A DNA stretch of 64,000 nucleotides, taken from IMG/VR virus record IMGVR_UViG_3300028833_000001, positions 287,171 through 351,170 of that record; one strand, given 5' to 3'. The position numbers and the translations under genes are program-made. This document shows positions 1 to 64,000 of this stretch, piece by piece. The notes below the pieces were generated by a model. The model saw only the letters and a program-made list of their open reading frames with translations. It had not been told where the DNA came from and did not search any database. The number at the start of each line of letters is the position of its first letter. The first letter of the stretch is position 1. This DNA comes from a virus. Lineage: Duplodnaviria; Heunggongvirae; Uroviricota; Caudoviricetes.

Positions 1-1207
1 TTCGATTAAAAATTTATTACTACCTACAAGCACGAATGATAATTCTCTTGTTGTTGAAACCGTTGACGTGCATGAATTTTTAGAGTGTTTAGTTCGTAAT
101 GGATTAACATATAAGGGCTTTTATTCTGGAAAATCATTTATAAGTGGTGCGTTCAAGTATATGCCGTACAGTGAAATTGTAGCTAAAAATGGTGAAATAA
201 GAAAGAAAGCAAAACCAAATATGTCACTTTTTTATCTTGGCGAGAATTATGATATGGCTGGCATCGGGCCACAATCAACTTCAACTAGTATATTTGAGTT
301 TTCAGAGGTAAATGCGTTTCCAGATTACAATAGGCATTACGAGTTCATCGAGGGTTTCCCATTGCATAAAAGTGGAAGCACGTATTTAGCGTATTCTGCC
401 ACAACTGGTAGTTTATATGAAAATGCTTCGTTATATGAAGATGTCGCAGAAAAAAGGTCATTGCAATTATCACCGAATTTTTATGATGAAATTAACTACG
501 CAATAGATTCTGCGTCAACACATCTTAGATTTGTAGGCGTTGGAGCAAGCGATTATGATGTTGAATATTATTATTGTGATAGGAGTGATGAAGATTTGCA
601 AAGATTAATGATAACTGGATATTTACCGCTTGACCGTAAATATGTATATGCCGTTAGAGATGAGTATGATAATTTTAGGGAATTTTATATGTTGTGTAAA
701 TATACATCAAAGAACCCGACAGCGTTAATCGGGGCGGAGTTTTCGATAAAAGTTTCTAAAGTTGCATTTAAGAAGTGGTATATGGCAAATGTTCCAGTGT
801 TTACAGTTACTGAGGATGAATTAGGAGAGAGTTCTTATACACCAACATTTGTTGAATGCTTATACGAGAAAGGTAGCGACTACGATGTCACTGATATGCC
901 AACAATGGCCACTATAATTGAATATCACACAAGTGGTCATGTTAAATGTGTACATAATGTATCACCAAAAGTAGAGAATATTATAGAGCCTGGAAAACAA
1001 ACTGACTTGAATTCTTTTACGTCAACATTATTACCAAAATTAACTAATGATAAAAAAATAACGCTAAATACAACGTTAGAAAATACTGGAATAAATCCAG
1101 ACGATATTTTTATTGTTGGTATAGCAAGATATAATAGTGATATGTTGGCTAGCGGAAATGTATGCAAGATTTATTCTACATTAAGACAGATAGCATATAT
1201 TGAATAA
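1..1207 (+). CDS. hypothetical (probable virion structural) protein, 5'-partial
   Basis: The frame of ORF 68..1207 is open back to the window edge (tcg att aaa ...). It is co-directional with the structural block. Confidence 0.7.
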   Translation, partial: SIKNLLLPTSTNDNSLVVETVDVHEFLECLVRNGLTYKGFYSGKSFISGAFKYMPYSEIVAKNGEIRKKAKPNMSLFYLGENYDMAGIGPQSTSTSIFEFSEVNAFPDYNRHYEFIEGFPLHKSGSTYLAYSATTGSLYENASLYEDVAEKRSLQLSPNFYDEINYAIDSASTHLRFVGVGASDYDVEYYYCDRSDEDLQRLMITGYLPLDRKYVYAVRDEYDNFREFYMLCKYTSKNPTALIGAEFSIKVSKVAFKKWYMANVPVFTVTEDELGESSYTPTFVECLYEKGSDYDVTDMPTMATIIEYHTSGHVKCVHNVSPKVENIIEPGKQTDLNSFTSTLLPKLTNDKKITLNTTLENTGINPDDIFIVGIARYNSDMLASGNVCKIYSTLRQIAYIE

Positions 1208-1230
1208 ATAAACTAACACAAGGGTTATAC

Positions 1231-3942
1231 ATGGAAAGAAAGATTTTTTTGGAGAAGAACAACAGCGTTAATTCGATTAATCGTGAATCGAGAATGTCTA
1301 TAGGATTGTCTGTTAATGAGAAATTGTTAAAAGGTAATAATGTAGACACAGAATTTTCTTTGTTTGAAGAGTATAACGCTGAAAGGGATTCGTGCGACAA
1401 ATATCGTTTCTTGCTGAAAATAAATCCGATATGCACGAATGTTCTGTTTAACACTCAAACAGAGGTTGTTTATCTTGAGGGCTCTGATAGTGCTACTGTT
1501 ATATCTGACCAATCAACTATTTCGCCAAACACAATTAATGGTGGGCAAAATAACATACAAAATTCAACTGTCATAAACAGAAAACAAGCTATACGAGATA
1601 CTGAATATTCTCATAATAGCAATGGCGATTTTTCTTATCATTGCGGTGTTGATATGTTCAATAACCATCAAATACGTAATATAGGTTTTTCGCATGTTAA
1701 CCAAATTAGTACTTCAATGTCCAATCAGGATTATGCAATGCAAAAGGGTGTTTATAACACCATTAAAGATTTTATGAGAGACGGAAGCGGTATGCCTATT
1801 ACTGGGGATGTCAATCCAAGGTACAACAGTAATAGTTATAACACTAAATTACATTTATACACTACTGATAACATAAGAACGATGAAAAGAGCTTATGTTG
1901 AAGAAATTTCTGAACAAAATGGGTGGATAGGTTTTTTTAATAAAAGCAATATTGACATTAAGAACAATGAAGAGGATACAGCGAGGATTAATTGTGTTAT
2001 AAACAACAAAAAACCGTGCGAATATATTGATTTGTATCCAGATAGAAGTCTATTTTCATTTGTTCCAAAGTATAACAAATATAGGAAAAGGGACGAAAAA
2101 AATTGGGATTATTGTATAACATACCCATTTTTAAAGGATTACGATTTAGTTGATACTATTTGTTGCGGTAGAACTCAAGCCATTAGATGTTCAGTTAAAG
2201 AAACGGTAACGCCAACTGGAAATGCCGTTATAGAATGTTCATCGTTATTTAAACATACCTTAAAAGAAGGAAGTGTAATAAACGTGTATTATTATGAGGT
2301 GGGTATGCACAATACACTGACGTTCAAAAAGTATCCTGGTAAAGTAACTGTATATTATGTTGGTGATGTTAACGGTTTAAACAATGATAATGTATTCAAT
2401 ATTAGATACGATGAAATTAGCGACATACTAGACAACATAATAAATTATGGACTTTATTATAAAAAAGTTGAAAACGGTGAAGAATGTGAATACTACTTTA
2501 GAAAATATAAGAAATTATTTGGTGTTAATAATAGCGGGAATAGAACAAAAGAACTCAAAAGCAATGTCGGGGCAGTGGCTTTTGGGCAGACAATTTACGG
2601 AGATGCAACAGCCCAAGTAACGTTTATTGATGATATTGACGTTTCTGGGTTAGTTGACCATCATGGAAGGCCGTTGTCTGAAGTGTATTTTACTGTCATT
2701 AAAAGAAATGCTGGGCACAATTTATGGTATTATCAAGACAATACATCGTCATCAGCCATCGAATTTTCGCATTGTTTCGGAAAAGTAACCAGCGGAGTTA
2801 AACTATATGGTGATAATAAAATTAATTTTGATTACAATATTAATAAATTGCATAATATTAATTCAAAGGTAAATATCCATCCGATTCCGTATAACCACGT
2901 TTATGACGTTCTTGGAGATGCAGTATTGTCTGGCACGCCAAAAGTTATTGAAAATAATATAACAAATTTAGATTCAATATTTTACGGGAATTTAGTTGAA
3001 TTTAATAAATCTGAGTATGAAGAGACTGAGTTAACTCCAGTTTTTCACAGATTTAATACTGAGCAGCGCGAATATTGTAAAGACAATAAATACGCTGAGA
3101 TATTTCATGATGAAATTAGGTTTGACGATTATGATTTTAAGAATTCTAATAATACTCAGTTTGAAGTAAATGAGCTTGATTATTCTAATATTTCAATTAG
3201 CGGAACAAATATTAAAGTATTCGGAAATTTACGGCCAGAGGGTTATTTTTATAACCCGCACACAAAAATCGCAATAAAAAAAGAAAGCGAAATAGTAAAA
3301 ACAGCAAAAGCCAAATATTTGAATTTTATTTCAATATCTGGAGCGTTTTACACAGTAAAAAACTGTACCATAGTATCTATTGAAGTGCCAACTGGTTATC
3401 AAATTTTGCGTGGAGAGCATATTGCCGTGTATGATAGAGGTGATGGGATAAATATACATGATATTAAATGGGGTGAAGTATGCAAGGTAAACGGTAATTT
3501 ACTTGAAATAGAATTTCAAGGAAGCCCATTTGGGTCGTTTCCAGTACAATATGGCGGAGTATACGATATAACATACATATTGCAAGAAGAAAGTGATGGG
3601 GTTAGGAGATTTTATATGTTCTACTCGAATGATGGTGTTCCTAATTATGCCACATTTGTTAAATCAAATTTAACATTTGTTTGGAGGGGATTAGATTTGA
3701 TGTCTGAATGCAATTATGGAGATGAATTATATAACATACCATTTGCCAATGGCAGATTGTATGTTGAGAAAAACATTAATTTTTTTGTCAAAAGACAAGA
3801 CCCTAACGGAAAATTCGGCTTATTATATGGGCTAAATGCAACTTATAACAACCCAGTGAATTTATTTAGTTTACCAGGGACAGAATTTGATATGTCACAA
3901 GCAGAAGAATTTTACAATAATTTAAATAATGTTTGCTATTAA
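1231..3942 (+). CDS. large hypothetical, probable baseplate/tail structural protein
   Basis: 903-aa ORF in a tightly packed + strand operon. No recognised catalytic motif. Confidence 0.6.
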   Translation: MERKIFLEKNNSVNSINRESRMSIGLSVNEKLLKGNNVDTEFSLFEEYNAERDSCDKYRFLLKINPICTNVLFNTQTEVVYLEGSDSATVISDQSTISPNTINGGQNNIQNSTVINRKQAIRDTEYSHNSNGDFSYHCGVDMFNNHQIRNIGFSHVNQISTSMSNQDYAMQKGVYNTIKDFMRDGSGMPITGDVNPRYNSNSYNTKLHLYTTDNIRTMKRAYVEEISEQNGWIGFFNKSNIDIKNNEEDTARINCVINNKKPCEYIDLYPDRSLFSFVPKYNKYRKRDEKNWDYCITYPFLKDYDLVDTICCGRTQAIRCSVKETVTPTGNAVIECSSLFKHTLKEGSVINVYYYEVGMHNTLTFKKYPGKVTVYYVGDVNGLNNDNVFNIRYDEISDILDNIINYGLYYKKVENGEECEYYFRKYKKLFGVNNSGNRTKELKSNVGAVAFGQTIYGDATAQVTFIDDIDVSGLVDHHGRPLSEVYFTVIKRNAGHNLWYYQDNTSSSAIEFSHCFGKVTSGVKLYGDNKINFDYNINKLHNINSKVNIHPIPYNHVYDVLGDAVLSGTPKVIENNITNLDSIFYGNLVEFNKSEYEETELTPVFHRFNTEQREYCKDNKYAEIFHDEIRFDDYDFKNSNNTQFEVNELDYSNISISGTNIKVFGNLRPEGYFYNPHTKIAIKKESEIVKTAKAKYLNFISISGAFYTVKNCTIVSIEVPTGYQILRGEHIAVYDRGDGINIHDIKWGEVCKVNGNLLEIEFQGSPFGSFPVQYGGVYDITYILQEESDGVRRFYMFYSNDGVPNYATFVKSNLTFVWRGLDLMSECNYGDELYNIPFANGRLYVEKNINFFVKRQDPNGKFGLLYGLNATYNNPVNLFSLPGTEFDMSQAEEFYNNLNNVCY

Positions 3943-6335
3943 TGGAACACATTAAAATTAATCTTGTAAATCCAGTTTATGGCGTTCGTGAAATGCCAAT
4001 ACATTGTTTTTTTATTGAAAACAATATGTTAAAGATAGTTTTTGTTGACGATGAAAACCATAAAATGAATATTGGACAGCATTTAACGTTTGTGCGGTAT
4101 ATTTACGACGATAACGACATATCTACATCTATTCAAGATAATATAGAAGTAATTTCGTTTGATAAATACTATGATAATGGTGTTGAGTACGATTGCGTCT
4201 ATACAACAATACCGCAAAAACGTCGTTTATCGCTAGATAGGACTACGACAGAAAATGTTGTATATTGGGATAAAATTGATAACAGGTATGTTGTTGTTGA
4301 TAATCCGACATTAGGATTTTATGATTATGTTTTCGATGAAAATAATGTTACTGGAATTGATTTATCGTCATTAACAAACGAAGAAATCGATTCTCTTCCA
4401 GAGCATTTATACACAATTGAGGAAAGTATTTACGGTATTAGAAAATTCAAAACGCTGTTCCCAGCTGGAACAATACCAAGTTCAGATATACTGACTTCTA
4501 TTATTATAGAAGCTATGACTAATGAAGGCATAGAAATTCCAGAAGAATATTTAGGAGATAATATATATGATTATATCGATGAGGGCCTTGGTGGCGATAA
4601 TTATGATGGAATGGATTCTACTTTGGACCATTTATACGATATAGGCGCATTTGACATTGATAGATATGACGAATATTTCGTTTTAACGTTTAATGAAAAA
4701 CATGATATCTATCAACAAGATATCGATTTACTGGCCAGCAGCCAAATGACTGGAGAATATTATATTAATGTGTACGATTCAGAAATGAGTAAAATTGGTT
4801 ATTTTCTTGCATTGCATATTCCTTACGTCGATAATTTGCTTCCAGTAGATAAAAAAACGACTTTAACTGAATGGGTTGAACAAACATGCGGTATGTTTGA
4901 TATGGATGGAAATCCATACGATATTACGTATCATAAATATGTTTTTGCCCCAAACAGATTTAGCAAAAAAAGTATTATAGTTAGAAAAGCTGAAACTGGA
5001 TATGTCAGTGAATCACCTATAGATACACCACAAACACTTAATATAAAAAAAATAGAATATCTTTTAGAGCATGGTTTCTGGTTTGAGCCAGCATATACAC
5101 CGTTTTTTTATACAACAACAATTAATAACTCAGAATGGTGCACAATGTGGGACGATATATGGTGGGATTATTATGAAAACAACAACGGAGCTATCCCACA
5201 AAAAAACATTTGGTTTAACAGTGGTAATACACATGTGGCTCTTACAATAGATAATAGTTATTGGAATGTTCCGACATTATTTTCATCTAATGATGAATTT
5301 ACGTCGCTTAATACCGACGAAGACGGTGTTTATAATTTCATTGAAAATACGATATCAAACTCATTACCAAAAGCTATTGATTTTGAAAGAGTTAAATATT
5401 TTCCAGTCATTTTTAATGAAACGCCATCTGGAAACTACACTAAAGCAAGTGAAATAATATATAGGCTACATTTCAGACAGAGAGTCAAAAAAAATGGGCA
5501 AGAAGTGTCTAATATTCCAGAAGAATATAGGCCATATGAAGATGGTTGGTATGTTAATCAAGAATCAGGAAGTACTGTGTGGTGGAATGAAATGCAATAC
5601 TCTTTAACAAAACTAACCAATTCAGAAATGACGGCTTTTGTTTTATCGCAAAACAAAAAATCCGATATGTTGGGGTATCTTAATTTTAATGATGATGATG
5701 TGTTTTTTAGCAAAACTAAACTAACAAAATCTTTTGTTAGATTTTCATTCTACACATCAAAAGACCCTATAGAGCAAAAACTTCTTTATTATTCTACTTC
5801 GTTTTTTGATATTCATGAATTAAGGCAAAAATATATTAAACTTTTGATAAAAAACGGTAGAAAACCAGAAAAAAATGAGCGACCGTTTGTGCTAACTGAT
5901 GATAATGAAAATAGACTTGACAGTACAATAAAATTAACTGATGAACATAATTCAGATAAGTCCAGCGATGGTTTCAATATATACCTATTTTTAGAAGATG
6001 CTCCAATAGAAAATAGTGAAAAAACTATTTATATGAAAGTTGAATTTAACCATGCTGGGAACGGAAAAACTATACCAATGATATTATGGCCTAAAAACAA
6101 TAACGGAAATTATGTCAGTCTTACAACGTCTAATTTTCTTAGTAGTCTTTACATTCCAATTATAATTAAATACATTAATGGAGAATATGTGTATGAAATA
6201 GTTGGTTCACAAGTAAATGGCGATATAATTGAGGTTAGTTTATTTGAGCCAAAACTTGATATAGAAGGTGACGATTTCGTACCAACAACTGGTAATACAG
6301 ATTCAACGAGTGATACACAAACACAAAACACATAA
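3933..6335 (+). CDS. large hypothetical, probable structural protein
   Basis: 800-aa acidic ORF overlapping the previous stop codon. Confidence 0.6.
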   Translation: MLLMEHIKINLVNPVYGVREMPIHCFFIENNMLKIVFVDDENHKMNIGQHLTFVRYIYDDNDISTSIQDNIEVISFDKYYDNGVEYDCVYTTIPQKRRLSLDRTTTENVVYWDKIDNRYVVVDNPTLGFYDYVFDENNVTGIDLSSLTNEEIDSLPEHLYTIEESIYGIRKFKTLFPAGTIPSSDILTSIIIEAMTNEGIEIPEEYLGDNIYDYIDEGLGGDNYDGMDSTLDHLYDIGAFDIDRYDEYFVLTFNEKHDIYQQDIDLLASSQMTGEYYINVYDSEMSKIGYFLALHIPYVDNLLPVDKKTTLTEWVEQTCGMFDMDGNPYDITYHKYVFAPNRFSKKSIIVRKAETGYVSESPIDTPQTLNIKKIEYLLEHGFWFEPAYTPFFYTTTINNSEWCTMWDDIWWDYYENNNGAIPQKNIWFNSGNTHVALTIDNSYWNVPTLFSSNDEFTSLNTDEDGVYNFIENTISNSLPKAIDFERVKYFPVIFNETPSGNYTKASEIIYRLHFRQRVKKNGQEVSNIPEEYRPYEDGWYVNQESGSTVWWNEMQYSLTKLTNSEMTAFVLSQNKKSDMLGYLNFNDDDVFFSKTKLTKSFVRFSFYTSKDPIEQKLLYYSTSFFDIHELRQKYIKLLIKNGRKPEKNERPFVLTDDNENRLDSTIKLTDEHNSDKSSDGFNIYLFLEDAPIENSEKTIYMKVEFNHAGNGKTIPMILWPKNNNGNYVSLTTSNFLSSLYIPIIIKYINGEYVYEIVGSQVNGDIIEVSLFEPKLDIEGDDFVPTTGNTDSTSDTQTQNT

Positions 6336-6362
6336 ATAATAATATGATAGTTAATACTATAA

Positions 6363-8849
6363 ATGGATATTATACGTAAACAAGTAAGTGTTGATAGAGG
6401 CATTTCCCACACACCTGGGCTAATTCCGTATTATCCATATAATGATATAAATTCAAGCATTAGATTCGTTACTGGAATCGATGTTGATGGCAATTATAAT
6501 GAATATGTATGTGATTTTGGGAAGGTGGCCAGTTGTGTGTGTGGCGTAACAGAAACACTATCGTATTATAAAGAAGAAATCTGCACATCTGGCATTTCAG
6601 AGTCTGATAATTCTATAGAGGCTAGATTTAGGTATTGTGATGCCATACATCATTACCTGAAAATTTCGGAATCTCTTAGAACTGGTGTTTTCGGAAAGGT
6701 TGTTAAACATACAGAAACTACTGTTGTTAATGTAAATTGTTCAACTTCTGACCATAATTGTTCTGAAGGCCCAATAGAAGAAACAAATTCTGAAGACTAT
6801 TATGATATAGTGACTTGTTTTCATGAAACACCATCAAAATTTGAATTTAAACCGTTAGATTGTGACTTGTTTTCGCGTATTGACCAAAATATATATAGAT
6901 TAACTTATCCAGAAATAGACCCAGACGAACCACAAACAAGTGACGAGCCAGTTCAAATAGATATGAATATGGTTTTAAAAAGACAGGAAGCCGTCGAGTC
7001 GCTTGTAGAAGGGAATTTCGTTGTTTTAATTTCAAATTATGACGAAATTATTGGTTACGAAAACGAATGGAAGTCTTGGTGGGAAAAGTGGTTTGGAGAA
7101 GGATGGGAAACAATAGCATATGGTGAGTCATATGTTCAACCCAATGAGCCGTCTTTTTTCCCTTTTTGTCAGAATTTTGAAAAATATTTTTTAGGAAAAA
7201 ATTATGTACCAAATGAATTTGCTGAAAGCGCTATAACTGGGATTTACGTTCCAGAATATGTATATAATGCCGATTTATATAATTATATAACTTGGTTTGA
7301 AGAACGTAATATCGAAAGGGATGATGAACTGCAAAAAGATTGGGATAAACATGGCGGGGATGTTTTTTTTGAATATTTAAAGACACTGTCAACACGGTGG
7401 ATAACAGGAAACACAGAGCATGATTTTTCGATACAAGAGCCACAAACAAGGTTTAAATTTTTAACGCCATATGTTAGTGTTCCTATAGTATTGACGCAGT
7501 CAAATGACGTTGCCTGGAATTATGAAAGTTATTTAGATTCAAGTAGACCGTTTTTGCCAGAAGGGGAGTTTAGCGGATATTCGATTTTTAACAGTGGGCA
7601 TTTTGTTACGTTGTCTGATTCTGGCTATGTAGAATCAAAATTATCATTTGTAGCCGACAAAAAAGCAACATTTGTTGACGGTATTTTTGGCGTGTGGGAT
7701 GAAATGAGTATCAGTAATAGCAGTTCGAAAATTTTTGCTGGAACATATCATACAGGCAACAGTGCAACCATAGGTGTATCTGTTATTCGGAAAATTTATC
7801 ATAGTGGCGGTACTGTTGATATTATTCAATTACAAGAGCAAAATGTTTTAGAAGAAGCCCCAACCGTACAACCATCAACTTCAATGGTGCTATTGGTTAA
7901 TAAATTTTTGGATGCTACAGATGGTGCCAACACGCAAAATACAACACAAATAACAAGTGGCCCAGAAATTAATGGTGATATTGTTCTAATTGAAGAAATT
8001 ACAGCAACAACGAACTACAAATATGGCTGGTGGGAATTTCAAGAAACTGATGCTAATGTGTCTTGTGGAGATGGTGAAATAATACATCCTAACGACGAAA
8101 AGTATCAAACAGTCCAAACGATATCAAACGTTAAGACGATAGTTAAAAACCCACAAGAAAATGATTTGTATTACTTTTATGTTCAATATAACAACGGTGT
8201 TGTATGTACTGGAGGTACACAAGTAAAGGTGGACTCTAAAAATACAACAAAAAATTTCATGTTGCCATATAAAAGTGATACATATTTTGACATGGAATAT
8301 ATAACAACGGATAATAACGGTGATTTGTATGTTGGTAACTATATACCTCCATCTGGTGTGACAATTGAAAGCGGTTTTTGTACTATAAATTATGTCATTG
8401 GTGGTAGGGCATATTATAATTCACAAACATCAGCATACACACCAGTGACTTATAGCGGAATACATTATTCCGAGAGTTATCCATATATAACTGGGTATAA
8501 GTTAATTACGCTTGACGGTTATAAAAATCTTGATTTTTATTACGAAACACTTCAATATGATGCAAACATAGAAACTGCAATATACGAAGAGTATAAAAAA
8601 GAAAGAAAAGTAATTAGAGCAAAGCTTGTTGGGATGGAAGTCGGTACAACGTGGACCAGCGGAAATTCAATAATAGCGCCTATATTCACTGACGAATTTA
8701 CATCAACACAACAATATGACAATAAAAGCATAATGGATATTTCAATAGATAGAGGAGTTGCGGCTGCATTTGAAACTAATTATAAGTTAGGTGAATGTAA
8801 CACACTTGAAGATATTGAAAATTATTCAAACAACTTTTTTAAAATTTAA
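6363..8849 (+). CDS. large hypothetical, probable structural protein
   Basis: 828-aa ORF in the operon. Confidence 0.6.
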   Translation: MDIIRKQVSVDRGISHTPGLIPYYPYNDINSSIRFVTGIDVDGNYNEYVCDFGKVASCVCGVTETLSYYKEEICTSGISESDNSIEARFRYCDAIHHYLKISESLRTGVFGKVVKHTETTVVNVNCSTSDHNCSEGPIEETNSEDYYDIVTCFHETPSKFEFKPLDCDLFSRIDQNIYRLTYPEIDPDEPQTSDEPVQIDMNMVLKRQEAVESLVEGNFVVLISNYDEIIGYENEWKSWWEKWFGEGWETIAYGESYVQPNEPSFFPFCQNFEKYFLGKNYVPNEFAESAITGIYVPEYVYNADLYNYITWFEERNIERDDELQKDWDKHGGDVFFEYLKTLSTRWITGNTEHDFSIQEPQTRFKFLTPYVSVPIVLTQSNDVAWNYESYLDSSRPFLPEGEFSGYSIFNSGHFVTLSDSGYVESKLSFVADKKATFVDGIFGVWDEMSISNSSSKIFAGTYHTGNSATIGVSVIRKIYHSGGTVDIIQLQEQNVLEEAPTVQPSTSMVLLVNKFLDATDGANTQNTTQITSGPEINGDIVLIEEITATTNYKYGWWEFQETDANVSCGDGEIIHPNDEKYQTVQTISNVKTIVKNPQENDLYYFYVQYNNGVVCTGGTQVKVDSKNTTKNFMLPYKSDTYFDMEYITTDNNGDLYVGNYIPPSGVTIESGFCTINYVIGGRAYYNSQTSAYTPVTYSGIHYSESYPYITGYKLITLDGYKNLDFYYETLQYDANIETAIYEEYKKERKVIRAKLVGMEVGTTWTSGNSIIAPIFTDEFTSTQQYDNKSIMDISIDRGVAAAFETNYKLGECNTLEDIENYSNNFFKI

Positions 8850-8877
8850 TGAAAATAAATAAAAATTATAACGTAAT

Positions 8878-9741
8878 ATGAGTAGCGGAATATTTGGAAC
8901 AGTAAAACCTGCAAATATAACACCACATTTAGATGTGGAAATTCTTTATTATTATAGGCCGACGAGAAGCAGAACTGACGCAAGTTTTGACGGATATAAG
9001 GCCCTTGACCCATCTGAATGCCTGAAAAAATCAGTAATCACAGAGTCGCATGACGCAGTTGAGGGGCTGTTCGAATTGAGATTGCCGCTTGACAAATTCA
9101 ATATGAAAGGCTTTTATACCGTTTACATAAGGCCAAAAGAATGCCAGGCAAAAATTATAGATGTAAGTGTATTGGCTAGTTATCCAGACATAAAAGGTGT
9201 TGTTTTTAATATATCAAATGGCCCACTTGCTGGTATAAATGATTTAACTGGCTATAGAATGGAATTTGAAGATGGGACAACAAGAATTATTAAATCATGT
9301 AATAGATGCGAGCCAGTGTCAGTGAATAACGGAGACGGTTACCCTAACGTTACTCGTTACATTTTGGTTGATACATCTAGCGATTATGTATTTTGTACTG
9401 TAAGCCCGTCAACAGCCCCGACGTTTAAGCCAAACGCATTGCCTTATATAGGTACACCAGGTGAGACCGTCAAAATTATGAACACTAAATTTACGCCGCA
9501 ATTAATTGAGTTCGAAATGGTTGACCATGATGCTGATACTATTTCTTATATGCTTGAAGGTGAACAGGTTAGAGATAGAGATAATGGTATTTTGACAACA
9601 TATAACACAGATAATGAAATTTATCGCCAATTTGATTTCTATTCTATTAAGAGTACTCTTGGTGAACCTCTTTATGATGTTAAAAAACGTAGAAATGATA
9701 TTGACGGAACACAATCATATGAAAATATAATGAACAAGTAA
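8878..9741 (+). CDS. hypothetical, probable baseplate component
   Basis: 287-aa ORF coupled to the next gene by a TAATG stop/start overlap. Confidence 0.55.
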   Translation: MSSGIFGTVKPANITPHLDVEILYYYRPTRSRTDASFDGYKALDPSECLKKSVITESHDAVEGLFELRLPLDKFNMKGFYTVYIRPKECQAKIIDVSVLASYPDIKGVVFNISNGPLAGINDLTGYRMEFEDGTTRIIKSCNRCEPVSVNNGDGYPNVTRYILVDTSSDYVFCTVSPSTAPTFKPNALPYIGTPGETVKIMNTKFTPQLIEFEMVDHDADTISYMLEGEQVRDRDNGILTTYNTDNEIYRQFDFYSIKSTLGEPLYDVKKRRNDIDGTQSYENIMNK

Positions 9742-12701
9742 TGGCAAAAAGTAATCAATATATTAAAACAAAAGCCAATTATACGTTAGTCAAAAAACAC
9801 ATGACAACGTATAGTGGAGATATTTTTGAACAGGACCATCTTACAATATCTGCTCCGTATGATGGGGTGTATGATGACTCCGTTACTATGTTTTCCGATT
9901 CAAATTTTAAATTTAGAATCAGGGGTAAAGAAAATGCAAAGAAAAAACATTTTAACGGAAATTGGTTAGAGTCTGATAATGGGTCAACATATTGGACAGA
10001 GGCAGATTGCAATCAAGTCAATACATCAGAGACTTCAATTAAACTTAAACCGAATTACACATCATTAAAGGATTTTGCTTATTTTGGGTCGGCAAGCCAA
10101 TTAGTTAAGGCTACAATTACAGATATAATTATGCATTATCCAGGTGGAATATATTATTTAGGTGATTCATACCCAATTGATGTTAATGGTGACACATATT
10201 ATTTGGTTGCTAACGATTTTGATATTGATATAATGTCGATGGGGTGTGTTTTCGACGAAGAGGAAAACCCGATGAGAGTTTTAAGTGCTTCGTTGGATAA
10301 ATACAATTTCAAAACCACAGACAAAAAATTAACCGAACTGACATTTGAATATATAAATGGATTATGTAATGGCGAAATTTTAGGAAAATCAACAATTGTG
10401 AGTGATGGCGGTGCAGTTGTGTTATATGTTTATTTGGACAAAAACGGAGAAAAAAAGATATTAACCGATGACCCTGGAGCTTTTGGTAATCCTATAATTG
10501 TACCAACAAAAGAAGTTTTTGATGAAATGTATGATTCGTTAGATGATTTTTCAAAGGTTTTACTTGATTATACAACGAATCCATTGTTTGTGGCAAAATT
10601 TGATACCCCACATTTTAATCGCGACGGTAGATATTGGGTACTAGAAAAATATATATTTCCAAGTATTACCAGTTCAGACGGTAAATTTTTCAGTCCAAGA
10701 ACATCTGGCCCAGCATTTTCTGGGTATTTTGCCAAACTAATGGCATTGGCTGAATCTTTGGATGAGTTTGATTCTAATAATTTGATTAGAATGTTGACTC
10801 ACGAATCAATTTTGAATTTGGATTGGAGTGTATTAAACACGAAATATGCCGATGACGAAGATAATTCTGTTGACAACTCCAGAATTAAAGCTATGCTTGA
10901 AATTTATGCTAGACAGTTTGATGACATAAAAAGATATGCTGACAACGTTAAAAACACTACTAAAATTTCGTATAATGAATCTAGTAATGTTCCTGACTAT
11001 TTTCTTTCTGATAAAGCGAATAATGATGGGTGGGATTTGCCAAATATGGCCCCAATAGAGGATACAAGTATATACACTAATGTTTTATACCCGCAATCAA
11101 TGTCTGTCGGGTACAATAGTTCTGATTATAATATAGAGTTTGAAAGAAGACTAATACTTAATAGTCGGTTCATAAAATCATTAAGGGGTACGAGATATGG
11201 TGTTGAAACGCTTCTTGGCTTGCTTGGATTGAAAAATGGCGCAAAGGAAACAGACCAATCCATAAACACTGGTTTGACAGCTGGATATTATGAATTGCAT
11301 GAACATATTGCGGTTGCAACTACATTTCCGTCATTAATAGACATTAATTTAGCCATTGAAAATAGCGATGATTATGACGAAACTTATTCTCAATATTTTG
11401 ATTACCCAATAGCTATCGTAAACAGGGGTGAAACGCCTAGTGCAAATTTTGTTGTTCCGTGGTACGACAGAAAAAATAGCTATACAAATTATATGTACTT
11501 TCAGATGAATGGAGGTTGGGGGCACGTTCCGTCTAAAAAAATTAATCTTGAAATTAGTACGGCTTCGTCAATAACGGAAACTGCAATAACATCAATCTAC
11601 GATGAAACTATACAATATTTGAAGTATGCCACCACAATAGATGAGTTGACTGGATACACGCAATCAAATATTAGGAGAAACATGGTTTGTTATGTCGAAA
11701 ATATAGAGGGTATTTACGGTGGATACAATGCGGATGAGGAAGATAAGGCTATAATAGAAGAAACTAGTGGCGAATGTTTTTCTCACTATTTTATATTGAA
11801 AAACACAGCGTTGTCTCCGTTTATAGGATTTGTAACTCCAGATGAAAGTGGGGGGAAATATAATTGTTATGGGTGGAGAAACGTATTCAGACATGAATTT
11901 GATGGAACATCGGCCATAACTTGCGATGGAACTTGCGTTTTGTATTTAGAATCAATACAATCGGATAACAGTGGAAATAACATGCACGCTGGATTTGGTG
12001 AATATGACGATGGGTTAGAATATCTTGAATATTTCAATCAAATTTTTAAAAACAAATTAGAAAATAACCAATTTTCACTAGTTTCGTCAAACGATGGGGC
12101 AGACCTACCAATTTCAATTGACACAATTAAAAATATTGGGTTTAATGTTGATTTTAATTTAGTTGTTGACGATACAAAATGCCATTGTTTCATTAATACA
12201 GATTCAACTGGAATAGAAATAATTGACCCGTCTGTGCTTGGAGATGATGCGAATGATAGCGAACAGACTGATAGTGAAACTTTGGTTATAGTTGGCGATG
12301 AAGTTGACGATGATATGGATTTAACAAATTGGGATGATATATATGATTCTTTTGTTAATCCTATTGATGGTGGTGATTCAGTTGATGAAATGGCTGCTCT
12401 ATCGGTTATTAATGTTAAAAATACAAATATTAATTTTATAACGAACAATAATATTCATTATAGGGAATACATACAATATATCATAATACCTTTATTAGAG
12501 CAAATGATTCCGTCTACAACGATTTTTTCATACACATTTGACGGAGAAGAAAGCCCAGCAATTGCTGAACCGTTTAGTAATGCTCAACCAATTTCAATAA
12601 CCACATTGTATGCCGATGCTGCTGTTCCGTCAGAATATGAACCATTGACCGAGTTTGACATCAATACAAATACAATACCGACAATAATAGAAGTAGAATA
12701 A
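9741..12701 (+). CDS. probable baseplate wedge protein
   Basis: 986 aa. The segment NVPDYFL...GW...RRLILNSRFIKSLRGTRYGVETLLGLLG resembles the KGT..G.E.LL motif of P2 gpI-type wedge proteins. Confidence 0.5.
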   Translation: MAKSNQYIKTKANYTLVKKHMTTYSGDIFEQDHLTISAPYDGVYDDSVTMFSDSNFKFRIRGKENAKKKHFNGNWLESDNGSTYWTEADCNQVNTSETSIKLKPNYTSLKDFAYFGSASQLVKATITDIIMHYPGGIYYLGDSYPIDVNGDTYYLVANDFDIDIMSMGCVFDEEENPMRVLSASLDKYNFKTTDKKLTELTFEYINGLCNGEILGKSTIVSDGGAVVLYVYLDKNGEKKILTDDPGAFGNPIIVPTKEVFDEMYDSLDDFSKVLLDYTTNPLFVAKFDTPHFNRDGRYWVLEKYIFPSITSSDGKFFSPRTSGPAFSGYFAKLMALAESLDEFDSNNLIRMLTHESILNLDWSVLNTKYADDEDNSVDNSRIKAMLEIYARQFDDIKRYADNVKNTTKISYNESSNVPDYFLSDKANNDGWDLPNMAPIEDTSIYTNVLYPQSMSVGYNSSDYNIEFERRLILNSRFIKSLRGTRYGVETLLGLLGLKNGAKETDQSINTGLTAGYYELHEHIAVATTFPSLIDINLAIENSDDYDETYSQYFDYPIAIVNRGETPSANFVVPWYDRKNSYTNYMYFQMNGGWGHVPSKKINLEISTASSITETAITSIYDETIQYLKYATTIDELTGYTQSNIRRNMVCYVENIEGIYGGYNADEEDKAIIEETSGECFSHYFILKNTALSPFIGFVTPDESGGKYNCYGWRNVFRHEFDGTSAITCDGTCVLYLESIQSDNSGNNMHAGFGEYDDGLEYLEYFNQIFKNKLENNQFSLVSSNDGADLPISIDTIKNIGFNVDFNLVVDDTKCHCFINTDSTGIEIIDPSVLGDDANDSEQTDSETLVIVGDEVDDDMDLTNWDDIYDSFVNPIDGGDSVDEMAALSVINVKNTNINFITNNNIHYREYIQYIIIPLLEQMIPSTTIFSYTFDGEESPAIAEPFSNAQPISITTLYADAAVPSEYEPLTEFDINTNTIPTIIEVE

Positions 12702-12714
12702 ACACTATACATAT

Positions 12715-13791
12715 ATGGCTAGAATATTTAGTTGGAAAATAACAAACGGTAAGTACGCCTATCTTGTTAAAGATGAGGAAAATAACACTTATATTAGAAA
12801 TAGAATAAACGACAGCCTTACATTATTGGCTTTTTCAAAAACAATTTTAGGCTTTAGTGAAAATCAATATATGGCTGAATATAATAACCTAAGGAATGAA
12901 GTATTAAGCCTTTACGGGAAAGATATTGGTAGTGATTATAGCGTATATTATGATACTGGAGAAGATGGAGGCTCTAACAGGCTAATACTTTTAACTGGAA
13001 AAGATGGTGAAAATGCAAGTAGTGTACAAAACAATAATGGAGTCATATCTAATAATGATTATGAGACTTTATCTAGTATTATAGACACCAGAATTGACGA
13101 ATATCAAGAAAGGGAAAATTTGTTACGAGACGATGTTAAGGAATATATTGAAGCTTCTATAGGCTCATCAGTGTCAAATGCTATGGAAAATATAATTGCG
13201 ACAAACGCAAGACTAGATGCATTACAATTAGAAGTTAATGATGTCATATCCAACGACTCTGATATAATTAATGCAATTGATGTTTTTACTGGCGCAACGC
13301 AAAACAATATGGCAACACTTTTGTCAGACACAACTGCGTTGAAAGGTTGGATGAATGATTATAGTGGAAGTATCAGTGGAATTGTTCATGATTATAATGA
13401 GGCAAATTATACAATTGGTTCTATGGATGGGGCCAACCCTTCTAGTGGCTTATTCGCCAATATTGGAACATGTTTCAACAAATTAAACAATAAAATAGGT
13501 AAAGTTGAATCTCAATGCTATGAATTATCTGGCACTGTAGAAACTATAAGAAAACCTATATCGAACGATGATATAACTCAAATATTATCTTCAAAGTCTG
13601 TAATAAATAAAGATTCGTGCGTGCAGCAATTATCTTCAGAAGATGGGATTGTTTTTAAATATAGCGACAACGCTTTTATGTCGTTTTTGAGCGGCGAAAT
13701 AACACTACAATCTGGCGATTATGGACTGAAAATAACTAATGATGGTATTTTTGTAAGAAAAAAAGGTGGTGATTACATAAAACAAAAATAG
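12715..13791 (+). CDS. hypothetical coiled-coil tail/fibre-associated protein
   Basis: 358 aa with a heptad-like centre and a beta-rich C-terminus. Ends at TAG followed by a terminator. Confidence 0.5.
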   Translation: MARIFSWKITNGKYAYLVKDEENNTYIRNRINDSLTLLAFSKTILGFSENQYMAEYNNLRNEVLSLYGKDIGSDYSVYYDTGEDGGSNRLILLTGKDGENASSVQNNNGVISNNDYETLSSIIDTRIDEYQERENLLRDDVKEYIEASIGSSVSNAMENIIATNARLDALQLEVNDVISNDSDIINAIDVFTGATQNNMATLLSDTTALKGWMNDYSGSISGIVHDYNEANYTIGSMDGANPSSGLFANIGTCFNKLNNKIGKVESQCYELSGTVETIRKPISNDDITQILSSKSVINKDSCVQQLSSEDGIVFKYSDNAFMSFLSGEITLQSGDYGLKITNDGIFVRKKGGDYIKQK

Positions 13792-13801
13792 AATAAAAAA
13801 T

Positions 13802-13834
13802 GCGTGGCAAATAAAATGCCACGCTTGTTTTTTT
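13802..13834 (+). terminator. intrinsic terminator
   Basis: Hairpin GCGTGGCA-aataaaa-TGCCACGC followed by a T-run. Confidence 0.85.
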
Positions 13835-13841
13835 ATGACAA

Positions 13842-13850
13842 ACTATTTAT
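13842..13850 (+). promoter_or_regulatory. putative late promoter motif ACTATTTAT
   Basis: The same motif recurs upstream of at least 8 other genes (see findings). Confidence 0.5.
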
Positions 13851-13895
13851 GTTAAATGAATAATAACCACAAGACTTCAATATAACAACATATAC

Positions 13896-14870
13896 ATGGC
13901 AAGAATAGTTGTAAATCCCCATAGAGATACTGAAAGTGTAATAAGACATGAGCAGAGTAAAGGCAAAATACTTAATAACAGAGGGGAGATTTTAATTTGT
14001 AACGAGCCTGGAAACGAGGGGGTATACGTTTTAAATTCAAGGCATGAACTTGTCAAAGTTGGAACTAATTTATCAACAGCAACAAGCGCTATAACTAAAG
14101 AATATATCGACCAAAGAATTGTTGAATTAATGTCTGGCTATAGCGGAACAAGTATTGATGAAAATGTCGTTAGACAGATAGCTAATGACAGTGTTAATAC
14201 GGCTATAGAAGAGTTAATTGATAATGCTGATGAGAGGTATAATACACTTGGCAAAATTTCTGAGTGGATTATTAATAATTCTGGTTCCGATGTTACTTGG
14301 GTTATTGATAGTATTTCAGCGCTTACAGAAAATATTACTAACATTGAAAATGATGTTTCTGGTATAACAGAAAACATGTCAGGTCTTGATAATAGAGTTG
14401 GGTATCTTGAAGGGGTTGTTTCAGGCAAAAGTACAGACCATTTTGTGATGACTTTAAGTCAATATCAAGAATTATTGACAAACGGTATTGTTAATGTGGA
14501 CAAATATGGCACAATAACATATAATGATGACCATTTTTATTGTATATATGAAGATGATACCCCTCAACCAACACCATCAAGTGGAACTATTATAATGAGT
14601 GGCGACACAATAAGTTTTGATGCAAATTATCCGTATGAAAATGGCGAAGTTCCATCACTATACATAGGAGAAATAGAAACATCTGGAAATGGTGTAGTTC
14701 AAGTTGATTGGCTCATTGATAACGGAAATGATGATAGTCAAACTGAAGATGTTGATATAGAAGGTGATAGAATATCAATTAGCAATGCAGTTTATAACTC
14801 TGGTGAACTAAACATAGGAACAATAAACGATAATAAATATGGTATTGTTGATGTACCATGGGAAATTTAA
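13896..14870 (+). CDS. putative tail fibre-related protein
   Basis: 324 aa. Has an N-terminal GEI.. motif, a NTLGKISEWI segment related to other fibres here, and a coiled coil. Confidence 0.5.
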   Translation: MARIVVNPHRDTESVIRHEQSKGKILNNRGEILICNEPGNEGVYVLNSRHELVKVGTNLSTATSAITKEYIDQRIVELMSGYSGTSIDENVVRQIANDSVNTAIEELIDNADERYNTLGKISEWIINNSGSDVTWVIDSISALTENITNIENDVSGITENMSGLDNRVGYLEGVVSGKSTDHFVMTLSQYQELLTNGIVNVDKYGTITYNDDHFYCIYEDDTPQPTPSSGTIIMSGDTISFDANYPYENGEVPSLYIGEIETSGNGVVQVDWLIDNGNDDSQTEDVDIEGDRISISNAVYNSGELNIGTINDNKYGIVDVPWEI

Positions 14871-14907
14871 ATTAGAAGTGAATAATAAGTAAAAAAGAAA
14901 TAAAAAT

Positions 14908-16947
14908 ATGTCATACGTAAAACAATTTAGAGCAAAAGCAAAAGATACTGGCGCAGATGTAATTCTTGATATTTATGCTTCATCAGCAGATACATCTATA
15001 AGCGCAGTAACTTCTTTAAATACAGAAGCTATTGGTAATGTTGAAAAATACTCAGAATATGATGGTGAGAAATATCATGAAGGTTTGACATTTGTCAATG
15101 GAGCACAAAGAGGTGTGATAGAGCTAAATGATAAGGGTAATTTGGCTGTGGAATCGTTATCAAAGCATCTTAACCTTGAATCAGCAAAGGGTGTGCAAAT
15201 TAAACCAACAACAAACATAATATTAGACTCAACAAGAAGAATTGTTTCAAATAAGGGTAACGAAATTCAAGTAGAAGCAAAGTTTGATGATTATGGAAAA
15301 GTAACTGGTTTTGACGGCTCTGATGAACCTTGGGCGGAATTAAAAATAAACTCAAGAAATCTTGATTTACGCTGTCACGACCACGGTGGAATTGCATTGC
15401 AAATTGCTGGGCACGATGGAAGCGGTTTTGAAAATAAAATAAAATTTGAAAGCGATAGAACAACGCAAATCGGTGCGACAAAACATTACAGTGGAGAAGG
15501 CGGAAAAGGCCTTGAATTTGGAACCTTTAATAATGAACATGCATCTCTTTTCTGTGGTGATTATAGATTTAAGGGGGACGCTAATGTATATGGAGTAACA
15601 AGACAAACACCAACACAAACGTCAACTGGAAAAATAGATTACCCAACACAAAATGATGATTTTAAGGATGTTATAGACCCAACAAAGGCTGCTACTTGGA
15701 ATGAAATTATAGATGCAGCTAAAAAATGTGCAAATCTTGATGAAACTGTTAGGGCTGAAGTTGCAAAAGCGGCTTTGAGTGGCGAAATAGACACTAGTAT
15801 ATTCGTTACTAAGAGCGATGTTAACGATATTGTAGCGTCCGCAATAAGCGAAGCACATATTGATTTAACTGGGCTAGCAACAGAAGAGTGGGTTCTTGAC
15901 CAAAATTATATTGACGCTTTACCAGATGGTGTTCAATATATTAAAATGGGTAAGAGCAAAGGCAATTTCGCCGTTGATGTTACTGGCAAATATACTTGGG
16001 AGTTAACAAGTCCTAAATCAGCAACGACAGTTGATGAATATGATGATGTACACGCAAAAGGTGATAGGGTTATAAATTACACAAATGAAGCGTTTTATAC
16101 CGACCCAAATAAGGTGTACTACAAAGCTGGAATGGAGACCAAACTAGCTGATAACGTTACTGTTGTACCAGCAGATACAATTGTTTACAACCAAGCATGT
16201 AATTTAACATTTGATGTTCCTGAAGGTGCATATCAATATTTCCCATGCACAAGTGCAGATACATCATTTTATGAGGACCCAACTAAATTTGCTTATAAAT
16301 GCCTAATTAAGGACTCTTTAGATTTTGAAGGAAATCCAAGGCCGAAAAAATATATGGTTGATGGTGCTGGCCTTTCTGAATCAGCAATTACATATTATAA
16401 CAGTAAAGCAACAGTTTATGATGAAGATGGTGTTACCGTTTTAGTTCCTGGCGAATGGGAACGTGTTGATGTTTGGAAAAAATCGACATTGTGGTCACAA
16501 AACGAAATCAACATTAACCTTGAAACAGATAGTAAAATAAAATTTGCTGGAAAGAAAATAGAAACTGTATGGACCTATGATGATGTAGACCATAAAATGG
16601 ATGATATTTTACTTTCAACCAATACATTATCTACAGATGCAAATGAAGTTGTGTTTGAACAAAAGATTTCTAAAAACGGTGATAGAGAAGGCCAAGATAG
16701 TGAAATAGTGTATTCATTTGGAAATAATGTTGCTGACACTGAAAAGGTTCCAGATTTTGAAGCGTTTAAGGCAAATTACAACGGAAAGCATACACCAAAA
16801 ACAGATGAAGAACTACAATCAATGTATGATGCTTTCTTAGCTGAAGGTCAATCGTTTGAAATTAGGGTAAAAGTAAGTGAACTTCTTGGATTGGTTTCCA
16901 GGGTTGCTGAACTTGAAGCAAGGTTGAATGCATTAGAAAATAATTAA
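14908..16947 (+). CDS. putative tail fibre/spike protein
   Basis: 679 aa, beta-rich, with LTGLATEEWV and a C-terminal coiled coil (RVAELEARLNALE) typical of fibres. Confidence 0.5.
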   Translation: MSYVKQFRAKAKDTGADVILDIYASSADTSISAVTSLNTEAIGNVEKYSEYDGEKYHEGLTFVNGAQRGVIELNDKGNLAVESLSKHLNLESAKGVQIKPTTNIILDSTRRIVSNKGNEIQVEAKFDDYGKVTGFDGSDEPWAELKINSRNLDLRCHDHGGIALQIAGHDGSGFENKIKFESDRTTQIGATKHYSGEGGKGLEFGTFNNEHASLFCGDYRFKGDANVYGVTRQTPTQTSTGKIDYPTQNDDFKDVIDPTKAATWNEIIDAAKKCANLDETVRAEVAKAALSGEIDTSIFVTKSDVNDIVASAISEAHIDLTGLATEEWVLDQNYIDALPDGVQYIKMGKSKGNFAVDVTGKYTWELTSPKSATTVDEYDDVHAKGDRVINYTNEAFYTDPNKVYYKAGMETKLADNVTVVPADTIVYNQACNLTFDVPEGAYQYFPCTSADTSFYEDPTKFAYKCLIKDSLDFEGNPRPKKYMVDGAGLSESAITYYNSKATVYDEDGVTVLVPGEWERVDVWKKSTLWSQNEININLETDSKIKFAGKKIETVWTYDDVDHKMDDILLSTNTLSTDANEVVFEQKISKNGDREGQDSEIVYSFGNNVADTEKVPDFEAFKANYNGKHTPKTDEELQSMYDAFLAEGQSFEIRVKVSELLGLVSRVAELEARLNALENN

Positions 16948-16961
16948 TATATTGTTTATAA

Positions 16962-17141
16962 ATGATAATTCACGGTAAACAAGAAATAATTGACTTATAT
17001 CATGGTGCACTTCAATTAATAGAAGTGTACCATGGTAAATTATTGATTTATAAGTTAAAAAAGGAAATAGATTCATGTTTTGGTAATGGGTATTGGATTA
17101 ACAATTTACCGTGGTTAAATACAGATGGGTGGAAAAATTAA
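16962..17141 (+). CDS. small 59-aa protein (SCFGNGYW...PW...GWKN), missed by the ORF track
   Basis: Translated by hand: MIIHGKQEIIDLYHGALQLIEVYHGKLLIYKLKKEIDSCFGNGYWINNLPWLNTDGWKN. Fills the gap before the giant gene. Confidence 0.75.
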   Translation: MIIHGKQEIIDLYHGALQLIEVYHGKLLIYKLKKEIDSCFGNGYWINNLPWLNTDGWKN

Positions 17142-17179
17142 ATTTTATTAATAACAAACAATATTTTCATTAAGGAAGA

Positions 17180-20100
17180 ATGGCAAAAACGTATAACGGA
17201 AATATTACAAAGCATACTGATTGGGGCGGGGATGCCTCAACAAGCGGATTACCAGTAAGCGGAAAAATCGTACAGCAATTTATAAAAGATGAACTTGATA
17301 GCAAGATTGGCGCTTTCTACAAACCAGAAGGCAGCACAACAATATATTCGTTTCCAGACGATGAAACTAAAGAAGCTTATATTCTAACTGGAGATGAATC
17401 ACTGATTATTGATAGTTTTGAAACAGTGTCAAAATATAATGTTGTCATCAATCAAGAAGGCCTTGATTTGTCGCATAGTGTTTTAGCTGGTTCTACTGGA
17501 AATACGGTTGAATTTTCTTTTAAGATAGTTGACGATAACAACATGAGTTCTGACGCGTCAGCTAAAATTGAGTTTTCTATTACTGGGTCTGGTATTAATA
17601 ATAAATTCACGACAGAAGTTGCTGTTGCGGCTGGAGAATGGACCGTTGTACGGGAAAATATAGATAAATATTTGAGAACTGGGGCAAATAGTGTGTCAAT
17701 TAAGATTGTAGGTTTGACAACGTTTACAACCACACAATTTATTATGACATATAATTTGTTTGATTTAACTTTTATCCCTAATTTTGAATATCAGACAGTC
17801 AAAACTGGTAACACAATTTCTGTTCCTTATATTATTGCTTGTAGTGATACAAAATACCTGGAATTTTATATTGATGGAGAACAAGTTCATAGTTCAGAAT
17901 CTGAAACAATCACAGATATTAGAAAAGATGGGACTGCGACTTTGAATATATCTAATTTGTCGATAGGCCAACATTCATTGCAGGTTAGAGCGTATGTACG
18001 TTCAGGAGACGGAACGGTTTTTTATACACCGATACATTTTTATACGTTTGCAAAATATGGCGAAACATCCCCGTCGTTTTTGTTTTATAAAGAATTACCA
18101 AATGACAATGCTATTGTTTTAAATAATGAGGTTTTAACCATTACTGGAAACCAGTTTGAAGAAATATCGTTCGATTGGTCTTTATATGATTATCTCGAAA
18201 GAAAAACCACTGTTTATTTTGAATTTAATGGTCTTGTAATCGGTAATACTGTTGTTTTGTCAAATGGTGTGCTAAATTCATTTTCATATAGGCCTATGGA
18301 TTTCGGTACCAATTTGCCTTTGCGTGTATATGCATATAATGAAAATGATGCGTTACTATTCGATTATTTGATTCATGTCAACGTAATTGAAGCCGTTGGC
18401 GGTATTAAGGAAACTAAAGATGGTTTGCTATTAAAATTACAAGCTATAGGAAGAAGAAACACTGATTTGGATAAAGATGTTTGGTCTTGTGTTGGCAGCG
18501 ATGGGCAAACATATAAGGCGACATTTAATGGTTTTGCGTGGAATTCACAACAGGGATGGAATGAAGAACACGAGGCTCTTGTAGTGTCAAACGGGGCCAC
18601 TGTTGATTTTAATATCCAGCCAATGATATCTGACTGGGCAATTAACGGCGGAACATTTGAAATTGATTTAGAAACTTTCGATATTGATGATGATAATGCA
18701 GTAATTTGCGAATGCGCTGATGAAGTTAACGCATCAATGTTCAGAATTACAGCAACAAAAGCTGAAATATCCACAAACCAAGGGGTTTCAATTAATACGA
18801 GATATAAAGATAATGAAAAATTAAAAATATCCTTTATATGTAATAGGTCTGGAAATTTCGATGACGGAAATCTGTTATACATAATGGTTAATGGGGTGTT
18901 GGAACGTGCAGCATTATATCTTGATAGCGACAGTGTAAGGTCGTTGGGTTATTTAAAAATTGGCGACCCAACTGGAAACAGTAAAGTTAGAGTTAAATCG
19001 ATAAGAGTATACAATAGAGCAATTTCAATTGATGAAGCATTTAACAATTATGTTGTTGATTCTCCTAATGTTCAAGAGATTTACGATAAAAATGACGTTT
19101 TAGGCGCTGGAACAACTGAAGTTGGTTTTGATGAGGTAGCTAATAAAATTCCAGTAATGATTTTTACTGGCAATATGGATGATTTAAGGACTAATGGGCA
19201 AGATAAGGAGTGGAGGTATTTTGATGTTGAATATGTTAACAGACAAACACCAGAATTAAATTTTGTTTCATTTAACTGTAGACTAAAATTACAAGGTACA
19301 TCGTCTTTAGGCTATCCTCGTAAAAACTTTAAATTAAGCACTAAAGAGTCTGATTTTACACAGGAAATGTATGAGGCTTCAAATTACGAACTTGACCCTG
19401 ATAGTACTATAGGTAATAAAATGCTTCGTAATAAGAGGACACATGAATTGATTGATTTTGATGATTTTAAGAATGGTGGAACATTACACAATAGCTATTG
19501 TTTTACACTAGATTCAGATGGAAAGGCACTTAAAAAAGGTAAATATAAATTTAAAAAGGGTGCTCATAAAGCAAATAAATGGACATTGAAGGCCGATTTT
19601 ATGGAATCTTCATGCTCACACAATGTCGGAGCTGGTAGAAGTTGGAACGATATCTTTGAAAATACAGAACTATTAGCCAATGGAGATGCTTCTTACACTA
19701 ATCACACATATAGAGATGAGGCATTGGTAAGCAATAGCCCATATTTGAATTACACTAGACAAGACGGTGTTCATTGTTTTATTGAGAACAACACACAAGC
19801 TATTAAAGACCAAAAAAAATATGTTTGTAGGACAGATGCCCAAAAGATTTGTATTGCAAATTTGAGCAATGGAGTTGATGATATTAGAACAGCAATCGAT
19901 GGATTTCCTATGGTTTGTTTTTACAGAACATCACATGCAGCAAACGATTTGGTTTTCATGGGCCAATATAATTTCATTGACGACAAGGGTTCTTATGAGG
20001 TGTTTGGATTTGAAGACATTGAAGACCCAGATGATGATAGTACTATGATTTATGATGCCGATAAAGTTGAATGCTGGGAAGGGTTAAAAAACACTAATCC

Positions 20101-23100
20101 AATTTCATTATTCAAGGTGTCAGACACATTTTACGATACTGTTGATTTGGGTGACGGTAAAACCATATATAAATGGGAAGAAACTTATGAGTCAAGATAT
20201 CCAGACCCAGATGATTATGGTAAACCAGGGAAAAAACAATACAATCCAGAAGCGTTATATGAATTAACCAAATGGCTTGTATCGACCAGACATGAATCCG
20301 ATAATATAAATTCAATCAATAGTTCTAATACCATAACAATTGACAGTTCTTTTGCTGAACGTATTAATGAGTACCAATATGGTTATACACCAGATACAGC
20401 TAGTAATTATATTTATGACAGTGGTACAATGCCAGATACCCCAGAAAACAGACAAAAGAAATTCAACACTGAAAAATGGGAGCATTTTGACGTGTGGAAA
20501 CTTGCTGGGTATTATATATTCTTAATGAGATATGGAGCTGTTGACCAATTTGTTAAAAATACAATGCTGTTTACTGATGGTAACGGAAAATATGATTTAA
20601 GAACTGATAAAAAATATAGGAAATGGTTCTTTATTAACTATGATAATGACTGTTTGTTTGGATTGAGGAATAACGGACAGTTAGCGTTTGATTGGACGCT
20701 TGATAGACAGACAATCGATTCCGCTTCTGATATAATAGTTGACGACCAGGCCGATAATGACGATTCTAATAATGCGTATGCTATGATGGGCCACGATTCT
20801 ACATTGTGGAACAATCTTGAACGCGATGATGAATTTATGAGAATGGTTCGTGATTTGGATTACTCGATGAGTAAATACAAATTAAATTACGATAACATGG
20901 TTACCGAATTTGATACCAACCAAACTGAACGTTGGTGTGAAAGAATTTACAATGCCAACGAAAAATACAAATATATTAACTCAGCAAAGGGTATTGGTGA
21001 TATGAGCGGAAGCCCAGTAAACAACTTGTGGATGCTACAGGGTACGAGAAGGTCACATAGACACTGGTGGATAGCTAACCATTTTAACTTACTTGATGCA
21101 CGTTGGTTGTCAGGAGATTATAAAAATACTTATGTTGAGATTAAAACTAACTGTAAAGCTGGGACCGCGATACATGCAGTCGCTTCAATGAAATATTATT
21201 ACGCTTGGGGTCAACAAAAGAAAATATACGAAAGTAATATGGTGCGCAATGAGGGCGAACCAATCGATTTTATTTTCGATACAGACCAATCACAAGGCGA
21301 CCCAGTATATATTTATGCGTTTAATAAGTTTTCTGAACTTGATTTTTCAGAAATTGCACCGTTAGCGTATGAGGGTTGTTTTAAGTTTGTTCTTGGCGAC
21401 ACATTAGTATCAAACAGCCTTAAAAAGTTAGTACTTGGTAATCCTTCTGTTGTTAATAATGCCGCCCAAGACACAACGACTTGGATTAATTTACCTAATT
21501 TGGAATATCTCGATATAACTAATTGGGCAGGTATTACAAGCGTTCCGTTACATGCATTTAACAATTTAACAGTATTTAAGGCTGGTGGGTCAAGAATTGG
21601 CTCATTTGAGCCTTCTGAAGGTTCTAATTTTTCACAGGTTGTATTGCCGACAACAATTAGACATATTAACTTAAATAACGTTAAATTTGGTAATAATATG
21701 AACCAAAATTTGGAATATACACCAAATACTACGTTAGATAATTTAATTATAAGTAATAATGACGGTGTTGGGTTAAATTATTATAATAAATTAATATTGC
21801 CGTGGATTACCTCAATCGAAAATTCAGTGCAATCAGATTTATTGTATGCAAACAAAACATTATCAATTAACAATGTTGATTGGGTCTTTAATAATATGAA
21901 CTCCGTTCGTATTTTTAAGAACTTCAAGACCAAAGGAATGTCGTTTAATATTACTGGTAGAATTGATTTAACTCGTTGCGGTAATTTATCAATGGAAAAT
22001 ATTGATGAGTTAAAGGAAATTTTTGGTGAAAATTGCTTCAACCCAGTAACCGCTAAACTATATGTACTTACTCCAGAGAGTATTTTTATTCAATCCGATT
22101 CTGACCATATGGTTGCTGGACAAACAGCAATATTTCGTAGGGAAATTTATCCAGACGAAACATCTGTTGACGGTAAATTGCAATCGTTAAGATTTTTATT
22201 GGTTAAGGAAACGGACCAGGATAAATCAGATAACCCAGAAGTTATTGAGGATAATGTAACACAAAAGAGATATTTGGAATTGACTCCAGATGAAATTGAG
22301 GCTAAAAGACATGGATTGACACTGGTTAACAATGCTTTGTTAGCTGATTATGCAACGTTGTATGTGCCAGAAGAGGTGACAGGAGTGGATACTGAGTGTC
22401 TTGTTATGGTATATATGGATTTAACTGGTGGCGGAGAAAAAATAGCTGTAATGAATTTCACGATTAAAGACCCTACTTACGCCACAACAGCAACCATTAA
22501 CGGACAAACATCACAATACCATAACACTGAGTACGTTTATAGTATAGATTTAAGAACGCCAAGCAATAACGTTCCTATTGGAAGTTATACTGTTGAGTGG
22601 AGCCTATCTGGTAACGGTGTACAATACGTAGAATCAAGCGGTATCATAGATGGTAATCAATTAAGGTACAGTATTGTAATTGGAAATGACCAGCCAGAGG
22701 TATCAGAAGAAATGGTTTTACTGGCAAAAGTGTATAACCATAATGGCACGCAAGTCACTAGAACTGTTGAAATTCTCGTACTAAATGAAGAAGTTATTAT
22801 GACGTCGCAAAGCAACCAATTTGTTTTAAGTAGATTAAACGCAGCTGGTTGGACATCTGACCCTTATGCGACTGCAATGAAAAAACAAGAGGCAGAAGCT
22901 GTTACAGTCGAAATGTTTGCCAATGACATGCCGTTTTATCAACAGACGCCAGAAAATGGATTTTCTTTTACAGAATTACAGTATTTTACTGGTTTAACTA
23001 AATTGCCAGATAACGCATTTGCTGGTTCTAATATAAAACATATATCATTGCCATTAACAATGACTGGGCTTGGCATTTCTTGCTTTGAATCATGTTCAAT

Positions 23101-25399
23101 GCTAACTGGAATAACAGAAAACGGTGTGGCTGAATATACTGAAAATGATATTCCGTTTAACGTAATCCATAGTGGTATAACAACAATTTCCGAGGCTTGT
23201 TTTAGAGGTTGTTCAATGCTTAATGATTTAACTTTGGATAATGTTTTAACAATTGAAAATTTTGCATTTGGTAATACTGGATTTAAGGAAGTAAGATTTA
23301 GAAATGACCAAAGAGGCCAAAATATTTTAAGAGTATCAGATAACCTCGAAATGTTTAGGCAAAATGCTTTTGAAGCTGAACGTTGGTCGCAAAACACGAC
23401 ATCAAATAAAATTGAGGTTTTATCTGTACCAAAAGATGCTAGATTTGAAACAAATTATTTATTATATGGTAAAAATTATGTCGAATTCATAACACATGAT
23501 GAAAACATTCGTTATAAGGCGATAGACGGTGTTTTGTGGACGGCAGATGAAACAACATTATTAAGATTTCCTCCAAAAAAACAAACTAGTGGTGATTTGT
23601 ATTATTCATATATACAAAACGTTGGTAATTATGCGTTTTTTGGAACTCAATATGTCAATGATATTACAATAGATTTCACATTAAGTTTAGGCGAAGGAAC
23701 GTTTAGGGATTCTAAATTTAAAAATATTGACATTTCTAATTGTGATGCCGTGTCATTAATACCAATGCATTGTTTTTATGGGTGTACGTTGCTTGAGTCT
23801 ATAGTGTTACCAGATACTGGGGCGCTTAAAGAAATTGGTGTTGGAGCATTCCAAAACTGTTCCACGCTAACTGAAATTAATATACCATCTAGTGTTGAAA
23901 AATTCTTGTATGGAAATTCAGGCAGTTTGACATTTGCTGGATGTTCAAATATAACACACCTGGAATTGCCAGAAAATGCTTCTGTGCTGGGTAGTAACGC
24001 GTTTGATTGGTGTACATCGCTAGAAACATTAGTTCTTCCAGGAATGGTACCGCAATTAACATCGCAAACTAATATAGTGACTAATTGTCAATCATTAACT
24101 GCATTAACAATGCCAATATTCTCATACACGGCAAATTTGAAGTATTTGGTATATAATGAAAATAATGAATTGGTTGGAGAATTTGTTAATATAGAAGACG
24201 CAAATGCCGCTATGGCTGAAGGTTATTCAATGGTTGAGACTGGTGATAATATAATATTAAACACTGAAATTAAATCAGAAACAGGAACTACTGGAGGCTA
24301 TATGATGAATAACACTCCAGAAATTATAAATTTCTATTGTAACGAAAAAGACAATAATCAATTGGTTTATGAGTATGATGGTAATCTTTATAAAAAATTG
24401 TTTGACGAAAACAATAACGAGATTCCGAACGAACATATGTTGTTAAAGGTTGCTTATGGAAAAACAGTGTTTAATCAAAAGAATATTATGCGAGAAGTCG
24501 CTCCATATGCGTTTGACGGATGTAATAAATTAACTTCAATAACGTTGGACGATAATGTAACATATGTCGGCGATAGAGCGTTTGGCGGATGTACGCATAT
24601 TCAAAATATCGTATTTGGAACGAAAATAACAAATATTCCTACTGAGTGTTTTTATGGCTGTACTGAATTGCGGTCAATTACTTTACTTGGTGACATTGTA
24701 AATATAGATTCAATGGCGTTTGCTGCGTGTCCAAATCTTGGTGCGATTTATTTGAATTCTGTTGTATCACCATCTATTTTCACTTTCATTTATTCATCGT
24801 TTATCCAAACTATATTTGGCAGAACTGGAGTACTAGGACCAATTAACCCTAAAACAGGTAGCTATAATATTAATAACTATGTTTATGTTCCATACAATGC
24901 CGAAGGCTATGATAGTGATAATTGGGAATTAGTTAAGGCTAACAATGAGTCTGGTTATAATTTTACTGTACAGACAATGGAATTAAATGGTGATTATAAT
25001 TTTAAGATATATATTGATAATCAAGAAATAGTTGACCCGTCTGCAATTTTTTATGTAAAAAGTGAAAGCGGCAACTTGACATACGACAATGGAAACGCTA
25101 CAGCAAATACTATTTTTAATAGTGACGTTAGTGCACATACGTTAGTTGTTAATAATAATGTTTATAATGGAGAACAATTAACTTTTTATACTGATTACGA
25201 ATGCACAAATAGCATAGGTTCTATTTCTGTTTGGAATGGTAAAAACAATTATGAGGTTGGTGAGCGTATATTATCTCGTTCAACATTTAAGTCTCCAAAA
25301 ATTCTTGGTACAAGTGATGATACCATAGAAATAACAAAACAAGATTATTTGACAATGGTTTCAAAATTAAACTTCTTAATGGAAAAAATTAAAAAATAA
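17180..25399 (+). CDS. giant virion/adhesin-like protein: LamG-like + CotH-kinase-like + BspA-type leucine-rich repeats
   Basis: 2739 aa. CotH-like motifs QGTSSLGYPRKNFK, TLKADFMESS, GQYNF, VDQFVKN and YDND. Many C-terminal BspA repeats (AFxxCxxLxxIxLP). Confidence 0.75.
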   Translation: MAKTYNGNITKHTDWGGDASTSGLPVSGKIVQQFIKDELDSKIGAFYKPEGSTTIYSFPDDETKEAYILTGDESLIIDSFETVSKYNVVINQEGLDLSHSVLAGSTGNTVEFSFKIVDDNNMSSDASAKIEFSITGSGINNKFTTEVAVAAGEWTVVRENIDKYLRTGANSVSIKIVGLTTFTTTQFIMTYNLFDLTFIPNFEYQTVKTGNTISVPYIIACSDTKYLEFYIDGEQVHSSESETITDIRKDGTATLNISNLSIGQHSLQVRAYVRSGDGTVFYTPIHFYTFAKYGETSPSFLFYKELPNDNAIVLNNEVLTITGNQFEEISFDWSLYDYLERKTTVYFEFNGLVIGNTVVLSNGVLNSFSYRPMDFGTNLPLRVYAYNENDALLFDYLIHVNVIEAVGGIKETKDGLLLKLQAIGRRNTDLDKDVWSCVGSDGQTYKATFNGFAWNSQQGWNEEHEALVVSNGATVDFNIQPMISDWAINGGTFEIDLETFDIDDDNAVICECADEVNASMFRITATKAEISTNQGVSINTRYKDNEKLKISFICNRSGNFDDGNLLYIMVNGVLERAALYLDSDSVRSLGYLKIGDPTGNSKVRVKSIRVYNRAISIDEAFNNYVVDSPNVQEIYDKNDVLGAGTTEVGFDEVANKIPVMIFTGNMDDLRTNGQDKEWRYFDVEYVNRQTPELNFVSFNCRLKLQGTSSLGYPRKNFKLSTKESDFTQEMYEASNYELDPDSTIGNKMLRNKRTHELIDFDDFKNGGTLHNSYCFTLDSDGKALKKGKYKFKKGAHKANKWTLKADFMESSCSHNVGAGRSWNDIFENTELLANGDASYTNHTYRDEALVSNSPYLNYTRQDGVHCFIENNTQAIKDQKKYVCRTDAQKICIANLSNGVDDIRTAIDGFPMVCFYRTSHAANDLVFMGQYNFIDDKGSYEVFGFEDIEDPDDDSTMIYDADKVECWEGLKNTNPISLFKVSDTFYDTVDLGDGKTIYKWEETYESRYPDPDDYGKPGKKQYNPEALYELTKWLVSTRHESDNINSINSSNTITIDSSFAERINEYQYGYTPDTASNYIYDSGTMPDTPENRQKKFNTEKWEHFDVWKLAGYYIFLMRYGAVDQFVKNTMLFTDGNGKYDLRTDKKYRKWFFINYDNDCLFGLRNNGQLAFDWTLDRQTIDSASDIIVDDQADNDDSNNAYAMMGHDSTLWNNLERDDEFMRMVRDLDYSMSKYKLNYDNMVTEFDTNQTERWCERIYNANEKYKYINSAKGIGDMSGSPVNNLWMLQGTRRSHRHWWIANHFNLLDARWLSGDYKNTYVEIKTNCKAGTAIHAVASMKYYYAWGQQKKIYESNMVRNEGEPIDFIFDTDQSQGDPVYIYAFNKFSELDFSEIAPLAYEGCFKFVLGDTLVSNSLKKLVLGNPSVVNNAAQDTTTWINLPNLEYLDITNWAGITSVPLHAFNNLTVFKAGGSRIGSFEPSEGSNFSQVVLPTTIRHINLNNVKFGNNMNQNLEYTPNTTLDNLIISNNDGVGLNYYNKLILPWITSIENSVQSDLLYANKTLSINNVDWVFNNMNSVRIFKNFKTKGMSFNITGRIDLTRCGNLSMENIDELKEIFGENCFNPVTAKLYVLTPESIFIQSDSDHMVAGQTAIFRREIYPDETSVDGKLQSLRFLLVKETDQDKSDNPEVIEDNVTQKRYLELTPDEIEAKRHGLTLVNNALLADYATLYVPEEVTGVDTECLVMVYMDLTGGGEKIAVMNFTIKDPTYATTATINGQTSQYHNTEYVYSIDLRTPSNNVPIGSYTVEWSLSGNGVQYVESSGIIDGNQLRYSIVIGNDQPEVSEEMVLLAKVYNHNGTQVTRTVEILVLNEEVIMTSQSNQFVLSRLNAAGWTSDPYATAMKKQEAEAVTVEMFANDMPFYQQTPENGFSFTELQYFTGLTKLPDNAFAGSNIKHISLPLTMTGLGISCFESCSMLTGITENGVAEYTENDIPFNVIHSGITTISEACFRGCSMLNDLTLDNVLTIENFAFGNTGFKEVRFRNDQRGQNILRVSDNLEMFRQNAFEAERWSQNTTSNKIEVLSVPKDARFETNYLLYGKNYVEFITHDENIRYKAIDGVLWTADETTLLRFPPKKQTSGDLYYSYIQNVGNYAFFGTQYVNDITIDFTLSLGEGTFRDSKFKNIDISNCDAVSLIPMHCFYGCTLLESIVLPDTGALKEIGVGAFQNCSTLTEINIPSSVEKFLYGNSGSLTFAGCSNITHLELPENASVLGSNAFDWCTSLETLVLPGMVPQLTSQTNIVTNCQSLTALTMPIFSYTANLKYLVYNENNELVGEFVNIEDANAAMAEGYSMVETGDNIILNTEIKSETGTTGGYMMNNTPEIINFYCNEKDNNQLVYEYDGNLYKKLFDENNNEIPNEHMLLKVAYGKTVFNQKNIMREVAPYAFDGCNKLTSITLDDNVTYVGDRAFGGCTHIQNIVFGTKITNIPTECFYGCTELRSITLLGDIVNIDSMAFAACPNLGAIYLNSVVSPSIFTFIYSSFIQTIFGRTGVLGPINPKTGSYNINNYVYVPYNAEGYDSDNWELVKANNESGYNFTVQTMELNGDYNFKIYIDNQEIVDPSAIFYVKSESGNLTYDNGNATANTIFNSDVSAHTLVVNNNVYNGEQLTFYTDYECTNSIGSISVWNGKNNYEVGERILSRSTFKSPKILGTSDDTIEITKQDYLTMVSKLNFLMEKIKK

Positions 25400-25466
25400 A
25401 TGTTTTTTTTCAATACTATACAGCTATTTATTGTGTAGAAAATAATAATATAATATATAATTAATA

Positions 25467-27038
25467 ATGGCAAATAGAAAATCTCAACAATTAATCAATT
25501 ATCATAGTCCTGGCCCACTGTCATCACATCAGCCATCGTCAAGTGATGTCCAATATGGCGAAATACTTGTTATACACAACCAAACAGAGCCATTACTAGG
25601 AATAAAAGTAAATTCAGCTGGAACAAATAGCGATTTTGCATGGTTTATTAGTTCAGCAGCAGTTGCGTCTGCTATTGCAACGGTTGATGGTGGCGCTACT
25701 GATGCGTTAAATAAAGTATTAGCATTGTCTGGTTCTGTAACTGGATTTAGCGCTTCAGTTATAAGTACTTACGCTACTAGTTCTAATACTGTTGCAGCTA
25801 TTAACTCTGCAATAGAAGGCTTGGATTCTGGTCCGTTTAATGGCACATCAGCAAAGACAATTACAAAGGTACAGGAAGTTAATGGTAAACTTACAACCGT
25901 AGAATTTAGCCCAATTTTTATTGAACAAAGCCAAGTTAATGGTTTACCAACAATAGCTAGTGATGTAGCGACCAACACTAGCAATATAACTAAACTAACT
26001 ACTGGGCTTAGCGCAACAGTTGTTTCTAGTTATGCCACAAAAAGCCAAGTAAGTGCTCATGTAAATACTGAAATTCAAAAATTAGACGTAAGTAATATTA
26101 GTGGTTTTGGTGCTGGTAAAACATTAAAAACGTTAACAGAAACTGACGGTAAAATTGCGGCAACATTCCAAGATATCGAAATAGCTCAATCTAAAGTAAC
26201 AGGTTTGGAATCTAGATTAAGTGATATTGACGAGACATTGGTGACGCATACAACAAACATCGGAGCAGTTAGCGGGTCGTTAGTTGCATTGTCTTCAAGT
26301 GTTATTACAACATTAAGCACTGTGTACCATGTTATGGGCACAAAGGGAAGTAAATCAGATTTACCAACAACTGGACAGAAAACTGGTGACGTTTGGAACG
26401 TTACAAATGCCGAAGGTACTCCTGGAACTACTGGATATACGCCAGCAGGTACGAACTATGTGTGGGATGGAACTAAATGGGATGCACTTGGAGGTACGGT
26501 TGATTTAACTAATTATGCTACAAGCGCTAATACATATAACGCCATAAAAGCAGTTGCTGATGACTTAAGTGGCCACATTACTGGTAATTTTAAAACTCTT
26601 TCTGGTAATGTATTTACGTTAAGCGGACAAGTTGTGACTAAATATGCTACTAGTGCAAATACTGTCAATGCTATAAACGCAAAAGTTAACGCCTTAGATT
26701 TTGGCCCGTTAAGTGCAGAAACTGTTAGCGGTTTTGTGATTTCAGCAATTAAGCAAGTTGATGGTAAGATAGACGCCGTAAAATCAAAATTAAGAATTGA
26801 TACAAGTCAAATTGATGGCTATAGTGCAGTAACAAGCGATATTGCTAAACTAAGAAGTGATTTGAATGCGGTTTCTGCTGTAACAAAAACAGCTTTACAA
26901 CAATACAAGCTTAATACTATTAGTGGCACTGGTGGAAATATAACTCAACAAAGTGGTGCTAAGGCTACATATGATAATTCAACAAATATAGCTACTTTAG
27001 ATTTAAGTGGTTTGATTATTGATTGTGGTGACTTCTAA
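25467..27038 (+). CDS. tail fibre protein
   Basis: 523 aa, Ser/Thr/Ala-rich, with repeated E/QxDGKI units, GDVWNV...YVWDGTKWDALGG and C-terminal IIDCGDF. Confidence 0.65.
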   Translation: MANRKSQQLINYHSPGPLSSHQPSSSDVQYGEILVIHNQTEPLLGIKVNSAGTNSDFAWFISSAAVASAIATVDGGATDALNKVLALSGSVTGFSASVISTYATSSNTVAAINSAIEGLDSGPFNGTSAKTITKVQEVNGKLTTVEFSPIFIEQSQVNGLPTIASDVATNTSNITKLTTGLSATVVSSYATKSQVSAHVNTEIQKLDVSNISGFGAGKTLKTLTETDGKIAATFQDIEIAQSKVTGLESRLSDIDETLVTHTTNIGAVSGSLVALSSSVITTLSTVYHVMGTKGSKSDLPTTGQKTGDVWNVTNAEGTPGTTGYTPAGTNYVWDGTKWDALGGTVDLTNYATSANTYNAIKAVADDLSGHITGNFKTLSGNVFTLSGQVVTKYATSANTVNAINAKVNALDFGPLSAETVSGFVISAIKQVDGKIDAVKSKLRIDTSQIDGYSAVTSDIAKLRSDLNAVSAVTKTALQQYKLNTISGTGGNITQQSGAKATYDNSTNIATLDLSGLIIDCGDF

Positions 27039-27080
27039 CAAGAATAATGTATAATCAACCAAAAGTTGAATAAAAAAATT

Positions 27081-27110
27081 AACGCAGTCTAAACGGCTGC
27101 GTTTTTTTTT
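27081..27110. terminator. bidirectional intrinsic terminator
   Basis: AACGCAGTC-taaac-GGCTGCGTT with A and T tracts, between convergent genes. Confidence 0.85.
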
Positions 27111-27128
27111 ATTGAAATTAATAATGTT

Positions 27129-27629
27129 TTATTTTGTTTTGTTCTTTTTTTTGTCTTTTTTTTCAGCTTTTTTTCGCTCGGCTTCTTTTTTTTTCATTTT
27201 TGTAATTTGTGCCATAGTGTATAGTCCCAATCTTGCAGCGTCAATTGTTGGTTCTTTGAATTTTTCATAAAAACCAAGTGGTACTGAAATCATTGGGCAG
27301 CTAAGAATAACTTTATCTTTTTCTGAGTCATAAGAAATAACTTCCATAGCATTTCTAATCCACATATATTTTGTTTTTTCATCCGCCAATGGATGGCCCA
27401 TAGGGTCAGTACCATTAAAAACTTCTTCATTGCACATAACAAAAATAAGGTTGTCGCGAGCTGATACATATTCAGCAAGTTGGTTTGCCCTAACTACTTT
27501 ACATACTTCTGATAGTTTTTCGGCGCATATTGGTTGTACATCTATGTTATAAGCACTTAAACCTAGCTCATTTGAAATTTCTTTAACAATTTTAACGATA
27601 TCTTCCGTTGCTTCAATAAGTTTACCCAT
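27129..27629 (-). CDS. hypothetical protein (possibly degenerate phage metallopeptidase-like fold)
   Basis: 166 aa with a basic tail. No HExxH motif. Confidence 0.5.
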   Translation of the reverse strand: MGKLIEATEDIVKIVKEISNELGLSAYNIDVQPICAEKLSEVCKVVRANQLAEYVSARDNLIFVMCNEEVFNGTDPMGHPLADEKTKYMWIRNAMEVISYDSEKDKVILSCPMISVPLGFYEKFKEPTIDAARLGLYTMAQITKMKKKEAERKKAEKKDKKKNKTK

Positions 27630-27717
27630 AATTAATAAAGTAATTGAAAATTATTTATATATTTATTATAATATTATGTATTAATAATACATTTTTTTCA
27701 ATCAAAAAACAAGGCCG

Positions 27718-28761
27718 ATGGAAAATAGCGAACACATATCAAAGAAAGAATTAGCTAGGCGAAAAAAAATTTCTAGGTACAGAAAACGTGTAATCAAAGA
27801 ACGCCAAAAACGCGGATACAGAGAATGGTTAAAATTAAAAAGGCGAGAAATTAGAAAACGAGAAACTAAAAAACGTCATGAAAAGGAAAAAGAAAAATTA
27901 AGAAAAGAACGTGAACGTTTAAAAAAATTAAAATTAAAAAAGAAAAAGTCTGTTGGCAGACCCAAAAAACGTGGACCAAAGAAAAAACGAAATTACAAAA
28001 AGAAAGAATCAGAAAAAAAGAAATGCAATAGGGTCTTGCAGAAATTGCCAAAAATAGAATACAGAATAGTACAATTCAGAAACGGTAAACACAACACAAC
28101 AGTTGGAACATATGATAGTATTGTTACGGCATATGAAACGTTTCATCGCATTTTAGAAGAAAGTAAAAACGTCATATTTCAGGCTACTATAGATGCAAGA
28201 GAATGGAATATGCCAGAAGCTATTGACGAATATGTTATAATAACAAATGTTCCGCCAGAAAATCAAAAAGGAAGCTATTTTAGAAATGAATTCGGAAAAT
28301 TATGCAAGGCTGAATTAACGAATGACAGATGGTTTATTGTTGACAAGGCAAGATTTTATAAAGAGGAAACGTTTTGGGTTTGGGGGTATAATAAAGTATC
28401 AGACAGAAAAACGTTTTTATGGATTTATGAGAATTTGTTACCTTCTGGCATAAACACGATATATGACCATAAAAGAATATTAACATTTAGAAATAAAGTT
28501 ATATTTAAATCAGATAATGGTGAAATTGATTTAATATTGTGTAAGCACACAAGCGATGCTGTTAAATTTTACAATAAGTTGTATGAGTTTGTAAAAAGAG
28601 ATAAGTTAAAGCAATTTTTGTTTGTTGGTGATTTTAGTAAATTAACCCCAGCAAGAAAAAAATTGGAGGAAGATATTTTTAAACTTACTGGATGGCCATT
28701 AAAAAAAATAAGAATGTCTTCAACAACTTTTTATACAAAAGAAAAAACAAAAACCAAATGA
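27718..28761 (+). CDS. Lys/Arg-rich hypothetical protein with AT-hook-like motif
   Basis: The first ~105 aa are extremely basic and contain VGRPKKRGPKKKR. Confidence 0.65.
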   Translation: MENSEHISKKELARRKKISRYRKRVIKERQKRGYREWLKLKRREIRKRETKKRHEKEKEKLRKERERLKKLKLKKKKSVGRPKKRGPKKKRNYKKKESEKKKCNRVLQKLPKIEYRIVQFRNGKHNTTVGTYDSIVTAYETFHRILEESKNVIFQATIDAREWNMPEAIDEYVIITNVPPENQKGSYFRNEFGKLCKAELTNDRWFIVDKARFYKEETFWVWGYNKVSDRKTFLWIYENLLPSGINTIYDHKRILTFRNKVIFKSDNGEIDLILCKHTSDAVKFYNKLYEFVKRDKLKQFLFVGDFSKLTPARKKLEEDIFKLTGWPLKKIRMSSTTFYTKEKTKTK

Positions 28762-28821
28762 GGTTTCGTTTGTAAAGACTATTTATTATTGGAAAATAAT
28801 AAACATAATATATAACATATA

Positions 28822-30888
28822 ATGGCAGCAAACGAAAATAGGCAAAAATTAATTCATTTACACAAATCTACTAGCGGGTCGCCAGCGACAAGTGATTTAA
28901 ACTTTGGCGAAATAGCGGTCAATCATTCGATAGACAAGCCTGCTTTGTATATTAAAAATAATGATGGTATTATTGAATTTTTACCAGCGACAGCTATAAC
29001 CCAAATATCAAAAATTTATGCCGATGGGTTGATTGATGCTTTGGATGTATCAGCTCAAACTATAGCGTATGTAACATCTGGCGATAACGTTATAATTTAC
29101 CCAACAATCACAGAAGATGACGGAAAAATATTAATTTCTGGGGACCCAATAACATTGGCAAAGGTGGCTAAAACTGGAAATGCGGCTGACATCTCTATAG
29201 ATGATACAAACGATAATTTTAGTGCTACAACAGTAGAGGGCGCATTAGCTGAATTGGTTGCAAAAGTAAGTTTTGGTACAACTATCGATGGAGAAGGTGG
29301 AGTTTTTACTACTGGTAATGGTATTGACGATGTAACATCTGAAAACAAAGTATTATCTGTTAAAGTAAAAGATAATGATTACATATCAGTTGACAGTACT
29401 GGCGTTCAGTTAGACTCATCAAAAATCGATTCTTCTTATGAGACAGGAACAACTGGAAATCTAGCGACAGTTGGAACTGTTAAAAGCGCTATTGAAGATT
29501 TAGACACTGATGGTTTTAGAATGCTTGACGTGGTTGCTAGTGCTCAAAACGAAACAACTTTAATTGTTAGAGGAATAAAAGAAGTTGACGGAAAAATTGA
29601 ACTTGATTCACCGACTAACGATTTTGCTATATTGGTTGACGGTCAATATAACAATACAACAAATAAACTTGCAACAGAGCATACAGTTTTTGAAGCTATT
29701 TCTGGTTTGGATGTTACTGCTATTACTGGCTCGGCTAATCAAACTATTACTTCAGTAAGTGAAGAAGACGGTAAGATTTCAGCAACTTATAGCGATATTT
29801 CAATAACAAAGAGCCAAATTTCTGACTTGGGAGATTTAGACAGTCTTTATGCGCCGAAATCATTAAGTGGTACTGTTGAAACGCTTAACGGAAAAATTGA
29901 TACTTTAATAGGAAGCGATTCTGGAAAATCTGTTAGAACAATAGCAAATGAAGAACTTGTTGCGCAATTAATTCCAGCAACAGCACAAGAGTCATTAGAT
30001 ACGTTACAAGAAATTGCGGATTGGATTCAGCAACATCCAGACGATGCTTCTGCAATGAATACTGCGATAACATCACTAAGTGCTGTATCAGCAAGCACAA
30101 GATTATCGGCCCTTGAAACTTCTACTCACACACACGAAAACAAGTCAACACTTGACACTATTAGTGCGGAAAAAGTAACAGCTTGGGATGGTGCCGTAAC
30201 AAACTCACATACTCACAGCAATCAATCTTTATTAGATACCTATACTCAAACTGAAGCTAATTTGGCTGACGCAGTTGATAAAAAACACGAACATTCTAAC
30301 AAATCCGTTCTTGATGGTATTACAGCAGAAAAAGTTGCTGGATGGGATGCAGCTTCAGCAGATACTCACACACATGAAAATAAAGAGGTTATTGATGCTA
30401 TTACAGCAGAAAAGGTTGCTGGTTGGGATGCCGCTTCGGCAGATTCTCATACTCATAGCAATAAAGCTCTGTTAGACACATATACACAAACAGAGGCTAA
30501 TTTGGCAGCAGCTGTAGCAAGCGCTCATAATCATACAAATGCAACCGTTCTTGATGGTATTACGGCAGAAAAGGTTGCTGGTTGGGATGCCGCTTCGGCA
30601 GATTCTCATACACACACAAACAAATCCATTATTGATGATATTGACCAAACAGACATTGATAAGTGGAATGCTTCTGTTACTGGCGCAACTGGAGACACTT
30701 ATGTTGCCGCATCGGTAGCTGATAATGTTGTTACCGTTTCATCAACAACAGCAGCCACAAATGTGTTTACAAATGCAGTTTTAGGCGTTAATAACACGTC
30801 ATCAGCAACATCAGCTAATGTTACAGTTGATAGCACATCAAAATTGTTAGATTTTTCAAATCTGTCAATTGATTGTGGAGAATATTAA
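28822..30888 (+). CDS. tail fibre protein with His-x-His repeats
   Basis: 688 aa with ExDGKI units, 7 HxHxN repeats and C-terminal SIDCGEY. Confidence 0.7.
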   Translation: MAANENRQKLIHLHKSTSGSPATSDLNFGEIAVNHSIDKPALYIKNNDGIIEFLPATAITQISKIYADGLIDALDVSAQTIAYVTSGDNVIIYPTITEDDGKILISGDPITLAKVAKTGNAADISIDDTNDNFSATTVEGALAELVAKVSFGTTIDGEGGVFTTGNGIDDVTSENKVLSVKVKDNDYISVDSTGVQLDSSKIDSSYETGTTGNLATVGTVKSAIEDLDTDGFRMLDVVASAQNETTLIVRGIKEVDGKIELDSPTNDFAILVDGQYNNTTNKLATEHTVFEAISGLDVTAITGSANQTITSVSEEDGKISATYSDISITKSQISDLGDLDSLYAPKSLSGTVETLNGKIDTLIGSDSGKSVRTIANEELVAQLIPATAQESLDTLQEIADWIQQHPDDASAMNTAITSLSAVSASTRLSALETSTHTHENKSTLDTISAEKVTAWDGAVTNSHTHSNQSLLDTYTQTEANLADAVDKKHEHSNKSVLDGITAEKVAGWDAASADTHTHENKEVIDAITAEKVAGWDAASADSHTHSNKALLDTYTQTEANLAAAVASAHNHTNATVLDGITAEKVAGWDAASADSHTHTNKSIIDDIDQTDIDKWNASVTGATGDTYVAASVADNVVTVSSTTAATNVFTNAVLGVNNTSSATSANVTVDSTSKLLDFSNLSIDCGEY
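30124..30669 (+). repeat. 7 intragenic ~26-28-aa HxHxN repeats
   Basis: THTHENK/SHTHSNQ/KHEHSNK/THTHENK/SHTHSNK/AHNHTNA/SHTHTNK, with near-identical DNA copies (gcagaaaaggttgctggttgggatgccgcttcggcagattctcat). Confidence 0.9.
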
Positions 30889-30909
30889 AAATTGGAATTT
30901 TATTAAAAT

Positions 30910-30941
30910 AAAAAAGGAAACCTGATGGTTTCCTTTTTTTT
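30910..30941. terminator. bidirectional intrinsic terminator
   Basis: AAAAAAGGAAACC-tgat-GGTTTCCTTTTTT between convergent genes. Confidence 0.85.
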
Positions 30942-31338
30942 ATTTTTCATATCTTTTGCGCTTTCTACGCATTGGCCTTCCAGCGATTACATCACCGTTT
31001 GATTCTTCATCAATAGGTTCGTCTTGGTATTCAAATTTTTCAGACCAAGCTTTTGTTATACCAGCGCTTAAAAATAGCGAAGCAACTGCGGTGATATATG
31101 CCGCCATTCCAGTTAAATCGGTTGCTATTGTATGAGTAAATATAACTTCGACAATAAGTGTTATTGCTGGAACTAAAAGCAATAGGAAGCCTATAAGAGT
31201 TACAACAACTAGAAAAAAACTCTTAGAACTTACTCCACTATTATTAGATACTAATTTTTTAAAAAAACTTTCTTCTTTATTAACGTTCTTACTCATAAAA
31301 ATCGTCCTTAAAATTCTCATTAAATTGCCCTTGTTCAT
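30940..31338 (-). CDS. two-TM membrane protein, putative holin
   Basis: An SSKS motif, two hydrophobic helices and a basic C-terminus. Confidence 0.5.
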   Translation of the reverse strand: MNKGNLMRILRTIFMSKNVNKEESFFKKLVSNNSGVSSKSFFLVVVTLIGFLLLLVPAITLIVEVIFTHTIATDLTGMAAYITAVASLFLSAGITKAWSEKFEYQDEPIDEESNGDVIAGRPMRRKRKRYEK

Positions 31339-31582
31339 GTTGTTTGTGATATTTTTTAGCCTTAGATTTACATTTTTGTATTGTTATCCATCTTTGTATT
31401 CTTAACAATAAACCATGAAATCTATTTTTTTTAGGCGGATTATTTAGTGTTTCAATCATATCGTCTCCGAATGAAGTTTTAAGTAACTTTGCGAACTCAG
31501 TCTTTTCAGCTTCAAGTTCTCTGTCTTTACTTAAAATTTCGCCCTTTAATGCGTTCAACTCAGTCCTGATTCTAAAGTCCAT
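31289..31582 (-). CDS. hypothetical protein
   Basis: 97-aa ORF overlapping both neighbours. Confidence 0.6.
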   Translation of the reverse strand: MDFRIRTELNALKGEILSKDRELEAEKTEFAKLLKTSFGDDMIETLNNPPKKNRFHGLLLRIQRWITIQKCKSKAKKYHKQHEQGQFNENFKDDFYE

Positions 31583-32007
31583 TATTTATGTATTTCAATT
31601 GAATCGTTATTATTATCAATGTATTCTACATTTTGTTGCTGTGAATTTCCGTCGGCAATACTTTCAAAAAAACTTTCAAAGTTATGGATTAACCACACAA
31701 TACCAGATGTAAATATACAGTCCCCAATAATCGCAACCCACCATAAATTAGTTCCTATTAGTAAAATGTTAAATGGTGTTATTGCTATTTGTTTAATAAA
31801 GAACCAATCAATTAAACTTGCGACCCATCCTATATTGGCTGGAAAACACATCATGCACTGAAACATTGAGCCAAAATGTTCTGATATGTTTGTTGTTATG
31901 CTTCTTAGGTGTTCAAAAACACGAAACGGGCCGCTGCCAAACACTGTCATATTTGAGAGTCCGTATGCGGCTATTGAATATATTAAAATAATTAACCAAC
32001 TATTCAT
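31582..32007 (-). CDS. membrane protein with CxxC (DUF1360-like)
   Basis: Three hydrophobic segments and FQCMMCFPANIGW. Confidence 0.55.
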   Translation of the reverse strand: MNSWLIILIYSIAAYGLSNMTVFGSGPFRVFEHLRSITTNISEHFGSMFQCMMCFPANIGWVASLIDWFFIKQIAITPFNILLIGTNLWWVAIIGDCIFTSGIVWLIHNFESFFESIADGNSQQQNVEYIDNNNDSIEIHK

Positions 32008-32488
32008 TATTTTTTATTTCGTTTTCTTCTTTTTTTTTATTTTCGCTGTTTTTTTCATCAATAACATTGGATTTTGTTATTTCATTTAATAAATTTACTT
32101 GGTTTTCGTCTGTACACGAAAAAGTAAATGACAATTGTCTTAGTGTGTCAATAGATATATTATCGTCGCTAAACATTTCTTTTAGCTCTTTTGTTTTTTC
32201 GGCCAACAATTTTGCCCTTTCTATCGCGTTTTTCATTTTACTTATGCAGAACGATATGGCGTCAAAAACAATGTTTTCTCCGTCATCAATATCACAACAA
32301 AATGCGTATTCGTTTGAATTTTTTAACGGTAAAACAGTGACGTTAAATTTTTCTTCTACACTTGAATCGATAACCCATCCATTTGGAAAATTTACAATTA
32401 CGTATATGATTTGTTTGTCAGCGACAGTTCGTACTTGCATTTCCTTGAAATATTCTTTAATTTCAGATATCCTTTCGTTTATGCTCAT
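32000..32488 (-). CDS. hypothetical protein
   Basis: 162-aa ORF in the - strand operon. Confidence 0.65.
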   Translation of the reverse strand: MSINERISEIKEYFKEMQVRTVADKQIIYVIVNFPNGWVIDSSVEEKFNVTVLPLKNSNEYAFCCDIDDGENIVFDAISFCISKMKNAIERAKLLAEKTKELKEMFSDDNISIDTLRQLSFTFSCTDENQVNLLNEITKSNVIDEKNSENKKKEENEIKNNE

Positions 32489-32580
32489 AGATATAATTTT
32501 AAATCACTAAAATATAAGTATTTTAAACAATAAAAACAAGAATTTACTTATTAAAAAAAAAACCCGATTAAATCGGGCTT

Positions 32581-33276
32581 TTAATCAGCTGAAATCATAT
32601 CTGTTATTATATTTCCATACTTTATTAAAGATTTTTTGATTGATTGTTCTCTTGGCACATGTGTTTCGTCTGTATATGTCGCCCCGATTGCCCCAACAAC
32701 AGTTTTTTCGTTATATAGCATCATCATACACAGATATTTAACCCCATTATGATTAAGTCTATAATACATTTCTGGGTCAATTTTTTTCATGTCATCAATG
32801 CCAATAAGTAAAAATGATTCTTCAAACAAATTGGTGGCGCTTGGGTATCTTGAAAGTCTTACATTGGTGTATTCATCAAGTAACCAAGAAGTTGAATTTT
32901 TAGGCTCGGCATATGTTAAATCAACATATAAAAACGGCAGATTGCTTAGGTTTTCTCCGCCATTATGAGCTTCCATGACAAAGACTCTGTCTGCGTTTAT
33001 TTCATTTTTGAAATCAAGCATAGCCTCTCTTATTTTTGGTGTAGCTTCGAGTCTTTTATTTACTGATTTTTGGTGCTGTTCTTGTTGTATGGTTTCTATT
33101 TTTTTAACGAAACTTTCTGGGTTGAATGCTACCTGTCCTACAACTATAACTAGAAAAAGCATCATTATAGTTAATATTATATTCTGAATTCCAGCCTTTT
33201 TCACTAGAGAGAAAAGTTTTTCAAGCCATCCTATAATATTACCAGCATTGTTCGAACCTTGTGGTGTTTCTGCCAT
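32581..33276 (-). CDS. putative holin (single N-terminal TM + GAF-like domain, T4 T-like architecture)
   Basis: One TM helix (IILTIMMLFLVIVVG) followed by ADRVFVMEAHNG...VGAIGATY, a GAF-like pattern. Confidence 0.5.
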   Translation of the reverse strand: MAETPQGSNNAGNIIGWLEKLFSLVKKAGIQNIILTIMMLFLVIVVGQVAFNPESFVKKIETIQQEQHQKSVNKRLEATPKIREAMLDFKNEINADRVFVMEAHNGGENLSNLPFLYVDLTYAEPKNSTSWLLDEYTNVRLSRYPSATNLFEESFLLIGIDDMKKIDPEMYYRLNHNGVKYLCMMMLYNEKTVVGAIGATYTDETHVPREQSIKKSLIKYGNIITDMISAD

Positions 33277-33310
33277 TTTTTTTTGAATTTTAATTTATTG
33301 TGTATTATTG

Positions 33311-34210
33311 TTATTTTGTTTTTCTTATTGTATTTAACGTTTTTGAAAACATTTCGTCGTCTTCTTTAATTCTTGATGAGTGATTTGATGTAGATTCTGG
33401 AGAAGTATACTCAACTAGATGTTTTATTTTATTAATAGATTCTCCAAATCCAGATTTATTAGTGTGATTAATTATGTTTCCAGTATTATTTTGCCATTCA
33501 ACAATATATTCATTTCCAGTTTTATCTTTCATTTTAACTTTTGTTCCGTTAACCTTGAATTCGTCTGGAATCTTTGATAACATGTGCTGTTCGGTAATGA
33601 ATTCTGTTTTTTTGTAATATATAGTTTTTAATGGTTTTTCACTTGTTTGTGTATTTTGCTCCATTTCAGATATACGTTCAGACATTTTTGACATCATTTG
33701 CCGCATGTCAAATCCATCTTTACTTTCGTATAGTGTTTCTTTGTCAAATGTTTTATCATCCATTTCACGAGCCTGAAGTCCTGTTTTTTTGAATTTTTTA
33801 ACATTATCATCCATTTCTTTTTCGTTTTTGGTTATGGTGTTAAAAAATTTTTCATTGTCAGAATAATCGGCGGCTTTTTCATAGTCGTTATTCATTTCTT
33901 GTTCTGATGAATACCCAAGGGCATTTGCCTTTACTCGTTTTTTGTATTCTTTAGACGCGTTTTCTGGGTTATGACCAAGTGTCGTATGGTTACCATCGGT
34001 TTTTTCATATTCAGCATCACCACGTGCCCAGTTTTTCTCGTCTTTCAAGCCGTTGTCATACTTTTTCACCTTATCCATAGAGTCTTTGTTGGCCTTACCG
34101 TTGTTTTTCTTATTGTCACTTTCAACGTTTTTGCCAATAACTGGTTTGAATTCGTTGGAACTCTCAGCAATAAGCTTTCTAATTTTGCCTACATTATAAA
34201 CTTTATCCAT
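33311..34210 (-). CDS. hypothetical, possible internal head protein
   Basis: 299 aa, highly charged, with LIAES/LYESK motifs. Confidence 0.55.
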   Translation of the reverse strand: MDKVYNVGKIRKLIAESSNEFKPVIGKNVESDNKKNNGKANKDSMDKVKKYDNGLKDEKNWARGDAEYEKTDGNHTTLGHNPENASKEYKKRVKANALGYSSEQEMNNDYEKAADYSDNEKFFNTITKNEKEMDDNVKKFKKTGLQAREMDDKTFDKETLYESKDGFDMRQMMSKMSERISEMEQNTQTSEKPLKTIYYKKTEFITEQHMLSKIPDEFKVNGTKVKMKDKTGNEYIVEWQNNTGNIINHTNKSGFGESINKIKHLVEYTSPESTSNHSSRIKEDDEMFSKTLNTIRKTK

Positions 34211-34240
34211 AGTATTGATGTAATTAATGTTATTGTTTAT

Positions 34241-35044
34241 TTATGATGCCATTTTTTTTGCATTTTGAGCAAATATGGCCCTTTTCCTCGTTAATTTATT
34301 TTTTGAATGTGTTAGCTCTTCGGTAGATTTACCAGTTCTTTTCTTTGTCTGTGTAAATTTACCTTTGTTTTCTGGTTTAATGTTTATATCTTCTTCAACT
34401 TCACCAGCCCAACTTTTTTCCATCATGTTTTTATGGTCTAATGTTGGGTCATTTTTTTTAACGTTCATCGGAACATCATAACCAAAATCACCGATTTGAG
34501 TGTTCATTACAGACTCCTCTTTAATAACTTTACTTATGGAGTCCATTTGTTCCTGTGTAACAAAAAATGTTCTACTGATTGGTTTATTGTTCAATTTGGT
34601 TGTAAATTGGCCAGAAGATGCCGCATTTGTTGCCCCAGCAATATCGCCACATCCTTCACCGTCTTCATCTATGCGTTCAAAACCAATGTTGTTATCAACA
34701 ACATGAGCATATTCGTATAACTTTCCGTATAATTTTTTGATTTTTCGCAAGATATCCTTGCGAGGAGCTTTATATGTGATTTCAAATGTATCTGGTAGTC
34801 GTTTTCCGTTTTCATCACTACCATTATCTTTAATTTTGCTTTGTTTAATTAAAATAGCTGAAAAATCATCATCTTTATCTGGTTTGTCAAGTAATAAGTT
34901 AAGCACTTTTTCATTTGTAAAATTATGTTGTTTAAGAAAATCATCAATATCAGCTTTTAATGGGTTTTGTAAAAGCTGTTTGATATAGTCTTTTATATAA
35001 TTTACAAAAGCGCCTCTAGTTAATTCATTATGTTCGTGATACAT
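34241..35044 (-). CDS. hypothetical, possible internal head protein
   Basis: 267 aa, with IDED/IKEES/VEED motifs and C-terminal INIKPENKGKFT...KRAIFAQNAKK. Confidence 0.55.
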   Translation of the reverse strand: MYHEHNELTRGAFVNYIKDYIKQLLQNPLKADIDDFLKQHNFTNEKVLNLLLDKPDKDDDFSAILIKQSKIKDNGSDENGKRLPDTFEITYKAPRKDILRKIKKLYGKLYEYAHVVDNNIGFERIDEDGEGCGDIAGATNAASSGQFTTKLNNKPISRTFFVTQEQMDSISKVIKEESVMNTQIGDFGYDVPMNVKKNDPTLDHKNMMEKSWAGEVEEDINIKPENKGKFTQTKKRTGKSTEELTHSKNKLTRKRAIFAQNAKKMAS

Positions 35045-35049
35045 TTTCC

Positions 35050-35280
35050 CTATTTTTTAATTTCATCTTCATAAAAGTTACGCCTTTGCCATAAAGTTCT
35101 AAATAATAAGTTAACTGATGCGGCAACAACCTCTTTAACACGCTTTTCGATGTTCTTTTGTGTTGTTTTGTCATTTTTTAAAACATCATTAACAATGGCT
35201 TTAATTTCCGATTTTGTGATGTCTGATTCCAGTAATAAATCATTAATCTCTTTTTCCGTAAAAGTTCTTGTATTATTCAT
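35050..35280 (-). CDS. hypothetical small protein (start revised to MNNTRTF)
   Basis: The ACTATTTAT motif at 35306-35314 and a terminator at ~35329-35352 lie inside the longer ORF call, which favours the ATG at 35280. Confidence 0.55.
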   Translation of the reverse strand: MNNTRTFTEKEINDLLLESDITKSEIKAIVNDVLKNDKTTQKNIEKRVKEVVAASVNLLFRTLWQRRNFYEDEIKK

Positions 35281-35374
35281 ATGCTTGAGGCGTATTTTAT
35301 CTTCTATAAATAGTATTGTGTAATAAAAATCCACCCCCAGTAGAGGTGGATTTGTCTATAAATATGCTGTTTAA

Positions 35375-35914
35375 TTAATCTTCGCTAGCAGCCTTTGCCA
35401 TTTTTTCGAGGTCGGTTACTTCCATGTTCCATTCTTCTCTCCAGTTCATGTAAAATCCATATAATTTTTGTAATGTTTCCATGTTATCTTTTGTTAACAC
35501 AAGAGAGTCCGCCCAAATAAAACAGCCAAATTGACTATCGGTTTGTAAAACAAATTGAAATTTTAAATTTTTTAAACTAGGTATTACTCCACTAAATATT
35601 AAATTGGATACCGACTTTTTACTATTTTCGCCGACATTGGCTGTCTTTGGCACAAAAATTAATGGTGATTCACTAACATCATTCTCATTTGGTTCAGAGA
35701 ATTGAGCCCCACTATCGACTTGCGACCTAAATTGCTCTATTTGGTTACTTAAAACATTATTACCAAATTTTATATCGTCTGTAATGGCAATTGCCTTATC
35801 TGACTTAATATCAGCTTCTACAAGAAGTTGCTGACTTGACTGTTTATAGTTTTCTTGCAGTTTTCTGATTCTTGATAAAATACTTCTTGTTATATCGATT
35901 TCTTCGTTTTTCAT
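35375..35914 (-). CDS. hypothetical protein
   Basis: 179-aa ORF. Confidence 0.6.
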   Translation of the reverse strand: MKNEEIDITRSILSRIRKLQENYKQSSQQLLVEADIKSDKAIAITDDIKFGNNVLSNQIEQFRSQVDSGAQFSEPNENDVSESPLIFVPKTANVGENSKKSVSNLIFSGVIPSLKNLKFQFVLQTDSQFGCFIWADSLVLTKDNMETLQKLYGFYMNWREEWNMEVTDLEKMAKAASED

Positions 35915-35919
35915 CTATA

Positions 35920-36351
35920 TTAAAAATCTAAACCACTGCCATTCCACCATGTGGTGAACCCGCCTTTAAAGCTAGTTTTATTTGGCGATGACATTATTTT
36001 TTGAACCTTCTCTTTTAATTCTTCGGCCTTTTCAAGTTCTTCTTGAATGAAATTATTAACTTTGTCAGGCTCTTTTGACATAAGCGATTCTAATTCCTTT
36101 TTCTTTTCGGAAATTTTATCAGTTTCTTCTATAACCTCGTTTACTGGTTCTAACGCACTTTTAATTTCATCTGTTATATTTTCCAAATTATCATATTCTA
36201 TATTAATTTCAGTATTAACAGATTCAATTTGTTTTTTAACCTCATCAACGATATTTCCAGATTCTTCATTTGTTGTTACTGGTTTACTTCGTCTAGTTTT
36301 ATTTGGGGTTTTTTTCTTTGTCGTTTCTGTTTTCTTTTTTGTTTCAGCCAT
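35920..36351 (-). CDS. hypothetical coiled-coil protein
   Basis: 143 aa with C-terminal FTTWWNG. Confidence 0.6.
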   Translation of the reverse strand: MAETKKKTETTKKKTPNKTRRSKPVTTNEESGNIVDEVKKQIESVNTEINIEYDNLENITDEIKSALEPVNEVIEETDKISEKKKELESLMSKEPDKVNNFIQEELEKAEELKEKVQKIMSSPNKTSFKGGFTTWWNGSGLDF

Positions 36352-36374
36352 ATTTGTATTCTATTAATATATTA

Positions 36375-37079
36375 TTAAATAGTTTGTACACCTAAATTAA
36401 GTGCTTCGCACCTCATTTTGTTAAATGCGCCGCTTTTAATTTGCCTAACACGTTCTTTAGTCAACCCTAATTCATTGCCAATTTCTTCTAAAGTCATTTC
36501 GTCATTGTTATTTAACCCAAAATATTTGGAAATTACTAGTTTTTCTCTATCAGTTAAGCATCCGCACAACAATTCAACGGTATGTTTATTGTCTTTATCG
36601 TTGATATAATTATCATAGTCATAGCAAATATAATTATCTGACTCGCTTTTATCAACATTTTCTTCCGATTTTTCATTATCGTAATCAAACGATTCTTCTA
36701 TGTCATCACAGCAGAGTCTGTTTCTTTTATGCAGGGCTTCAAGAATTGTTTGGCGTATCCACCATACAGAATAACTAATGGTCTTAAAACCTTTAGTATA
36801 ATCAAATTTATCAAAAGACTTAATAAGCCCAATATTACCTTCTGCTATCAAGTCAGAATATGACAAACCAAGTCCCTGGTACCCTTTTGCTATACTTGCT
36901 ACAAATTTTAAATTGGACTTAAGTAGTTTATCACGGGCATTTATGTCGTTATTGTTTTTATATTTTTCCCATAGACTTAATTCCTCTTCTCGTGAAAGAG
37001 GATTTAGTTTACCTATATCTCCGAAATACATTAATGAGCTTTTATCAAAATCAGATTGTATTCTTCTATTTTTACCCAT
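36375..37079 (-). CDS. RNA polymerase sigma-70 family factor (regions 1.2, 2, 4; short region 3)
   Basis: NLKFVASIAKGY..DLIAEGNIGLIKSFDKFD..GFKTISYSVWWIRQ and MTLEEIGNELGLTKERVRQIK. Resembles the small Bacteroidota primary sigma. Confidence 0.92.
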   Translation of the reverse strand: MGKNRRIQSDFDKSSLMYFGDIGKLNPLSREEELSLWEKYKNNNDINARDKLLKSNLKFVASIAKGYQGLGLSYSDLIAEGNIGLIKSFDKFDYTKGFKTISYSVWWIRQTILEALHKRNRLCCDDIEESFDYDNEKSEENVDKSESDNYICYDYDNYINDKDNKHTVELLCGCLTDREKLVISKYFGLNNNDEMTLEEIGNELGLTKERVRQIKSGAFNKMRCEALNLGVQTI

Positions 37080-37090
37080 CCATATATGAA

Positions 37091-39472
37091 TTAATTTTTA
37101 TTATTTTTAATTCTTGAAATGTTGTTTTCTTTTATAATAGTCACTACATTCCCTTCATCATACCAATCAAGGTCAATATGACATATATGTAAAATAAATT
37201 CAAATTCTTTTGCTATTTTATCATAAATTTTTTTCATATCGTCATAGTTTTCTTTAGCTACAGTACCAAGTACTTCATCAAGCAGAATAAAAGGAGGTTT
37301 CGGCATTTTTGACAGCTTTCCAAGTACAACTCGCAATGCAAGCGCTGCTTGAGTTGTTTCTAATCCAGATGCGGCAGATAATCTTGTTCTAACGTCATCA
37401 CGGATAAGAATAAAATCAATGTCATTCTTGTCGTTCATCGTAACCTCTACCTTGAAATCCGTGGTGTCACACAACAGTCTGTTTAGTTCGCTGTTTATGA
37501 TTGGTAAAGTGTTTCTAAGTACAATTTTAGAAATACCATCTTTTCCAATCATTTGCAGATAAAGTTTCCAGTATTTTTCGATTTTAATTTCTTCGTCAAT
37601 TTTTATAATATAACCCTTCTTTGTGCTTATGGTTTCGTTATTAGCGCTAATCTCTCTTTCATATGAAGAGTTAGTATTAGTTAATTGTGTTTTAAGATTG
37701 TTTTCTGTTGAAATATTAGCGTTTATGACATTTATTTCGGCATCAATTTTATTGTTCTTCTCAATATTTTCTTTATTTAAATTTACTTCATTCAAAGTAT
37801 TCTTAGCTTCTTGATATTCCAGTCTTTTATTAGTTATTTCAGTTGTTATAGCGGCTATTTTCAATTCTATTTGTGTTTTTTTCATGAATTGTGTTCGTTT
37901 TTCTTCGATTTTTTCCATAGCACTGACAACTTTTTCATTTTCAAGTTTCAATTGAACACCTTCTTCCGTGTATTTTTTGATTTTTTCATTGTTTTCTGCT
38001 ATAATCCCGCTATTATCAACATTATCAAGTTTTCTATGACATGTTGGACAAATTTCAGCATTGGCAAGGTTTTGATTTGTGGCCTTTAATCGTTGAATTT
38101 CACTTCTTAATTCGGCCATTTTTGTAATTTGGTTGTTGTTGGTTGTTTTTAGAGATTTATATTCTTCATCAGAGAACGAAATATCACCAAAATCTTTTAA
38201 TAATTCTTTCTGGCTGTTAAGTTCTGCGTTTTTTCTTTTACCAGTTTCGATTATGGTATTAATTGTCGATTCAAGTGTATTAACGTCTATTTTCAGCAAT
38301 TTATCGTCAACATTTTGCTTTGCTAACAATAAAGCATCTCTACTTTTATTAAACGAATCAATTTTACTTTCTGATTCGGCAATTTTATTTTTATTGTTTT
38401 TGATTTCTTCGTTTAATTTACAATTAGTATCCTCAAGAAGTGAAATCTCATTAATCAATTGTTCTCTATTGAACATGTCGCAAACGCGTCCAACAGAGAT
38501 ATCTTTATTCCATTTTTCCCTAGCCTTTATATCTTTATCTTCAATAACAGAAAGACCAATCCATCTTGATAAAAGACGTCCGCGTTCTGTTTCTGTTAAT
38601 TTAATTAATGAATCAAGGTCTTTTGCATTTGCACTGATAATCAAATCAAAATCACTTTCATTTCCAATTGCATCTTTAATTGTTTTGCTTGTAGCTTTGC
38701 TACTTTCACCACTGTTATTCTCATCTGGAAGCAATTCTTCTTCTCCGTTTGGCAATAATTTATAATATTCAACCTTATTAGTTATGGTTTTGGTTTTCTT
38801 TTTTGAATTTGGTCTTGTTAATGTCCTTTTGATTAGATAATCCTCACCGTCAATGGAAACACATCCTTCAACTGTTAAAGTTTTTTCATCTGGAAGATAG
38901 TTGTTAAACAATTCAGATAATGTTTTAGCTTTATCCGTATTTGTTTTGCCAAATAGCAAAAAGTGCAGTAAGTCGTAAGCAAAAGTTGATTTTCCACTTT
39001 TGTTCGCTGGTTCTCCATTTAATAGGACGATTCCGTGCAATTTTGTAAAATCAAAATAATTATCTTGTCCATATGATAAAAAATTGCTCCATTTAATCCA
39101 TTTGATTGTATATTTTTTTGAGTTATGATATCTATCGGAGTCAACCATTGAATTAATTTGAGAATCAATTTTAACAATTTCACTGAAATCCTCATCAGTT
39201 AGTTTTAGTCCGTTATTTTCAACCCATTGTTTCATTAGTTCATGCTGAAATTGAGGGTCGTAAATGTCATCGACAACATCTCCAGCCAACGCGCCTTCCT
39301 GGCCTTTTTTATTGGAAAAATTAACATCGACACTAATGTTTTTTTCTGGAATCCCATATTTTTCAGCCATTTTGGATATAACATTCTTCTGTTCCTCAAC
39401 AGTTAGAAATGAATTAGTCGTATCAATTCTAATTAAAACTTTTGAATCTTGTCCTATATCAATTTTTTTCAT
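37091..39472 (-). CDS. sbcC: SbcC/Rad50-like ATPase (gp46-like)
   Basis: Walker A GEPANKSGKST, coiled coils with a CPTC zinc hook, signature ASGLE, Walker B ILLDE and H-loop ICH. Confidence 0.9.
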   Translation of the reverse strand: MKKIDIGQDSKVLIRIDTTNSFLTVEEQKNVISKMAEKYGIPEKNISVDVNFSNKKGQEGALAGDVVDDIYDPQFQHELMKQWVENNGLKLTDEDFSEIVKIDSQINSMVDSDRYHNSKKYTIKWIKWSNFLSYGQDNYFDFTKLHGIVLLNGEPANKSGKSTFAYDLLHFLLFGKTNTDKAKTLSELFNNYLPDEKTLTVEGCVSIDGEDYLIKRTLTRPNSKKKTKTITNKVEYYKLLPNGEEELLPDENNSGESSKATSKTIKDAIGNESDFDLIISANAKDLDSLIKLTETERGRLLSRWIGLSVIEDKDIKAREKWNKDISVGRVCDMFNREQLINEISLLEDTNCKLNEEIKNNKNKIAESESKIDSFNKSRDALLLAKQNVDDKLLKIDVNTLESTINTIIETGKRKNAELNSQKELLKDFGDISFSDEEYKSLKTTNNNQITKMAELRSEIQRLKATNQNLANAEICPTCHRKLDNVDNSGIIAENNEKIKKYTEEGVQLKLENEKVVSAMEKIEEKRTQFMKKTQIELKIAAITTEITNKRLEYQEAKNTLNEVNLNKENIEKNNKIDAEINVINANISTENNLKTQLTNTNSSYEREISANNETISTKKGYIIKIDEEIKIEKYWKLYLQMIGKDGISKIVLRNTLPIINSELNRLLCDTTDFKVEVTMNDKNDIDFILIRDDVRTRLSAASGLETTQAALALRVVLGKLSKMPKPPFILLDEVLGTVAKENYDDMKKIYDKIAKEFEFILHICHIDLDWYDEGNVVTIIKENNISRIKNNKN

Positions 39473-39484
39473 AATATTTTTATT

Positions 39485-39835
39485 TTATAATCTTCTTTTT
39501 CTTATAATGATTCCGTTTTCTTCTATGTTTTTTGTAGTAATTTCTGACTCGGTCTTAATTTCGTTTTTGCCTGTTTCTGCATCGTTTGCTGGCTCTATTT
39601 TGTTTTTCTCAATGTGTTGGTTATAGTCAATCATTATGCCAAATGGAGTTTCCCCGTATTGTTCTATTAAAATCGCTTTTTCAAGTTTTTCGCTACAAAA
39701 ATCGCTTATTTTTAAGTTATTTGATTTACAATAGTCGGAAATCTTTTTGAAAACATCTTCTTTTATTTTAACGTTTTTAAAGTTCATTTTTAATATATTA
39801 TATTTAATAATATAAAAATAAATTTTCTTAACCAA
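39485..39835 (-). CDS. small putative ribbon-helix-helix DNA-binding protein
   Basis: KNVKIKEDVFKKISDYCKSNNLKISDF fits an RHH-like pattern. Likely start is MNFKN. Confidence 0.5.
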   Translation of the reverse strand: MVKKIYFYIIKYNILKMNFKNVKIKEDVFKKISDYCKSNNLKISDFCSEKLEKAILIEQYGETPFGIMIDYNQHIEKNKIEPANDAETGKNEIKTESEITTKNIEENGIIIRKRRL

Positions 39836-39890
39836 ATTATTGTTGACTAATAAGATATGTTTTTTTATTTTTTAATAAAATTAGAATTTT

Positions 39891-40709
39891 ATGGAACAAA
39901 TTGACTCATATAGTGACACGTATCCAAGATATATTTTAGGGTTAGATGTTAGCACTGCGTGTATTGGCGTGAGTGTTGTAAAGGATGACGGAATAAATAA
40001 GCCAGAAATATTATATTTAAGCCATAAAACACCGATTGTGCCAAGAAAAATAAAGGGAATAGAATCTTTATTTCTTAAAAAACAAATTTTTGAGGATGAA
40101 TTTATAAATGAAATTTCCAAACAATTTAAAATTACCGATGTAATAATAGAGGAACCGTTATTGTCATCAAATAATATAAACACGGTTGCAACTTTATTAC
40201 GTTTTAATGGAATGGTTGCCGAATCGATATATAGAATCTTAAAATTGGTCCCATCGTTTATTTCTTCTTATGATGCAAGAATGTATTCATTTCCAGAATT
40301 AATTTCTATTAGAAAATATAACAAAAAAGGCGAGGAATATACATTATCTCATATAAAATCGGCGATTAAAAACAATAAAATTGTACTATTTGGCTCGTAT
40401 CCGTTTGATGTAGATAAAAAAACTGTTATGATGGATATGGTCAATGAAATGTATTCTGAAAGCGGTATAGAATGGATTTTAGACAAAAATGGAAATCTAA
40501 AAAAGGAAAATTTCGATGCGTGCGATTCTTTGATATGTGTGTTGGCATATATTAATGTTAACAGATATGGGTTAAGTGAACCAAAAATAATTAATTATGA
40601 GATAAACGATACTGAAACTGGCATAAATATTAATTATTCAACACAAATTTGGGATAAAATTTACAATAAACAATTGATACTTTCAAAAAAAATAACTAAT
40701 ATGGCTTAA
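39891..40709 (+). CDS. ruvC: RuvC-like Holliday junction resolvase
   Basis: Acidic catalytic motifs ILGLDVST, VIIEEP and NFDACDS. Confidence 0.75.
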   Translation: MEQIDSYSDTYPRYILGLDVSTACIGVSVVKDDGINKPEILYLSHKTPIVPRKIKGIESLFLKKQIFEDEFINEISKQFKITDVIIEEPLLSSNNINTVATLLRFNGMVAESIYRILKLVPSFISSYDARMYSFPELISIRKYNKKGEEYTLSHIKSAIKNNKIVLFGSYPFDVDKKTVMMDMVNEMYSESGIEWILDKNGNLKKENFDACDSLICVLAYINVNRYGLSEPKIINYEINDTETGININYSTQIWDKIYNKQLILSKKITNMA

Positions 40710-40876
40710 TTTACTATTTTTTTAACAGTTATCTGATTTTATTTCCCATAACACTTACTATTTATTCTAAGAAAAAGAATATTATTTAAATTAATATTTT
40801 ATACAAATTTTATAGTTTAAAATTAATAGATTTAAATAGTGCTATATATTAATAATATTATTATAATATACTTGTT

Positions 40877-41935
40877 ATGGGATATTTAAACGACCCAAGG
40901 GAATTACAAATAAGACCAGAAAGCGGAGTTACTCTTGAACAGGATAACAGATTTGAAGAAATGTATCATTGGGGGGCCGCTGTTTTAGATTTATGCAATC
41001 TACCAGTCGATGAATATATGAGGCCTATGACAGTTAACATAGGAGAAGGTGGCGGTGGCATATCCCCAACTCCAACTGTTAAAACATATACGCTTAAATA
41101 TTATATTAACGGAAGTGTTAACAAAACAATAACACTTGCGGCTGGAGACGAAATAACGCAATACACTCCGAGTACTGTAGGATACACGTTTAATGGGTGG
41201 TATACTGATTCAAGGCTAACCGCTAAGTTTACAGATACTGTTATGCCTGAAAGAAATGTTACCGTGTACGGCGAAATGGTTCCAAATGAATATGTTTTGG
41301 CATTTTATAATGAAACAGAATTAATCTCATCGGCAAATGTTGCATATAATACAAATATAACATACCCAAATATGCCAGATAAGATTGAAAGCGGTGTTCA
41401 ATATACTTTTGTGTGGGACGACGGTATATATAACGTAATGCCGAATAATGATTTGGATGTATATGGCCATTACGAAATAGTTTCAACGTCAGATACGTTT
41501 TATTATGGTGTATTAATGAACTCAAGCCTTGGTAATAATTTGAATGGTATCGAGAGCTCATTGACAGAAGCATTAATAAGCCAAATAGAGCCAAATGACT
41601 ATTATCCAATGGAAATTCCAGCAATTACCGACCAAGAGTTTTCTGAATTTGAAGAAGAATGGTTTGATAAATTTGAAGAAGACGATGAATTTACTGAAAA
41701 TTGGGTAAATAATTATTCATTTTCAGTAGTTATTGTAGTACCAAGCGATAGGGAAATATTATCGGTCAAACAAGGCGATATTGACGCTGTTGATTGGGTT
41801 GGAACAAATTATGAGACAAATTATGGTTCTATAAACATAAATGGTATAGAATATAATGTCTATGGCTATAAGACTAAAAATTATTATGTGCAAGACGATA
41901 GTAAACCAAAACAAATTTATATCGACATAAAATAA
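40877..41935 (+). CDS. InlB B-repeat (Flg_new) containing virion protein
   Basis: GYTFNGWYTD...MPERNVTVYG and a second copy ...YTFVWD...MPNNDLDVYG. Confidence 0.7.
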   Translation: MGYLNDPRELQIRPESGVTLEQDNRFEEMYHWGAAVLDLCNLPVDEYMRPMTVNIGEGGGGISPTPTVKTYTLKYYINGSVNKTITLAAGDEITQYTPSTVGYTFNGWYTDSRLTAKFTDTVMPERNVTVYGEMVPNEYVLAFYNETELISSANVAYNTNITYPNMPDKIESGVQYTFVWDDGIYNVMPNNDLDVYGHYEIVSTSDTFYYGVLMNSSLGNNLNGIESSLTEALISQIEPNDYYPMEIPAITDQEFSEFEEEWFDKFEEDDEFTENWVNNYSFSVVIVVPSDREILSVKQGDIDAVDWVGTNYETNYGSININGIEYNVYGYKTKNYYVQDDSKPKQIYIDIK

Positions 41936-41951
41936 AAACACATATTAAAAT

Positions 41952-45023
<3,072 letters not shown>

Positions 45024-45047
45024 TAAGGTTAACAAACACAACAAGAA

Positions 45048-45623
45048 ATGGCTAGTTATACAGAAGAAAATATAAAATCGACAATGTCTTGGGCAAATTC
45101 GTTCTCAAGACTGAATCCAGATGTTTTGGATAGAACATCATTATGGGGCTCTTTGATTGATGCACAAAAATACGCTAAAGGTGATAAAAACGACCCAGAT
45201 TCAAGGGGTTTATTCGGAACGTCATACATTGGTCAAATATTAACTGTTTACGAAAATGATGAAGTAACTGTTTATAAAATTGATTCAAACAGAAATTTAA
45301 TTGAAATAGGCGCTGCATCAAATGTTTTAACGGCCCAAACATATACGGCTGGTCTTGTATATGCAACTTCTGACAATGTAGGAAAAATTATAAGTGTTGT
45401 TGAATCCGAAACAATAGAAGAAGGCGGAGAAGAAGTTACATACACTGACGGATTATATATTGTTGTAGGTGCTGGAACTTTGGCTAAAATAGCAACAAGC
45501 ACAGCAACTGGAGATGTTACGGCTGATATTATTGCATTACAAACAAGAGTTGGGGCATTAGAATCGTCTCAATCAGAGCAAGACGGGGCTTGCTATTGGG
45601 AAACGGATGGAATAATAGTTTGA
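45048..45623 (+). CDS. hypothetical fibre-associated protein
   Basis: 191 aa, with SYIGQILTV and a C-terminal coiled coil. Confidence 0.6.
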   Translation: MASYTEENIKSTMSWANSFSRLNPDVLDRTSLWGSLIDAQKYAKGDKNDPDSRGLFGTSYIGQILTVYENDEVTVYKIDSNRNLIEIGAASNVLTAQTYTAGLVYATSDNVGKIISVVESETIEEGGEEVTYTDGLYIVVGAGTLAKIATSTATGDVTADIIALQTRVGALESSQSEQDGACYWETDGIIV

Positions 45624-45638
45624 AATTAAAATATACAA

Positions 45639-46073
45639 ATGGCAAAACAATTAGTAAAACATTGGAAAGGTACTGCGTCATCATACAACTTTTTAAAACA
45701 AAACAACGCATTAAGTCCGTGGACAAGATATGTTGTTGTGGATGAACAAAGTGGAAACGTAATATCAGAATATTATGGAGAGAATGTAATTTCTGTTCCA
45801 GCAGGACAGTTATTACCAGTAAACGATATTGTTCCTGATATTTCATCAATTCCACAAAATAAAAATCCGTTTGACAGATATCTTGTCGGAACAAATGAAT
45901 TAGGATATTCATTAGTCGAATTCCAACCGATAAGTGGAGGAACACTTGTTATGACCACGACTGAATTTAATGAAAAATATGGTGTTAGAGTTGCTTCGCG
46001 AGGATATAAAAACTATATATACTTCAACAACCGATTAATTACGTACGATGACGTTGATTGTGGGACTTTTTAG
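45639..46073 (+). CDS. hypothetical fibre-associated protein ending in VDCGTF
   Basis: 144 aa, sharing the C-terminal DCGx[FY] motif with two fibres. Confidence 0.6.
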   Translation: MAKQLVKHWKGTASSYNFLKQNNALSPWTRYVVVDEQSGNVISEYYGENVISVPAGQLLPVNDIVPDISSIPQNKNPFDRYLVGTNELGYSLVEFQPISGGTLVMTTTEFNEKYGVRVASRGYKNYIYFNNRLITYDDVDCGTF

Positions 46074-46102
46074 TTCTATGTATTTTTTGTACTATTAATT
46101 TA

Positions 46103-46130
46103 AAACGTGCAATCGCACGTTTTTTTTTTG
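46103..46130 (+). terminator. intrinsic terminator
   Basis: AACGTGC-aatc-GCACGTT followed by a T-run. Confidence 0.8.
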
Positions 46131-46159
46131 TTACAAAAAATTTTTGTATCATAGATTTC

Positions 46160-47152
46160 GTGAGAAGAATTTATAATATATTGGTTAGTCTACTTGGTGA
46201 AAGTAAGCAAGGTTGGTATGATGATAATGAAACACAATACCAATTTAATTGTCCATTTTGTGCTGAAGAAAAAGGAGGAATTGACAACAAATATAATTTA
46301 GAGGTATCCTTTTCTCTTGGAAAATTTCATTGCTGGTCGTGTGGTAATGCTGGGTCAATATCTAAATTGATTAGAACAGTAGGAGGAAAAGAATTAGTTA
46401 GTGAATATTTCAGTATTATTCAAGAATTAAAAGAGTCGAATTATTATAATATCGACATGTTTAAAGATTATTCCGATATAACATCTGAAAAATTTTTAAA
46501 ATTGCCTAAAACATTTCAAAAAATCAACTTGAAAACAAATAGAGATAAACAATTAATATCTTATCTTGAAAAACGTAAAATAACACAAGGCATAATTGAT
46601 TTTTACAATATAGGTGCAACAAAATGGGATGGCGAGGATTACAAATGGAGAAATAGAATTATAATTCCATCATATAATCGCGCTGGTGAATTGAATTATT
46701 TTATAGGAAGGATATACAAAAATAACGATAAAAGAATTAAATATAGAAATTGCGATTTTGATAAAAATGAAATAATTTTACACGAAGACAAAATACAATG
46801 GGATGCCGATATATATTTGGTGGAAGGAGCAATAGACTGTATCTATTATCCAAATTCAATAGCCCTTATGGGAAAGGTTTTAACCAATAAAACATACCTT
46901 TATAAAAAACTGTATGAAAATGCTAATGCAAATGTTGTTATTTGTCTTGATGGAGATACAACTTTGTCTGAAATAAAGTCTGTTTATAAAATATTGAATC
47001 ACGGTAGGTTATATGGCAAAATAAAATATATTCAACTTGGAGAACCAAATACGCCATATAAAGATTTTGGTGAACTTTATGAAAATGAAGAAAAAAAAGG
47101 TATAATTAGAGTAATGAAAGAACAGAAATCCTTCAAGGATTTTGAATTATAA
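46160..47152 (+). CDS. DNA primase (zinc finger + TOPRIM)
   Basis: CPFC..FHCWSC zinc finger, RIIIP, LVEGAID, CLDGD and KDFGE. Start moved to the in-frame GTG at 46160 because a terminator lies in the longer ORF. Confidence 0.88.
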   Translation: MRRIYNILVSLLGESKQGWYDDNETQYQFNCPFCAEEKGGIDNKYNLEVSFSLGKFHCWSCGNAGSISKLIRTVGGKELVSEYFSIIQELKESNYYNIDMFKDYSDITSEKFLKLPKTFQKINLKTNRDKQLISYLEKRKITQGIIDFYNIGATKWDGEDYKWRNRIIIPSYNRAGELNYFIGRIYKNNDKRIKYRNCDFDKNEIILHEDKIQWDADIYLVEGAIDCIYYPNSIALMGKVLTNKTYLYKKLYENANANVVICLDGDTTLSEIKSVYKILNHGRLYGKIKYIQLGEPNTPYKDFGELYENEEKKGIIRVMKEQKSFKDFEL

Positions 47153-47186
47153 TTTATTTTTAGTAAAATTAAAAAAAAGATAAATT

Positions 47187-47402
47187 ATGTCAGAAAATAT
47201 TGTAGAAATAAGAAACGAAGATGCCAAAAATATAGTAATGTGTTGTGGTAACGTTGGTGTATTATCAATCGTTGATAACGATGAATTATCTGATAACCAT
47301 GATGTACAGTTGCGGCACAAAATGGCTTCAGACAAGGCAAAAAAATATGGAAACAGTCCAGAAGTTCAAGCAATTTATGCAAGAATATTTGGGCTAATTT
47401 AA
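47187..47402 (+). CDS. hypothetical small protein
   Basis: 71-aa ORF in the operon. Confidence 0.55.
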   Translation: MSENIVEIRNEDAKNIVMCCGNVGVLSIVDNDELSDNHDVQLRHKMASDKAKKYGNSPEVQAIYARIFGLI

Positions 47403-47416
47403 TTAAAATTTGGAAT

Positions 47417-47593
47417 ATGGGAAAAACTTGCGCAGATTGTGTGTATTTTAGTTGTGCTTTGTTTGTATGTTTTCATCCAGACAATGAGGGGAGGAGAGTG
47501 TTTCCAGACATTCCAGGATGTGGAAAACATAGAACAGAATTAAGCGAACAAGAAGAAAAAGAATTTAAAAATCAGTTATTTAATCAAGAATAG
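47417..47593 (+). CDS. small Cys-rich protein (58 aa), missed by the ORF track
   Basis: MGKTCADCVYFSCALFVCFHPDNEGRRVFPDIPGCGKH... fills the gap before sbcD. Confidence 0.6.
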   Translation: MGKTCADCVYFSCALFVCFHPDNEGRRVFPDIPGCGKHRTELSEQEEKEFKNQLFNQE

Positions 47594-47594
47594 T

Positions 47595-48443
47595 ATGGTA
47601 ACAAAAATAATTGCATGTTCAGATATTCATATACCATCGTTAAAGGGTATCGATTCGTTAAAAGAACATTTAAAGAAGTTTATTAAGAAATGCGCCAAAG
47701 TAGTTAAAGATGAGGGCGGTCCAGAAAATGTTAGAATTGTTGTTTGTGGTGATATTTTCCATTCCAAGCTAGCAATAACAAATGAATCAATACTTTGTGT
47801 TGATTGGTTTTTCAAAGAATTAGACAAGTTATGTAAAACATATATTATCGCTGGAAACCACGATATGCTGATGAACAATCTTGACAGGGTTGATTCTATT
47901 AGTTCATTATTTGAAATTGGTGACTATAAACAAGTTGTTTATCTTGACAAAGAATTAGGGTATAATTCTGGAATTTTACATGATGATAACATCAATTGGT
48001 GCTTATATTCTTCATTTTCAGGGTTTAATACACCAGATATTGAACCACATAAGGCATCAAACAAAAATTCAGAAAACGAAATTTATGTAGGGTTGATACA
48101 TGGCGACGTTAATGGGGCTATTACAGTTACAAACTATGTCACTGACCACGGAATCGACCCAGCTGTGTTCGATGGTTGTGACTTTGTGATTGCTGGACAT
48201 ATCCATAAACGACAGGAAATTAAAAAGAATGGCGTCAGAATAGTCTATTGCTCAAGCATAAAACAACGTGATTTTGGCGAATCAGTAACTGGACACGGAT
48301 ATGTTTTATGGGATGTCGAAGATAAAGATGATATTACATACAAATATGTTGATATTAAAGACAATGACGGTGGTTTCTTTAAATTTACCATCAAATCAAT
48401 AGAAGATATAGATAACGATAATGAAGAATTAATTAATTATTAA
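47595..48443 (+). CDS. sbcD: SbcD/Mre11-like metallophosphoesterase nuclease (gp47-like)
   Basis: SDIH, GDIFH, AGNHD, HG and GHIHKRQ motifs, plus Q.DFGE. Confidence 0.88.
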   Translation: MVTKIIACSDIHIPSLKGIDSLKEHLKKFIKKCAKVVKDEGGPENVRIVVCGDIFHSKLAITNESILCVDWFFKELDKLCKTYIIAGNHDMLMNNLDRVDSISSLFEIGDYKQVVYLDKELGYNSGILHDDNINWCLYSSFSGFNTPDIEPHKASNKNSENEIYVGLIHGDVNGAITVTNYVTDHGIDPAVFDGCDFVIAGHIHKRQEIKKNGVRIVYCSSIKQRDFGESVTGHGYVLWDVEDKDDITYKYVDIKDNDGGFFKFTIKSIEDIDNDNEELINY

Positions 48444-48459
48444 CAAAATACATAAATTT

Positions 48460-49143
48460 ATGAATGATTTTAGAAAATTTGCTGTTAGCAACAATGTGAA
48501 TGGAAATACTCTTGATAGTTACACGAAAAAGGTTAATAGTATTATCAGTCCTACAATTATTGAAGAACGACAGCTTAATGCTGTAACAATTGATGTTTTT
48601 TCCGCGTTGATTAGAGAGAGAATTATTTTTTTAGGGACAGCTATTGATAACGATGTAGCAAATATTGTTAATTCACAATTAATGTATTTGAATTCGCTGG
48701 ATAATGAAACGCCAGTTAAACTGTTCATAAACAGTTGCGGAGGCGTAATCGACTCTGGCTTAGCAATATATGATGTCATGAACTGGGTTGATTGTGGCGT
48801 TGAGACCTATGTTATGGGTATGGCAGCATCAATGGCATCTGTGTTATCTTCCTCTGGAATGAAAGGTCATAGGTATGCACTGAAAAACAGTAGAATTATG
48901 ATTCATCAACCTATGATGGGAATTCCTCCTGGCACACAGGAATCTGATATTGCTATTGCATATAATGAAATTAGAAAAGATAAGGAATTGTTACTTGGAA
49001 TTCTTGCTGAAAACTGCGGAAAAACCATAGAAGAACTTAGAGCTGACGCAGACAGAGACCATTGGCTTACTCCAAGCGAGGCGCTTCCTGGTGTTTATGG
49101 TGAATTTGGACTTATTGATGAAATTATCACCAAGAAAAAATAA
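48460..49143 (+). CDS. clpP: ATP-dependent Clp protease proteolytic subunit
   Basis: ERIIFLG, INS.GG, AASMAS (Ser), IMIHQP (His), DRD (Asp) and FGLIDEI. Confidence 0.95.
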   Translation: MNDFRKFAVSNNVNGNTLDSYTKKVNSIISPTIIEERQLNAVTIDVFSALIRERIIFLGTAIDNDVANIVNSQLMYLNSLDNETPVKLFINSCGGVIDSGLAIYDVMNWVDCGVETYVMGMAASMASVLSSSGMKGHRYALKNSRIMIHQPMMGIPPGTQESDIAIAYNEIRKDKELLLGILAENCGKTIEELRADADRDHWLTPSEALPGVYGEFGLIDEIITKKK

Positions 49144-49147
49144 ATAA

Positions 49148-49729
49148 ATGAATACAATTGAACAATTAAAGGAAAAGCACGAACTTGTGAAAAATAATCC
49201 ATATTGGGTTAATTTCGATGAGAAATATCTTCCAGGGATGCTTAATTTGTTCAGAGATATGGTGAATAATGTTTGGGGCACTGGTGATACTTCAAATCCG
49301 TATTATGTAATTCTTCGATGCTGCACACATGATGTAAATGCAATGATTTCCACAATTCAATATATGATTGAGGAAGAAAAAGAATTTACAAAGGATGAGT
49401 TTGGAAATGTTATCACAGCGTTACAGACTTTTCTTACAAATGTACACGCTTTCGTGAATGGAGACAGGGCGAAAGATAATGTGATTGGTTATCTTTTCAC
49501 ATTTGACAAAAGTGGTTTGCGTAAATACAAGTCAGTTTATGACAACGAAAAAAACGAATGGAGAGCTTTTAATATTATCAAGCCAACCGATATTGAAAAA
49601 GTCAGAAAAATGGTTAAACCATATCTGAAACTGAAAGACACAAGAGCGGTGAAACAATGGGCCGCTGAATGTATAGATGATATAGATTCTGGAAAAAAAA
49701 TTATTGGCGGCTGTTATATGATTGAATAA
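49148..49729 (+). CDS. hypothetical protein
   Basis: 193-aa ORF. Confidence 0.65.
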   Translation: MNTIEQLKEKHELVKNNPYWVNFDEKYLPGMLNLFRDMVNNVWGTGDTSNPYYVILRCCTHDVNAMISTIQYMIEEEKEFTKDEFGNVITALQTFLTNVHAFVNGDRAKDNVIGYLFTFDKSGLRKYKSVYDNEKNEWRAFNIIKPTDIEKVRKMVKPYLKLKDTRAVKQWAAECIDDIDSGKKIIGGCYMIE

Positions 49730-49747
49730 TAAACAAAATAAAAATAT

Positions 49748-51367
49748 ATGATAAAAATTATTGTTGCAGTAGGTAATTATATCCCAGAAAAGGGGTTTCC
49801 AATTGGAAAAAACGGTGGCTTGGCCTGGAATTTTCCAGAAGACCTTAAATGGTTCAGAAAAACAACTGAACACAATATAGTTGTAATGGGCAGAAACACG
49901 TATAAATCATTCGGAGGTAAGCCATTACAGAATAGAGACAATTATATAGTTTCAAATTCAATGACCGAAATCCCAGAAGGATTTTGCGGGATTTTGCACA
50001 GCATTGATGAAATTGTTGACTTATCTAAAAACCAAATAGGAGACGTGTATATTATTGGTGGCGCAGAGTTATACAGGTCAGTTCTTGACGCTGATATTGT
50101 TGATGAAGTTTTAAACGACTTTATTGATGTTGAAGTTCCAGATGCAGACACATTTTTCCAGCCTTTGGATTTGAATAAGTGGAAAATTGATGAAGAGGGT
50201 ATAAGATTAAGCGATAAATGCACTGTCAATACATTTAAACATGCAAAATTTTTTAATGATGTTGATGAACAATATTTGAATTTGGTGCAAGATGTTATAG
50301 TTAATGGTGAATTGAAAGAAACACGGGCTGGAATGACAAGGTCTGTTTTTGGAAAGCAACTTCGTTTCAACCTTAAAAATGGTTTGCCATTGCTAACAAC
50401 AAAAAAAGTTTACACAAACGGTATCATTCATGAACTTATTTGGTTCCTTAAAGGCGATACGAATATTAAATATCTTGTTGACAATAATGTGCATATATGG
50501 GATGATGACGCATACAGATATTATCTTGAGCTTGTTGAAAAAAACAACGAAGTCTTTAAATGTGATGACACACCATTGTTGAATGCTCATTACTTTGAGC
50601 CTATCACAAAGGAAGAGTTCTTGAAAGCTGTCATTGAAGAAAAAGACTGTTGGTTATACCTGGATAGATTGGCTGGTTTTATGTCATACTATCCAAACAA
50701 CTATTATATTCATTATAAATTTGGCGACCTTGGTCCTGTTTATGGTGAACAATGGAGAAACTGGTATGGCGTTGACCAAATAAAGACAGTTATTGAAACA
50801 TTAAGAACAAATCCAGATGACAGAAGAATGATTGTCTCTGCTTGGAATGTTAAAGAATTGGATAAAATGGCTCTTCCTCCTTGTCATTACTCATTTCAAT
50901 TTTATACAAAAAAAATGGATATTGTAGAAAGAATGAATTGGGCCTTAGAACATAATTTAAATTGTTGGGATGAAAAATCTTTGGATGACAATAATGTACC
51001 TTCACGGAAATTAAGTTGCCTCTGGAATCAACGTAGTGTAGATTCAATATGCGGATTGCCGTTCAATATAGCATCATATGCAATTCTTACTTATATGATT
51101 GCACAATGCTGTAATATGAAACCAGATGAATTGATATTTAATGGTGGAGACGTTCATGTATATGAAAACCATATAGAAGCATTTACAGAACAATTATACA
51201 GAAATCCACATAAATATGCATTACCACAATTGGAGCTTAATCCAAACGTAAAAGAAATTGATGATTTTAGGGCATATGATATTAAAATAGTTGGATATCA
51301 ATCATACCCAGCGATAAAATATCAATTAAATGTAGGCCTAAATAATAACAATGGCGAAGCTAAATAA
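49748..51367 (+). CDS. thyA: bifunctional dihydrofolate reductase-thymidylate synthase
   Basis: N-terminal DHFR (IGKNGGLAW..PEDLKWF, VVMGRNT, IIGGAELY, DTFF) in frame with ThyA (LPPCH, QRSVD, GLPFNIASY, GDVHVY). Confidence 0.95.
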   Translation: MIKIIVAVGNYIPEKGFPIGKNGGLAWNFPEDLKWFRKTTEHNIVVMGRNTYKSFGGKPLQNRDNYIVSNSMTEIPEGFCGILHSIDEIVDLSKNQIGDVYIIGGAELYRSVLDADIVDEVLNDFIDVEVPDADTFFQPLDLNKWKIDEEGIRLSDKCTVNTFKHAKFFNDVDEQYLNLVQDVIVNGELKETRAGMTRSVFGKQLRFNLKNGLPLLTTKKVYTNGIIHELIWFLKGDTNIKYLVDNNVHIWDDDAYRYYLELVEKNNEVFKCDDTPLLNAHYFEPITKEEFLKAVIEEKDCWLYLDRLAGFMSYYPNNYYIHYKFGDLGPVYGEQWRNWYGVDQIKTVIETLRTNPDDRRMIVSAWNVKELDKMALPPCHYSFQFYTKKMDIVERMNWALEHNLNCWDEKSLDDNNVPSRKLSCLWNQRSVDSICGLPFNIASYAILTYMIAQCCNMKPDELIFNGGDVHVYENHIEAFTEQLYRNPHKYALPQLELNPNVKEIDDFRAYDIKIVGYQSYPAIKYQLNVGLNNNNGEAK

Positions 51368-51380
51368 GCTTCGCTTTTTT
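51354..51380. terminator. intrinsic terminator
   Basis: GCGAAGCT-aaata-AGCTTCGC followed by a T-run. Confidence 0.8.
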
Positions 51381-51381
51381 A

Positions 51382-51522
51382 TTAAATGGGCCTTTTGTAG
51401 ATTATCCTACGTTGTACGTTCTTGCGAGGGCCAGTAGCAGAACTAACTGGCTTTTTCTTTACTACTTGCTTTCCAGCAACAATTTGTTTTCCAGATGACC
51501 CACCTTTACATGAACATGCCAT
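51382..51522 (-). CDS. small basic protein MACSCKGG... (46 aa), missed by the ORF track
   Basis: Clean ATG..TAA, preceded by a TATTTAT motif at 51554-51560 (- strand). Confidence 0.6.
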   Translation of the reverse strand: MACSCKGGSSGKQIVAGKQVVKKKPVSSATGPRKNVQRRIIYKRPI

Positions 51523-51642
51523 TTCTTTAAGTATTAATATTCTTATTCACAAGATAAATATATCACATTTGTGAAAAAATTTTGTTTTTTCGTAAAAAAA
51601 ATATAGAATAGCCATAAACGTGTTTAATTAATAAAAATTAAT

Positions 51643-52263
51643 ATGGAAAAATTATTTTACAAATGGCTTAGTAGCAGTAAGTATTTGAAGTTTCATCAAG
51701 AAATAAAAAACGCTTTACGCGTTATTAATGAATATAAACTTTATGAATCGCCAAAATTCTTTTCTGAAAATATTCAATTTGATAAAAACAATGAAACCTG
51801 TCTGATTGATTCTTCAAGTGAAAGTATTACTATTTGTAAAACTGTTGTTGAGTCTAAACAATCATATAACATATTTATCGGCAACATTCAAATTAGAGTT
51901 GAAGAAAATAATATTAATAAAGAACAGGTATATAGTATCCATATTAAAGAAAATAATGGGTTAAACTGGGAAATTAAAAGAAATGACGAAGATTTGGATT
52001 ATTGGGACTATTCACACCCGACAAACAAAACACTTAGAATTTTTGTTTGGTATGATGTACCAGTGTTAAACATCGCTCGTTCTGTTGGAGAAGTTTATGA
52101 AGCTGGAAACTGGAATAAGTATGTGTGCAAAACAATCGACTTTTTTACTACTGAAATTGATAAATGCACAGACTCATCAAGTTTCAACACAATGTATGAA
52201 GAATCGGATTGGGAAAATTTCAAAAATTGGTTTAAAAATTTGTTCAATAAAAAACAAATGTAA
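51643..52263 (+). CDS. hypothetical protein
   Basis: 206-aa ORF. Confidence 0.65.
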   Translation: MEKLFYKWLSSSKYLKFHQEIKNALRVINEYKLYESPKFFSENIQFDKNNETCLIDSSSESITICKTVVESKQSYNIFIGNIQIRVEENNINKEQVYSIHIKENNGLNWEIKRNDEDLDYWDYSHPTNKTLRIFVWYDVPVLNIARSVGEVYEAGNWNKYVCKTIDFFTTEIDKCTDSSSFNTMYEESDWENFKNWFKNLFNKKQM

Positions 52264-52379
52264 TAATAAATCAAATATGAAAAATACGATAGAATAATTT
52301 AAAAAAAAAACTTGATTTTTTTAAAAAATAATACTATTTATATTTTTGAAATCACATAAGAATTTTATATCATTGAAAT

Positions 52380-52505
52380 ATGTTAAATAACATCTTTAGG
52401 AATATAGACCCATTATATTTGGACGCCCATAACGGTATCCAACAAGAAAGTCTTGTTCCAACAAGAGCAAAAAATGAAAAACGTCTGAGGATGGTGGGAA
52501 AGTAA
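52380..52505 (+). CDS. possible 41-aa small ORF
   Basis: MLNNIFRNIDPLYLDAHNGIQQESLVPTRAKNEKRLRMVGK, followed by a strong terminator. Confidence 0.35.
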   Translation: MLNNIFRNIDPLYLDAHNGIQQESLVPTRAKNEKRLRMVGK

Positions 52506-52549
52506 ACAAACACAAAAACACATAGGTTTCTAACCACAACATATTTACC

Positions 52550-52590
52550 ACCACTGAAGACAATATAGAACATGTTTCAGTGGTTTTTTT
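52550..52590 (+). terminator. intrinsic terminator
   Basis: ACCACTGAAGACA...TGTTTCAGTGGT followed by a T-run. Confidence 0.85.
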
Positions 52591-52610
52591 ATGCCTGAAC
52601 CTATGTAAAC

Positions 52611-52691
52611 TGTCATTTTGACGTATTAAATGTCAATTTGGCACATAAGCATGACAAAATGCCATAAATTTAAATTGGCATGATGTTTGCA
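52611..52691 (+). promoter_or_regulatory. sigma-54 (-24/-12) promoter with upstream TGNCA-n3-TGNCA boxes
   Basis: TTGGCATGATGTTTGCA at 52675-52691. Boxes TGTCATTTTGAC, TGTCAATTTGGCA and TGACAAAATGCCA lie upstream. Confidence 0.65.
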
Positions 52692-52709
52692 TAAATAAAA
52701 AAACGACAT

Positions 52710-52782
52710 GGTGCCGTTAGCTCAGTGGGTAGAGCGCATGTCTGTGGAACATGAGGCGTTGGTTCAAATCCAACACGGCACC
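52710..52782 (+). tRNA. trnH: tRNA-His(GTG)
   Basis: Cloverleaf with G-1/C73 and anticodon loop CTGTGGA. Confidence 0.95.
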
Positions 52783-52794
52783 CGAAAAAAAAAG

Positions 52795-52852
52795 TTTGGA
52801 AGTTTAAAAAAAGATTTGTAATCTTACAAACACAAACGAGAGTTCTTTGAAA
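52795..52852 (+). promoter_or_regulatory. Bacteroidota-like promoter (TTTG...TAATCTTAC) plus boxA-like GTTCTTTGAAA
   Basis: A near-identical arrangement recurs at 53611-53643 and 53736-53747. Confidence 0.5.
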
Positions 52853-52865
52853 AAATTGAAATATA

Positions 52866-53310
52866 AAGTGATTGTGAGAATGATAGCAAAACAACTATCA
52901 TGCATAGGCGAGAAATCCCTATGTAGAATCTCCTAAATTCGGTAGAATCCTTAAAGGCGTTAGCCTTCGTAAGAGAGAAAATATGTAACCTCACTAAACA
53001 ATAATGTGGAAGGACTAACCGAGCGAAAATGTAATGCGGAATTTCAATAAGTTAGGAAGATATTACATAATCGTGTAGAGGCCAAACGGGAGATACCTAA
53101 GTTGGAATTTGTATAATTGAGGGATAGCGCAAGCAAGTATGTTTTCTTTTAACAGTTAACAGAACAATCAAATTATACATCTTGCAAGAATTCCAATATG
53201 GTAAGATGGTCCAGGCCACAACAACACTACAAGCAGTGTCGAAACCAGACATAAGTACTGTTGTAACAAAGTGTTGGCTATGATAACATAGTGTGGCATC
53301 ACAATTACTT
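52866..53310 (+). ncRNA. group I intron-like RNA, free-standing (no exons found)
   Basis: P3 ATCTCC/GGAGAT, P4 TTCGG/CCGAG, P6 CGA/TCG, P7 GAGGCCA/TGGTCC, P8 TACC/GGTA and P9 GCCAC/GTGGC. Closed by a terminal helix AAGTGATTGTGA/TCACAATTACTT. Confidence 0.75.
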
Positions 53311-53316
53311 TTACTT

Positions 53317-53389
53317 GCGCCCGTAACTCAGCTGGTAGAGTACATCCCTTTTAAGGATGGAGTCGTGGGTTCGAATCCCACCGAGCGCA
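53317..53389 (+). tRNA. trnK: tRNA-Lys(TTT)
   Basis: Cloverleaf with CATCC-CTTTTAA-GGATG. Confidence 0.95.
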
Positions 53390-53416
53390 CAATAATAAAT
53401 TTAAAATTATAATAAA

Positions 53417-53594
53417 ATGGAAGACGGGGCAAAAATTAAAAGAGTATCTTAAAAAAGAATTTGAATGGAATAATCATAAGAAGTATAGGAAATATTTTGA
53501 TGAATGGTATTCAAATTTAACAGAAAATCAAATACTATATTATAAAAGTTATTCTATTGGACAGAAATCACCATGGATTAAAATTGACAAATAA
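53417..53594 (+). pseudogene. small ORF with apparent frameshift in an A5 run
   Basis: ATG GAA GAC GGG GCA AAA A then stops. The shifted frame reads LKEYLKKEFEWNNHKKYRKYFDEWY...IDK*. Confidence 0.35.
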
Positions 53595-53654
53595 AAAAAA
53601 TGTAAGAAGATTTGGAAAATTTAAATTTAAATTGTATTCTTACATAGCGTTGAA

Positions 53655-53727
53655 CGGGTAGTGGCGCAGTTGGTAGCGCGCTTCATTTGGGATGAAGGGG
53701 TCGCAGGTTCGAGTCCTGTCTACCCGA
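53655..53727 (+). tRNA. trnP: tRNA-Pro(TGG)
   Basis: Cloverleaf with CTTCA-TTTGGGA-TGAAG. Confidence 0.95.
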
Positions 53728-53811
53728 CAAAAAAAGTTCTTTGACATATTGGAGAGAAGCTATTGAAATATATGTGGTAAAAACAATTTTTTGTTTTTAA
53801 AGCCAAATTAT

Positions 53812-53848
53812 ATCGTATAGTGGGCCTTTGTCTGCTGTACGATTTTTT
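53812..53848 (+). terminator. terminator-like hairpin inside the tRNA array
   Basis: 14-bp hairpin ATCGTATAGTGGGC/GTCTGCTGTACGAT followed by a T-run. Confidence 0.55.
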
Positions 53849-53849
53849 C

Positions 53850-53939
53850 GGAGGGGTGGCCGAGTGGTTTAAGGCAGCGGTCTTGAAAACCGCCGAGGTG
53901 TAACAGCCTCCGTGGGTTCGAATCCCACCCCCTCCGCCA
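53850..53939 (+). tRNA. trnS: tRNA-Ser(TGA)
   Basis: Long variable arm, loop CTTGAAA, encoded CCA. Confidence 0.95.
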
Positions 53940-54001
53940 TAATATAATGAAAACGTATATACATTTTGATTATCACAAATATTTATTAATAAACCAATAC
54001 T

Positions 54002-54718
54002 ATGAATCAGAAAAGAGAATACGTTAGAAAAAATTTGGATATAATAAACAAAATGATAGAAAACAAACGACCTAAGTTTGAAATAGCTAGGGTTTTGGGA
54101 GTTAAATATTCCACATTAGATAAATATTTAAAAGAATTTGGTATTGATTATAAAGGAAACCCAAATAGAAAGGGAATTCCGCATATGGAAGGAAGAATGC
54201 TAATTGAAGAATATTTAAATGGAAATAGAAACATACAAGCATCTAAACTAAGACAAAAACTAATAGAAAATGGTTTAAAAGAAGAAAAATGTGAATGCTG
54301 TGGGTTAACTGAATGGATGGGTAAAAAAATTCCGTTAGAACTTCACCATAAAAATATGAACCATAACGATAATAGTTTAGACAATCTTCAAATACTTTGT
54401 TCTAATTGTCATTCTTTAGCACATGAATATAATAATACAAAAGGTAAACCAGAAAGTTCTATTGATACTATTTTATTAAAAAAACGTGTTAAAGAGGTTG
54501 GTCATTGCAAACAGTGCGGAAAAGAATTAACAAATAGCCAGAAAATTTATTGTTCACAAGAGTGCGCTCATTTAAATGTTAGTAAAATACCACAAAAAAA
54601 CGAATTAATTGATAAATTAAATGAGTTTAACTGGAATAAAACAAAAACTGGTAAGTATTTTGGCGTAAGTGATAACGCAATTCGTAAATGGATTAAAAAG
54701 TACGACATAAAAAAATAA
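54002..54718 (+). CDS. HNH homing endonuclease with HTH domains
   Basis: CECCG...LELHHKN.NHNDNSLDNLQILCSNCH, a second CxxC..YCS..C finger and a C-terminal HTH. Confidence 0.9.
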   Translation: MNQKREYVRKNLDIINKMIENKRPKFEIARVLGVKYSTLDKYLKEFGIDYKGNPNRKGIPHMEGRMLIEEYLNGNRNIQASKLRQKLIENGLKEEKCECCGLTEWMGKKIPLELHHKNMNHNDNSLDNLQILCSNCHSLAHEYNNTKGKPESSIDTILLKKRVKEVGHCKQCGKELTNSQKIYCSQECAHLNVSKIPQKNELIDKLNEFNWNKTKTGKYFGVSDNAIRKWIKKYDIKK

Positions 54719-54719
54719 T

Positions 54720-54796
54720 ACCGCTGTGGGCAAATTGGTAAAGTCGGCTATTTTAGGGGTAGCGTCATATTGTCGGTTCGACTCCGACCAGCGGTA
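54720..54796 (+). tRNA. trnL: tRNA-Leu(TAG), short variable arm
   Basis: Acceptor ACCGCTG/CAGCGGT and GCTAT-TTTAGGG-GTAGC. Confidence 0.85.
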
Positions 54797-54809
54797 CAAT
54801 AAATAATTT

Positions 54810-54893
54810 GGCTCTGTGGTGGAATTGGTAGACACGACAGACTTAAAATCTGTTGTCCGAAAGGACGTGTGGGTTCGAGTCCCATTGGAGCCA
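54810..54893 (+). tRNA. trnL: tRNA-Leu(TAA)
   Basis: ACAGA-CTTAAAA-TCTGT with a long variable arm. Confidence 0.95.
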
Positions 54894-54898
54894 CATAA

Positions 54899-55044
54899 GC
54901 TCCTATAGTTCAATGGACAGAACAGAAGTTTCCTATACAAGAGTAAACTTGTTTAAATCATTTCTATGTGAAATTGGTTTTATTGGGTTCGAGTCCCACA
55001 CATAGAACAAACTTCAAATCTTGGTTCGAATCCAAGTAGGAGTA
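54899..55044 (+). tRNA. trnR: tRNA-Arg(CCT) interrupted by a 74-nt insert in the anticodon loop
   Basis: GAAGT-TTCCT[insert]AA-ACTTC. Acceptor, D and T arms are intact. Confidence 0.8.
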
Positions 55045-55063
55045 CTAAACACATAACATATAT

Positions 55064-55148
55064 GGGAGTGCGGTCACGATGGTGGAGTGGCGGCGGTCTG
55101 TAAAACCGTTACAACGAAACACAGTAGGTTCGAATCCTACCACTCCCA
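55064..55148 (+). tRNA. trnY: tRNA-Tyr(GTA)
   Basis: GCGGT-CTGTAAA-ACCGT. Confidence 0.9.
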
Positions 55149-55167
55149 CGAAACAGCGAACATGCAC

Positions 55168-55305
55168 AAGCGCAAACTGAAGGGGAATTGGTAAACCCTC
55201 GCCCCTAGATAACATCAGAGCAGGGAGGTTTGGTGAGGCAACCGTAAAAGTAATCCAGCATGTGTAGCAAGATGGAAGTTCTGGTTCGAGTCCAGATGAG
55301 CGCTT
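55168..55305 (+). ncRNA. enlarged tRNA-like RNA
   Basis: Ends AAGCGC/GCGCTT, D-arm AGGG-GAATTGGTAAA-CCCT, T-arm TCTGG-TTCGAGT-CCAGA. No canonical anticodon loop. Confidence 0.55.
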
Positions 55306-55315
55306 ATTTTATGAT

Positions 55316-55389
55316 GGGCCCATAGTGATAGTTGGTTAGCACGGGAGCTTTGCAAGCTCTTAGCCTGGGTTCGAGTCCCAGTGGGTCCA
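55316..55389 (+). tRNA. trnA: tRNA-Ala(TGC)
   Basis: G3.U70 pair and loop TTTGCAA. Confidence 0.92.
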
Positions 55390-55395
55390 CAAATT

Positions 55396-55568
55396 AAAAA
55401 CAAACAAGGAGAGTGGGCTCGGTGATAAAAAACCTTGTATGAAATGGGTTACAGGGGAAAACCGAAAAATAATGTCCTGCAAAGGATATTCACACGTAGG
55501 CTGGTTAATTATCGTGGCCAGGGCCTTTGCTATCAGGTGACTACGCAAATCCTGATGTGTTTGTTTTT
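55396..55568 (+). ncRNA. unknown multibranch structured RNA
   Basis: Terminal helix AAAAACAAACA/TGTTTGTTTTT enclosing four hairpins. Confidence 0.55.
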
Positions 55569-55606
55569 TTTGGTTCTATGGCTGAACTAGTAGACGCGAC
55601 AGAGTC

Positions 55607-55662
55607 ATCAAGGCAAAAGAACGGTTCGACTCCTTAGTGTAACGGTAGCACATTGTCTTGAT
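55607..55662 (+). ncRNA. circularly permuted tRNA-elbow-like RNA
   Basis: Helix ATCAAGGCAA/TTGTCTTGAT encloses a T-loop (GGTTCGACTCC) followed by a D-arm (GTGT-AACGGTA-GCAC). Confidence 0.5.
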
Positions 55663-55670
55663 TTTCTCAC

Positions 55671-55758
55671 GGAGGGTTACCCAAGCTGGTGAAGGGGACG
55701 GTTTGCTAAACCGTTAGGTCACGAAAGTGGCGCGAGAGTTCGAGCCTCTCACCCTCCG
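55671..55758 (+). tRNA. trnS: tRNA-Ser(GCT)
   Basis: ACGGT-TTGCTAA-ACCGT with a long variable arm. Confidence 0.95.
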
Positions 55759-55892
55759 CAAACAAATTTGGCTTTATAATACACATAAAGGACACACTCG
55801 CCAATACCAATTGGCAAGCGAGAGAAGTTAGCGCAGGACGGAATTGAGGCCGTAAGTGTGATAGTGAAATGTAAAGTGTATTTTTTGATAAA

Positions 55893-55963
55893 TGCTGTGA
55901 TGGTGTAATAGGAAGCATCACCAGAATATCTGGAGGTACAGGTTCAAGTCCGAAACACAGCAT
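55893..55963 (+). ncRNA. tRNA-like RNA with 3-nt anticodon loop
   Basis: Acceptor TGCTGTG/CACAGCA, CCAGA-ATA-TCTGG and a weak T-arm. Confidence 0.55.
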
Positions 55964-55977
55964 TGTTTTTAATATAT

Positions 55978-56092
55978 GTGTTGATGGCGCAATGGTAGAC
56001 GCACACATGCACGTGGTTCGCGGTTCGAGTCCGCAAGTAGTTGGGCACAACGAAAAAATGGTAGAATGATGGTTCGAATCCATCTCAACACA
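55978..56092 (+). ncRNA. tRNA-like RNA with two T-arms
   Basis: Acceptor GTGTTGA/TCAACAC, D-arm, internal GCGG-TTCGAGT-CCGC and terminal GATGG-TTCGAAT-CCATC. Confidence 0.6.
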
Positions 56093-56099
56093 CAATAAA

Positions 56100-56279
56100 T
56101 CCCCTATTAGTTCAATTGGCAGAACGTAGTTATATCAATTCTTTGACGAAAGAATAAATTGTATAACTAAGGTTGTAATTATTTTGTGAAGTAGTGACTT
56201 GTTGACAATGGGTGCGCAACAGAATCAAAGATTAGAGCTGTGAATCATTTTAACGGGGTTCGAATCCAACATAGGGGAC
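56100..56279 (+). ncRNA. giant tRNA-like RNA (~180 nt)
   Basis: Acceptor TCCCCTAT/ATAGGGGA, canonical D-arm, extended TAGTTATA/TATAACTA arm, very long variable region, TTCGAAT loop. Confidence 0.6.
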
Positions 56280-56291
56280 AGGTATAAGTAT

Positions 56292-56361
56292 CGGGATGTA
56301 GTTTAATGTTAAAATAATTGTGCTTAGGACAGTGATATAGGTGCGAATCCTATCATCTCGG
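56292..56361 (+). tRNA. Pro-like tRNA paralog with non-canonical anticodon loop (GCTTAGG)
   Basis: Body nearly identical to the next tRNA-Pro and with the same 3' trailer CAAATATTTCATA. T-loop is TGCGAAT. Confidence 0.5.
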
Positions 56362-56394
56362 CAAATATTTCATATAGTATAAACATAATAGCAT

Positions 56395-56527
56395 CGGGAT
56401 GTAGTTTAATTTGGTAAAATGCGTTAATTTTTTCGTGTTTTGTTCTTTAAAAACACAGACAGCAACTTTTCTTTAAAATTATTGTTTTGGGGAAACCGTG
56501 TTATAGGTTCGAATCCTATCATCCCGA
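56395..56527 (+). tRNA. trnP: tRNA-Pro(GGG) with 60-nt insert between positions 28/29
   Basis: CG[56424-56483]GTT-TTGGGGA-AACCG, with C1-G72 and A73. Confidence 0.75.
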
Positions 56528-56541
56528 CAAATATTTCATAT

Positions 56542-56615
56542 GGGCCATCAGTCCAGTTGGAGTGGATGCCACCCTGTCACGGTGGAGAACGCGGGTTCGA
56601 GTCCCGCATGGCCCG
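56542..56615 (+). tRNA. trnD: tRNA-Asp(GTC)
   Basis: CCACC-CTGTCAC-GGTGG. Confidence 0.95.
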
Positions 56616-56625
56616 CTTTATAAGC

Positions 56626-56739
56626 AACATTCCCAGTGAAAAAGGGTTAGTAGTAGCGTTGTACAGCCAGTAACCCTGAGATAGTATCAAAATCAACGGT
56701 TAGACGTAGATGAACTGTAAGTACAACTTTGGGAATGTT
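56626..56739 (+). ncRNA. unknown pseudoknotted RNA
   Basis: Terminal helix AACATTCCCA/TGGGAATGTT. The loop segment GTTGTAC of hairpin AGGGTTA/TAACCCT is complementary to GTACAAC at 56721-56727. Confidence 0.6.
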
Positions 56740-56753
56740 TGTAATAATAAAAT

Positions 56754-56827
56754 AGCGGATTAGCTCAGTTGGTTAGAGCAGTACTCTTATAAAGTAAAGG
56801 TCCCCAGTTCAAGCCTGGGATTCGCTA
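56754..56827 (+). tRNA. trnI: tRNA-Ile(TAT)
   Basis: TACT-CTTATAA-AGTA with intact arms. Confidence 0.85.
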
Positions 56828-56837
56828 CAATCAATAG

Positions 56838-57018
56838 TGCGGGATGGAGCAGAGGTCAGCTCGTCAGGCTCAATACAGAGTGGTTTTCTGAAAAAAACTG
56901 TTGATGCCAATTGTTCAAGAGAAGAGCCGATACACAATCAAATTGTGTGTCGAGGCTGGTTCGAGTCCAGCTGGCGTCGCTAACCTGAAGGTCGGGGGTT
57001 CGAATCCCTCTCCCGCTA
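56838..57018 (+). tRNA. trnfM: initiator-type tRNA-fMet(CAT) interrupted by a 108-nt insert containing a nested tRNA-like fold
   Basis: 1:72 mismatch, GGAGCAG..GCTCG D-arm and TCAGG-CTCA[56873-56980]TAA-CCTGA. Confidence 0.8.
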
Positions 57019-57022
57019 CAAA

Positions 57023-57211
57023 TCCAGGTGCATAACGATTTGAAACCGTAGTGGGTGTTAAAACCACAGCCTGGAATAATAAGATTGCAGCAATACTAGT
57101 CAGGCTGGTCTTTCCGTGAAAGTCGGACGTATTACCATGCAACGATAGCGTTGATACCTGTATAATGGCAGGTGTAGCAAATGGCCCGTCAGGTCGCTAC
57201 TGACGGTTTTT
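57023..57211 (+). ncRNA. run of unknown hairpin/junction RNAs ending in a terminator-like hairpin
   Basis: TCCAGG/CCTGGA junction, ATACCTGT/GCAGGTGT hairpin, CCGTCAG/CTGACGG followed by T5. Confidence 0.45.
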
Positions 57212-57213
57212 AT

Positions 57214-57290
57214 GGGGCTGTAGCTCAGTTGGAAGAGCGCTGGACTGAAAATCCAGGACGTTAGCGGTGGTTCGATTCCACCCAGCCCCG
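57214..57290 (+). tRNA. trnF: tRNA-Phe(GAA)
   Basis: CTGGA-CTGAAAA-TCCAG with a slightly long variable loop. Confidence 0.9.
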
Positions 57291-57398
57291 CGTGAAAGGA
57301 TGTAGTGTTCTTTGCCGTGTTTCAACAAAGTGCATCAACCAGCCTTTTGGATGTGGCGCCCAAGTCCATGAAAGGAGGACAAAATGAAAGCGGAGTAT

Positions 57399-57473
57399 GG
57401 GCTCGTAGCTCAGTCTGGTAGAGCATCTGATTTGCAATCAGAGGGTCATTGGTTCAAATCCCATCGTGGTCCA
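57399..57473 (+). tRNA. trnA: tRNA-Ala(TGC), second copy (imperfect acceptor/T stems)
   Basis: TCTGA-TTTGCAA-TCAGA. Confidence 0.8.
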
Positions 57474-57528
57474 CAAGCGATATCCGAATCAGTGAAATTA
57501 TCGTTCAATGAGTTGAAAGAAGATATCA

Positions 57529-57601
57529 AGTGTTTAGTATATCGGAAGTACGTTACCAAGAACGAGTTGGTAAAAGTGTGAGTTCGAATCCCACAACACT
57601 A
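57529..57601 (+). ncRNA. tRNA-like RNA, 7-bp anticodon stem, loop GAACGAG
   Basis: Acceptor AGTGTT/AACACT, D-arm, TTACCAA/TTGGTAA and TTCGAAT loop. Confidence 0.55.
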
Positions 57602-57608
57602 TAATAAT

Positions 57609-57679
57609 AGGTTCCTAGTTCAATGGTAGAATAATGGTCTCCAAAACCATAGATTGAGGTTCGAGTCCTTGGGTTCCTG
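57609..57679 (+). tRNA. trnW: tRNA-Trp(CCA)
   Basis: ATGGT-CTCCAAA-ACCAT, with two U.U mismatches in the acceptor. Confidence 0.88.
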
Positions 57680-57688
57680 CAATAAAAT

Positions 57689-57771
57689 AGCCAAGTGGCG
57701 GAATGGTAGACGCGAAGGTCTCAAAAACCTTTGGGGTAACCCCCGTGCGGGTTCAAGTCCCGCCTTGGCTA
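57689..57771 (+). tRNA. trnL: tRNA-Leu(CAA)
   Basis: AAGGT-CTCAAAA-ACCTT with a long variable arm. Confidence 0.95.
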
Positions 57772-57786
57772 CTGATAGAAAAATAA

Positions 57787-57855
57787 AGGATACATACAGC
57801 AAACCTTTTTTTTAAGCATCAAACTTTTAATTTGAAAACGCTAAGAAAGTATCCT
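57787..57855 (+). ncRNA. free-standing ACAGCAA element displaying a Lys(UUU) anticodon stem-loop
   Basis: Closing helix AGGATAC/GTATCCT, ATACAGCAA bulge and TCAAA-CTTTTAA-TTTGA. Confidence 0.65.
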
Positions 57856-57862
57856 GTTTTAA

Positions 57863-57935
57863 CGCCCTATCGACAAGTGGTTTAAGTCATCACCCTTTCA
57901 CGGTGGAGTCACGGGTTCGAATCCCGTTGGGGCGA
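57863..57935 (+). tRNA. trnE: tRNA-Glu(TTC)
   Basis: TCACC-CTTTCAC-GGTGG. Confidence 0.95.
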
Positions 57936-57954
57936 CAATAAAAAAAAATCAAAA

Positions 57955-58497
57955 ATGGAACAAGACGAATTGAATCACAACAGGCGTGTTTTCGCAAATA
58001 TTAACAAATTAGATATTGAAGATGTCCATCCAATCCCAAAGGTCGAATTAGTTGTTGGGAAAACATATAAAGGCAATTGTAGGAATTCAGATAATGCGGT
58101 TTGGGATGGAAAAGTATTTTGGTACGACAGGCACAAGTTTGGTAGTACATTTAGGGAAAGTATAAATCACTACGAAGATGATGATGGTTACGATGTTTTT
58201 GTCCCATTTGAAACAGATGAATCGTTTATTGTTCTTCCAGAAGATTCGGTTAAGAAACTTTCTGATAGAGATTATTGGGGTACTATTGAGAAAATATTTA
58301 TGGAAATTACCAATTTGATGACGGAAAAAGCATTTATTAATGAAGCTAAACATATGTACCCAAATATGTCAGATGAAGACATTAGAAAACAATTGAAAAA
58401 CATGCTTTACGATAATTATGGAAATATTGTAAGAGGTGCTGATATGTTTGATTTTAGTGGTAAGTTAAAAGGTGAACCAGGAACTCCTGGAAAATAA
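57955..58497 (+). CDS. hypothetical protein within the tRNA array
   Basis: 180-aa ORF with YKGNCRN...W...F.Y.R.KFG....INH.EDDDGYDVFVP. Confidence 0.75.
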   Translation: MEQDELNHNRRVFANINKLDIEDVHPIPKVELVVGKTYKGNCRNSDNAVWDGKVFWYDRHKFGSTFRESINHYEDDDGYDVFVPFETDESFIVLPEDSVKKLSDRDYWGTIEKIFMEITNLMTEKAFINEAKHMYPNMSDEDIRKQLKNMLYDNYGNIVRGADMFDFSGKLKGEPGTPGK

Positions 58498-58512
58498 TAA
58501 AACAAAAAAAAC

Positions 58513-58585
58513 GCCGATGTAGCTCAATTGGCAGAGCGTTACACTTGTAATGTAAATATTGTAGGTTCGATTCCTATCATCGGCT
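58513..58585 (+). tRNA. trnT: tRNA-Thr(TGT)
   Basis: TTACA-CTTGTAA-TGTAA. Confidence 0.95.
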
Positions 58586-58653
58586 CTTAAAATAAAATTT
58601 ATCCCGAAACGTGTTTTTAGCTTTTTATGACTATTTATAAAAAAAATAGTAAT

Positions 58654-59358
58654 ATGAATAATTTTGAAAATTGCAAATCGTTAAATGACATTGCTAGGCA
58701 AGAATTTGGAAAAGCAAACTATACTAATCGTGAGAAAGCTAAAAAACTATTATTTGAACACGGAATAGATTGGTTAGATTGGCTAGAATCTATTAAAATT
58801 TCTAATAAAAAGTTTTGTCTTGTTTGTGGTAAAGAATTAAGAAATGGTCAAACAAAATTTTGCAGCCATTCATGTTCTGCTGGATATAACAATAAGTTTC
58901 GAAAAACATATAAAGATAATGAAAGCCGAGAACATCATGAAAAAATTACCAAAAGTGACAAATTCTGTTTGTATTGTGGCGCAAAATTAACAAATCAACA
59001 AAAATTATTTTGTAATAATAAATGTCAACAAGATTTCAAGTATAAAGAATATATAGACCGATGGATAAATGGTGATGAAAATGGTTTAAAGGGCCAGTAT
59101 TCTTTATCAAGGCACATCAGGCGATTTTTATTGGAAAAAACAAATTGTAAATGTGAAAAATGTGGCTGGGGAGAAAAAAATCCATATACAAACACAATCC
59201 CATTAGAAATACATCATATTGATGGTGATTATACAAATAACAAGGAAGAGAATCTTCAGGTTTTGTGTCCAAATTGTCATTCTTTAACAGAAACACACAA
59301 ATCACATAATAAGAACGGAAGACAAGGTAGAAGAAAATATTATAAAAAAACAGAATAA
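58654..59358 (+). CDS. HNH homing endonuclease
   Basis: Two CxxCG..FC..C fingers and CEKCG...LEIHHIDGDYTNNKEENLQVLCPNCH. Start set at the second ATG, downstream of ACTATTTAT. Confidence 0.9.
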   Translation: MNNFENCKSLNDIARQEFGKANYTNREKAKKLLFEHGIDWLDWLESIKISNKKFCLVCGKELRNGQTKFCSHSCSAGYNNKFRKTYKDNESREHHEKITKSDKFCLYCGAKLTNQQKLFCNNKCQQDFKYKEYIDRWINGDENGLKGQYSLSRHIRRFLLEKTNCKCEKCGWGEKNPYTNTIPLEIHHIDGDYTNNKEENLQVLCPNCHSLTETHKSHNKNGRQGRRKYYKKTE

Positions 59359-59361
59359 GCT

Positions 59362-59622
59362 AAAGCTCTTTACCGATACGTAGCGGTAAATGGTGCGTAC
59401 CCAGGGTCAGACGCACGGTTGTATTCTGTACCTATATATGGATGATGTACAGCTTTTATGTGTAGGTTAAACAAATATGGCCCGACCAATAATATCTTAA
59501 TGCTGAGCGTGAATGAAGAAAACGGAAACCAAAGGCAACATAGCTGTAGCAGAATTTGATTGCAATGGATAACAGTGAAACACGCAAGATTCAGTAGATA
59601 ATGCTTTGACGGTTGCATTAAG
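59362..59622 (+). ncRNA. two unknown structured RNA domains
   Basis: Hairpins TTTACCG/CGGTAAA, GTGCGT/ACGCAC and CTGTAC/GTACAG. A second domain is closed by CTTAATGC/GCATTAAG. Confidence 0.45.
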
Positions 59623-59628
59623 GTAGCA

Positions 59629-59699
59629 AGTGGAGTAGCTTTATAAGGATGAGCCTTGGATTTTACCAAGAGGTGGTAGTTCGAATCTGCCCTCCACAA
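59629..59699 (+). ncRNA. tRNA-like RNA with 6-nt anticodon loop (ATTTTA)
   Basis: GTGGAG/CTCCAC, CTTGG/CCAAG and GGTAG-TTCGAAT-CTGCC. Confidence 0.55.
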
Positions 59700-59917
59700 C
59701 AAAAGCAAACGAAACCAGTTGACCAGATGGGATAAAACGCATAGTCATCCGTGATGCCACTGCGGATTAATAAATAGATGGCTAAGACGGAGGTAACGTT
59801 ACCGTTTAAACAACTATATTTTTAATGCTGACAGAGCGGGCGTGGAAAGTTCTTGAAATGTTAATATAAAACTGCCAGAATCGCAAAATTGTACGGGTTT
59901 GCACGTGCAAAACTTTT

Positions 59918-59989
59918 GGGGAGGTAGCTCAACGGTAGAGCAACTGGCTGTTAACCAGTAGGTTGTGGGTTCGAAACCCACCCTCCCCG
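59918..59989 (+). tRNA. trnN: tRNA-Asn(GTT)
   Basis: ACTGG-CTGTTAA-CCAGT. Confidence 0.95.
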
Positions 59990-59994
59990 CGAAT

Positions 59995-60407
59995 ATACCA
60001 ATTAACAGTAGGCTTGAAAGCAGCCATCTGATAATGAGTTGCGAGAGGAAGTTTGCGTGGAAGTCATGACTCCGCAAAATAACAAGGCGCATGTGAGTAA
60101 CTTGGCAATAAGCATGTGAGAAACACCTCAGGAATAGCGAACGTGGAAATCCCCGATGCAAAGAAAGGAACACAGTTGAAATACTGTGCGAGGTTCCAGT
60201 AGCGTGACGGTGCATCGAAGCTATGTAGCTAAGTTTTATGTAAGCCCCAACAGTACGAGAGGAACCTGGGGTCAATGGGTGCCATGAATTTGGTTTCTAT
60301 GCCGTAAGTGAGTCGGTAAAGAACGCGAGAAGTATCAAGTGAAGACTCGCGCCCAAAAGCATAAAACAGTCCTTAGAGCATTTGGCGTGGCAGCACATAA
60401 TTGGTAT
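59995..60407 (+). ncRNA. 23S rRNA-mimic RNA: GTPase-associated centre (H42-44) + sarcin-ricin loop
   Basis: Closing helix ATACCAATTA/TAATTGGTAT, H43-like CAGTAGGCTTGAAAGCAGCCATCTG, H44-like GCGTGGCAGCACA, and SRL AGTACGAGAGGAACC at 60252-60266 in a GCCCCA/TGGGGT helix. Confidence 0.85.
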
Positions 60408-60410
60408 TAT

Positions 60411-60482
60411 GCGGGTATAGCACAACGGTTAGTGTGCCAGCTTGCCATGCTGGAAATGTCAGTTCGATTCTGATTACCCGCT
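60411..60482 (+). tRNA. trnG: tRNA-Gly(GCC)
   Basis: CCAGC-TTGCCAT-GCTGG. Confidence 0.93.
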
Positions 60483-60487
60483 CATAT

Positions 60488-60561
60488 GGCGGCATAGCGG
60501 AGTTGGTTTCATGCGCCGCTCTCATAAGGCGGAGACGGTGGTTCGAATCCACCTGCCGCCA
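60488..60561 (+). tRNA. trnM: tRNA-Met(CAT) elongator (or lysidine Ile2)
   Basis: CCGCT-CTCATAA-GGCGG with a paired G1-C72. Confidence 0.88.
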
Positions 60562-60562
60562 C

Positions 60563-60787
60563 AAGTCAAGAACAGACCACCGAGTAGTGTTCGGGGTAAA
60601 TTGAATGGGGATGTATACTTAACCAGTCAATGTAGTCTTGGGTGGTGTGACCCTCAGCCCGATGAAAAGTGTCAGTTATCGTGAGGTACTGTAGCGCAAC
60701 GCAACAGGAGGTAAAACCCTATGTGGTAACGCAATCCTCGTCTAGCCGAGGTTTCTCCAGTCCGTAGCTCGTAAATTTTCTTGACTT
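60563..60787 (+). ncRNA. unknown ~225-nt multibranch RNA
   Basis: Perfect 10-bp terminal helix AAGTCAAGAA/TTCTTGACTT enclosing several GC-rich hairpins. Confidence 0.6.
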
Positions 60788-60796
60788 ATTTTTTTT

Positions 60797-60915
60797 CGGG
60801 GAGTAGCTCAGTTGGTTAGAGCGCGTAATGTAGATTCTTGTAAAAGAATCAAACAGCAATGTTTACGAATGTCATTTGAAGACCGTGGTCGTGGGTTCGA
60901 GTCCCACCTCCCCAG
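60797..60915 (+). tRNA. Gln(TTG)-anticodon tRNA with 45-nt insert between positions 28/29
   Basis: CG[60826-60870]GTC-ATTTGAA-GACCG, canonical D and T arms, C1.A72 and G73. Confidence 0.7.
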
Positions 60916-60923
60916 CAAATTAT

Positions 60924-61078
60924 ATTTGGCTAATTTGAGGTTCAAGAAGGCCCCCGTAAGATGGACAATCGTGGGGGCAATGCTTGAGATGGATACTGTG
61001 AAGGGACAGCCATAAGTCATGAAGTACAGTTAGATGTGGGGTCTGGTGGAATGACAGACTGTGTAGGATTAACCAAAT
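60924..61078 (+). ncRNA. unknown ~155-nt multibranch RNA
   Basis: Closing helix ATTTGGCTAAT/ATTAACCAAAT, with GCCCCC/GGGGGC, TCAAG/CTTGA and GTCTG/CAGAC. Confidence 0.55.
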
Positions 61079-61082
61079 TTAT

Positions 61083-61153
61083 TGAGCCATCGTCTAACGG
61101 CAAGACACCAGATTTTGGTTCTGGGAATCGAGGTTCGAATCCTCGTGGCTCAA
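61083..61153 (+). tRNA. trnQ: tRNA-Gln(TTG)
   Basis: CCAGA-TTTTGGT-TCTGG with U1-A72. Confidence 0.93.
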
Positions 61154-61160
61154 CAAACAA

Positions 61161-61233
61161 CTTCCCATAGTTCAATGGATTAGAACGTGAGTCCACGAAA
61201 CTCAAGATTGGGGTTCGAGTCCCTGTGGGGAGA
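61161..61233 (+). tRNA. trnR: tRNA-Arg(ACG)
   Basis: TGAGT-CCACGAA-ACTCA (C33). Confidence 0.88.
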
Positions 61234-61271
61234 CTTAATACATATATCGAAATAGTTTCAATCCAGAATAT

Positions 61272-61346
61272 GCGTCTGTAGCTCAGTTTGGTTAGAGCAC
61301 TACACTGATAATGTAGGGGTCGCTGGTTCAAGTCCAGCCAGACGCA
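61272..61346 (+). tRNA. trnI: tRNA-Ile(GAT)
   Basis: CTACA-CTGATAA-TGTAG. Confidence 0.95.
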
Positions 61347-61379
61347 CTTGAGTTGATGCTAACATGGCACAACTATTAT

Positions 61380-61455
61380 GCGGGTGTAGCTCAGTTGGTT
61401 CAGTAGCGCTTGCCTTACAAGCAAGAGGTCGTAGGTTCGACTCCTACCATCCGCA
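61380..61455 (+). tRNA. trnV: tRNA-Val(TAC)
   Basis: CTTGC-CTTACAA-GCAAG. Confidence 0.93.
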
Positions 61456-61465
61456 CATTTATTAT

Positions 61466-61540
61466 GCTCCAGTAGCTCAATGGATGAGCGGCACCCTTCT
61501 AAGGTGCGGGTTGTAGGTTCGAGTCCTACCTGGAGTACCA
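61466..61540 (+). tRNA. trnR: tRNA-Arg(TCT)
   Basis: GCACC-CTTCTAA-GGTGC with encoded CCA. Confidence 0.95.
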
Positions 61541-61615
61541 TATATAGATAGGGCCGAATTGGTGATGGAATGCCAAAGTTAAATAAGCTTTGGTAAGTAA
61601 AGAAATGTTATCATT

Positions 61616-61861
61616 ATGAGTGAATTTGGAGAATTTAAAAGAAATAATTATTTGGTCAATCATCCGTATGGTAATCCATATGAGAATAAAGCATTTGTGC
61701 TTACTGCGGAGCAACAAAAAGAGCTTGAACGCAAAGTGGATTTAGAATGGACATTGTATTATTTGAAGAAAGCAATTAGATTGTTTGGTGATATTAAAAT
61801 CAGTGATGCAATTGCCAAAACAAAACACGAACTTGAGCCTAAAATCAATTTTAAGCATTAA
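61616..61861 (+). CDS. hypothetical protein
   Basis: 81-aa ORF after the array. Confidence 0.6.
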   Translation: MSEFGEFKRNNYLVNHPYGNPYENKAFVLTAEQQKELERKVDLEWTLYYLKKAIRLFGDIKISDAIAKTKHELEPKINFKH

Positions 61862-61877
61862 AAATGCATGTTTTAAA

Positions 61878-63542
61878 TTAAAAACCGCAATATGAAATTG
61901 TTTGAGATTGCATTTCAGCCCATATTGATGATGACCCGCTTAATTTAAGGTCGGTATTGTAGGCATGCGTCTTCCAGCATGGTTCGCATAGAATATATGA
62001 TATATCAGCGTTTAATTCAATTTGAAGTGAATAATTATGAGTACTTGACGTTCCAGTTGCAGTTAAAGACGCATCTGTAAGTGTTTGGTTTGTATATGCC
62101 ACGCCAGAAGAAGTTGATATTGTTGTAGTTGTATCAGTATAATATGGGGCGACATATGTTAATTCAAATGTTTCAGAGACTATTGAAGTGTTTGTTGTGT
62201 TGTCAAATAAGGTGTATATGGCGCTACCGCTAAGAACTGTTATTGAGTGAAATTTTGAATATGTAATACCACTTAAATAACAATTAATTATTGGTGACGC
62301 AATCATAATGGTTGTAGCGTTTGGGGCTGAAAATGTTGCAACATTTCCAGTAAGTGACATATTTCCTGAATATACACGCGCATTTGAAAACCATTCAGAA
62401 CTATTTTGGTCGAATGACCCAGCTAGGTTTGAAAAATCTTCAATTGAAGTATAGTTATTATAATCAGTCGATGGAGTGTATGTTTTAATACTTGTAACTT
62501 CACCGCTCCAGTAAGATGTAGTGATATACCCAGTAATTGGTGGGTTTTCAGGAAAATCATCTCCAGGGTTATAAGGATTAGTTCTTAAATAATCTTCAAT
62601 TCTAAGTGTAAGTATATCTTGATTTGTGGCTATTGTACTGTAAACAAAAGGTTGGTTACTCAATTCAGGCGGTTGCTGCACTCTTGAATAATTTTTATAG
62701 TTACCAAGACTTTGTGCTATATTTGGTATTATATCAGGAAACGTTTCTTCAAGTCTTAAATTTGATGCAACCTCTCCGTCTCCGCTTAAAATATGATTAA
62801 AGCTATTATATAGCGCAAAGATATTACTACTAGTTTGCGTTGCTTCGTATAGTCTTGTGGTTTTTATTGATGGTTTAAACCCATTACGTGATGCTTTAAA
62901 ATAAGATATAGTACCAGGTATCCCGCTTACATATGTGTTGTTTCCAGTATTACCTGTTACTACGATATTACCATCATGCCCAGAATATACATAATTTACA
63001 TTAGAAATTGAACAATTATTGGTGTCTATAAAGTTATGCGTTGTACTGATTGGGAATTGTCTGACATTAACTGAACCAATTTTAGGGTATGATGGCGAAA
63101 AAGTTTTAATACCAGTTTCAACACCGTCATATATTTCAGAATATATTGTCCAATAGAATGGGTTATCGTCACCGTGAATTTCGTCAGCCACATAATCAAA
63201 GTATCCGTTTTCCCTTGTAGAAAGCGTGAAAGGTATGAACGTATTCCCTGTCATGGTATATCGTTTGTCTCTTTGATATTTGTCTATTTCTCTAGAGTCC
63301 AACCAAGGAGGAAGATATAATGTATTCGTAATAACAACACCAGAATTCCAAATTGACACGTCGCGTCCGCTGTTTCTTTCTAACAGACTTCTGCATTGTG
63401 TAACATTTCCTCCGCTCACAATAAAAAATGGGTTTGTTTGTCTGTCAGTTATGATAATAGAGTTTTCTATTGGCGTTCTTCCGTCAGCATGATAAACAGA
63501 AAAATTAAATTCAAATTTCCAAAATAATTTATTTACAGCCAT
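61878..63542 (-). CDS. hypothetical Ser/Thr-rich, probable virion protein
   Basis: 554 aa, preceded by CTATTTAT (63561-63568, - strand). Confidence 0.7.
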   Translation of the reverse strand: MAVNKLFWKFEFNFSVYHADGRTPIENSIIITDRQTNPFFIVSGGNVTQCRSLLERNSGRDVSIWNSGVVITNTLYLPPWLDSREIDKYQRDKRYTMTGNTFIPFTLSTRENGYFDYVADEIHGDDNPFYWTIYSEIYDGVETGIKTFSPSYPKIGSVNVRQFPISTTHNFIDTNNCSISNVNYVYSGHDGNIVVTGNTGNNTYVSGIPGTISYFKASRNGFKPSIKTTRLYEATQTSSNIFALYNSFNHILSGDGEVASNLRLEETFPDIIPNIAQSLGNYKNYSRVQQPPELSNQPFVYSTIATNQDILTLRIEDYLRTNPYNPGDDFPENPPITGYITTSYWSGEVTSIKTYTPSTDYNNYTSIEDFSNLAGSFDQNSSEWFSNARVYSGNMSLTGNVATFSAPNATTIMIASPIINCYLSGITYSKFHSITVLSGSAIYTLFDNTTNTSIVSETFELTYVAPYYTDTTTTISTSSGVAYTNQTLTDASLTATGTSSTHNYSLQIELNADISYILCEPCWKTHAYNTDLKLSGSSSIWAEMQSQTISYCGF

Positions 63543-63620
63543 TTAATTTTAATATTTTCTATAAATAGAAATTTGGTTTTATAATTTTTTTTTTGTTTTA
63601 TTACAATAAAAATGAAATAG

Positions 63621-64000
63621 ATGAAAAAACTAAGAAATTTTAAAGTTGAAAATGCGTGCTCAAATTGTTCTACCCGTTTGTCTTGTCAGTTAAAAGAAAG
63701 AATAGAGGGTGACAGCGAAAACCCAAGGTTGAATTGTGATTATTACGAAATGGATGACGATGCATTATCGTGTGATAATTGTAAGATAAAGGATAATTGT
63801 CCTGGTTATTTACCACAAGCGGCCACATGTACTGAATTTGTCCTCGACTATCACTATACCTGTTATGACTGTGAAAAACAAGATACATGTAAAAGCTTCA
63901 AGGAAGACGGTGATATTTGTGATAAATTTGTAGAAGCCAGATACTATCTAACCGACAAGGGGTGTTTTATGCTTGCGTGCGTAAATGTTCTAGGTGAATG
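63621..64000 (+). CDS. Cys-rich protein with three CxxC-x5-C...C repeats, 3'-partial
   Basis: MKKLRNF...CSNCSTRLSC...C / CDNCKIKDNC...C / CYDCEKQDTC...C. Open to the window edge. Confidence 0.65.
   Translation, partial: MKKLRNFKVENACSNCSTRLSCQLKERIEGDSENPRLNCDYYEMDDDALSCDNCKIKDNCPGYLPQAATCTEFVLDYHYTCYDCEKQDTCKSFKEDGDICDKFVEARYYLTDKGCFMLACVNVLGE

Follow-up and report, generated by a model that had tools for sequence, protein, structure and literature searches.

A jumbo phage carries a tRNA island whose products probably include RNAs that mimic parts of the translation machinery. We lean towards a reading in which these are a repertoire of stable non-coding RNAs, modelled on pieces of the translation apparatus, that act in trans. 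The phage genome is complete (361 kb); we analysed a stretch of 64,000 nucleotides of it, here called the window, in which the island occupies positions 52711-61540.

Gene content of the tRNA island

Using ARAGORN, 26 uninterrupted tRNA genes were called in the island (52711-61540, + strand; Rfam RF00005 29-77 bits), i.e. 25 normal genes and an aberrant one with an abnormal loop (56292-56362, + strand). They represent His, Lys, Pro, Ser (two), Leu (three), Tyr, Ala (two), Asp, Ile (two), Phe, Trp, Glu, Thr, Asn, Gly, Met, Gln, Arg (two) and Val and cover 19 amino acids; tRNA-Cys was absent from the ARAGORN calls in the island. Together with four interrupted genes, three recognised by Rfam and one by the intron mode of ARAGORN, the island contains 30 tRNA genes, all on the + strand. 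The original prediction of 25 intact tRNAs for 19 amino acids and four insert-bearing tRNAs, all on one strand, is thus borne out. The element at 59629-59699 (+ strand; Rfam 32.7 bits; ARAGORN "tRNA-???" at a lowered threshold) resembles a tRNA only weakly, has an anticodon loop of 6 nt and is 97% identical in a close relative (L098). The array of L098 has one additional tRNA-His, i.e. these arrays are fluid.

The description of the locus as an RNA island holds for its tRNAs and structured RNAs, but three protein ORFs that the original prediction overlooked fill approximately 2 kb of it. A gene for an HNH homing endonuclease of 238 aa (54002-54718, + strand; phrog_10822, E 6.5e-40; weak Pfam HNH and HTH matches) stops 1 nt 5' of tRNA-Leu, and a second HNH endonuclease gene encodes 243 aa (58627-59358, + strand; phrog_1271, E 4.4e-22; weak Pfam HNH and zinc-ribbon matches). 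The third ORF, of 180 aa and with no assigned function (57955-58497, + strand; phrog_18490, E 8e-27), has relatives at L085 and L086 and further homologues in jumbo phages of Erwinia, Yersinia and Serratia, and its homologues in other phages likewise adjoin tRNA arrays. Moreover, the gene complement of the phage includes an RNA ligase, a P-loop kinase and a CCA-adding enzyme, enzymes to be expected in a phage that has to withstand attacks on its tRNAs.

An RNA with a copy of the GTPase-associated centre of 23S rRNA

In the GAC-SRL RNA (59996-60406, approximately 411 nt, + strand), which has a closing helix, positions 60006-60039 reproduce H43 and the 5' strand of H44 of 23S rRNA, an inserted domain bears a sarcin-ricin-loop (SRL) hairpin (60245-60271), and positions 60381-60398 reproduce the H44 loop; the frame corresponds to the H44 loop together with 23S rRNA 1055-1088. 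A BLAST comparison of E. coli rRNA with the complete phage genome gave nothing above noise. The profile of the family matches E. coli 23S rRNA 1055-1088 (E 7.4e-7), and the SRL core (12 nt) has the same sequence as E. coli 2654-2665. We conclude that the outer frame and the GTPase-associated centre of 23S rRNA (H42-H44), the binding site of L11 and thiostrepton, are homologous.

In an alignment of 16 family members (A4), 20 of the 34 pairs are compensatory, and 93.9% of the cells are paired compared to 31-45% when the partners are slid; none of 500 shuffles did equally well. The RNA is 91% identical to its counterpart at L086, whereas the neighbouring protein of the two phages shares only 56% identity. 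Because the first family search demanded both SRL and GAC words, the invariance of these two parts in the alignment is partly built in; when the SRL was not used as an anchor, it was still present in four of six further distinct members. Most members have the SRL hairpin; one subgroup, by contrast, carries a substituted SRL tetraloop and one short member has no hairpin and, therefore, the SRL is not indispensable. Approximately 22 members of the family were found in viral and metagenome contigs with a GC content of 0.26-0.60, whereas the same pattern gave no match in 185,579 prokaryote genomes; it was found neither in Rfam 15 nor in the literature searched. At 13 of 17 loci, members lie in or beside tRNA arrays, often with a tRNA 1-35 nt away, and an upstream tRNA ends 1-29 nt from the RNA in 7 of 16 members. 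Here, the RNA lies 5 nt 3' of tRNA-Asn and 4 nt 5' of tRNA-Gly.

As separate oligonucleotides, the SRL and the GAC bind EF-G, and the 58-nt GAC on its own is bound by L11. These interactions would fit an alternative in which the mimic RNAs help the phage to take over its host instead of countering host defences, with the GAC-SRL RNA binding and titrating translational GTPases of the host, RelA, or the stalk proteins L11, L10-L7/L12 and L6; translation would then be reprogrammed, (p)ppGpp signalling blunted or host ribosome assembly blocked. The H43/H44 frame matches 23S rRNA almost base for base, and the range of GC contents of the phages with the family points to a universal host target. However, very high RNA levels would be required to titrate abundant factors or ribosomal proteins, and the phage itself needs working host ribosomes; we consider takeover unlikely. 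Neither L11, L7/L12 nor a translational GTPase is encoded by the phage, which counts against mimicry as such.

Conserved structured RNAs between the tRNA genes

Nine spacers have a GC content of 0.39-0.47 compared to 0.336 genome-wide, and T-arm-like motifs occur eight times in spacers and twice within the inserts of interrupted tRNAs. The original prediction proposed comparing covariation across related phages, and in this comparison at least six non-tRNA elements recur in tRNA islands of other phages with compensatory base changes. Alongside the GAC-SRL RNA, other RNAs of the island copy the acceptor/T-arm "elbow" or display an anticodon arm of the tRNA-Lys(UUU) type; the rRNA, elbow and Lys anticodon-arm mimics seen earlier are real and conserved in other phages.

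A tRNA-like RNA (55978-56092, + strand) combines a perfect 7-bp acceptor stem, a D-like stem and a T arm with an internal duplicate of the T arm (56020-56034), and is without a normal anticodon arm. Its homologue in a second jumbo phage, G001 (L138 11056-11174), is 77% identical, with 11 of 26 predicted pairs compensatory and none broken. A neighbouring 178-nt tRNA-like element with a long internal region (56101-56278, + strand) was called by ARAGORN at a lowered threshold only and is likewise closed by a perfect 7-bp acceptor stem. The free-standing module at 57787-57856 (+ strand) is predicted to fold into a 7-bp closing stem, the heptamer ACAGCAA and a stem-loop (57819-57835) that displays the 7-nt loop of the tRNA-Lys(UUU) anticodon arm; in its G001 homologue (L138 3219-3278) the core is kept and 4 of 14 pairs, including the closing stem, are compensatory with none broken. 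Element 1, a multibranch RNA of 225 nt with a 10-bp closing helix (60563-60787, + strand), is 87-100% identical to L086; with a third copy from G001, the three-sequence fold has 14 compensatory pairs out of 51, and the closing helix covaries. Element 2 (60926-61076, 151 nt, + strand) is 85% identical to L086 7663-7812, and its stem substitutions (one double change and five wobble-compatible changes) all preserve the predicted pairs.

An upstream element (52309-52590, + strand), which lies outside the region of the original prediction, has nhmmer matches at L102 and L100 (E about 1.5e-6), both immediately 5' of a GAC-SRL RNA. It contains an invariant 25-nt core (52519-52543) followed by an intrinsic-terminator hairpin and T-run (52547-52590), and the folding z-score of the region that includes it (52264-52710) is -5.2.

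The 533-nt spacer at 52784-53316 (+ strand; folding z-score -3.7) is structured but unclassified and had no homologue among the compared phage loci; a group I-like or other ribozyme identity, proposed earlier for 52780-53320, is not supported, as Rfam gave no ribozyme match even at E<=10. A 114-nt RNA to which no class was assigned (56626-56739, + strand; z -2.9) has an 11-bp closing helix (p 0.003 against shuffles) and no relatives among the compared loci. A GC-rich spacer of 194 nt (57020-57213, + strand; GC 0.45; z-score -2.3) ends in a terminator-like hairpin (57186-57211) directly 5' of tRNA-Phe. Of 15 spacers, no more than three or four have a clear terminal helix that spans the entire spacer, contrary to the claim that most folded domains are closed in this way.

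Could this be an ordinary tRNA array, with decaying pseudogenes or filler as spacers, random inserts and a chance likeness to rRNA? Spacer folding z-scores are mixed (+0.3 to -5.2) and many are unremarkable, and the noise-level rRNA BLAST and the many false "introns" that the intron mode of ARAGORN yields in other arrays would fit this explanation. Yet it is largely refuted already because of the strong covariation in six elements. The profile match to 23S rRNA, the conservation of the GAC-SRL RNA beyond that of the neighbouring protein, and the inserts described below, which occupy identical tRNA positions in another phage as well and whose exact excision gives back cloverleaves, also speak against it, leaving it very improbable. 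Several spacers without relatives among the compared loci and with unremarkable folding scores may be decayed tRNA genes or plain spacer. In total, the data support that GC-rich spacers encode conserved structured RNAs that copy parts of the translation apparatus.

tRNA genes interrupted by two kinds of insert

Four tRNA genes are split by two previously undescribed kinds of insert. Class I inserts lie in the anticodon loop region (positions 35-37). In tRNA-Arg(CCT) (54899-55044, + strand; Rfam tRNA 51.3 bits with a 76-nt insertion; ARAGORN intron mode), the insert in the anticodon loop (54935-55008, 74 nt) folds into a small hairpin followed by a 9-bp stem around a T-arm copy. In an initiator-like tRNA-Met(CAT) (56838-57019, + strand; ARAGORN intron mode), the 108-nt insert (56873-56980) encloses a complete cloverleaf-like tRNA mimic (56903-56979), itself closed by a perfect 7-bp acceptor stem; alone, this insert folds as hairpin plus cloverleaf (z -4.07), and none of 200 shuffles was equally stable. 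Class II inserts lie in the anticodon stem between positions 28 and 29. They interrupt tRNA-Pro(GGG) (56395-56527, + strand; Rfam 42.1 bits; insert 56424-56483, 60 nt, arranged as a hairpin, 2 nt and the heptamer ACAGCAA) and tRNA-Gln(TTG) (60797-60915, + strand; Rfam 43.5 bits; insert 60826-60870, 45 nt, z -2.9), with the same junction and heptamer in both. In silico excision restored a cloverleaf in all four cases, cleanly in tRNA-Pro(GGG) and, with a 1-72 mismatch, in tRNA-Met(CAT). Both classes are also present in G001, in other tRNAs; this phage has an interrupted fMet gene of the same architecture and near-identical class II hairpins in three tandem tRNAs.

The fixed positions in different tRNAs of two phages and the tandem hairpins of G001 would also be accounted for if the inserts were selfish, intron-like mobile modules that are spliced out and tolerated, have no function in trans and spread via the HNH endonucleases of the island or by recombination. 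The two HNH genes, the fluidity of the arrays (e.g. the tRNA-His of L098) and a phage RNA ligase and kinase that could seal the exons favour this possibility. By contrast, neither a tRNA-splicing endonuclease nor RtcB was found among the phage genes, which counts against the mimic reading as well, and no ribozyme fold was found; moreover, elaborate tRNA-like folds are retained and the free-standing class II module is conserved, suggesting that the modules do something. We consider purely selfish inserts rather unlikely.

Transcription signals and a model for the island

The promoters and boxA motifs of the original prediction did not stand up: sigma70-like sites (32 versus 33.3 expected), boxA motifs (38 versus 41.4), window-wide sigma54-like sites (31 versus 26.8) and terminators all occur at chance level. 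The sole exception, a sigma54-like -24/-12 motif with one mismatch (52676-52691, + strand) 20 nt 5' of the first tRNA, is a lead only. A single polycistron is doubtful because terminator-like hairpins lie inside the island on the + strand (53812-53843 and, before tRNA-Phe, 57186-57206) and a conserved terminator-ended element precedes the array. Of the locus as first described, the tRNAs, inserts and mimics remain; of its interpretation, conserved translation-mimic RNAs that abut same-strand tRNAs remain, without a ribozyme or a single polycistron.

We suggest that the mimic RNAs are transcribed along with the adjoining tRNAs, probably as several units. On this reading, the phage infects a bacterium, and its island supplies a near-complete tRNA set in addition to the mimic RNAs. 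RNase P and 3' tRNA-processing enzymes, by cutting the abutting tRNAs, would free the mimic RNAs; the abutment fits such release. The freed RNAs may act in trans on proteins whose normal target is the factor-binding site of the ribosome, the elbow of tRNA or the anticodon loop. Most likely, they would serve as decoys for host toxins directed at rRNA or tRNA in the course of infection, or they would trap translation factors of the host. The anatomy of the island is consistent with a decoy or anti-defence role. The interrupted tRNAs would provide two classes of intron-like modules that are either cut out, with the exons sealed by the phage RNA ligase and kinase, or yield non-decoding tRNA look-alikes.

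GOLLD and ROOL RNAs, which also occur near phage tRNA islands (10.1101/2024.12.08.627333, PMC5737381), provide a precedent for such RNAs. The RNAs of this island have no Rfam match to either family, which argues against the large non-coding RNAs being RNA-only assemblies or scaffolds in which rRNA-like parts are reused folding modules. The GAC three-way junction and the S-turn of the SRL are robust, self-contained RNA folds, but conservation extends beyond this structural core to the loop bases contacted by L11, thiostrepton and factors, and we regard a scaffold role as improbable. With ROOL and GOLLD, the large non-coding RNAs described here share the niche in phage tRNA islands, large size, multibranched folds and freedom from protein by annotation.

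A family of phage RNAs joins the GTPase-associated centre to the sarcin-ricin loop

The RNA at 59996–60406, which combines the GTPase-associated centre (GAC) and the sarcin-ricin loop (SRL) of 23S rRNA, lies 5 nt 3' of tRNA-Asn and 4 nt 5' of tRNA-Gly. It is 91% identical to its counterpart in the 110-kb viral contig L086, where Rfam places tRNAs directly on either side of it, whereas the proteins encoded by the neighbouring ORF share only 56% identity. A pattern with two anchors recovered two viral and 14 true metagenome loci, and an SRL-independent pattern added six further distinct members; an additional two-anchor match, L091, shared no other block with the family and was dropped as chance. 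The contigs that carry the RNA range in GC from 0.26 to 0.60, tRNA genes stand beside it in 13 of 17 loci, and in 7 of 16 members the upstream same-strand tRNA ends 1–29 nt from the closing helix. By contrast, the family pattern had 0 matches in the contigs of 185,579 prokaryote genomes and was thus not found in prophages. Neither a matching family in Rfam 15 nor a description in the papers searched was found.

In an alignment of 16 members, RNAalifold predicted 34 pairs, 20 of them with compensatory changes. Paired cells amounted to 93.9%, compared with 73.9% in shuffled alignments and 31–45% when partners were slid, and the covariation score of 0.53 was reached by 0 of 500 shuffles, the slid controls scoring at most 0.13. 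While a search of the whole phage genome with E. coli rRNA (blastn-short) gave nothing above noise, the family profile matched E. coli 23S rRNA at 1055–1088, i.e. H43 and the 5' strand of H44 (E = 7.4e-7, 10-Mb search space), and it was only with this profile that the rRNA homology surfaced. The RNA thus has sequence homology to the GAC (23S 1051–1108). Moreover, its 3' block copies the H44 hairpin loop, and its closing helix occupies the place of H42 and covaries. An extra covarying helix (alignment columns 53–55 with 458–460) interrupts the 5' strand of H44 and connects to an inserted domain of ~350 nt, so that the junction is four-armed and not the three-way junction of ~58 nt.

This domain holds an SRL hairpin; its 12-nt core matches E. 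coli 2654–2665 exactly, and it has a bulged-G S-turn, a GAGA tetraloop closed by C-G and a helical stem, in which 6 of 7 pairs are compensatory. The invariance of SRL and GAC in the alignment is partly built in, because the first search required both words; of the six members found with the SRL-independent pattern, four have an intact or nearly intact SRL. Variants include a GGGA loop in L107, replacement of the tetraloop by a non-GNRA loop in the L109 group and loss of the hairpin in L112, a member of 265 nt.

Other RNAs of the island are conserved and resemble parts of tRNA

Element 1 (60563–60787) is shared with L086 and with G001, a 372-kb jumbo phage with a related island; compensatory changes affect 14 of its 51 predicted pairs, and covariation extends to the 10-bp closing helix. 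In L086, this element carries a 62-nt insertion at a hairpin tip, consisting of two near-identical repeats of ~30 nt (L086 6170–6235). Element 2 (60926–61076) is shared with L086, and all substitutions in its stems preserve pairing.

Two further conserved RNAs look like tRNA parts. The RNA at 55978–56092 combines an acceptor stem and a T arm with another, internal copy of the T arm and lacks an anticodon arm; it is conserved in G001, with 11 of 26 pairs compensatory and 0 broken. The 70-nt RNA at 57787–57856 places a tRNA-Lys(UUU)-type anticodon stem-loop next to the heptamer ACAGCAA; in G001, the core is kept, the arm shows a compensatory change and the closing stem is wholly changed yet paired. 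Finally, a terminator-ended element at 52309–52590, upstream of the island start in the original prediction, recurs just upstream of the GAC-SRL RNA in two other loci (L100 and L102). Permuted tmRNA genes (RF04321) lie inside related tRNA islands, at 9522–9756 of L086 (62 bits) and 7816–8034 of L138, the G001 locus (52 bits); none was found in the window.

The original prediction had proposed a comparison of covariation across related phages. Conservation was seen for at least six RNA classes; the unclassified spacers 53391–53654, 55150–55670, 57292–57608 and most of 59359–59917 have no distant relatives in the loci compared. Nine spacers have a GC content of 0.39–0.47, compared with 0.16–0.29 in the truly AT-rich gaps, and T-arm-like motifs occur eight times in spacers and twice within tRNA inserts. 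MFE z-scores of the spacers were mixed, and the case therefore rests on the comparison with other phages; whole-spacer terminal-helix and MFE z-score tests are weak discriminators. We conclude that the GC-rich spacers are not filler. The regions 55978–56092, 56101–56278 and 59629–59699, the last an extra weak Rfam tRNA match, keep acceptor and T arms and have no 5-bp stem with a 7-nt loop; they were rejected as tRNAs and are tRNA-like.

Several other features proposed from the sequence found no support. For the suggested group I or other ribozyme at 52866–53310, no group I or other ribozyme family of Rfam matched 52780–53320 at E ≤ 10 with lax filters, and the group I intron core (RF00028) had no covariance-model match anywhere in 52000–62500 at E ≤ 1. 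Motif scans did not bear out an enrichment of sigma70, sigma54 or boxA motifs, a lone sigma54-like site at 52676–52691 staying a lead, and the terminal-helix test did not uphold the claim that most domains are closed by their own helix. A single polycistron likewise went unsupported; terminator-like hairpins lie at 53812–53843 and 57186–57206.

The island encodes tRNAs for 19 amino acids and lies in a complete jumbo phage genome

ARAGORN detected 26 tRNA genes in 52711–61540, all on the + strand and together covering 19 amino acids, with Cys missing; the 361,445-bp genome has just one more tRNA gene, for Gly(TCC), outside the island. Rfam confirmed these tRNAs and added three long matches with insertions of 45–76 nt (54899–55044, 56395–56527 and 60797–60915); it had 29 tRNA matches (RF00005) at ≥29 bits in the window. 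ARAGORN in intron mode identified an initiator-like tRNA with a 108-nt insert at 56838–57019. The tRNAs reach the Rfam gathering score and have a 7-nt anticodon loop, the four interrupted genes only after in silico excision. Thus, the predicted counts of 25 intact and four interrupted tRNAs for 19 amino acids hold in ARAGORN and Rfam. Three protein genes on the + strand within the island had been overlooked, i.e. two HNH endonuclease genes (54002–54718 and 58627–59358) and a 180-aa ORF (57955–58497).

One ARAGORN tRNA (56292–56362) has the anticodon TTA and would, as a suppressor, read UAA. Its loop, G-C-TTA-G-G, lacks U33, this tRNA gene has a paralogue in the interrupted Pro(GGG) gene, which lies 30 nt downstream, and the long ORFs of the window stay open under the standard code. 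A role as a suppressor is less likely than that of a non-decoding tRNA look-alike.

The genome is rated complete by CheckV and has a GC content of 0.336; genes of the window include those for tail-fibre, SbcCD-like, primase, prohead-protease and DHFR-TS proteins. For the last (49748–51367), a single ORF of 539 aa joins dihydrofolate reductase to thymidylate synthase; bifunctional DHFR-TS is typical of protists and plants and unusual in phage. GC rises to 0.456 at 42–44 kb, coinciding with a 1023-aa tail-fibre gene (41952–45023) that has collagen-like repeats and many PHROG tail-fibre matches. Downstream of the window, a 554-aa orphan gene is followed by genes encoding an HD-domain protein, an nSTAND3/AAA ATPase and an HSP70/MreB-like protein; because STAND ATPases are typical of defence systems, the presence of the ATPase gene in a phage is of note. 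The flanking 554-aa and 206-aa proteins had no relatives among viral contigs, and for the former only identical copies were found among 5.8 billion proteins. A megablast of the island against GenBank phages gave only two or three matches, all tRNA-sized.

At the 3' edge of the island, two independent assemblies of the same phage (the JGI contig L084 and a Logan contig of SRR9006730) break ~300 nt past an 81-aa ORF (61616–61861), which suggests that the island is hard to assemble or varies between strains. In the close relative L098, ~130 extra bases and an additional tRNA-His (L098 1398–1840, compared with 59619–59667 here) lie between blocks of 96–97% identity, indicating that such arrays gain and lose units quickly.

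Two classes of inserts interrupt tRNA genes

In silico removal of the inserts restored cloverleaves for Arg(CCT), Pro(GGG), Met(CAT) and Gln(TTG), the insert boundaries of Arg(CCT) and Gln(TTG) having been corrected by eye; Met(CAT) has the 1–72 mismatch of bacterial initiators. In other arrays, ARAGORN intron mode mostly fuses neighbouring tRNAs, and its calls were therefore accepted only with independent support.

Class I inserts (Arg and fMet) lie in the anticodon loop after position 35–36 and consist of NUAC and a small hairpin, followed by an acceptor-like stem around a T-arm copy and one unpaired base before the 3' exon. In the fMet insert, this part is a whole cloverleaf, which the unconstrained MFE fold predicts (z = −4.07). 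The interrupted fMet gene of G001 has the same architecture with a diverged insert, and the G001 Thr(TGT) gene has an insert that begins like class I. Class II inserts (Pro and Gln) lie between anticodon-stem positions 28 and 29, after CG; each is a hairpin followed by two bases and then the heptamer. At this site, class II inserts are also found in three tandem tRNAs of G001, one with G as the first heptamer base, and the heptamer occurs 8 times in the 17-kb G001 island, mostly directly 3' of a helix strand. In tRNA context, the heptamer and class I start motifs were found only in G001 and in none of the GAC-SRL loci. A 15-nt pattern across the fMet exon–insert junction had 83 matches in viral contigs, which we attribute to chance because none lay in tRNA context.

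The predicted insert folds show no bulge-helix-bulge motif. To our knowledge, bacteria have no tRNA-splicing endonuclease; in the complete phage genome, neither RtcB nor a tRNA-splicing endonuclease was found, the search for the latter (PF01974) having positive controls from archaea only. Elsewhere in the genome are genes for an RNA ligase (PF09414 and a PHA02142 OB domain), for a P-loop kinase at a distance of 1.5 kb from the ligase and for a CCA-adding enzyme. Outside the window, a row of RNA-repair-like genes on the minus strand (G000:C1:5040-8990 of the phage genome; loci L115 and L105) encodes a protein of 292 aa whose C-terminal domain is an AAA_33 kinase, a DUF932 protein, the 415-aa RNA ligase (PHA02142 OB and PF09414) and a vWA/DUF7788 protein.

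As class I inserts are built round a tRNA mimic, host RNase P and RNase Z could cut them, and the tRNA could be resealed by the phage ligase. If RNase Z cut behind the single base 3' of the mimic, the 3' exon would begin precisely with a 5'-phosphate, an end that the ligase could use. This cut-and-ligate route is hypothesis only, and it leaves the 5' cut unaccounted for.

The island RNAs may act as decoys or traps

Genes, structures, conservation and resemblance to parts of rRNA and tRNA are shown by the analysis. The reading that we rank first is that the RNAs act as decoys or traps, i.e. they would be co-transcribed with the tRNAs, released by RNase P and 3' processing, and would target in trans the proteins by which the ribosomal factor-binding site, the tRNA elbow or the Lys anticodon loop is recognised. 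We lean slightly towards this statement as a whole, with co-transcription, release and trans action included; it does not distinguish anti-defence decoys from host-takeover traps.

In a more specific proposal, the GAC-SRL RNA would be bait, a free-standing replica of the factor-binding site made by many uncultured phages and directed at rRNA-targeting defence toxins, translational GTPases or RelA; the phage genome searched has no gene for L11, L7/L12 or an EF-Tu-type GTPase. This, together with a second proposal, in which bacterial jumbo phages have true tRNA intervening sequences of two new classes, we regard as rather doubtful.

Structured RNAs embedded in phage tRNA islands are of a known kind, represented by T4 species 1 and 2, GOLLD and ROOL. 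New are the GAC-SRL chimera, the conserved look-alikes of tRNA elbow and anticodon arm, and two classes of non-group-I tRNA intervening sequences in a bacterial virus. Whereas the known RNAs are enigmatic, those described here are readable, in that one visibly fuses the two rRNA elements that form the GTPase-docking site of the ribosome and others are replicas of the tRNA elbow or of a Lys anticodon arm. This turns ncRNAs near phage tRNAs into testable hypotheses on the host proteins they bind. If the RNAs are decoys, they would add an RNA-based layer to the phage–host arms race over translation and would point to defence toxins aimed at the SRL or the GTPase centre. The interrupted tRNAs pose the question of how they are processed without a splicing endonuclease; if our reading is true, a splicing route unknown in bacteria would be involved. 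Finally, the GAC-SRL RNA is a compact natural construct for studies of factor and antibiotic binding at this site.

Comparison with known systems

The tRNA gene cluster of T4 encodes the stable species 1 and 2 RNAs (rnaC and rnaD), and T4 repairs tRNAs with Pnkp and Rnl1 against the anticodon nuclease PrrC. Both clusters have non-tRNA RNAs, stable in T4, among tRNA genes on one strand, with ends made by tRNA-processing enzymes (presumed here), as well as homing endonuclease genes and a phage-encoded RNA ligase and kinase. Compared by description rather than by sequence, T4 has a pair of small RNAs that are not known to resemble rRNA, whereas the island holds conserved RNAs of at least six classes, among them an rRNA mimic of 411 nt, as well as interrupted tRNA genes.

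GOLLD (RF01998) and ROOL (RF03087) are large, conserved, multibranched phage or prophage RNAs of unknown function, often beside tRNA islands (10.1101/2024.12.08.627333, PMC5737381). The island shares with them large, conserved, multibranched RNAs next to tRNAs; by contrast, its RNAs are smaller (150–440 nt) and include one that is visibly derived from 23S rRNA and belongs to a family not found in prokaryote genomes. Identity with GOLLD or ROOL was rejected, as no Rfam covariance model for either matched the window or seven related loci.

Bacterial Y RNAs (YrlA) and pseudo-ToxI of phage PhiTE, a phage RNA decoy against defence (PMC3475682), imitate a cellular RNA to engage its protein partners, as the island RNAs putatively do by analogy. 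Here, neither Ro60 nor a Y RNA was matched; the one YrlA hit (E = 0.85) overlaps two real tRNAs.

As in archaeal and eukaryal introns, which have a bulge-helix-bulge and are spliced by proteins, and in bacterial group I introns of tRNA anticodon loops, a short insert lies either in the anticodon loop, behind position 36/37, or in a stem at a non-canonical place, and its precise removal restores a normal tRNA. Unlike the archaeal and eukaryal cases, the phage has a bacterial host, as judged from the initiator 1–72 mismatch and the bacterial-type GAC, and its genome has no splicing endonuclease gene. Compared with group I introns, inserts of 45–108 nt are far too short and have no Rfam ribozyme match. 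Moreover, unlike known tRNA introns, class I inserts contain a tRNA mimic and class II inserts a common heptamer.

A further comparison is with 23S rRNA itself, with its GAC (H42–H44) and SRL (H95). The H43/H44-loop is copied nearly base for base, the H42-like helix covaries and the 12-nt SRL core is present; in 23S rRNA, however, GAC and SRL are 1,600 nt apart, whereas here they share one RNA of ~400 nt, in which the ~350-nt domain is inserted in the H44 5' strand. Finally, unlike the leaders of r-protein operons that mimic rRNA, e.g. the L10 leader, the GAC-SRL RNA is not part of an mRNA leader but a free-standing phage gene.

Follow-up and report, generated by a model that had tools for sequence, protein, structure and literature searches.

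A group I intron-like RNA in a jumbo phage is very probably an exon-less, non-splicing descendant of phage tRNA introns and may serve another use

We analysed a group I-like RNA encoded on the plus strand at positions 52865-53311 of the window, a 64,000-nt stretch that comprises bases 287171-351170 of a 361-kb IMG/VR jumbo-phage record rated complete by CheckV. The window RNA has a complete group I core, with helices P2-P9, the P3/P7 pseudoknot and the G-binding G-C pair. Judged from its sequence, it very probably descends from a group I intron of a phage tRNA gene and has lost both its exons and the ability to splice. The case that it is kept by selection for some use and expressed as a stable RNA is, in our assessment, evenly balanced. 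The preliminary description of this DNA had proposed a group I scaffold devoid of exons and clear splice sites, which the fold, the homologues and the lost splice features bear out; the descent from a large phage tRNA-intron family goes beyond it.

The RNA is found at the beginning of a 9-kb tRNA array (26-29 genes), between tRNA-His (52711-52783) on its 5' side and tRNA-Lys(UUU) on its 3' side (Table 1). Both flanking tRNAs are intact and ARAGORN, run with introns allowed, found no host tRNA around the RNA, in agreement with the earlier observation that it interrupts neither a tRNA nor an open reading frame. Genes near the array encode a fused DHFR-thymidylate synthase, a primase-like protein and HNH-type endonucleases, and the host of this jumbo-phage group is probably a member of the Bacteroidota. 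The array also contains an ARAGORN-called tRNA (56292-56362) whose UUA anticodon could make it an ochre suppressor. The tRNA-Lys of the window (53317-53390) has no insert, unlike its orthologue in contig L003 (about 13675-13822), which carries a ~74-nt insert that starts with ATACAG and contains a T-arm-like hairpin.

Table 1. Features of the window RNA and its immediate surroundings, in window coordinates.
Feature	Position	Strand	Remarks
Putative promoter region	52795-52830	+	TTTG ... AGATTTG; overlaps a 16-nt inverted repeat; conserved in L003 and L286
boxA-like leader motif, GTTCTTTGAAAA	52842-52853	+	Exact 12-mer occurs once in the 64-kb window; 12 nt before the clamp helix
Terminal clamp helix	52865-52877 with 53299-53311	+	13 contiguous bp, one G.U
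P1-position hairpin, sealed	52880-52901	+	7 Watson-Crick pairs; A-U at the place of the introns' U.G splice pair
P2 hairpin	52902-52924	+	90% paired across 60 homologues; 6 of 7 pairs covary
P3 5' strand to P4 3' strand (including J3/4, P4, J4/5, P5, J5/4)	52928-53023	+	
P3	52928-52933 with 53089-53094	+	93% paired
P4	52938-52943 with 53018-53023	+	95% paired
P6 and P6a extension	53024-53073	+	7 covarying pairs within the family
J6/7 (UGUA), P7 5' strand, J7/3, P3 3' strand	53074-53094	+	Bulged A and G-binding G in P7
P7	53078-53084 with 53207-53212	+	90% paired; 3 covarying pairs
Extended P8	53095-53202	+	98-99% paired
J8/7 (AAGA, 4 nt), shortened	53203-53206	+	Followed by the P7 3' strand to 53212
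P9.0, P9 and P9b hairpin	53215-53297	+	95%, 83% and 99.7% paired, respectively
P9.0	53215-53219 with 53293-53297	+	
One linker base and clamp 3' strand, no omega-G	53298-53311	+	L286 has the same tail
tRNA-Lys(UUU), intact	53317-53390	+	Starts 6 nt after the clamp helix

The fold of the window RNA exceeds chance. Every string that had been quoted for the group I core was found at its place, and the fold is backed by covariation across 60 homologues. Folded as a single sequence, the RNA gave z = -4.05 with none of 100 shuffles equally stable; the minimum free energy structure yields the terminal helix, the P1 hairpin, P2 and P8, and the centroid adds P3, P4 and P5. We then projected the helices, with P7 as a pseudoknot, onto an alignment of 60 sequences, in which the MAFFT alignment of the periphery is unreliable and counts were taken from core columns only. 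Here 87.0% of the cells were paired, compared to 37-42% with slid partners, 38 of the 70 pairs change on both sides, and none of 500 shuffles reached the observed values on any measure. P7 occurs in three compensated versions among the window RNA, L003 and the metagenome orthologue L286. The G-binding pair had been reported as kept, and it is: the column is G-C in 54 of 57 alignment rows and the pair is present in the window RNA next to the bulged A. J6/7 (UGUA) is that of all 47 tRNA introns used for comparison, and P5 consists of an extension plus a conserved P5b hairpin. A 9-nt palindromic bulge on the 3' strand of P8, UCUUGCAAG (53180-53188), is invariant in all 60 rows and could be a dimerisation or docking site.

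The helix that was said to join the two ends is present, although it measures 13 bp with one G.U rather than 12 bp. In a tRNA, this place at the intron ends would be taken by the anticodon stem. A homologous helix in L003 has one compensated pair (U-A to C-G). When taken alone this helix is weak evidence, with 20 of 300 shuffled tails doing as well. The same comparison for the leader/tail duplex of other exon-less copies gave 0 of 300 for L081b, 10 of 300 for L060 and no significance for the rest, as the comparison discriminates weakly on AU-rich sequence such as this.

Relatives were retrieved from IMG/VR contigs with an exact 17-mer from P7/P3' and two degenerate core patterns. This yielded more than 130 distinct copies in jumbo-phage contigs, many of them 100-400 kb long. 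Sixty-nine relatives lie inside tRNA genes of many specificities, as introns of 340-750 nt (ARAGORN, introns allowed), and in such members the 5' exon ends in a stretch that pairs, through a U.G, with a guide immediately 5' of P2, and a terminal G precedes the 3' exon. A profile built from 47 tRNA-embedded introns, with no exon-less copy included, matches window positions 52900-53298 (nhmmer; E = 8.8e-46, 151 bits, profile positions 13-342 of 345). The window RNA is therefore homologous to genuine phage tRNA group I introns.

The covariance-model check suggested in the preliminary description came out negative: neither with the gathering score as cut-off nor with E values up to 10 did Rfam detect a group I RNA in the window, and at the region of the RNA it matched no family other than tRNA. 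A 193-nt minimal relative in a tRNA-Ser matched the Rfam model RF00028 along its whole length with a score of 24.7 bits (E = 2e-4; cut-off 50), and longer true tRNA-intron relatives likewise fell below the gathering score. Since true tRNA introns also miss this score, the RF00028 model is insensitive to the phage tRNA-intron family. A blastn search of INPHARED phages gave no match, and a scan with the pattern ATATGGTAATNTCAGT, which proved too unspecific, returned mostly chance matches and no further exon-less members.

Several family members have unusual settings. L161 and L082 seemingly interrupt a protein-coding frame instead of a tRNA, with a canonical U.G P1 and an omega-G. The true tRNA intron in L051/L052/L065 has C-G, not U.G, in P1 at the predicted splice site, which recalls the C(-1) type (bioRxiv 10.1101/2020.01.27.920355). 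In L146, L137, L139, L170, L171 and L173 the group I core stops at P7' and is followed immediately by a tRNA-like RNA whose anticodon loop is unusual; this architecture lacks P9 and has a conserved CAGCCCCTAACAA motif upstream. L109 encodes a phage tmRNA (5509-5910, 107 bits) just downstream of the tRNA-Ser that bears the minimal intron. Family debris occurs as well: L166 and L167 hold full introns followed by only the 3' half of tRNA-Arg and adjoining an intact tRNA-Arg, and L142, L158 and L162 hold truncated cores inside tRNA arrays.

The window RNA departs from working introns at its splice sites and catalytic junctions. The guide column holds U and the omega column C, at positions where 45 of 47 tRNA introns each have G, in keeping with the reported lack of a U.G splice pair and an omega-G; a C-G pair with a guide is likewise missing from P1. 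J8/7 measures 4 nt, whereas all 47 tRNA introns and all four half-tRNA or ORF copies have 7 nt. The described shortening of this junction thus holds, with the correction that it amounts to 3 nt relative to the RNA's own family and not about 2. J5/4 has 3 nt compared to 4 nt in 47 of 47 tRNA introns, and J4/5 (AGAA) begins with A where 46 of 47 begin with G. The P9b loop (L9b) reads AUAA instead of the family GNRA, with G changed to A at 53283. Altogether 6 of 48 conserved junction positions are changed. Because there is no host tRNA, guide and omega are lost, J8/7 is short and P1 is sealed, splicing by the standard route is excluded for the window RNA on these grounds.

Copies that lack a host gene are the minority in the family, about 10 in number. 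Nine of these, from seven contigs, are in the alignment (the window RNA, L003, L150, L164, L084, L060, L132 and two in L081); L286 is a tenth exon-less copy and the third orthologue of the window type. J8/7 is 4-5 nt long in eight of the nine, in at least two sequence versions, and the AAGA of the window RNA recurs in L286. The homologue comparison proposed earlier accordingly bears out the short J8/7 as a shared trait; for the terminal helix it gives the homologous pairing in L003 and otherwise weak pairing statistics. The 48 junction positions are unpaired, with conservation in 90% or more of the tRNA introns; exon-less copies depart from them at 3-9 and tRNA introns at 0-2 (mean 0.4). Of 70 pairs, 52-70 are canonical in exon-less copies, with an intron mean of 59. 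Random decay of the core, raised in the preliminary description as the contrary outcome, was not seen; helices are kept and changes are concentrated in catalytic junctions. The window RNA falls within this subclass by its missing host gene, its short J8/7, its excess of junction changes, its boxA-like leader and its leader/tail pairing, which is statistically weak when taken by itself.

Three of the exon-less copies (L132, L084, L060) sit among protein genes, outside tRNA arrays, as stand-alone units with a hairpin directly after each; in L132 and L060 a hairpin and T-run lie directly 3' of the RNA. Complementarity between the 5' guide region and either the 3' tail or a 3' hairpin loop recurs in several copies, with weak statistics. 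Among them are L150, L164 and L060, in which the guide strand complements the loop of a 3'-tethered hairpin and the omega-G is kept; the loop in L150 and L164 carries CUCAUA, the tRNA-Met anticodon-loop sequence. The complete genome of the window RNA holds one family copy (nhmmer, filters off). The records of L003, L081, L132, L150 and L060 contain exon-less copies only and no true intron, the L060 record being complete with terminal repeats. Hence in-genome gene conversion cannot maintain the exon-less copies, nor can these RNAs be helpers for sister introns.

In a tree of the core, six exon-less copies form a clade with local support of 0.86, and the joining of the window RNA to this clade has support of 0.39. 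The window RNA and L003 have long branches and are not sisters despite their shared synteny. The elements are recombinant mosaics, so the window RNA cannot be placed with confidence. Of 43 positions in its P5 extension, 42 match a true tRNA intron in L091; the P9 extension matches a true intron of L066 at 38 of 40. L286 combines a leader and P8 of the L003 type with J8/7 and tail of the window type, and L003 lacks P9b altogether. Because of this recombination, neither the tree nor arguments based on intact helices in the periphery carry much weight.

An own promoter and boxA had been claimed for the RNA. A boxA-like 12-mer does lie just upstream, and the promoter comes down to a resemblance of TTTG ... 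AGATTTG to the consensus -33/-7 boxes of Bacteroidota. A scan for E. coli-type promoters gave 5 sites compared to 3 expected. A boxA-like leader precedes six of the nine aligned exon-less copies, and the motif lies 11-46 nt upstream of P2 in those of L060, L075/L003, L081 (both) and L132. The motif is also found inside the P1 loop of true introns of the tRNA-Met(CAU) type (L095, L106, L113, L116), and the boxA of exon-less copies may for that reason be inherited and not dedicated. In L164, a TAnnTTTG box that we take to be a promoter lies ~20 nt before P2; from this position the transcript would start at the guide, leaving no room for a 5' exon. Boxes of the boxA kind follow sigma54-like promoters (TGGCAC-N5-TTGC) in L053, L110 and L112, and a similar sigma54-like site lies upstream of the window tRNA-His (about 52676-52691).

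We considered whether the window RNA might still act as a ribozyme. An ordinary cis-splicing intron with exons that form a small non-tRNA hairpin RNA would fit the pairing of the flanks, which resembles an anticodon stem around a tRNA intron. We judge this highly improbable given the missing U.G pair and omega-G and the short J8/7; nor is there a recognisable exon RNA, as ARAGORN finds no host and Rfam nothing that spans the RNA. A trans-acting splicing ribozyme that removes the short inserts of tRNAs in the array, as proposed in the preliminary description, is just as hard to credit. The RNA does share its array with insert-bearing tRNAs, whose inserts are too short to self-splice and have no known mechanism of removal. 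However, its guide is locked in the 7-bp P1 hairpin and the active-site strand J8/7 is truncated. The one insert checked, in tRNA-Arg(CCU), ends in C and lacks an omega-G, of the window and L003, which share the RNA, only the latter has an insert in tRNA-Lys, and exon-less relatives occur outside tRNA arrays. With no guide and an insert that ends in C, we also rejected the idea that the short inserts are degenerate group I pieces served in trans by the window RNA.

Self-processing, by G-dependent or hydrolytic cleavage that might for instance release the downstream tRNA, is improbable but has more in its favour. The G-binding pair and bulged A are intact, L150, L164 and L060 combine an omega-G with a guide complementary to their tethered 3' hairpin loop, and C at -1 occurs in a bacterial tRNA intron type (Williams, bioRxiv 10.1101/2020.01.27.920355). 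Against it, a Watson-Crick hairpin seals the guide of the window RNA and puts A-U where cleavage would occur, the omega-G is lost, J8/7 has 4 nt and J5/4 3 nt, and RNase P alone can release the tRNA. Self-cleavage is more plausible in relatives that keep the guide G and omega-G than in the window RNA, for which it is unlikely.

A further possibility is that the RNA is a neutral relic: the tRNA lost its exons, the intron body decays slowly and owes its transcription solely to its place in a tRNA operon, and its helices look intact through repeated re-import, by recombination, from functional introns of co-infecting phages. We consider this rather doubtful. In its favour, all catalytic determinants are lost, with the changes at 6 of 48 junction positions and the lost GNRA of L9b, and the branches are long and mosaic. 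Together with the loss of P9b in L003, the loss of the GNRA loop resembles relaxed constraint. True introns elsewhere have P5 and P9 modules at 95-98% identity; given this closeness, selection in place need not be the reason for the intact helices, which may instead have been imported recently. The family also leaves debris (half-tRNA introns, truncated cores), and a boxA can derive from intron P1 loops. On the other side, what speaks for retention by selection is that the window RNA, L003 and L286 keep full length and all core helices at ~20% flank divergence, and that the RNA persists in single copy in complete genomes that have no donor intron. The same junction, J8/7, was shortened in separate lineages with the helices spared, and relatives such as L132, L060 and L084 are stand-alone units. 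Finally, the recognisable relics of the family (L142, L158, L162) are truncated and not of full length.

Under retention by selection, the window RNA would be transcribed from its own promoter through the boxA leader, and the order of boxA, processing stem, structured RNA and tRNA would resemble the layout of an rRNA operon. RNase P presumably cleaves at the 5' end of tRNA-Lys(UUU), and this cut, 6 nt downstream, would free the 3' side of the RNA; the tRNA-Lys context probably sets its 3' end. The RNA would then persist as a stable folded molecule without splicing. Selection might keep the folded scaffold as a retired ribozyme that serves as a binding platform or decoy, and the intact guanosine pocket would be its only recognisable ligand site. 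With this pocket preserved, the G/GTP-binding RNA and the non-catalytic scaffold raised in the preliminary description may each apply. We tentatively propose, at slightly less than even confidence, that jumbo phages carry genes for retired group I ribozymes that are independently transcribed, present in single copy and selected for a non-splicing use, be it binding, decoy or altered chemistry in a rebuilt active site.

Group I introns are the textbook example of selfish ribozymes. We know of almost nothing on the fate of group I folds after the loss of splicing, apart from the lariat-capping ribozyme. Ornate P5, P6, P8 and P9 extensions give the window RNA about double the size of Azoarcus-type introns. 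The closest known family is that of the bacterial tRNA group I introns (Williams, bioRxiv 10.1101/2020.01.27.920355). They have the same core fold, and the window RNA is directly homologous to phage introns at these sites, with the clamp replacing the anticodon stem. It differs in having no tRNA, U.G pair or omega-G and a J8/7 of 4 nt, not 7, and does not splice by the standard route.

The lariat-capping ribozyme (GIR1) of the Didymium and Naegleria twin-ribozyme introns (reviewed in PMC3679873) is the closest functional precedent, as the one accepted group I ribozyme that gave up splicing for another job. Like the window RNA it has a group I-like core, with a rebuilt active site in GIR1, and no splicing exons. 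Unlike the window RNA it belongs to eukaryotes, where it sits within a further intron, upstream of the gene for a homing endonuclease, and it is defined by helices and a branching site of its own; the window RNA has no Rfam match beyond tRNA and no enclosing intron, and is followed by a tRNA. IStrons (PMC4227781) are bacterial group I ribozymes that share with the window RNA a position outside the classic conserved-gene setting. In contrast to the window RNA, they still splice and keep P1 and the omega-G. The c-di-GMP-controlled group I ribozyme of Clostridioides difficile also stands in a non-classic setting, still splices and keeps P1 and the omega-G. ROOL and GOLLD are large structured non-coding RNAs of unknown function that are often found beside phage tRNAs; their folds are unrelated to the window RNA, where Rfam gave no match to them even at E up to 10. 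Our literature search, of incomplete coverage, returned no description of exon-less group I RNAs in phages, so their absence from the literature is not proven.

These data point to a large family of phage tRNA introns that is missed by the Rfam gathering score. The exon-less RNAs of 0.4-0.6 kb and their intron relatives are invisible to standard pipelines, and phage tRNA genes are therefore under-called. The recurrent exon-less class, with its coherent changes of the active site, provides a natural system for asking about the re-use of ribozyme scaffolds. If our proposal is true, retired phage ribozymes would join the lariat-capping ribozyme as the second natural example of a repurposed group I ribozyme, with none before them in viruses or bacteria.

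Follow-up and report, generated by a model that had tools for sequence, protein, structure and literature searches.

A 74-nt insert in a phage tRNA-Arg(CCU) gene is best explained as an intron from a family that is conserved, modular and mobile and that carries a nested tRNA-like element

The tRNA-Arg(CCU) gene at positions 54899-55044 of the window (i.e., the whole 64,000-nt stretch of phage DNA that was analyzed) is interrupted by a 74-nt insert, which is best explained as a genuine intron. The family to which it belongs occurs in phage tRNA genes and is conserved, modular and mobile. The window corresponds to positions 287171-351170 of an IMG/VR phage record of 361,445 bp (G000), which is rated 100% complete and has a GC content of ~33%. 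An insert just 3′ of the anticodon, at 54935-55008, had been proposed in an earlier note prepared from the nucleotide sequence alone, and its presence was borne out by both programs used to search for tRNA genes. The full length of 54899-55044 is covered by the Rfam tRNA model RF00005 (51.3 bits; E = 4e-8 for the whole window), with ~76 nt skipped in the anticodon loop, and ARAGORN, with introns allowed, placed a 74-nt intron at position 37 of a tRNA-Arg(cct). When the two exons were joined in silico, ARAGORN run without introns called the product as tRNA-Arg(cct); it is 72/73 nt long, canonical in form and has an anticodon loop of 7 nt. The contiguous anticodon arm of this spliced form matches that of ~38 uninterrupted phage tRNA-Arg(CCU) genes, and the interrupted gene is the sole Arg(CCU) gene that ARAGORN identified in G000. 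The parts of the gene, together with a second interrupted gene of the window, are as follows:

54899..54934, + strand: 5′ exon of tRNA-Arg(CCU), comprising the 5′ strand of the acceptor, the D arm, the 5′ strand of the anticodon stem and the loop to U36 (RF00005, ARAGORN).
54935..54961, + strand: leader module of the intron, comprising ATA, a hairpin (CAAG/CTTG) with the loop AGTAAA, and an A/U-rich linker.
54962..55007, + strand: nested tRNA-like minihelix, comprising an acceptor-like helix, a GG linker and a T arm (covariation).
55008..55008, + strand: last base of the intron, an invariant C equivalent to position 74 of the nested element.
55009..55044, + strand: 3′ exon of tRNA-Arg(CCU), from A37 to the discriminator (Rfam, ARAGORN, joined-exon call).
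56838..57019, + strand: interrupted, initiator-like tRNA-Met(CAU) gene, with a 108-nt intron of the same grammar at 56873-56980.

In the leader of the Arg intron, 54938-41 pairs with 54948-51 to form the small hairpin. The nested element begins with an acceptor-like helix of 8 bp (54962-69 paired with 55000-07), which is joined by a 13-nt GG-containing linker (54970-82) to a T arm at 54983-54999 with the stem 54983-87/54995-99 and the loop TTCGAGT (54988-94). A predicted fold recovered the helices of the insert, and the z-score of the whole gene was -3.2. The acceptor and T arm at the end of the insert are as first described, but what had been written as a trailing "N-C" was refined: the N belongs to an eighth base pair (-1:73) and is followed by the invariant C. 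The string AAACTT, previously regarded as a copy of the start of the 3′ exon, is likewise present, but it forms part of the conserved AGTAAA-CTTG hairpin and mismatches the exons of other copies. Pairing of this string with the 5′ anticodon strand, also suggested, is not a feature of the family, as the exons of the Phe, Tyr, Asn and Thr copies are unmatched.

Pattern scans and a covariance model identified homologous inserts in other phages and in metagenome contigs. The family numbers at least 17 copies, spread over four huge phages and a number of metagenome contigs, and the interrupted genes are those for tRNA-Arg, fMet, Phe, Asn, Tyr and Thr; the copies in Phe(GAA), Asn(GUU), Tyr(GUA) and Thr(UGU) genes are from G001, two more huge-phage records and the contigs. 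G001 is a 302-kb phage in which scans of IMG/VR revealed an orthologous interrupted tRNA-Arg(CCU) gene. Its intron has a 26-nt leader almost identical to that of the window, followed by a longer and different nested element, and three compensatory pairs separate the acceptor-like helices of the two Arg introns. All copies share a common grammar, consisting of (A/U)(A/U)A, a short hairpin with an A-rich loop and an A-rich linker, followed by an 8-bp acceptor-like helix, a "D-loop" with GG, a 5-bp T stem, a TTCGANT loop and the invariant C. The distance from the T stem to the end of the intron was exactly 9 nt in all 15 parsed copies, made up of seven bases of the acceptor, one further base paired with position -1, and the terminal C (15/15), whereas the distance from the 5′ splice site to the nested element varied from 24 to 29 nt. 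The GG was present in 14 of 15 linkers, and the region corresponding to the anticodon arm of the nested element ranged from absent to class-II-like.

The structure of the nested element is well supported by covariation. When 12 distinct copies were compared, pairing was seen in 98% of the cells that make up the 13 acceptor and T-stem pairs, and double changes occurred in 11 of the 13 pairs, a count equalled by none of 2000 shuffles. A covariance-model-fitted alignment, which leans towards the model and takes in some ordinary tRNAs, gave a covariation score of 0.84, as compared with 0.19 for shuffles and ≤0.125 for slid partners. Covariation was counted on the parsed and model-fitted alignments because a MAFFT alignment of whole introns placed the 5′ acceptor strand wrongly in three rows. 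Leaders were 77-100% identical between different host tRNAs and phages (58-65% for the fMet leader), and the leader hairpin stem also covaries (CAG/CTG, CAAG/CTTG, ATGG/CCAT, CAGAG/TTCTG). The nested elements were 41-70% identical and are the part conserved in structure, the leader being the part conserved in sequence. Taken together, the homologs in other phages, the covariation and the intact exons uphold the earlier view that the Arg and fMet inserts share a design and are not the product of random decay.

A 15-nt pattern across the exon/intron junction produced mainly chance matches and one true homolog, and a loose ATACARAG...T-loop pattern produced ~70 chance matches upstream of ordinary tRNAs and one new member. 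A 17-nt stretch identical to the leader precedes a chromosomal tRNA-Arg of Shewanella salipaludis and was taken as chance rather than as a family member because near-matches in other Shewanella fall within a coding gene. No homolog of the tRNA array or of the introns was found in the GenBank phage collection, and the flanking 206-aa and 554-aa ORFs returned no match when used as queries for relatives.

The fMet copy was informative with regard to the splice boundaries. Its intron splits the CAU anticodon between A35 and U36, and its nested element has a full, cloverleaf-like fold, with a layout otherwise like that of the Arg intron. The gene is initiator-like owing to a 1:72 mismatch, and ARAGORN detected no other initiator-like tRNA gene in G000. 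Since the Met anticodon can be rebuilt in only one way, this copy fixes the boundaries of the whole family, with ATACA at the start and C at the end. By this rule, the splice position lies at 35/36 in Phe, Tyr, Asn and fMet genes and at 36/37 in Arg and Thr genes. Because the position differs between host tRNAs, recognition must reside in the intron.

Deletion of the intron in silico restored a canonical tRNA in 15 of 15 copies, in each case with a 7-nt anticodon loop, and the differences between the Arg exons of G000 and G001 were confined to loops or preserved pairing. The exons thus look functional and appear to be under selection, as judged from the canonical spliced products, the structure-preserving changes between diverged phages and the absence from G000 of any other gene for the anticodons concerned. 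The same observations count against the proposal that no splicing occurs and that the insert is a selfish or exapted tRNA-like cassette, whose product would be a small RNA released by RNase P and RNase Z while the host tRNA is inactivated or left as halves. The nested element does have everything needed for release by tRNA-processing enzymes, and the array holds many other tRNA-like RNAs that lack anticodon loops. Such a release would resemble that of mascRNA from MALAT1; mascRNA, the t-elements of plant mitochondria and mitochondrial tRNA punctuation all involve non-decoding, tRNA-shaped elements positioned, as here, such that cuts by RNase P and RNase Z would set the ends of adjacent RNAs, but the present element lies inside another tRNA, the flanking pieces of which would need to be rejoined. 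One chimeric or decayed copy also fits an unspliced cassette. This copy (L136, minus strand, 49-191) has a Tyr-type 5′ exon, an AAACAG leader, and a 3′ acceptor strand and 3′ exon that do not fit, and could represent true decay or an assembly chimera. Given the integrity of the exons, we regard an unspliced cassette as distinctly unlikely.

Several comparisons bear on the mobility of the intron. An intact tRNA-Tyr gene of G001 has an interrupted near-ortholog in a metagenome contig, providing an intron-less counterpart. Two phages, L126 and L127, carry an identical tRNA-Tyr with an identical leader and unrelated nested elements, and a nested element of 88% identity is found in the Tyr gene of L126 and in the Phe gene of L127. 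On the basis of these sequence comparisons, the intron element is modular and moves between tRNA genes.

The Arg and fMet genes lie in an array of 26 ordinary tRNA genes at 52.7-61.5 kb of the window (52711-61540), all on one strand, that also contains interrupted and tRNA-like genes. Among the 24 ordinary genes that could be parsed well, position 74 was C in every case, CCA was encoded by only two, and position -1 was able to pair with the discriminator in 18. Genes for a CCA-adding-type nucleotidyltransferase were found in G000 and in G001. The array has a number of other unusual components. A tRNA gene at 56292-56362 has the anticodon TTA, which would decode the UAA stop codon, and is similar in sequence to the adjoining interrupted gene at 56395-56527. 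The latter gene and another at 60797-60915 contain a second, distinct class of tRNA insert, in which a hairpin is followed by ACAGCAA; this class also interrupts tRNA genes at L051:12044-12168 and in L056, L059, L068, and L078, with unrelated IMG/VR phages among its carriers. Several tRNA-like genes between 55570 and 56280 keep their acceptor and T arms and have anticodon regions that are foreign or missing, and one of the tRNA-like genes (~55975-56095) has a second T-arm hairpin inside without an ATACA leader. Free-standing ORFs for HNH-type endonucleases occur within the array at 54002-54718 and 58627-59358, one of them ~180 nt upstream of the Arg gene, and these may drive gene conversion in the array. 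The tRNA array of the related phage G001 includes a permuted (two-piece) tmRNA gene (L051:11003-11195).

Group I introns of bacteria are classically hosted by genes for tRNA-Arg(CCU) and tRNA-fMet, and the Agrobacterium intron in tRNA-Arg(CCU) lies at the position after U36. Bacterial group I introns (IC3 type; tRNA-Leu, fMet, Arg(CCU), and Ile) resemble the present intron in the domain of life, the kind of host gene and the loop that is interrupted. They are, however, >200 nt in length, as opposed to 74 nt here, and the insert lacks a match to their core and a terminal G, while a U at the 5′ splice site is not obligatory here. Searches of the insert with Rfam yielded no match to any ribozyme, including group I (RF00028); no group I match was present in window positions 52000-62000 at E ≤ 1, or in the whole of G000 even at E ≤ 10. 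A group I intron was therefore rejected: the insert is far too short, it has no match to the P3-P9 core of RF00028, all 15 parsed copies have C in place of the terminal G, and the last base of the 5′ exon is A in Phe and fMet genes.

A structured RNA of 445 nt, located at about 52840-53316 of the window, is conserved in all four intron-bearing phages and occurs in G001 as two tandem copies just upstream of the Arg(CCU) gene. This RNA may resemble IC3 cores. Its constant company and its duplication beside the G001 Arg gene, together with the standing of the two host genes as classic group I sites, would be in keeping with catalysis by RNA, in which the intron would be either a new, small self-splicing ribozyme or a substrate spliced in trans by the 445-nt RNA. 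A link of this sort, to a nearby exon-less group I RNA at 52866-53310, had been thought suggestive but did not hold up: the 445-nt RNA had no Rfam match, group I included, even at E ≤ 10, and its complementarity to the intron leader was no better than that of shuffled controls. What remains is co-occurrence among related phages. The terminal C, the A at the end of some 5′ exons and the absence of an Rfam ribozyme match to the insert speak against RNA catalysis as well, and the interior of the nested element is freely replaceable, unlike a catalytic core. We consider RNA catalysis to be quite improbable.

The short introns of archaeal and eukaryal tRNAs, which are processed by EndA/TSEN with RtcB or Trl1, provide another point of comparison. 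Like the present intron, they are non-catalytic, located in or near the anticodon loop and, presumably as here, removed by proteins. They reside at position 37/38, whereas the phage family occupies 35/36 or 36/37 depending on the host tRNA, with its recognition elements in the intron. A bulge-helix-bulge intron was rejected because no such motif, with two 3-nt bulges flanking a 4-bp helix, could be drawn by hand at the junctions, because the position is variable and non-canonical, and because the four phages lack an EndA gene. Conservation of the leader across hosts and phages suggests one specific reader, as would be expected if a dedicated endonuclease of phage or host recognized the leader and the tRNA elbow and made both cuts, leaving 2′,3′-cyclic phosphate and 5′-OH ends to be joined by the RtcB of the host. 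Splicing would then proceed in the archaeal/eukaryal style, under a recognition rule that is new. In its favor, RtcB is common in bacteria, including Bacteroides in our control panel, and the phage Rnl ligase of G000 was not found in the other three phage records, all of which are incomplete. Conversely, genes of the EndA family (PF01974) are absent from all four phages, no phage-encoded RtcB was found, and a dedicated endonuclease of this kind would leave unexplained why the end of the nested element matches that of the array tRNAs up to C74. We therefore view it as an unlikely explanation.

Of the mechanisms considered, we prefer excision by endonucleases of the tRNA end-processing type, combined with a separate, leader-directed cut and with ligation, so that protein enzymes rather than a ribozyme would be responsible. 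We assign this reading a probability of roughly 40%. The coaxial acceptor/T stack and the elbow of tRNAs are the features read by RNase P, RNase Z and CCA-adding enzymes. These are the parts that the nested element keeps, while its other parts vary freely, and its 3′ end repeats the signature of the array tRNAs (C74). Judging from its predicted structure, the nested element carries the structural prerequisites of a substrate of RNase P and RNase Z. End-processing is favored because the 3′ splice site falls precisely after the C74-like base. As we infer it, the nested element would act as a built-in handle, comprising the coaxial stack, the T-loop/GG elbow and the C at position 74. An RNase Z-like 3′-end endonuclease would cut right after this C to free the 3′ exon, and RNase P could cut the 5′ side of the handle. 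The 5′ splice site would be set by the leader, with its three A/U bases and small hairpin, and would be read by a sequence- or structure-specific endonuclease. The exons would be held together by the acceptor and anticodon stems of the host tRNA until an RNA ligase seals them to produce a functional tRNA-Arg(CCU).

Two aspects of enzyme specificity complicate this scheme. RNase Z normally cuts after N73, one base earlier than C74; following such a cut, the 3′ exon would begin with an additional C, which argues against the end-processing model. The conservation of C74 could instead stem from recognition by RNase P or from a stop for exonuclease trimming. Furthermore, a cut by RNase P would leave the 24-29 nt of the leader as a tail on the 5′ exon, so a further endonuclease would be needed at the 5′ site. 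With respect to ligation, G000 encodes an RNA ligase with a PHA02142 OB domain and PF09414 (at about 6975-8222 on the minus strand, within G000:C1:5511-9083, L052), located outside the window. The ligase gene adjoins a VWA/DUF7788 gene and a DUF932 gene. The enzyme belongs to a widespread phage family without a tie to these introns, and a ligase of this type was not found in G001-G003, the records of which are 82, 60, and 41% complete, respectively. No RNase Z-like metallo-beta-lactamase gene was found in the phages, and a search for the T4 Rnl1 family was uninformative, as it gave no match in the phages or even in the controls.

Introns described as "enigmatic" and highly conserved were previously reported in tRNA genes of Lak megaphages (Devoto et al., 2019, Nat Microbiol, PMC6784885). 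According to Supplementary Table 6 of PMC6784885, genes for Gly(TCC), Thr(TGT), Phe(GAA), and "Tyr(GTA)" are interrupted in these phages. The authors noted a possible tRNA within the Thr intron, obtained no classification from Rfam and placed the true boundary one base away from the tRNAscan prediction (PMC6784885). The Lak introns likewise interrupt the anticodon loops of phage tRNAs. Their first bases, (A/T)TACA(A)G or TTAACAG, belong to a short hairpin whose loop is A-rich, and an A-rich linker follows. A tRNA-like element with a TTCGA T-loop is nested within them, and the last base before the 3′ exon is C, all as observed here. This likeness was judged by eye from the strings in Supplementary Table 6 (PMC6784885), the search of the GenBank phage collection having produced no scored match to the intron family. 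The one-nucleotide offset of the Lak boundaries agrees with the boundary rule derived here. When the ATACA...C rule was applied to the class-I "tRNA-Tyr(GTA)" of Lak A1/A2/C1 (PMC6784885), the anticodon became that of Asn(GTT). We conclude that the window intron is of the same kind as the Lak introns, i.e., previously seen and unexplained; a literature search found no later paper on the mechanism of Lak-type introns. The Lak phages are ~540 kb in size with 26% GC, compared with 361 kb and ~33% for G000, and Arg(CCU) and initiator Met are new hosts relative to the Lak introns. The nested element of the Arg copy is the most reduced, its acceptor helix and T arm being separated by a linker of just 13 nt.

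To our knowledge, bacteria and their viruses are not supposed to have tRNA introns other than self-splicing group I introns. The Lak exceptions are now a defined object, with exact boundaries, a leader conserved in sequence, an interchangeable elbow conserved in structure, an invariant C and mobility between host genes. The existence of such introns has practical consequences for annotation, as the interrupted genes, among them that for the sole initiator tRNA of the phage, are missed by standard bacterial tRNA finders, and eukaryote-mode finders put the boundary one base off, which alters the anticodon (Asn vs. Tyr). The mechanism of splicing is directly testable, whether RNase P/Z-type enzymes are put to a new use together with a ligase or whether an endonuclease or a ribozyme of a new kind is responsible. 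We tentatively suggest, as a possibility with the odds somewhat against it, that phages of bacteria have a third route of tRNA splicing, in which the intron would present a tRNA elbow to end-maturation enzymes, a leader hairpin would direct the second cut and a ligase would reseal the tRNA. If this is true, excision would in addition set free the exchangeable nested element as a small tRNA-like RNA of its own.

What the first reader, a model, noticed from the sequence alone, without database searches (positions are those of the whole stretch)
56395..56527. tRNA-Pro(GGG) with a 60-nt ACAGCAA module grafted into the anticodon stem at position 28/29
SEEN: the anticodon stem reads CG|insert|GTT / AACCG. 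The insert (56424-56483) is TTAATTT..., then hairpin GTGTTTT/AAAACAC, then AGACAGCAA, then ...AAATTATT. It forms a side arm with an unpaired ANACAGCAA strand and leaves the anticodon loop intact. Position 28/29 is not a typical bacterial intron site. The same position and motif recur at 60797-60915. INFERENCE: either a new mini-intron class or a protein-binding appendage that turns a tRNA into a bait or sensor.
Basis: seen in the sequence. Interest (0 to 1): 0.78.

Follow-up and report, generated by a model that had tools for sequence, protein, structure and literature searches.

The report
tRNA mimic with Ro60-like protein handle
This giant-phage "proline tRNA with a 60-base insert" is real, but the insert is most likely a docking handle for a Ro60-like ring protein the phage encodes, which makes the RNA a tRNA-shaped relative of Y RNAs and probably not a tRNA with a new kind of intron.

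Summary
Window 56395-56527 is a complete tRNA-Pro(GGG) body with 60 nt (56424-56483) inserted between positions 28 and 29. A Gln(UUG) gene at 60797-60915 carries a 45-nt insert at the same site. Both inserts are a 7-bp hairpin, 2 nt, then ACAGCAA.

The same stem+ACAGCAA unit occurs in related phages:
- inside tRNA anticodon arms, at 28/29, 29/30 or 31/32;
- as free-standing RNAs in which the stem closes the two ends.

It also lies directly upstream of DUF2828/DUF7788 genes in about 13 of 48 unrelated phage contigs, where about 1 is expected by chance. A covariance model trained only on those gene-adjacent copies finds this window's free-standing copy at E 3e-7.

This genome encodes such a protein outside the window. 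Its model matches Ro60 over its whole length (Z 18.5), and its gene sits beside an RNA ligase and a polynucleotide kinase.

Best reading (0.6): the insert is a kept protein handle, circularly permuted, on a tRNA-shaped Y-RNA-like partner. A protein-assisted intron is not excluded (0.15).

The scan found this family before on other DNA. I found no paper describing it.

The parts
56395..56423 (+). 5' part of the tRNA-Pro(GGG) body: acceptor strand CGGGATG, D arm, G26, C27, G28
   Evidence: Rfam tRNA alignment; sequence
56424..56483 (+). 60-nt insert, the handle module grafted between positions 28 and 29
   Evidence: Removing it gives a 73-nt tRNA with a perfect CGGTT/AACCG anticodon stem
56435..56456 (+). 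Handle hairpin: GTGTTTT (56435-56441), loop starting with G, AAAACAC (56450-56456). It corresponds to the closing stem of the free-standing handles, here closed by a loop (circular permutation).
   Evidence: Sequence. The same 7-bp hairpin with different letters occurs in the other tRNA-borne copies. The equivalent stem in 17 gene-adjacent copies covaries.
56459..56465 (+). Invariant single-stranded word ACAGCAA, 2 nt after the hairpin
   Evidence: It is invariant in alignment A2. CAGCAA is invariant in A3.
56484..56527 (+). 3' part of the tRNA body: G29-T30-T31, loop TTGGGGA (anticodon GGG at 56489-56491, G37), AACCG, T arm, acceptor strand CATCCCG, discriminator A
60797..60915 (+). Second handle-bearing gene, a tRNA-Gln(UUG)-like body. 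The insert is 60826-60870: hairpin GATTCTT/AAGAATC at 60833-60850, ACAGCAA at 60853-60859.
   Evidence: Rfam tRNA 43.5 bits; sequence. The whole gene is absent from the close relative L005.
57785..57857 (+). Free-standing handle RNA: stem GGATAC/GTATCC closes the ends, then AT-ACAGCAA. The cargo is a bare Lys(UUU) anticodon stem-loop.
   Evidence: Model R1, trained only on DUF2828-adjacent handles, scores it 41.9 bits, E 3e-7. Fold. Covarying homologs in other contigs.

Best explanation
The 60-nt insert is a protein-binding handle. It is a 7-bp stem followed, after 2 nt, by single-stranded ACAGCAA.

The handle belongs to a family of small phage RNAs that partner a Ro60-like ring protein of the DUF2828/DUF7788 family. 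Here that protein is the 534-aa product of G000:8232-9836, which lies outside the window.

In the usual layout the stem closes the RNA's two ends and the variable cargo sits inside. In this gene the layout is circularly permuted: the stem is capped by a loop and the handle is grafted as a side arm into the 5' strand of the anticodon stem. The cargo is then a whole tRNA-Pro(GGG) body with its anticodon loop and acceptor end intact.

The RNA is therefore most likely kept unspliced. It would work like a Y RNA: it docks the ring protein through the handle and offers a tRNA shape to some tRNA-binding enzyme, nuclease or repair factor.

Shown here:
- the anatomy of the insert;
- the family in other phages;
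- the statistical link between handle and gene;
- the Ro60 fold of the protein.

Inferred:
- that this protein binds this handle;
- that the insert is not removed;
- what the particle does. RNA repair or counter-defence around tRNA damage is the leading guess, from the neighbouring RNA ligase and polynucleotide kinase genes.
For: 1. The same unit occurs in seven tRNA genes of five phage contigs, with different stem letters but kept pairing. The stems are GTGTTTT/AAAACAC, GATTCTT/AAGAATC, GGCTTCT/GGAAACC and TTTTTCC/GGAAAAG.

2. Free-standing copies with the stem closing the ends lie in the same tRNA arrays.

3. Of 48 non-redundant IMG/VR loci around DUF2828 homologs, 17 have ACAGCAA on the gene strand within 200 nt upstream. 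The expected number is 0.021 per window. About 13 of the 17 have a closing stem plus a 0-2 nt spacer directly before the ORF.

4. In the alignment of 17 such copies the stem is 90.4% paired, against 42-56% when the partner strand is slid. Seven of its 8 pairs show compensatory changes.

5. Model R1, built only from those copies, finds:
- window 57785-57857 at E 3e-7;
- G000:133537-133612(-) at E 4.5e-5;
- free-standing copies in the two relatives.

6. The genome encodes P0001. It scores 25.7 bits on the DUF2828 N-terminal part (below the cut-off) and 69.7 bits on DUF7788/vWA.
- Its model (pLDDT 77.5, pTM 0.78) has only Ro60/TROVE structures as its top 13 Foldseek matches.
- VIA-align gives Z 18.5, 4.5 A over 407 residues, to Xenopus Ro60. 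The top ten matches are all Ro60.
- PHROGs calls the family an RNA-binding protein.

7. The only other complete genome with these modules, G001, also has a homolog.

8. A handle-bearing tRNA-Ile(UAU) lies 9.7 kb from the DUF2828 gene, on the same strand, in L023 and L024.

9. Each handle-bearing tRNA has an intact gene with the same or a synonymous anticodon in the same array. Two of the G001 copies have A33, and one of these also has G55, at otherwise universal tRNA positions. They do not look like tRNAs needed for decoding.

10. The helix at the insert's own ends is strong here (7 bp), about 3 bp in the Gln copy, and variable elsewhere. The junction geometry that a structure-specific splicing enzyme would need is therefore not conserved.

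11. Precedent: Ro60 with tRNA-like YrlA RNAs in bacteria and 22 phages (PMC4201824), and phage phiLo Ro60 with two Y-like RNAs upstream of its gene (PMC12135203).
Against: - No binding has been shown. The link is genomic only.
- In this genome the protein gene is not next to the RNAs. They are about 22 kb apart if the record is joined end to end and 334 kb apart as written. There is no handle directly upstream of the gene.
- P0001 scores below Pfam's cut-off for DUF2828 itself and does not hit TROVE.
- The tRNA body is fully canonical: C1-G72, A73, G37, intact T and D loops. That is what one would also expect of an exon pair meant to be joined.
- Six of the seven tRNA-borne copies share the context CG|insert|G, which could be a splice-site or insertion-site requirement.
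- The gene next to P0001 is an RNA ligase with an N-terminal OB domain, which could in principle seal such a nick.
- The three partial relatives (G002, G003, G005) show no homolog, but they are only 26-49% complete.
Confidence: 0.6

Rival explanations
1. It is a real intron of a new, protein-assisted kind. The Ro60-like protein, or another factor that recognises the hairpin plus ACAGCAA, positions the side arm. An unknown nuclease cuts at both ends of the insert. The nick left in the anticodon stem is then sealed by the phage RNA ligase encoded next to the protein gene, giving a working tRNA-Pro(GGG).
For: - Removing the insert restores a perfect, fully canonical tRNA.
- The context CG|insert|G recurs in 6 of 7 copies.
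- In G001 one near-identical module sits in three different adjacent tRNA bodies, as if it had spread.
- An RNA ligase (PHA02142 OB domain plus PF09414) and a polynucleotide kinase lie directly beside the DUF2828 gene.
- Two other tRNA genes of the array carry other inserts in the anticodon loop.
Against: - Free-standing and gene-adjacent copies of the same handle have no exons.
- The insert position varies (28/29, 29/30, 31/32) and the helix at the insert's ends is not conserved.
- No insert-less ortholog was seen. The close relative L005 lacks the whole Gln gene, not just its insert.
- The genome has no tRNA splicing endonuclease and no RtcB.
- The region has no group I match.
- The ligase is not a neighbour of DUF2828 in any of 55 other loci by tblastn.
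- Two G001 copies have A33, which would make poor decoders even after splicing.
Confidence: 0.15
2. The stem+ACAGCAA unit is an RNA processing, stability or regulatory signal that does not act through the DUF2828 protein. Examples would be a nuclease entry site, a protective end structure or a leader element. Its position next to DUF2828 genes would then reflect regulation of that gene only.
For: - Many gene-adjacent copies sit 25-130 nt before the start codon, like a leader.
- Several free-standing copies are followed by a run of T, like a terminator.
Against: - A leader element for one gene would not be expected inside tRNA anticodon stems or as a dozen separate RNAs in tRNA arrays.
- The long, specific association with one protein family that has an RNA-binding ring fold is most simply explained by binding, which would also cover autoregulation.
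Confidence: 0.12
3. The insert is a small mobile DNA element that landed in the gene, and the tRNA is a dead pseudogene.
For: - The insert has AT-rich ends that can pair.
- HNH endonuclease genes lie within the array.
- The CG|G context is shared.
Against: - The two copies in this genome share only the structure and the 7-mer, not sequence, so they are not recent copies of one element.
- The tRNA bodies show no decay.
- The insert is identical in the close relative L005, while the tRNA loops around it differ at 2-3 bases.
- There is no target duplication.
Confidence: 0.05

Closest known systems
YrlA-type Y RNAs with Ro60/Rsr in bacteria and phages (Rfam RF02553; Chen et al. 2014, PMC4201824)
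   Same: Both are a small RNA that joins a protein-docking stem to a tRNA-like domain. Both are encoded by the same genome as a ring-shaped HEAT-repeat plus vWA protein, and in some genomes RNA repair enzymes are encoded nearby. This pairing is already known in phages.
   Different: - The protein is DUF2828/DUF7788. It is Ro60-like by fold only and gets no TROVE Pfam hit.
- The docking motif is stem-NN-ACAGCAA, not GNCGAA.
- RF02553 does not match the locus.
- The cargo here is a complete tRNA with a normal anticodon loop and acceptor end. The handle is a side arm in the anticodon stem and does not replace an arm.
- There are many RNA genes per genome, and they are scattered in the tRNA array instead of lying within 4 kb of the protein gene.
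Thermus phage phiLo Ro60 with Yrl1/Yrl2 (PMC12135203; PDB 9KOP, 9L5Y)
   Same: It is a phage-encoded Ro60 ring that binds phage-encoded small RNAs lying just upstream of its gene. 9KOP is among the best structural matches to P0001 (Foldseek E 3e-7; Z 18.1).
   Different: The phiLo RNAs use the CGAA bulge motif and have no tRNA body. Sequence identity to P0001 is about 14%.
tRNA introns: bacterial and phage group I introns, and archaeal bulge-helix-bulge introns at non-canonical positions (PMC3984707, PMC4090602)
   Same: Each is an extra segment inside a tRNA gene whose removal would restore a canonical tRNA. Archaeal introns can sit in the anticodon stem.
   Different: - At 60 nt it is far too small for a group I core, and there is no Rfam hit.
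- There is no bulge-helix-bulge at the junctions.
- The genome has no splicing endonuclease gene.
- The same unit exists without exons.

Membership tests
tRNA (Rfam RF00005) | Cloverleaf match above the gathering score | tested here: met
   42.1 bits against a cut-off of 29, model positions 1-71, with 73 nt looped out of the anticodon arm.
Stem+ACAGCAA handle RNAs associated with DUF2828 (a family defined in this scan; not found in the literature) | A 7-8 bp stem of free sequence, a 0-3 nt spacer, then single-stranded ACAGCAA on the 3' side of the purine-rich strand. G usually follows the other strand. | tested here: met
   GTGTTTT-G...AAAACAC-AG-ACAGCAA. The layout is permuted, with the stem closed by a loop. 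For that reason model R1 of the unpermuted form gives only a partial hit here (56448-56506, E 0.19).
Stem+ACAGCAA handle RNAs associated with DUF2828 (a family defined in this scan; not found in the literature) | The same genome encodes a DUF2828/DUF7788 Ro60-like protein | tested here: met
   P0001 at G000:8232-9836(-). DUF7788 scores 69.7 bits; DUF2828 scores 25.7 bits, below its cut-off of 29. The fold matches Ro60 at Z 18.5.
Stem+ACAGCAA handle RNAs associated with DUF2828 (a family defined in this scan; not found in the literature) | The protein physically binds the handle | not testable with these tools
   The evidence is genomic association only.
YrlA / Y RNA (Rfam RF02553) | Match to the covariance model | tested here: not met
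   No hit at the locus at E up to 1. The only RF02553 hit in 52-64 kb is 21.6 bits (cut-off 69) over ordinary tRNAs at 61403-61513.
YrlA / Y RNA (Rfam RF02553) | Ro60-binding motif GNCGAAN0-1G in the terminal stem (PMC4201824) | tested here: not met
   The motif is absent from 56395-56527 by reading the sequence. The conserved word is ACAGCAA.
YrlA / Y RNA (Rfam RF02553) | A TROVE-domain Ro60 gene within 4 kb on the same strand | tested here: not met
   PF05731 gives no hit in the genome. The Ro60-like gene lies far from the array and on the other strand.
Group I intron in a tRNA gene | Conserved P3-P9 catalytic core, about 200 nt or more, inserted in the anticodon loop | tested here: not met
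   The insert is 60 nt and sits in the anticodon stem. No intron family matches 52-64 kb at E up to 1.
Archaeal/eukaryal protein-spliced tRNA intron | Bulge-helix-bulge at the two junctions, and a splicing endonuclease available | tested here: not met
   No pair of 3-nt bulges separated by a 4-bp helix can be drawn at the junctions. PF01974 has no hit in the genome, while the archaeal control genomes do match. A host enzyme cannot be checked because the host is unknown.

The most novel reading that the evidence does not exclude
The handle marks a conditional tRNA. The phage's Ro60-like ring grips the ACAGCAA arm. With a nuclease and the neighbouring nick-sealing RNA ligase and kinase, it removes the arm. 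Extra tRNAs would then be switched on only when the phage's own RNA repair particle is present. That would be a protein-guided tRNA splicing pathway in bacteria and their viruses.
Probability: 0.12. Interest if true: 0.9.

Novelty: new variant of a known kind. Interest (0 to 1): 0.62.

Why it matters
Ro60 and its Y RNAs are an old puzzle. The particles are conserved from bacteria to humans, but what the RNA's variable half recruits is known in very few cases.

Here a large, unstudied branch of Ro60-like proteins has its own RNA handle. I found more than 2,000 homologs in metagenomes, mostly from big phages.

The phages attach that handle to whole tRNAs, bare anticodon arms and other tRNA pieces. 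This points to tRNA-binding factors as the targets, for example host anticodon nucleases, repair enzymes or modification enzymes. It also gives a set of natural RNA variants to test.

It is a practical warning for annotation. These genes are reported as tRNAs with introns or are missed altogether.

Tried and rejected
- Phage GenBank records: only single tRNA genes matched, and no relative was found.
- The 554-aa neighbour of the array has no relatives in IMG/VR.
- Promoter, 3'-trailer or processing-signal idea: tRNA trailers here start C-A-A, but they do not share the handle.
- A hand-written stem scanner with a 6-bp minimum gave too many chance hits to use for counting.
- An automatic test for anticodon-arm-like hairpins downstream of the motif mostly picked up T arms and was uninformative.
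- Searching the relatives with the protein sequence P0001 missed the G001 homolog, which the Pfam profile then found.
- The RNA ligase, DUF932 and kinase neighbours are not general partners of DUF2828: 0, 1 and 6 of 55 loci respectively.
- The Arg(CCT) gene of L005 is not an insert-less ortholog of the window's Arg gene; the bodies differ too much.
- MAFFT did not align the 5' strand of the hairpin consistently across the tRNA-borne copies, so their pairing was read by eye, not counted.
- The literature search for DUF2828 returned only plant and tardigrade papers.
- Complex prediction was not used because it does not take RNA.

Full report
**What is there**

The window lies in a 361,445-bp virus record with 33.6% G+C. 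A tRNA array of about 30 genes lies at window 52.7-61.5 kb.

The Rfam tRNA model matches 56395-56527 over its whole length (42.1 bits), with 73 nt looped out of the anticodon arm.

Reading the sequence:
- The gene has a 29-nt 5' part that ends C27-G28.
- A 60-nt insert follows at 56424-56483.
- The 44-nt 3' part starts G29-T30-T31, followed by the loop TTGGGGA and then AACCG.
- Without the insert it is a 73-nt tRNA-Pro(GGG) with C1-G72, A73, G37 and normal D and T loops.

The insert contains these elements in order:
- TAATTTT, which pairs with AAAATTA near the insert's 3' end;
- the hairpin GTGTTTT/AAAACAC;
- AG;
- ACAGCAA at 56459-56465.

A tRNA-Gln(UUG)-like gene at 60797-60915 has a 45-nt insert (60826-60870) at the same position. 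It carries hairpin GATTCTT/AAGAATC, then AA, then ACAGCAA.

**The module is a family, and the tRNA site is not fixed**

Three sets of relatives were found.

1. G001, a complete 372,793-bp phage contig, was reached through a small protein of the array. Its tRNA array has three consecutive tRNA genes with the same kind of insert: an Asp(GUC)-like, a Pro(UGG)-like and a Lys(CUU) gene. It also has five free-standing copies of the motif.

2. G004 (L005), an 11-kb fragment nearly identical to the window, carries the same Pro(GGG) gene with an identical insert. It lacks the whole Gln gene.

3. G003 carries a Pro(UGG) gene with the module at the stem-loop boundary (31/32), plus a run of free-standing copies.

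In addition, two large contigs fetched for another reason (L023, L024) carry a tRNA-Ile(UAU) with the module after A27-C28-G29.

Across these seven genes:
- The hairpin letters differ while the pairing is kept.
- CAGCAA is invariant.
- The site is 28/29, 29/30 or 31/32, always on the 5' side of the anticodon arm.
- Six of the seven share the context CG|insert|G.

In the free-standing copies the purine-rich strand, the spacer and ACAGCAA come first. A variable cargo follows, and the pyrimidine-rich strand comes last and closes the RNA. The tRNA-borne form is therefore the same unit opened at its ends and closed by a loop, that is, a circular permutation.

The window's free-standing copy (57785-57857) carries a bare Lys(UUU) anticodon stem-loop as cargo. 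Homologs in three other contigs keep it, with compensatory changes in both stems. Other copies carry a Tyr(GUA) arm, a T-arm-like hairpin or no recognisable tRNA part.

**Link to a protein**

Notes from earlier agents of this scan, made on other genomes, said that this handle accompanies a Ro60-like DUF2828 gene. I treated that as a lead and tested it here.

This genome has one such gene at G000:8232-9836 on the minus strand. Its 534-aa product, P0001, matches:
- DUF7788/vWA at 69.7 bits;
- the first third of DUF2828 at 25.7 bits, just under the cut-off.

It has more than 2,000 homologs in metagenomes, nearly all unnamed.

An AlphaFold model built on 34 homologs has pLDDT 77.5 and pTM 0.78.
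- Its 13 best Foldseek matches in the PDB are all Ro60/TROVE structures, including the Ro60 of Thermus phage phiLo (E 3e-7 to 2e-4, full length).
- VIA-align gives Z 18.5, rmsd 4.5 A over 407 residues, to Xenopus Ro60. The ten best rows are all Ro60, well above the vWA-only matches at Z about 10.
- PHROGs labels the family 'RNA-binding protein'.

G001, the other complete genome with the modules, has a divergent 451-aa homolog: DUF2828 45 bits, DUF7788 33 bits, hhalign 98.6%.

I then fetched 55 IMG/VR loci around homologs of P0001 with 24-60% identity.
- In 17 of 48 non-redundant loci, ACAGCAA lies on the gene strand within 200 nt upstream. The expected number is 0.021 per window, measured from the rest of the same loci.
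- Four or five of these fall inside the ORF's own N-terminus and do not count.
- About 13 loci have a closing stem, a 0-2 nt spacer and ACAGCAA directly before the start codon. Others have tandem copies just downstream.
- In an alignment of 17 such copies the stem is 90.4% paired, against 42-56% when one strand is slid. Seven of its 8 pairs show compensatory changes.

A covariance model built only from these copies finds:
- the window's free-standing RNA at E 3e-7;
- a second copy at G000:133537-133612(-), near an isolated tRNA-Gly, at E 4.5e-5;
- free-standing copies in G001 and G003.

The array modules and the gene-adjacent handles are therefore one family. The handle goes with the Ro60-like gene far more often than chance allows.

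**Intron or kept handle**

Points against an intron:
- The same unit exists with no exons.
- The site in the tRNA varies.
- The helix formed by the insert's own ends is 7 bp here, about 3 bp in the Gln gene and irregular elsewhere, so no conserved junction geometry exists.
- No group I or other intron model matches.
- No bulge-helix-bulge can be drawn.
- The genome has no splicing endonuclease and no RtcB.
- I found no insert-less ortholog. The close relative differs by the presence of the whole gene.
- Every handle-bearing tRNA has an intact gene with the same or a synonymous anticodon in the same array.
- Two of the G001 copies have A at the universal U33, and one of them also has G at position 55. 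This fits mimics better than decoders.

Points that keep the intron idea alive:
- The tRNA body is perfectly canonical.
- The CG|G context recurs.
- One module has spread to three adjacent tRNA bodies in G001.
- The gene next to P0001 encodes an RNA ligase with an N-terminal OB domain, followed by DUF932 and a polynucleotide kinase. However, that ligase is not a neighbour of DUF2828 in any of the 55 other loci.

I put the kept-handle reading at 0.6 and a protein-assisted intron at 0.15.

**Comparison with what is known**

The closest known system is Ro60 with YrlA-type Y RNAs. There, a terminal stem docks the ring protein and a tRNA-like domain is displayed. The pair occurs in bacteria and in 22 phages, often beside RNA repair genes (PMC4201824; PMC7824862, section 3.4.9). 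Phage phiLo Ro60 binds two small RNAs encoded just upstream of its gene (PMC12135203).

The present RNA works like that on the evidence available, but it fails every membership test for YrlA:
- no RF02553 match;
- no GNCGAA motif;
- no TROVE-domain gene within 4 kb.

Other differences:
- The protein family differs at the sequence level.
- The handle word is different.
- The cargo is a complete tRNA with the handle as an extra arm.
- The RNAs are multicopy and scattered through the tRNA array.

A full-text search for DUF2828 found nothing on phages or RNA.

**Verdict**

- This is a new variant of a known kind, the Ro60/Y-RNA particles.
- The scan had already met the same family on other DNA. 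This report adds an independent test of the handle-gene link, the Ro60 fold for this genome's protein, and the permutation argument for this locus.
- What the particle does is unknown. Binding itself still has to be shown.

Noticed in passing
window 56292-56362: A 71-nt tRNA-like gene just upstream shares the acceptor sequence of the Pro(GGG) body. ARAGORN calls it a UUA 'stop' anticodon. It has C instead of U at position 33 and TGCGAAT instead of TTCGAAT in the T loop. It may be an ochre suppressor or another mimic.
   Followed up: partly
window 54899-55044 and 56838-57018: Two more interrupted tRNA genes carry a different insert family, placed in the anticodon loop: Arg(CCT) with 74 nt and an initiator-like Met with 108 nt. 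Both inserts start ATACA(A)GAGT and contain a nested T-arm-like hairpin. They have no ACAGCAA.
   Followed up: partly
G000:5040-9836, minus strand (outside the window): Gene cluster: Ro60-like protein, then RNA ligase (OB domain plus PF09414), then DUF932, then an AAA_33 polynucleotide-kinase-like protein. DnaJ and an IMPDH-like gene lie upstream. It looks like an RNA repair cassette.
   Followed up: partly
G000:133537-133612, minus strand (outside the window): A second free-standing handle RNA (model R1, E 4.5e-5) lies about 500 nt from an isolated tRNA-Gly(UCC), far from the main array.
   Followed up: no
L003 9899-10205 (G001): Two handle-bearing tRNAs (Asp-like and Pro-like) have A at position 33. 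The Pro-like one also has TGCAATT as its T loop. The Asp-like copy has TGCAGCAA instead of ACAGCAA.
   Followed up: partly
L005 3982-4096 (minus strand) and L003 10556-10673: These are homologous tRNA-shaped genes in which a second T-arm-like hairpin (GCGGTTCGAGTCCGC) replaces the anticodon arm.
   Followed up: no
window 54002-54718 and 58627-59358: ORFs with weak HNH endonuclease and helix-turn-helix matches sit between the tRNA genes.
   Followed up: no
window 49748-51367: A fused dihydrofolate reductase-thymidylate synthase (539 aa) is encoded just upstream of the array.
   Followed up: no
L002 3285-3354 and 9522-9756 (G002): The tRNA array of a more distant relative has a CUA-anticodon (amber suppressor-like) tRNA and a permuted tmRNA match, but no ACAGCAA modules. 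It also has two long tRNA hits with other inserts (3028-3123, 3805-3912).
   Followed up: no
L028, L032, L034, L037, L038 at about 9930-9960: In one subfamily of DUF2828 genes the ORF itself begins ATGAATACAAAGACAGCAAC. ACAGCAA therefore also occurs in the coding N-terminus. I excluded these from the handle count.
   Followed up: partly

Follow-up and report, generated by a model that had tools for sequence, protein, structure and literature searches.

Introns of bacterial and phage tRNA genes are textbook group I ribozymes. A family of tRNA introns too small for this class was described from Lak megaphages by Devoto et al. (2019, Nat Microbiol; PMC6784885; preprint 10.1101/356790); there the introns are called "enigmatic" and highly conserved, and four of them are listed in Table S6 (see also Fig. 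4). The paper states that the intron of Lak tRNA-Thr(TGT) "may encode a tRNA", that some Lak genomes are without the intron, and that the true point of excision lies one base away from that called by tRNAscan, which we read as a C|AA junction. Rfam recognized no family there for three of the four introns, and the Thr intron was matched through its nested tRNA only (PMC6784885). A 2026 survey of jumbo phages likewise says that tRNA introns "could encode another tRNA" (PMC13037316). In their available parts, neither paper reports RNA evidence for removal of the introns or gives a rule for their architecture or a mechanism. Our literature search found no paper explaining the removal of Lak-type tRNA introns, and the family has been left unexplained since 2019.

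The intron analysed here is located in a window of 64,000 nt (positions 287,171 to 351,170 of the IMG/VR virus record IMGVR_UViG_3300028833_000001). The record is 361,445 bp long, has G+C content of 33.6% and is rated complete. The genome is designated as G000, and coordinates are those of the window unless prefixed G000:C1. Collagen-like tail fibres are encoded in the genome, the majority of its proteins are without PHROG match, and an NCLDV capsid was not found in it; we take the virus to be a novel jumbo phage. About 30 tRNA genes are arranged in an array on one strand at 52.7-61.5 kb of the window, and the gene in question starts 9 nt after the end of a tRNA-Ile gene. CCA is not encoded by those array tRNAs whose 3' flank was read (fMet, Ile, and Asp), so 3' endonucleolytic processing and CCA addition must already act on them.

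The array contains several other unusual elements. Free-standing HTH-HNH and zinc-ribbon-HNH endonuclease genes are present at 54002-54718 and 58627-59358 and are possible drivers of intron or tRNA-gene mobility. A tRNA-like RNA at 55990-56095, with outer acceptor stem GTGTTGA/TCAACAC around two T-arm motifs (56019 and 56068), and an orphan T arm at about 55280 were not called by any tool. The tRNA at 56292-56362 (Rfam 42.5 bits) has anticodon TTA, with which it would decode UAA stop codons; long ORFs are normal under code 11. Its neighbour at 56395-56527 is an insert-bearing paralogue and belongs to a second, distinct family of tRNA inserts, characterized by a hairpin followed by (A/G)CAGCAA and found also at 60797-60915 and, in the related phage G001, at L041:16399-16519 and L041:16713-16843. 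Genes with this type of insert score 39-46 bits with the Rfam tRNA model. No Rfam family matched 52866-53310 at E<=0.5. Outside the array, a fused dihydrofolate reductase-thymidylate synthase of 539 aa is coded at 49748-51367; such a fusion is known mainly from protists and plants and less from phages.

The split gene is coded on the plus strand. Its 5' exon (56838-56872) comprises the acceptor 5' strand, D arm, anticodon-stem 5' strand, and C32 U33 C34 A35, and ends with TCAGG-CTCA. The 3' exon (56981-57018) starts with TAA-CCTGA and comprises U36 A37 A38, the anticodon-stem 3' strand, variable loop, T arm, acceptor 3' strand, and discriminator A. Between positions 35 and 36 of the tRNA is an insert of 108 nt (56873-56980) beginning with ATACAG. 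The initial annotation, made from the sequence alone, had stated that removal of the insert restores TCAGG-CTCATAA-CCTGA, and this is the case: the exons joined in silico form a 73-nt cloverleaf with anticodon loop CTCATAA and the same junction as in uninterrupted genes. When introns were allowed, ARAGORN predicted the gene at 56838-57019 with a 108-nt intron, placed the cut one base to the left, and so miscalled the tRNA as Arg(CCT); the gene was missed by ARAGORN without introns and by the Rfam tRNA model. The comparison with insert-less orthologues proposed earlier settled the junction. At this point, CTCA-TAA is found in uninterrupted initiator genes of further viral and metagenomic contigs, which decides for the CAU anticodon over Arg(CCT). 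Several of these genes match the target exons over long stretches, and the uninterrupted gene in L017 has the same sequence as the 3' exon from its anticodon-stem strand to the 3' end.

Bacterial initiator tRNAs have a 1:72 mismatch, A11:U24, and three G-C pairs at 29-31:39-41. The joined tRNA has a U1xU72 mismatch, A11:U24, and two of the three G-C pairs, with A-U at 29:41; its TCAGG/CCTGA anticodon stem is common to many uninterrupted phage homologues. The gene had been noted as the only one of initiator type in the window, and a search for a second fMet tRNA extended this to the 361-kb genome, where the sole other CAU tRNA (60488-60562) has a paired G1-C72. The split gene is thus the only initiator-type tRNA of the phage, and its splicing should matter for function. 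An initiator tRNA of another phage (L008:460-1290) has in the same loop an insert some 760 bp long that carries an HTH-HNH gene, while the gene is uninterrupted in the sister genome L029; the non-coding flanks of this insert look too short for a group I core.

The minimum-energy fold of the 108-nt insert consists of a 5-bp hairpin (56876-56890), a cloverleaf (56902-56979), and a free C (56980). Its z-score is -4.07, and none of 200 shuffled sequences folded as well. The first three nucleotides (A-U-A, 56873-56875) are unpaired. They are followed by hairpin P1 (56876-56890), in which CAGAG pairs with TTCTG around the loop TGGTT under a closing C-G pair, and by the single-stranded A-rich linker AAAAAAACTGT (56891-56901), the counterpart of UAAAUC or AAAUUAAA linkers in related introns. 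The target linker AAAAAAACUGU is A-rich like the linker AAAAAAAUUAAA of the Lak Thr intron, but without UAAAU. About 29 nt (N-U-A, hairpin, and linker) thus precede the tRNA-like domain (56902-56979), which has a closing stem of 8 bp (56902-56909 with 56972-56979), a D-like arm GTTC/GAGC (56913-56927), a long arm without anticodon loop (56928-56952, 9-11 bp with a 3-5-nt loop), and a T-arm mimic GCTGG-TTCGAGT-CCAGC (56955-56971). The closing stem and the 5-bp T stem give a stack of 13 bp, after which the unpaired C (56980) is the last nucleotide of the intron. The ATACAG start and the arms of the inner cloverleaf as initially annotated agree with this fold. The inner unit was then regarded as a second tRNA, of which the tRNA-like fold stands; however, it is not a bona fide tRNA, as its best Rfam match, tRNA-Sec, scores 19.9 bits where the gathering score is 47, and it is without a 7-nt anticodon loop. 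The low score results from the 8-bp acceptor stem and the long arm lacking the 7-nt loop. The proposed pairing of TCTGAA with the 5' anticodon strand is possible, as TTCTGA can pair with TCAGG, but TCTGA is the 3' strand of P1. In a by-eye search for intron sequence complementary to the exon ends, this pairing did not recur in other members, and guide pairing was rejected. Origin of the insert as a recent copy of another tRNA was also rejected: blastn over the whole genome found no other copy and matched only an 11-17-nt T-arm motif.

Relatives of the intron occur in the same array and in other phages, so the insert is not unique to this genome. The array tRNA-Arg(CCU) (54899-55044, plus strand; Rfam tRNA 51.3 bits) has a 74-nt intron at 54935-55008. 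This intron starts with ATACAAGAG and consists of ATA, hairpin CAAG/CTTG, linker TTTAAATCA, a 9+4-bp stack with the distal hairpin TGGG-TTCGAGT-CCCA beyond the 9-bp stem, and a final C. Phage G001 (372,793 bp), found via a protein neighbouring the target locus, carries an 80-nt insert in the orthologous initiator tRNA, with the junction CTCAT|CTACGG...GAGACC|AA one base further 3' than in the target. A third phage, G006 (171 kb), has nearly the same 80 nt in its initiator tRNA; the two introns are near-identical, while the exons differ. Shorter relatives were found in tRNA-Thr of G001 (68 nt) and tRNA-Asn of G006 (66 nt). Exact searches of IMG/VR with a 22-mer of the inner tRNA and with a 33-mer of the Lak Phe intron gave no match, no relatives were found among GenBank phages, and a degenerate 5'-junction pattern gave mostly chance or unrelated matches, with only L078 and L124 real. 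Other large inserts were seen in the same genomes: tRNA-Leu(TAA) of G001 (L041:14493-14833) has an insert of 257 nt, and a CAU tRNA of the Lak-like phage G007 (L270:9735-10064) has one of 255 nt that follows U and ends with G, as a group I intron does. The G001 array also includes a match to permuted tmRNA (L041:13816-14034) with 52 bits at a gathering score of 47.

Four Lak introns from Table S6 and seven tRNA genes of G000, G001, G006, and G007 give ten family members, the Gly intron of G007 being identical to Lak Gly and counted once. All ten begin with unpaired N-U-A, in which U and A are invariant. Hairpin P1 has 3-6 bp and is closed by C-G in nine members and by A-U in one. The following linker is of 8-17 nt, A/U-rich, and usually contains UAAAUC or AAAUUAAA. 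A closed domain comes next, whose closing and distal stems stack to 13 layers in 10/10 members. Eight members have as distal stem a T-arm mimic with TTCGA-type loop, and the stack is a clean 13 bp in six of these; the initiator introns of G001 and G006 have 8 + 4 pairs with a one-base bulge and an 8-nt TTCAATGT loop. A single C stands before the 3' exon in the eight T-arm-mimic members, while G001 Thr and G006 Asn have a plain 13-layer hairpin with a GUGA cap followed by A-C, so that the last unpaired C is invariant across the family. The inside of the domain is highly variable: the target and Lak Thr have a full cloverleaf in which a long arm replaces the anticodon arm, G000 Arg has a single GG-containing bulge, and the two hairpin forms have nothing. 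Helix sequences differ completely among members, while the unpaired junction nucleotides (U+2, A+3, and C-1) are constant. The intron is inserted at 36/37 in most members and at 35/36 in the target, G006 Asn, and Lak "Tyr"; both cut sites thus follow intron structure and not the tRNA frame. Excision restores in all ten a 7-nt anticodon loop that fits the tRNA body. By this rule, Lak "Tyr(GTA)" is recast as Asn(GTT), which fits its class I body better, and the Asn(GTT) gene of G006 is cut in the same way.

The initiator exons of the target, G001, and G006, when joined in silico, are 73 nt long in each case with loop CTCATAA. Compensatory double changes between the three sets are found at 7:66, 27:43, 28:42, and 51:63, which indicates that the cloverleaf of the split gene is kept by selection with the intron in place. 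Splicing out of the intron is argued mainly from this selection, which also agrees with the earlier view of an intron and not of a dead gene. The 108-nt insert is very probably a real intron belonging to the Lak-type small structured tRNA introns of very large phages.

Known intron classes do not accommodate it. The initial annotation had judged the insert too short for group I or II and had seen no obvious bulge-helix-bulge, and the end nucleotides, size, Rfam searches, and a bulge-helix-bulge test on six members all point the same way. For group I, the 5' exon ends with A, the intron ends with C and is 108 nt long, and Rfam gave no match at E<=1 or E<=10. Group II introns have a GUGYG 5' end, an AY 3' end, a domain V, and several hundred nt, and the target starts with AUACA and ends with CGC at 108 nt. 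A bulge-helix-bulge consists of two 3-nt bulges flanking a 4-bp helix at the splice sites; in the six members, the central helix never reached 4/4 pairs and the exon-side helix had at most 1/3. Covariance models of hammerhead, twister, twister-sister, pistol, hatchet, HDV-like, and hairpin ribozymes did not match either, and no Rfam ribozyme family was hit up to E=10 on 56873-56985 (113 nt). A likeness to the pistol ribozyme ("hairpin + UUAAAU") was dropped, as the order of helices differs and the model gave no match. Transposon-like insertion was rejected on the grounds that target-site duplication and terminal inverted repeats are both missing.

Enzymes that could take part in processing were searched for in the genomes. 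The earlier suggestion to look for an RNA ligase in the rest of the genome led to one in G000, with OB fold PF21189 and PF09414 (phrog_968; G000:C1:6975-8222, minus strand). It is part of an RNA-repair-like cassette (G000:C1:5040-9440, minus strand) outside the window (L274). Two genes downstream of the ligase is a polynucleotide-kinase domain protein (phrog_505; G000:C1:5040-5918, minus strand), whose 145-aa N-terminal half is without assigned domain. The same cassette and strand code for a VWA/DUF7788 "RNA-binding protein", possibly Ro60-like, and a DUF932 protein. A CCA-adding enzyme is encoded by G000; RtcB, EndA (PF01974), and MBL-type RNase Z were not found in it. Of three PF09414 matches in G001, one is a ligase gene that is interrupted by a LAGLIDADG gene and located 3 kb upstream from the tRNA array; in G006 a single ligase match exceeded the family cut-off, and the Lak annotation includes T4 RNA ligase 2 and a CCA-adding enzyme. 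Large phages commonly carry genes of this kind, and they are weak evidence, indicating capacity and not a link to the intron.

The position of the insert, the family architecture, and the selection on the split gene are observed; the chemistry of removal we infer. Probably the intron is removed by a tRNA splicing route not described from any organism, using either a new small ribozyme built on a three-way junction or common bacterial RNA-processing endonucleases that act as rulers together with a phage ligase. Between these, removal by protein endonucleases and a ligase is tentatively preferred, at somewhat less than even confidence. In such a route, the split gene would be transcribed with its neighbours, and removal of the intron would give a normal CAU initiator tRNA. 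The 5' cut would be fixed by intron structure, three nucleotides (N-U-A) ahead of P1, and the 3' cut one nucleotide (C) past the 13-layer rod, which is here dressed as a tRNA with a T-loop elbow. An RNase E/G-like or other enzyme could cut the single-stranded N|N-U-A just 5' of P1; this site, in single-stranded RNA ahead of a hairpin and with an invariant U at +2, resembles the published preference of RNase E. An elbow-measuring 3' endonuclease would be predicted to cut at the 3' site, one base past an acceptor/T stack of 13 layers, and an RNase Z-like enzyme may do so. Cuts by RNase Z-like and RNase E/G-like enzymes leave 3'-OH and 5'-phosphate, ends that an ATP-dependent ligase can seal; the 5' exon would carry the 3'-OH and the 3' exon the 5'-phosphate. 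The exons would be held together by the tRNA body during sealing of the loop by an ATP-dependent RNA ligase, for which the OB+NTase enzyme of the phage is a candidate; the neighbouring polynucleotide kinase could serve for 5'-OH ends. Since genes of EndA, RtcB, and RNase Z type were not found in G000, host enzymes must be assumed for the cuts.

The initial annotation had supposed that the inner tRNA may recruit RNase P and 3' nucleases to excise the insert. Its 3' half fits, as the 3' site suits an elbow-measuring 3' endonuclease, but RNase P at the 5' site does not: about 30 nt separate the 5' splice site from the inner unit downstream, and the site is set by |N-U-A and a hairpin. Nor is the tRNA shape needed, as two members replace it with a plain 13-layer GUGA hairpin. 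The route had also been called undescribed. No mechanism is given in the Lak report (PMC6784885), but introns of this type, including a tRNA inside a tRNA-Thr intron, were published there in 2019.

The protein route has weak points that lead to the ribozyme. Two members cap the rod with GUGA, a poor fit to RNase Z or RNase P, and the invariant unpaired nucleotides in a three-way junction look equally like a ribozyme core. Furthermore, the preferred substrates of OB+NTase (Rnl5-type) and Rnl2-type ligases are nicked RNA duplexes and not loops, which also weakens the assignment of the sealing step. T-loops and GNRA-type loops such as GUGA are classical RNA-RNA docking modules. A new small self-cleaving ribozyme might be imagined, in which the anticodon stem, P1, and the 13-layer rod form a three-way junction with distal T-loop/GNRA docking; it would cleave at one or both junctions, and the exons would be joined by reversal of cleavage, host RtcB, or the phage kinase-ligase. 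It would account for the invariance of U+2, A+3, and C-1 and for the A-rich linker across Lak, G000, G001, G006, and G007 despite different helices, for a rod of fixed length whose cap swaps between T-loop and GUGA, for cut sites (35/36 or 36/37) independent of the tRNA frame, and for a polynucleotide kinase adjoining the ligase, as 5'-OH ends would need. We nevertheless consider it rather unlikely. Rfam gave no ribozyme match at E<=10 on the 113-nt stretch, natural RNAs of 66-114 nt are not known to excise themselves at two sites, and the conservation could equally come from a protein site or from recent horizontal spread, to which the near-identical G001 and G006 introns in differing exons would correspond.

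It is quite improbable that the transcript stays unspliced, serving as a decoy for host anticodon nucleases, as a tRNA masked from them (masking from nucleases was already suggested initially), or as a precursor that RNase P and RNase Z cut into the inner tRNA-like RNA and two tRNA halves. Other tRNA-like RNAs without normal anticodon loops are numerous in the array (e.g., 55990-56095), the inner domain has the acceptor/T-arm stack recognized by RNase P, RNase Z, and CCA-adding enzymes, and a CCA-adding enzyme is present in the phage; however, a decoy would not need the junctions that restore a fitting 7-nt loop in ten members, compensatory changes keeping the outer anticodon stem would be useless if the loop stayed broken, and the split gene is the only initiator-type tRNA the phage has. 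Death of the gene by a selfish insertion, or an artefact of assembly, is the least probable of all and would be very surprising. Homing-endonuclease genes do occur in the array (54002-54718 and 58627-59358), the related initiator tRNA of L008 differs from that of L029 by the insert of about 760 bp with an HNH gene, and the host presumably supplies its own initiator tRNA. Against a pseudogene, three phages retain the interrupted gene, its exons intact and with compensatory changes, and the insert has neither target-site duplication nor terminal inverted repeats. Orthologous initiator tRNAs with an intron near the same site in two further independent assemblies (G001 and G006) make three interrupted genes, which is contrary to an assembly artefact.

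If the proposed removal is true, tRNA-processing enzymes with a ligase, or a ribozyme of 70-110 nt, would be a third way of splicing tRNAs. The orthologues of the split initiator tRNA show selection acting on the interrupted gene itself. The architecture rule is simple and testable, it fixes splice sites, and it could enter tRNA annotation for large phages, where it mends anticodon errors of gene finders such as Arg for fMet here and Tyr for Asn in Lak.

Among known systems, group I introns interrupt the anticodon loops of cyanobacterial tRNA-fMet and tRNA-Leu(UAA) and of Azoarcus tRNA-Ile. It is common to the target and these introns that they lie in anticodon loops of tRNAs of bacterial type, tRNA-fMet among them, and that their distribution is patchy and apparently mobile. 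Group I introns are, however, at least about 200 nt long, follow U, end with G, and have a P3-P8 core, whereas the target is of 108 nt, follows A, ends with C, and has no such core. Archaeal and eukaryal tRNA introns are cut by splicing endonuclease at a bulge-helix-bulge; they can slide by one base and can carry functional RNA, as the Haloferax tRNA-Trp intron, which encodes a C/D box RNA. Position near the anticodon and local RNA structure that sets the sites are shared with the target, as would be cutting by protein in the preferred route, but the context is bacterial/phage, no bulge-helix-bulge can be drawn for the six members examined, and an EndA gene was not found in G000. Heal-and-seal rejoining of broken anticodon loops is carried out by Pnkp and Rnl1 of phage T4 and by fungal and plant Trl1. 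G000 similarly pairs a polynucleotide kinase with an ATP-dependent RNA ligase, which we would connect with the intron only by inference; unlike T4 Rnl1, the ligase is of OB+NTase type (Rnl5-like), and a 2',3'-phosphatase domain was not recognized. The closest system is that of the Lak introns. The target differs from them in its initiator tRNA, in the 361-kb phage with G+C content of 33.6% compared with about 540 kb and 26%, in the 35/36 site instead of 36/37, and in having no sequence identity outside motifs. In common are the site in the anticodon loop, N-U-A, the hairpin, the A/U-rich linker, the T-arm-mimic domain, and the final C, and the full cloverleaf is shared with the Lak tRNA-Thr intron, in which a 9-bp arm stands for the anticodon arm. 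The target intron is therefore a further member of the published family and is not new in kind.
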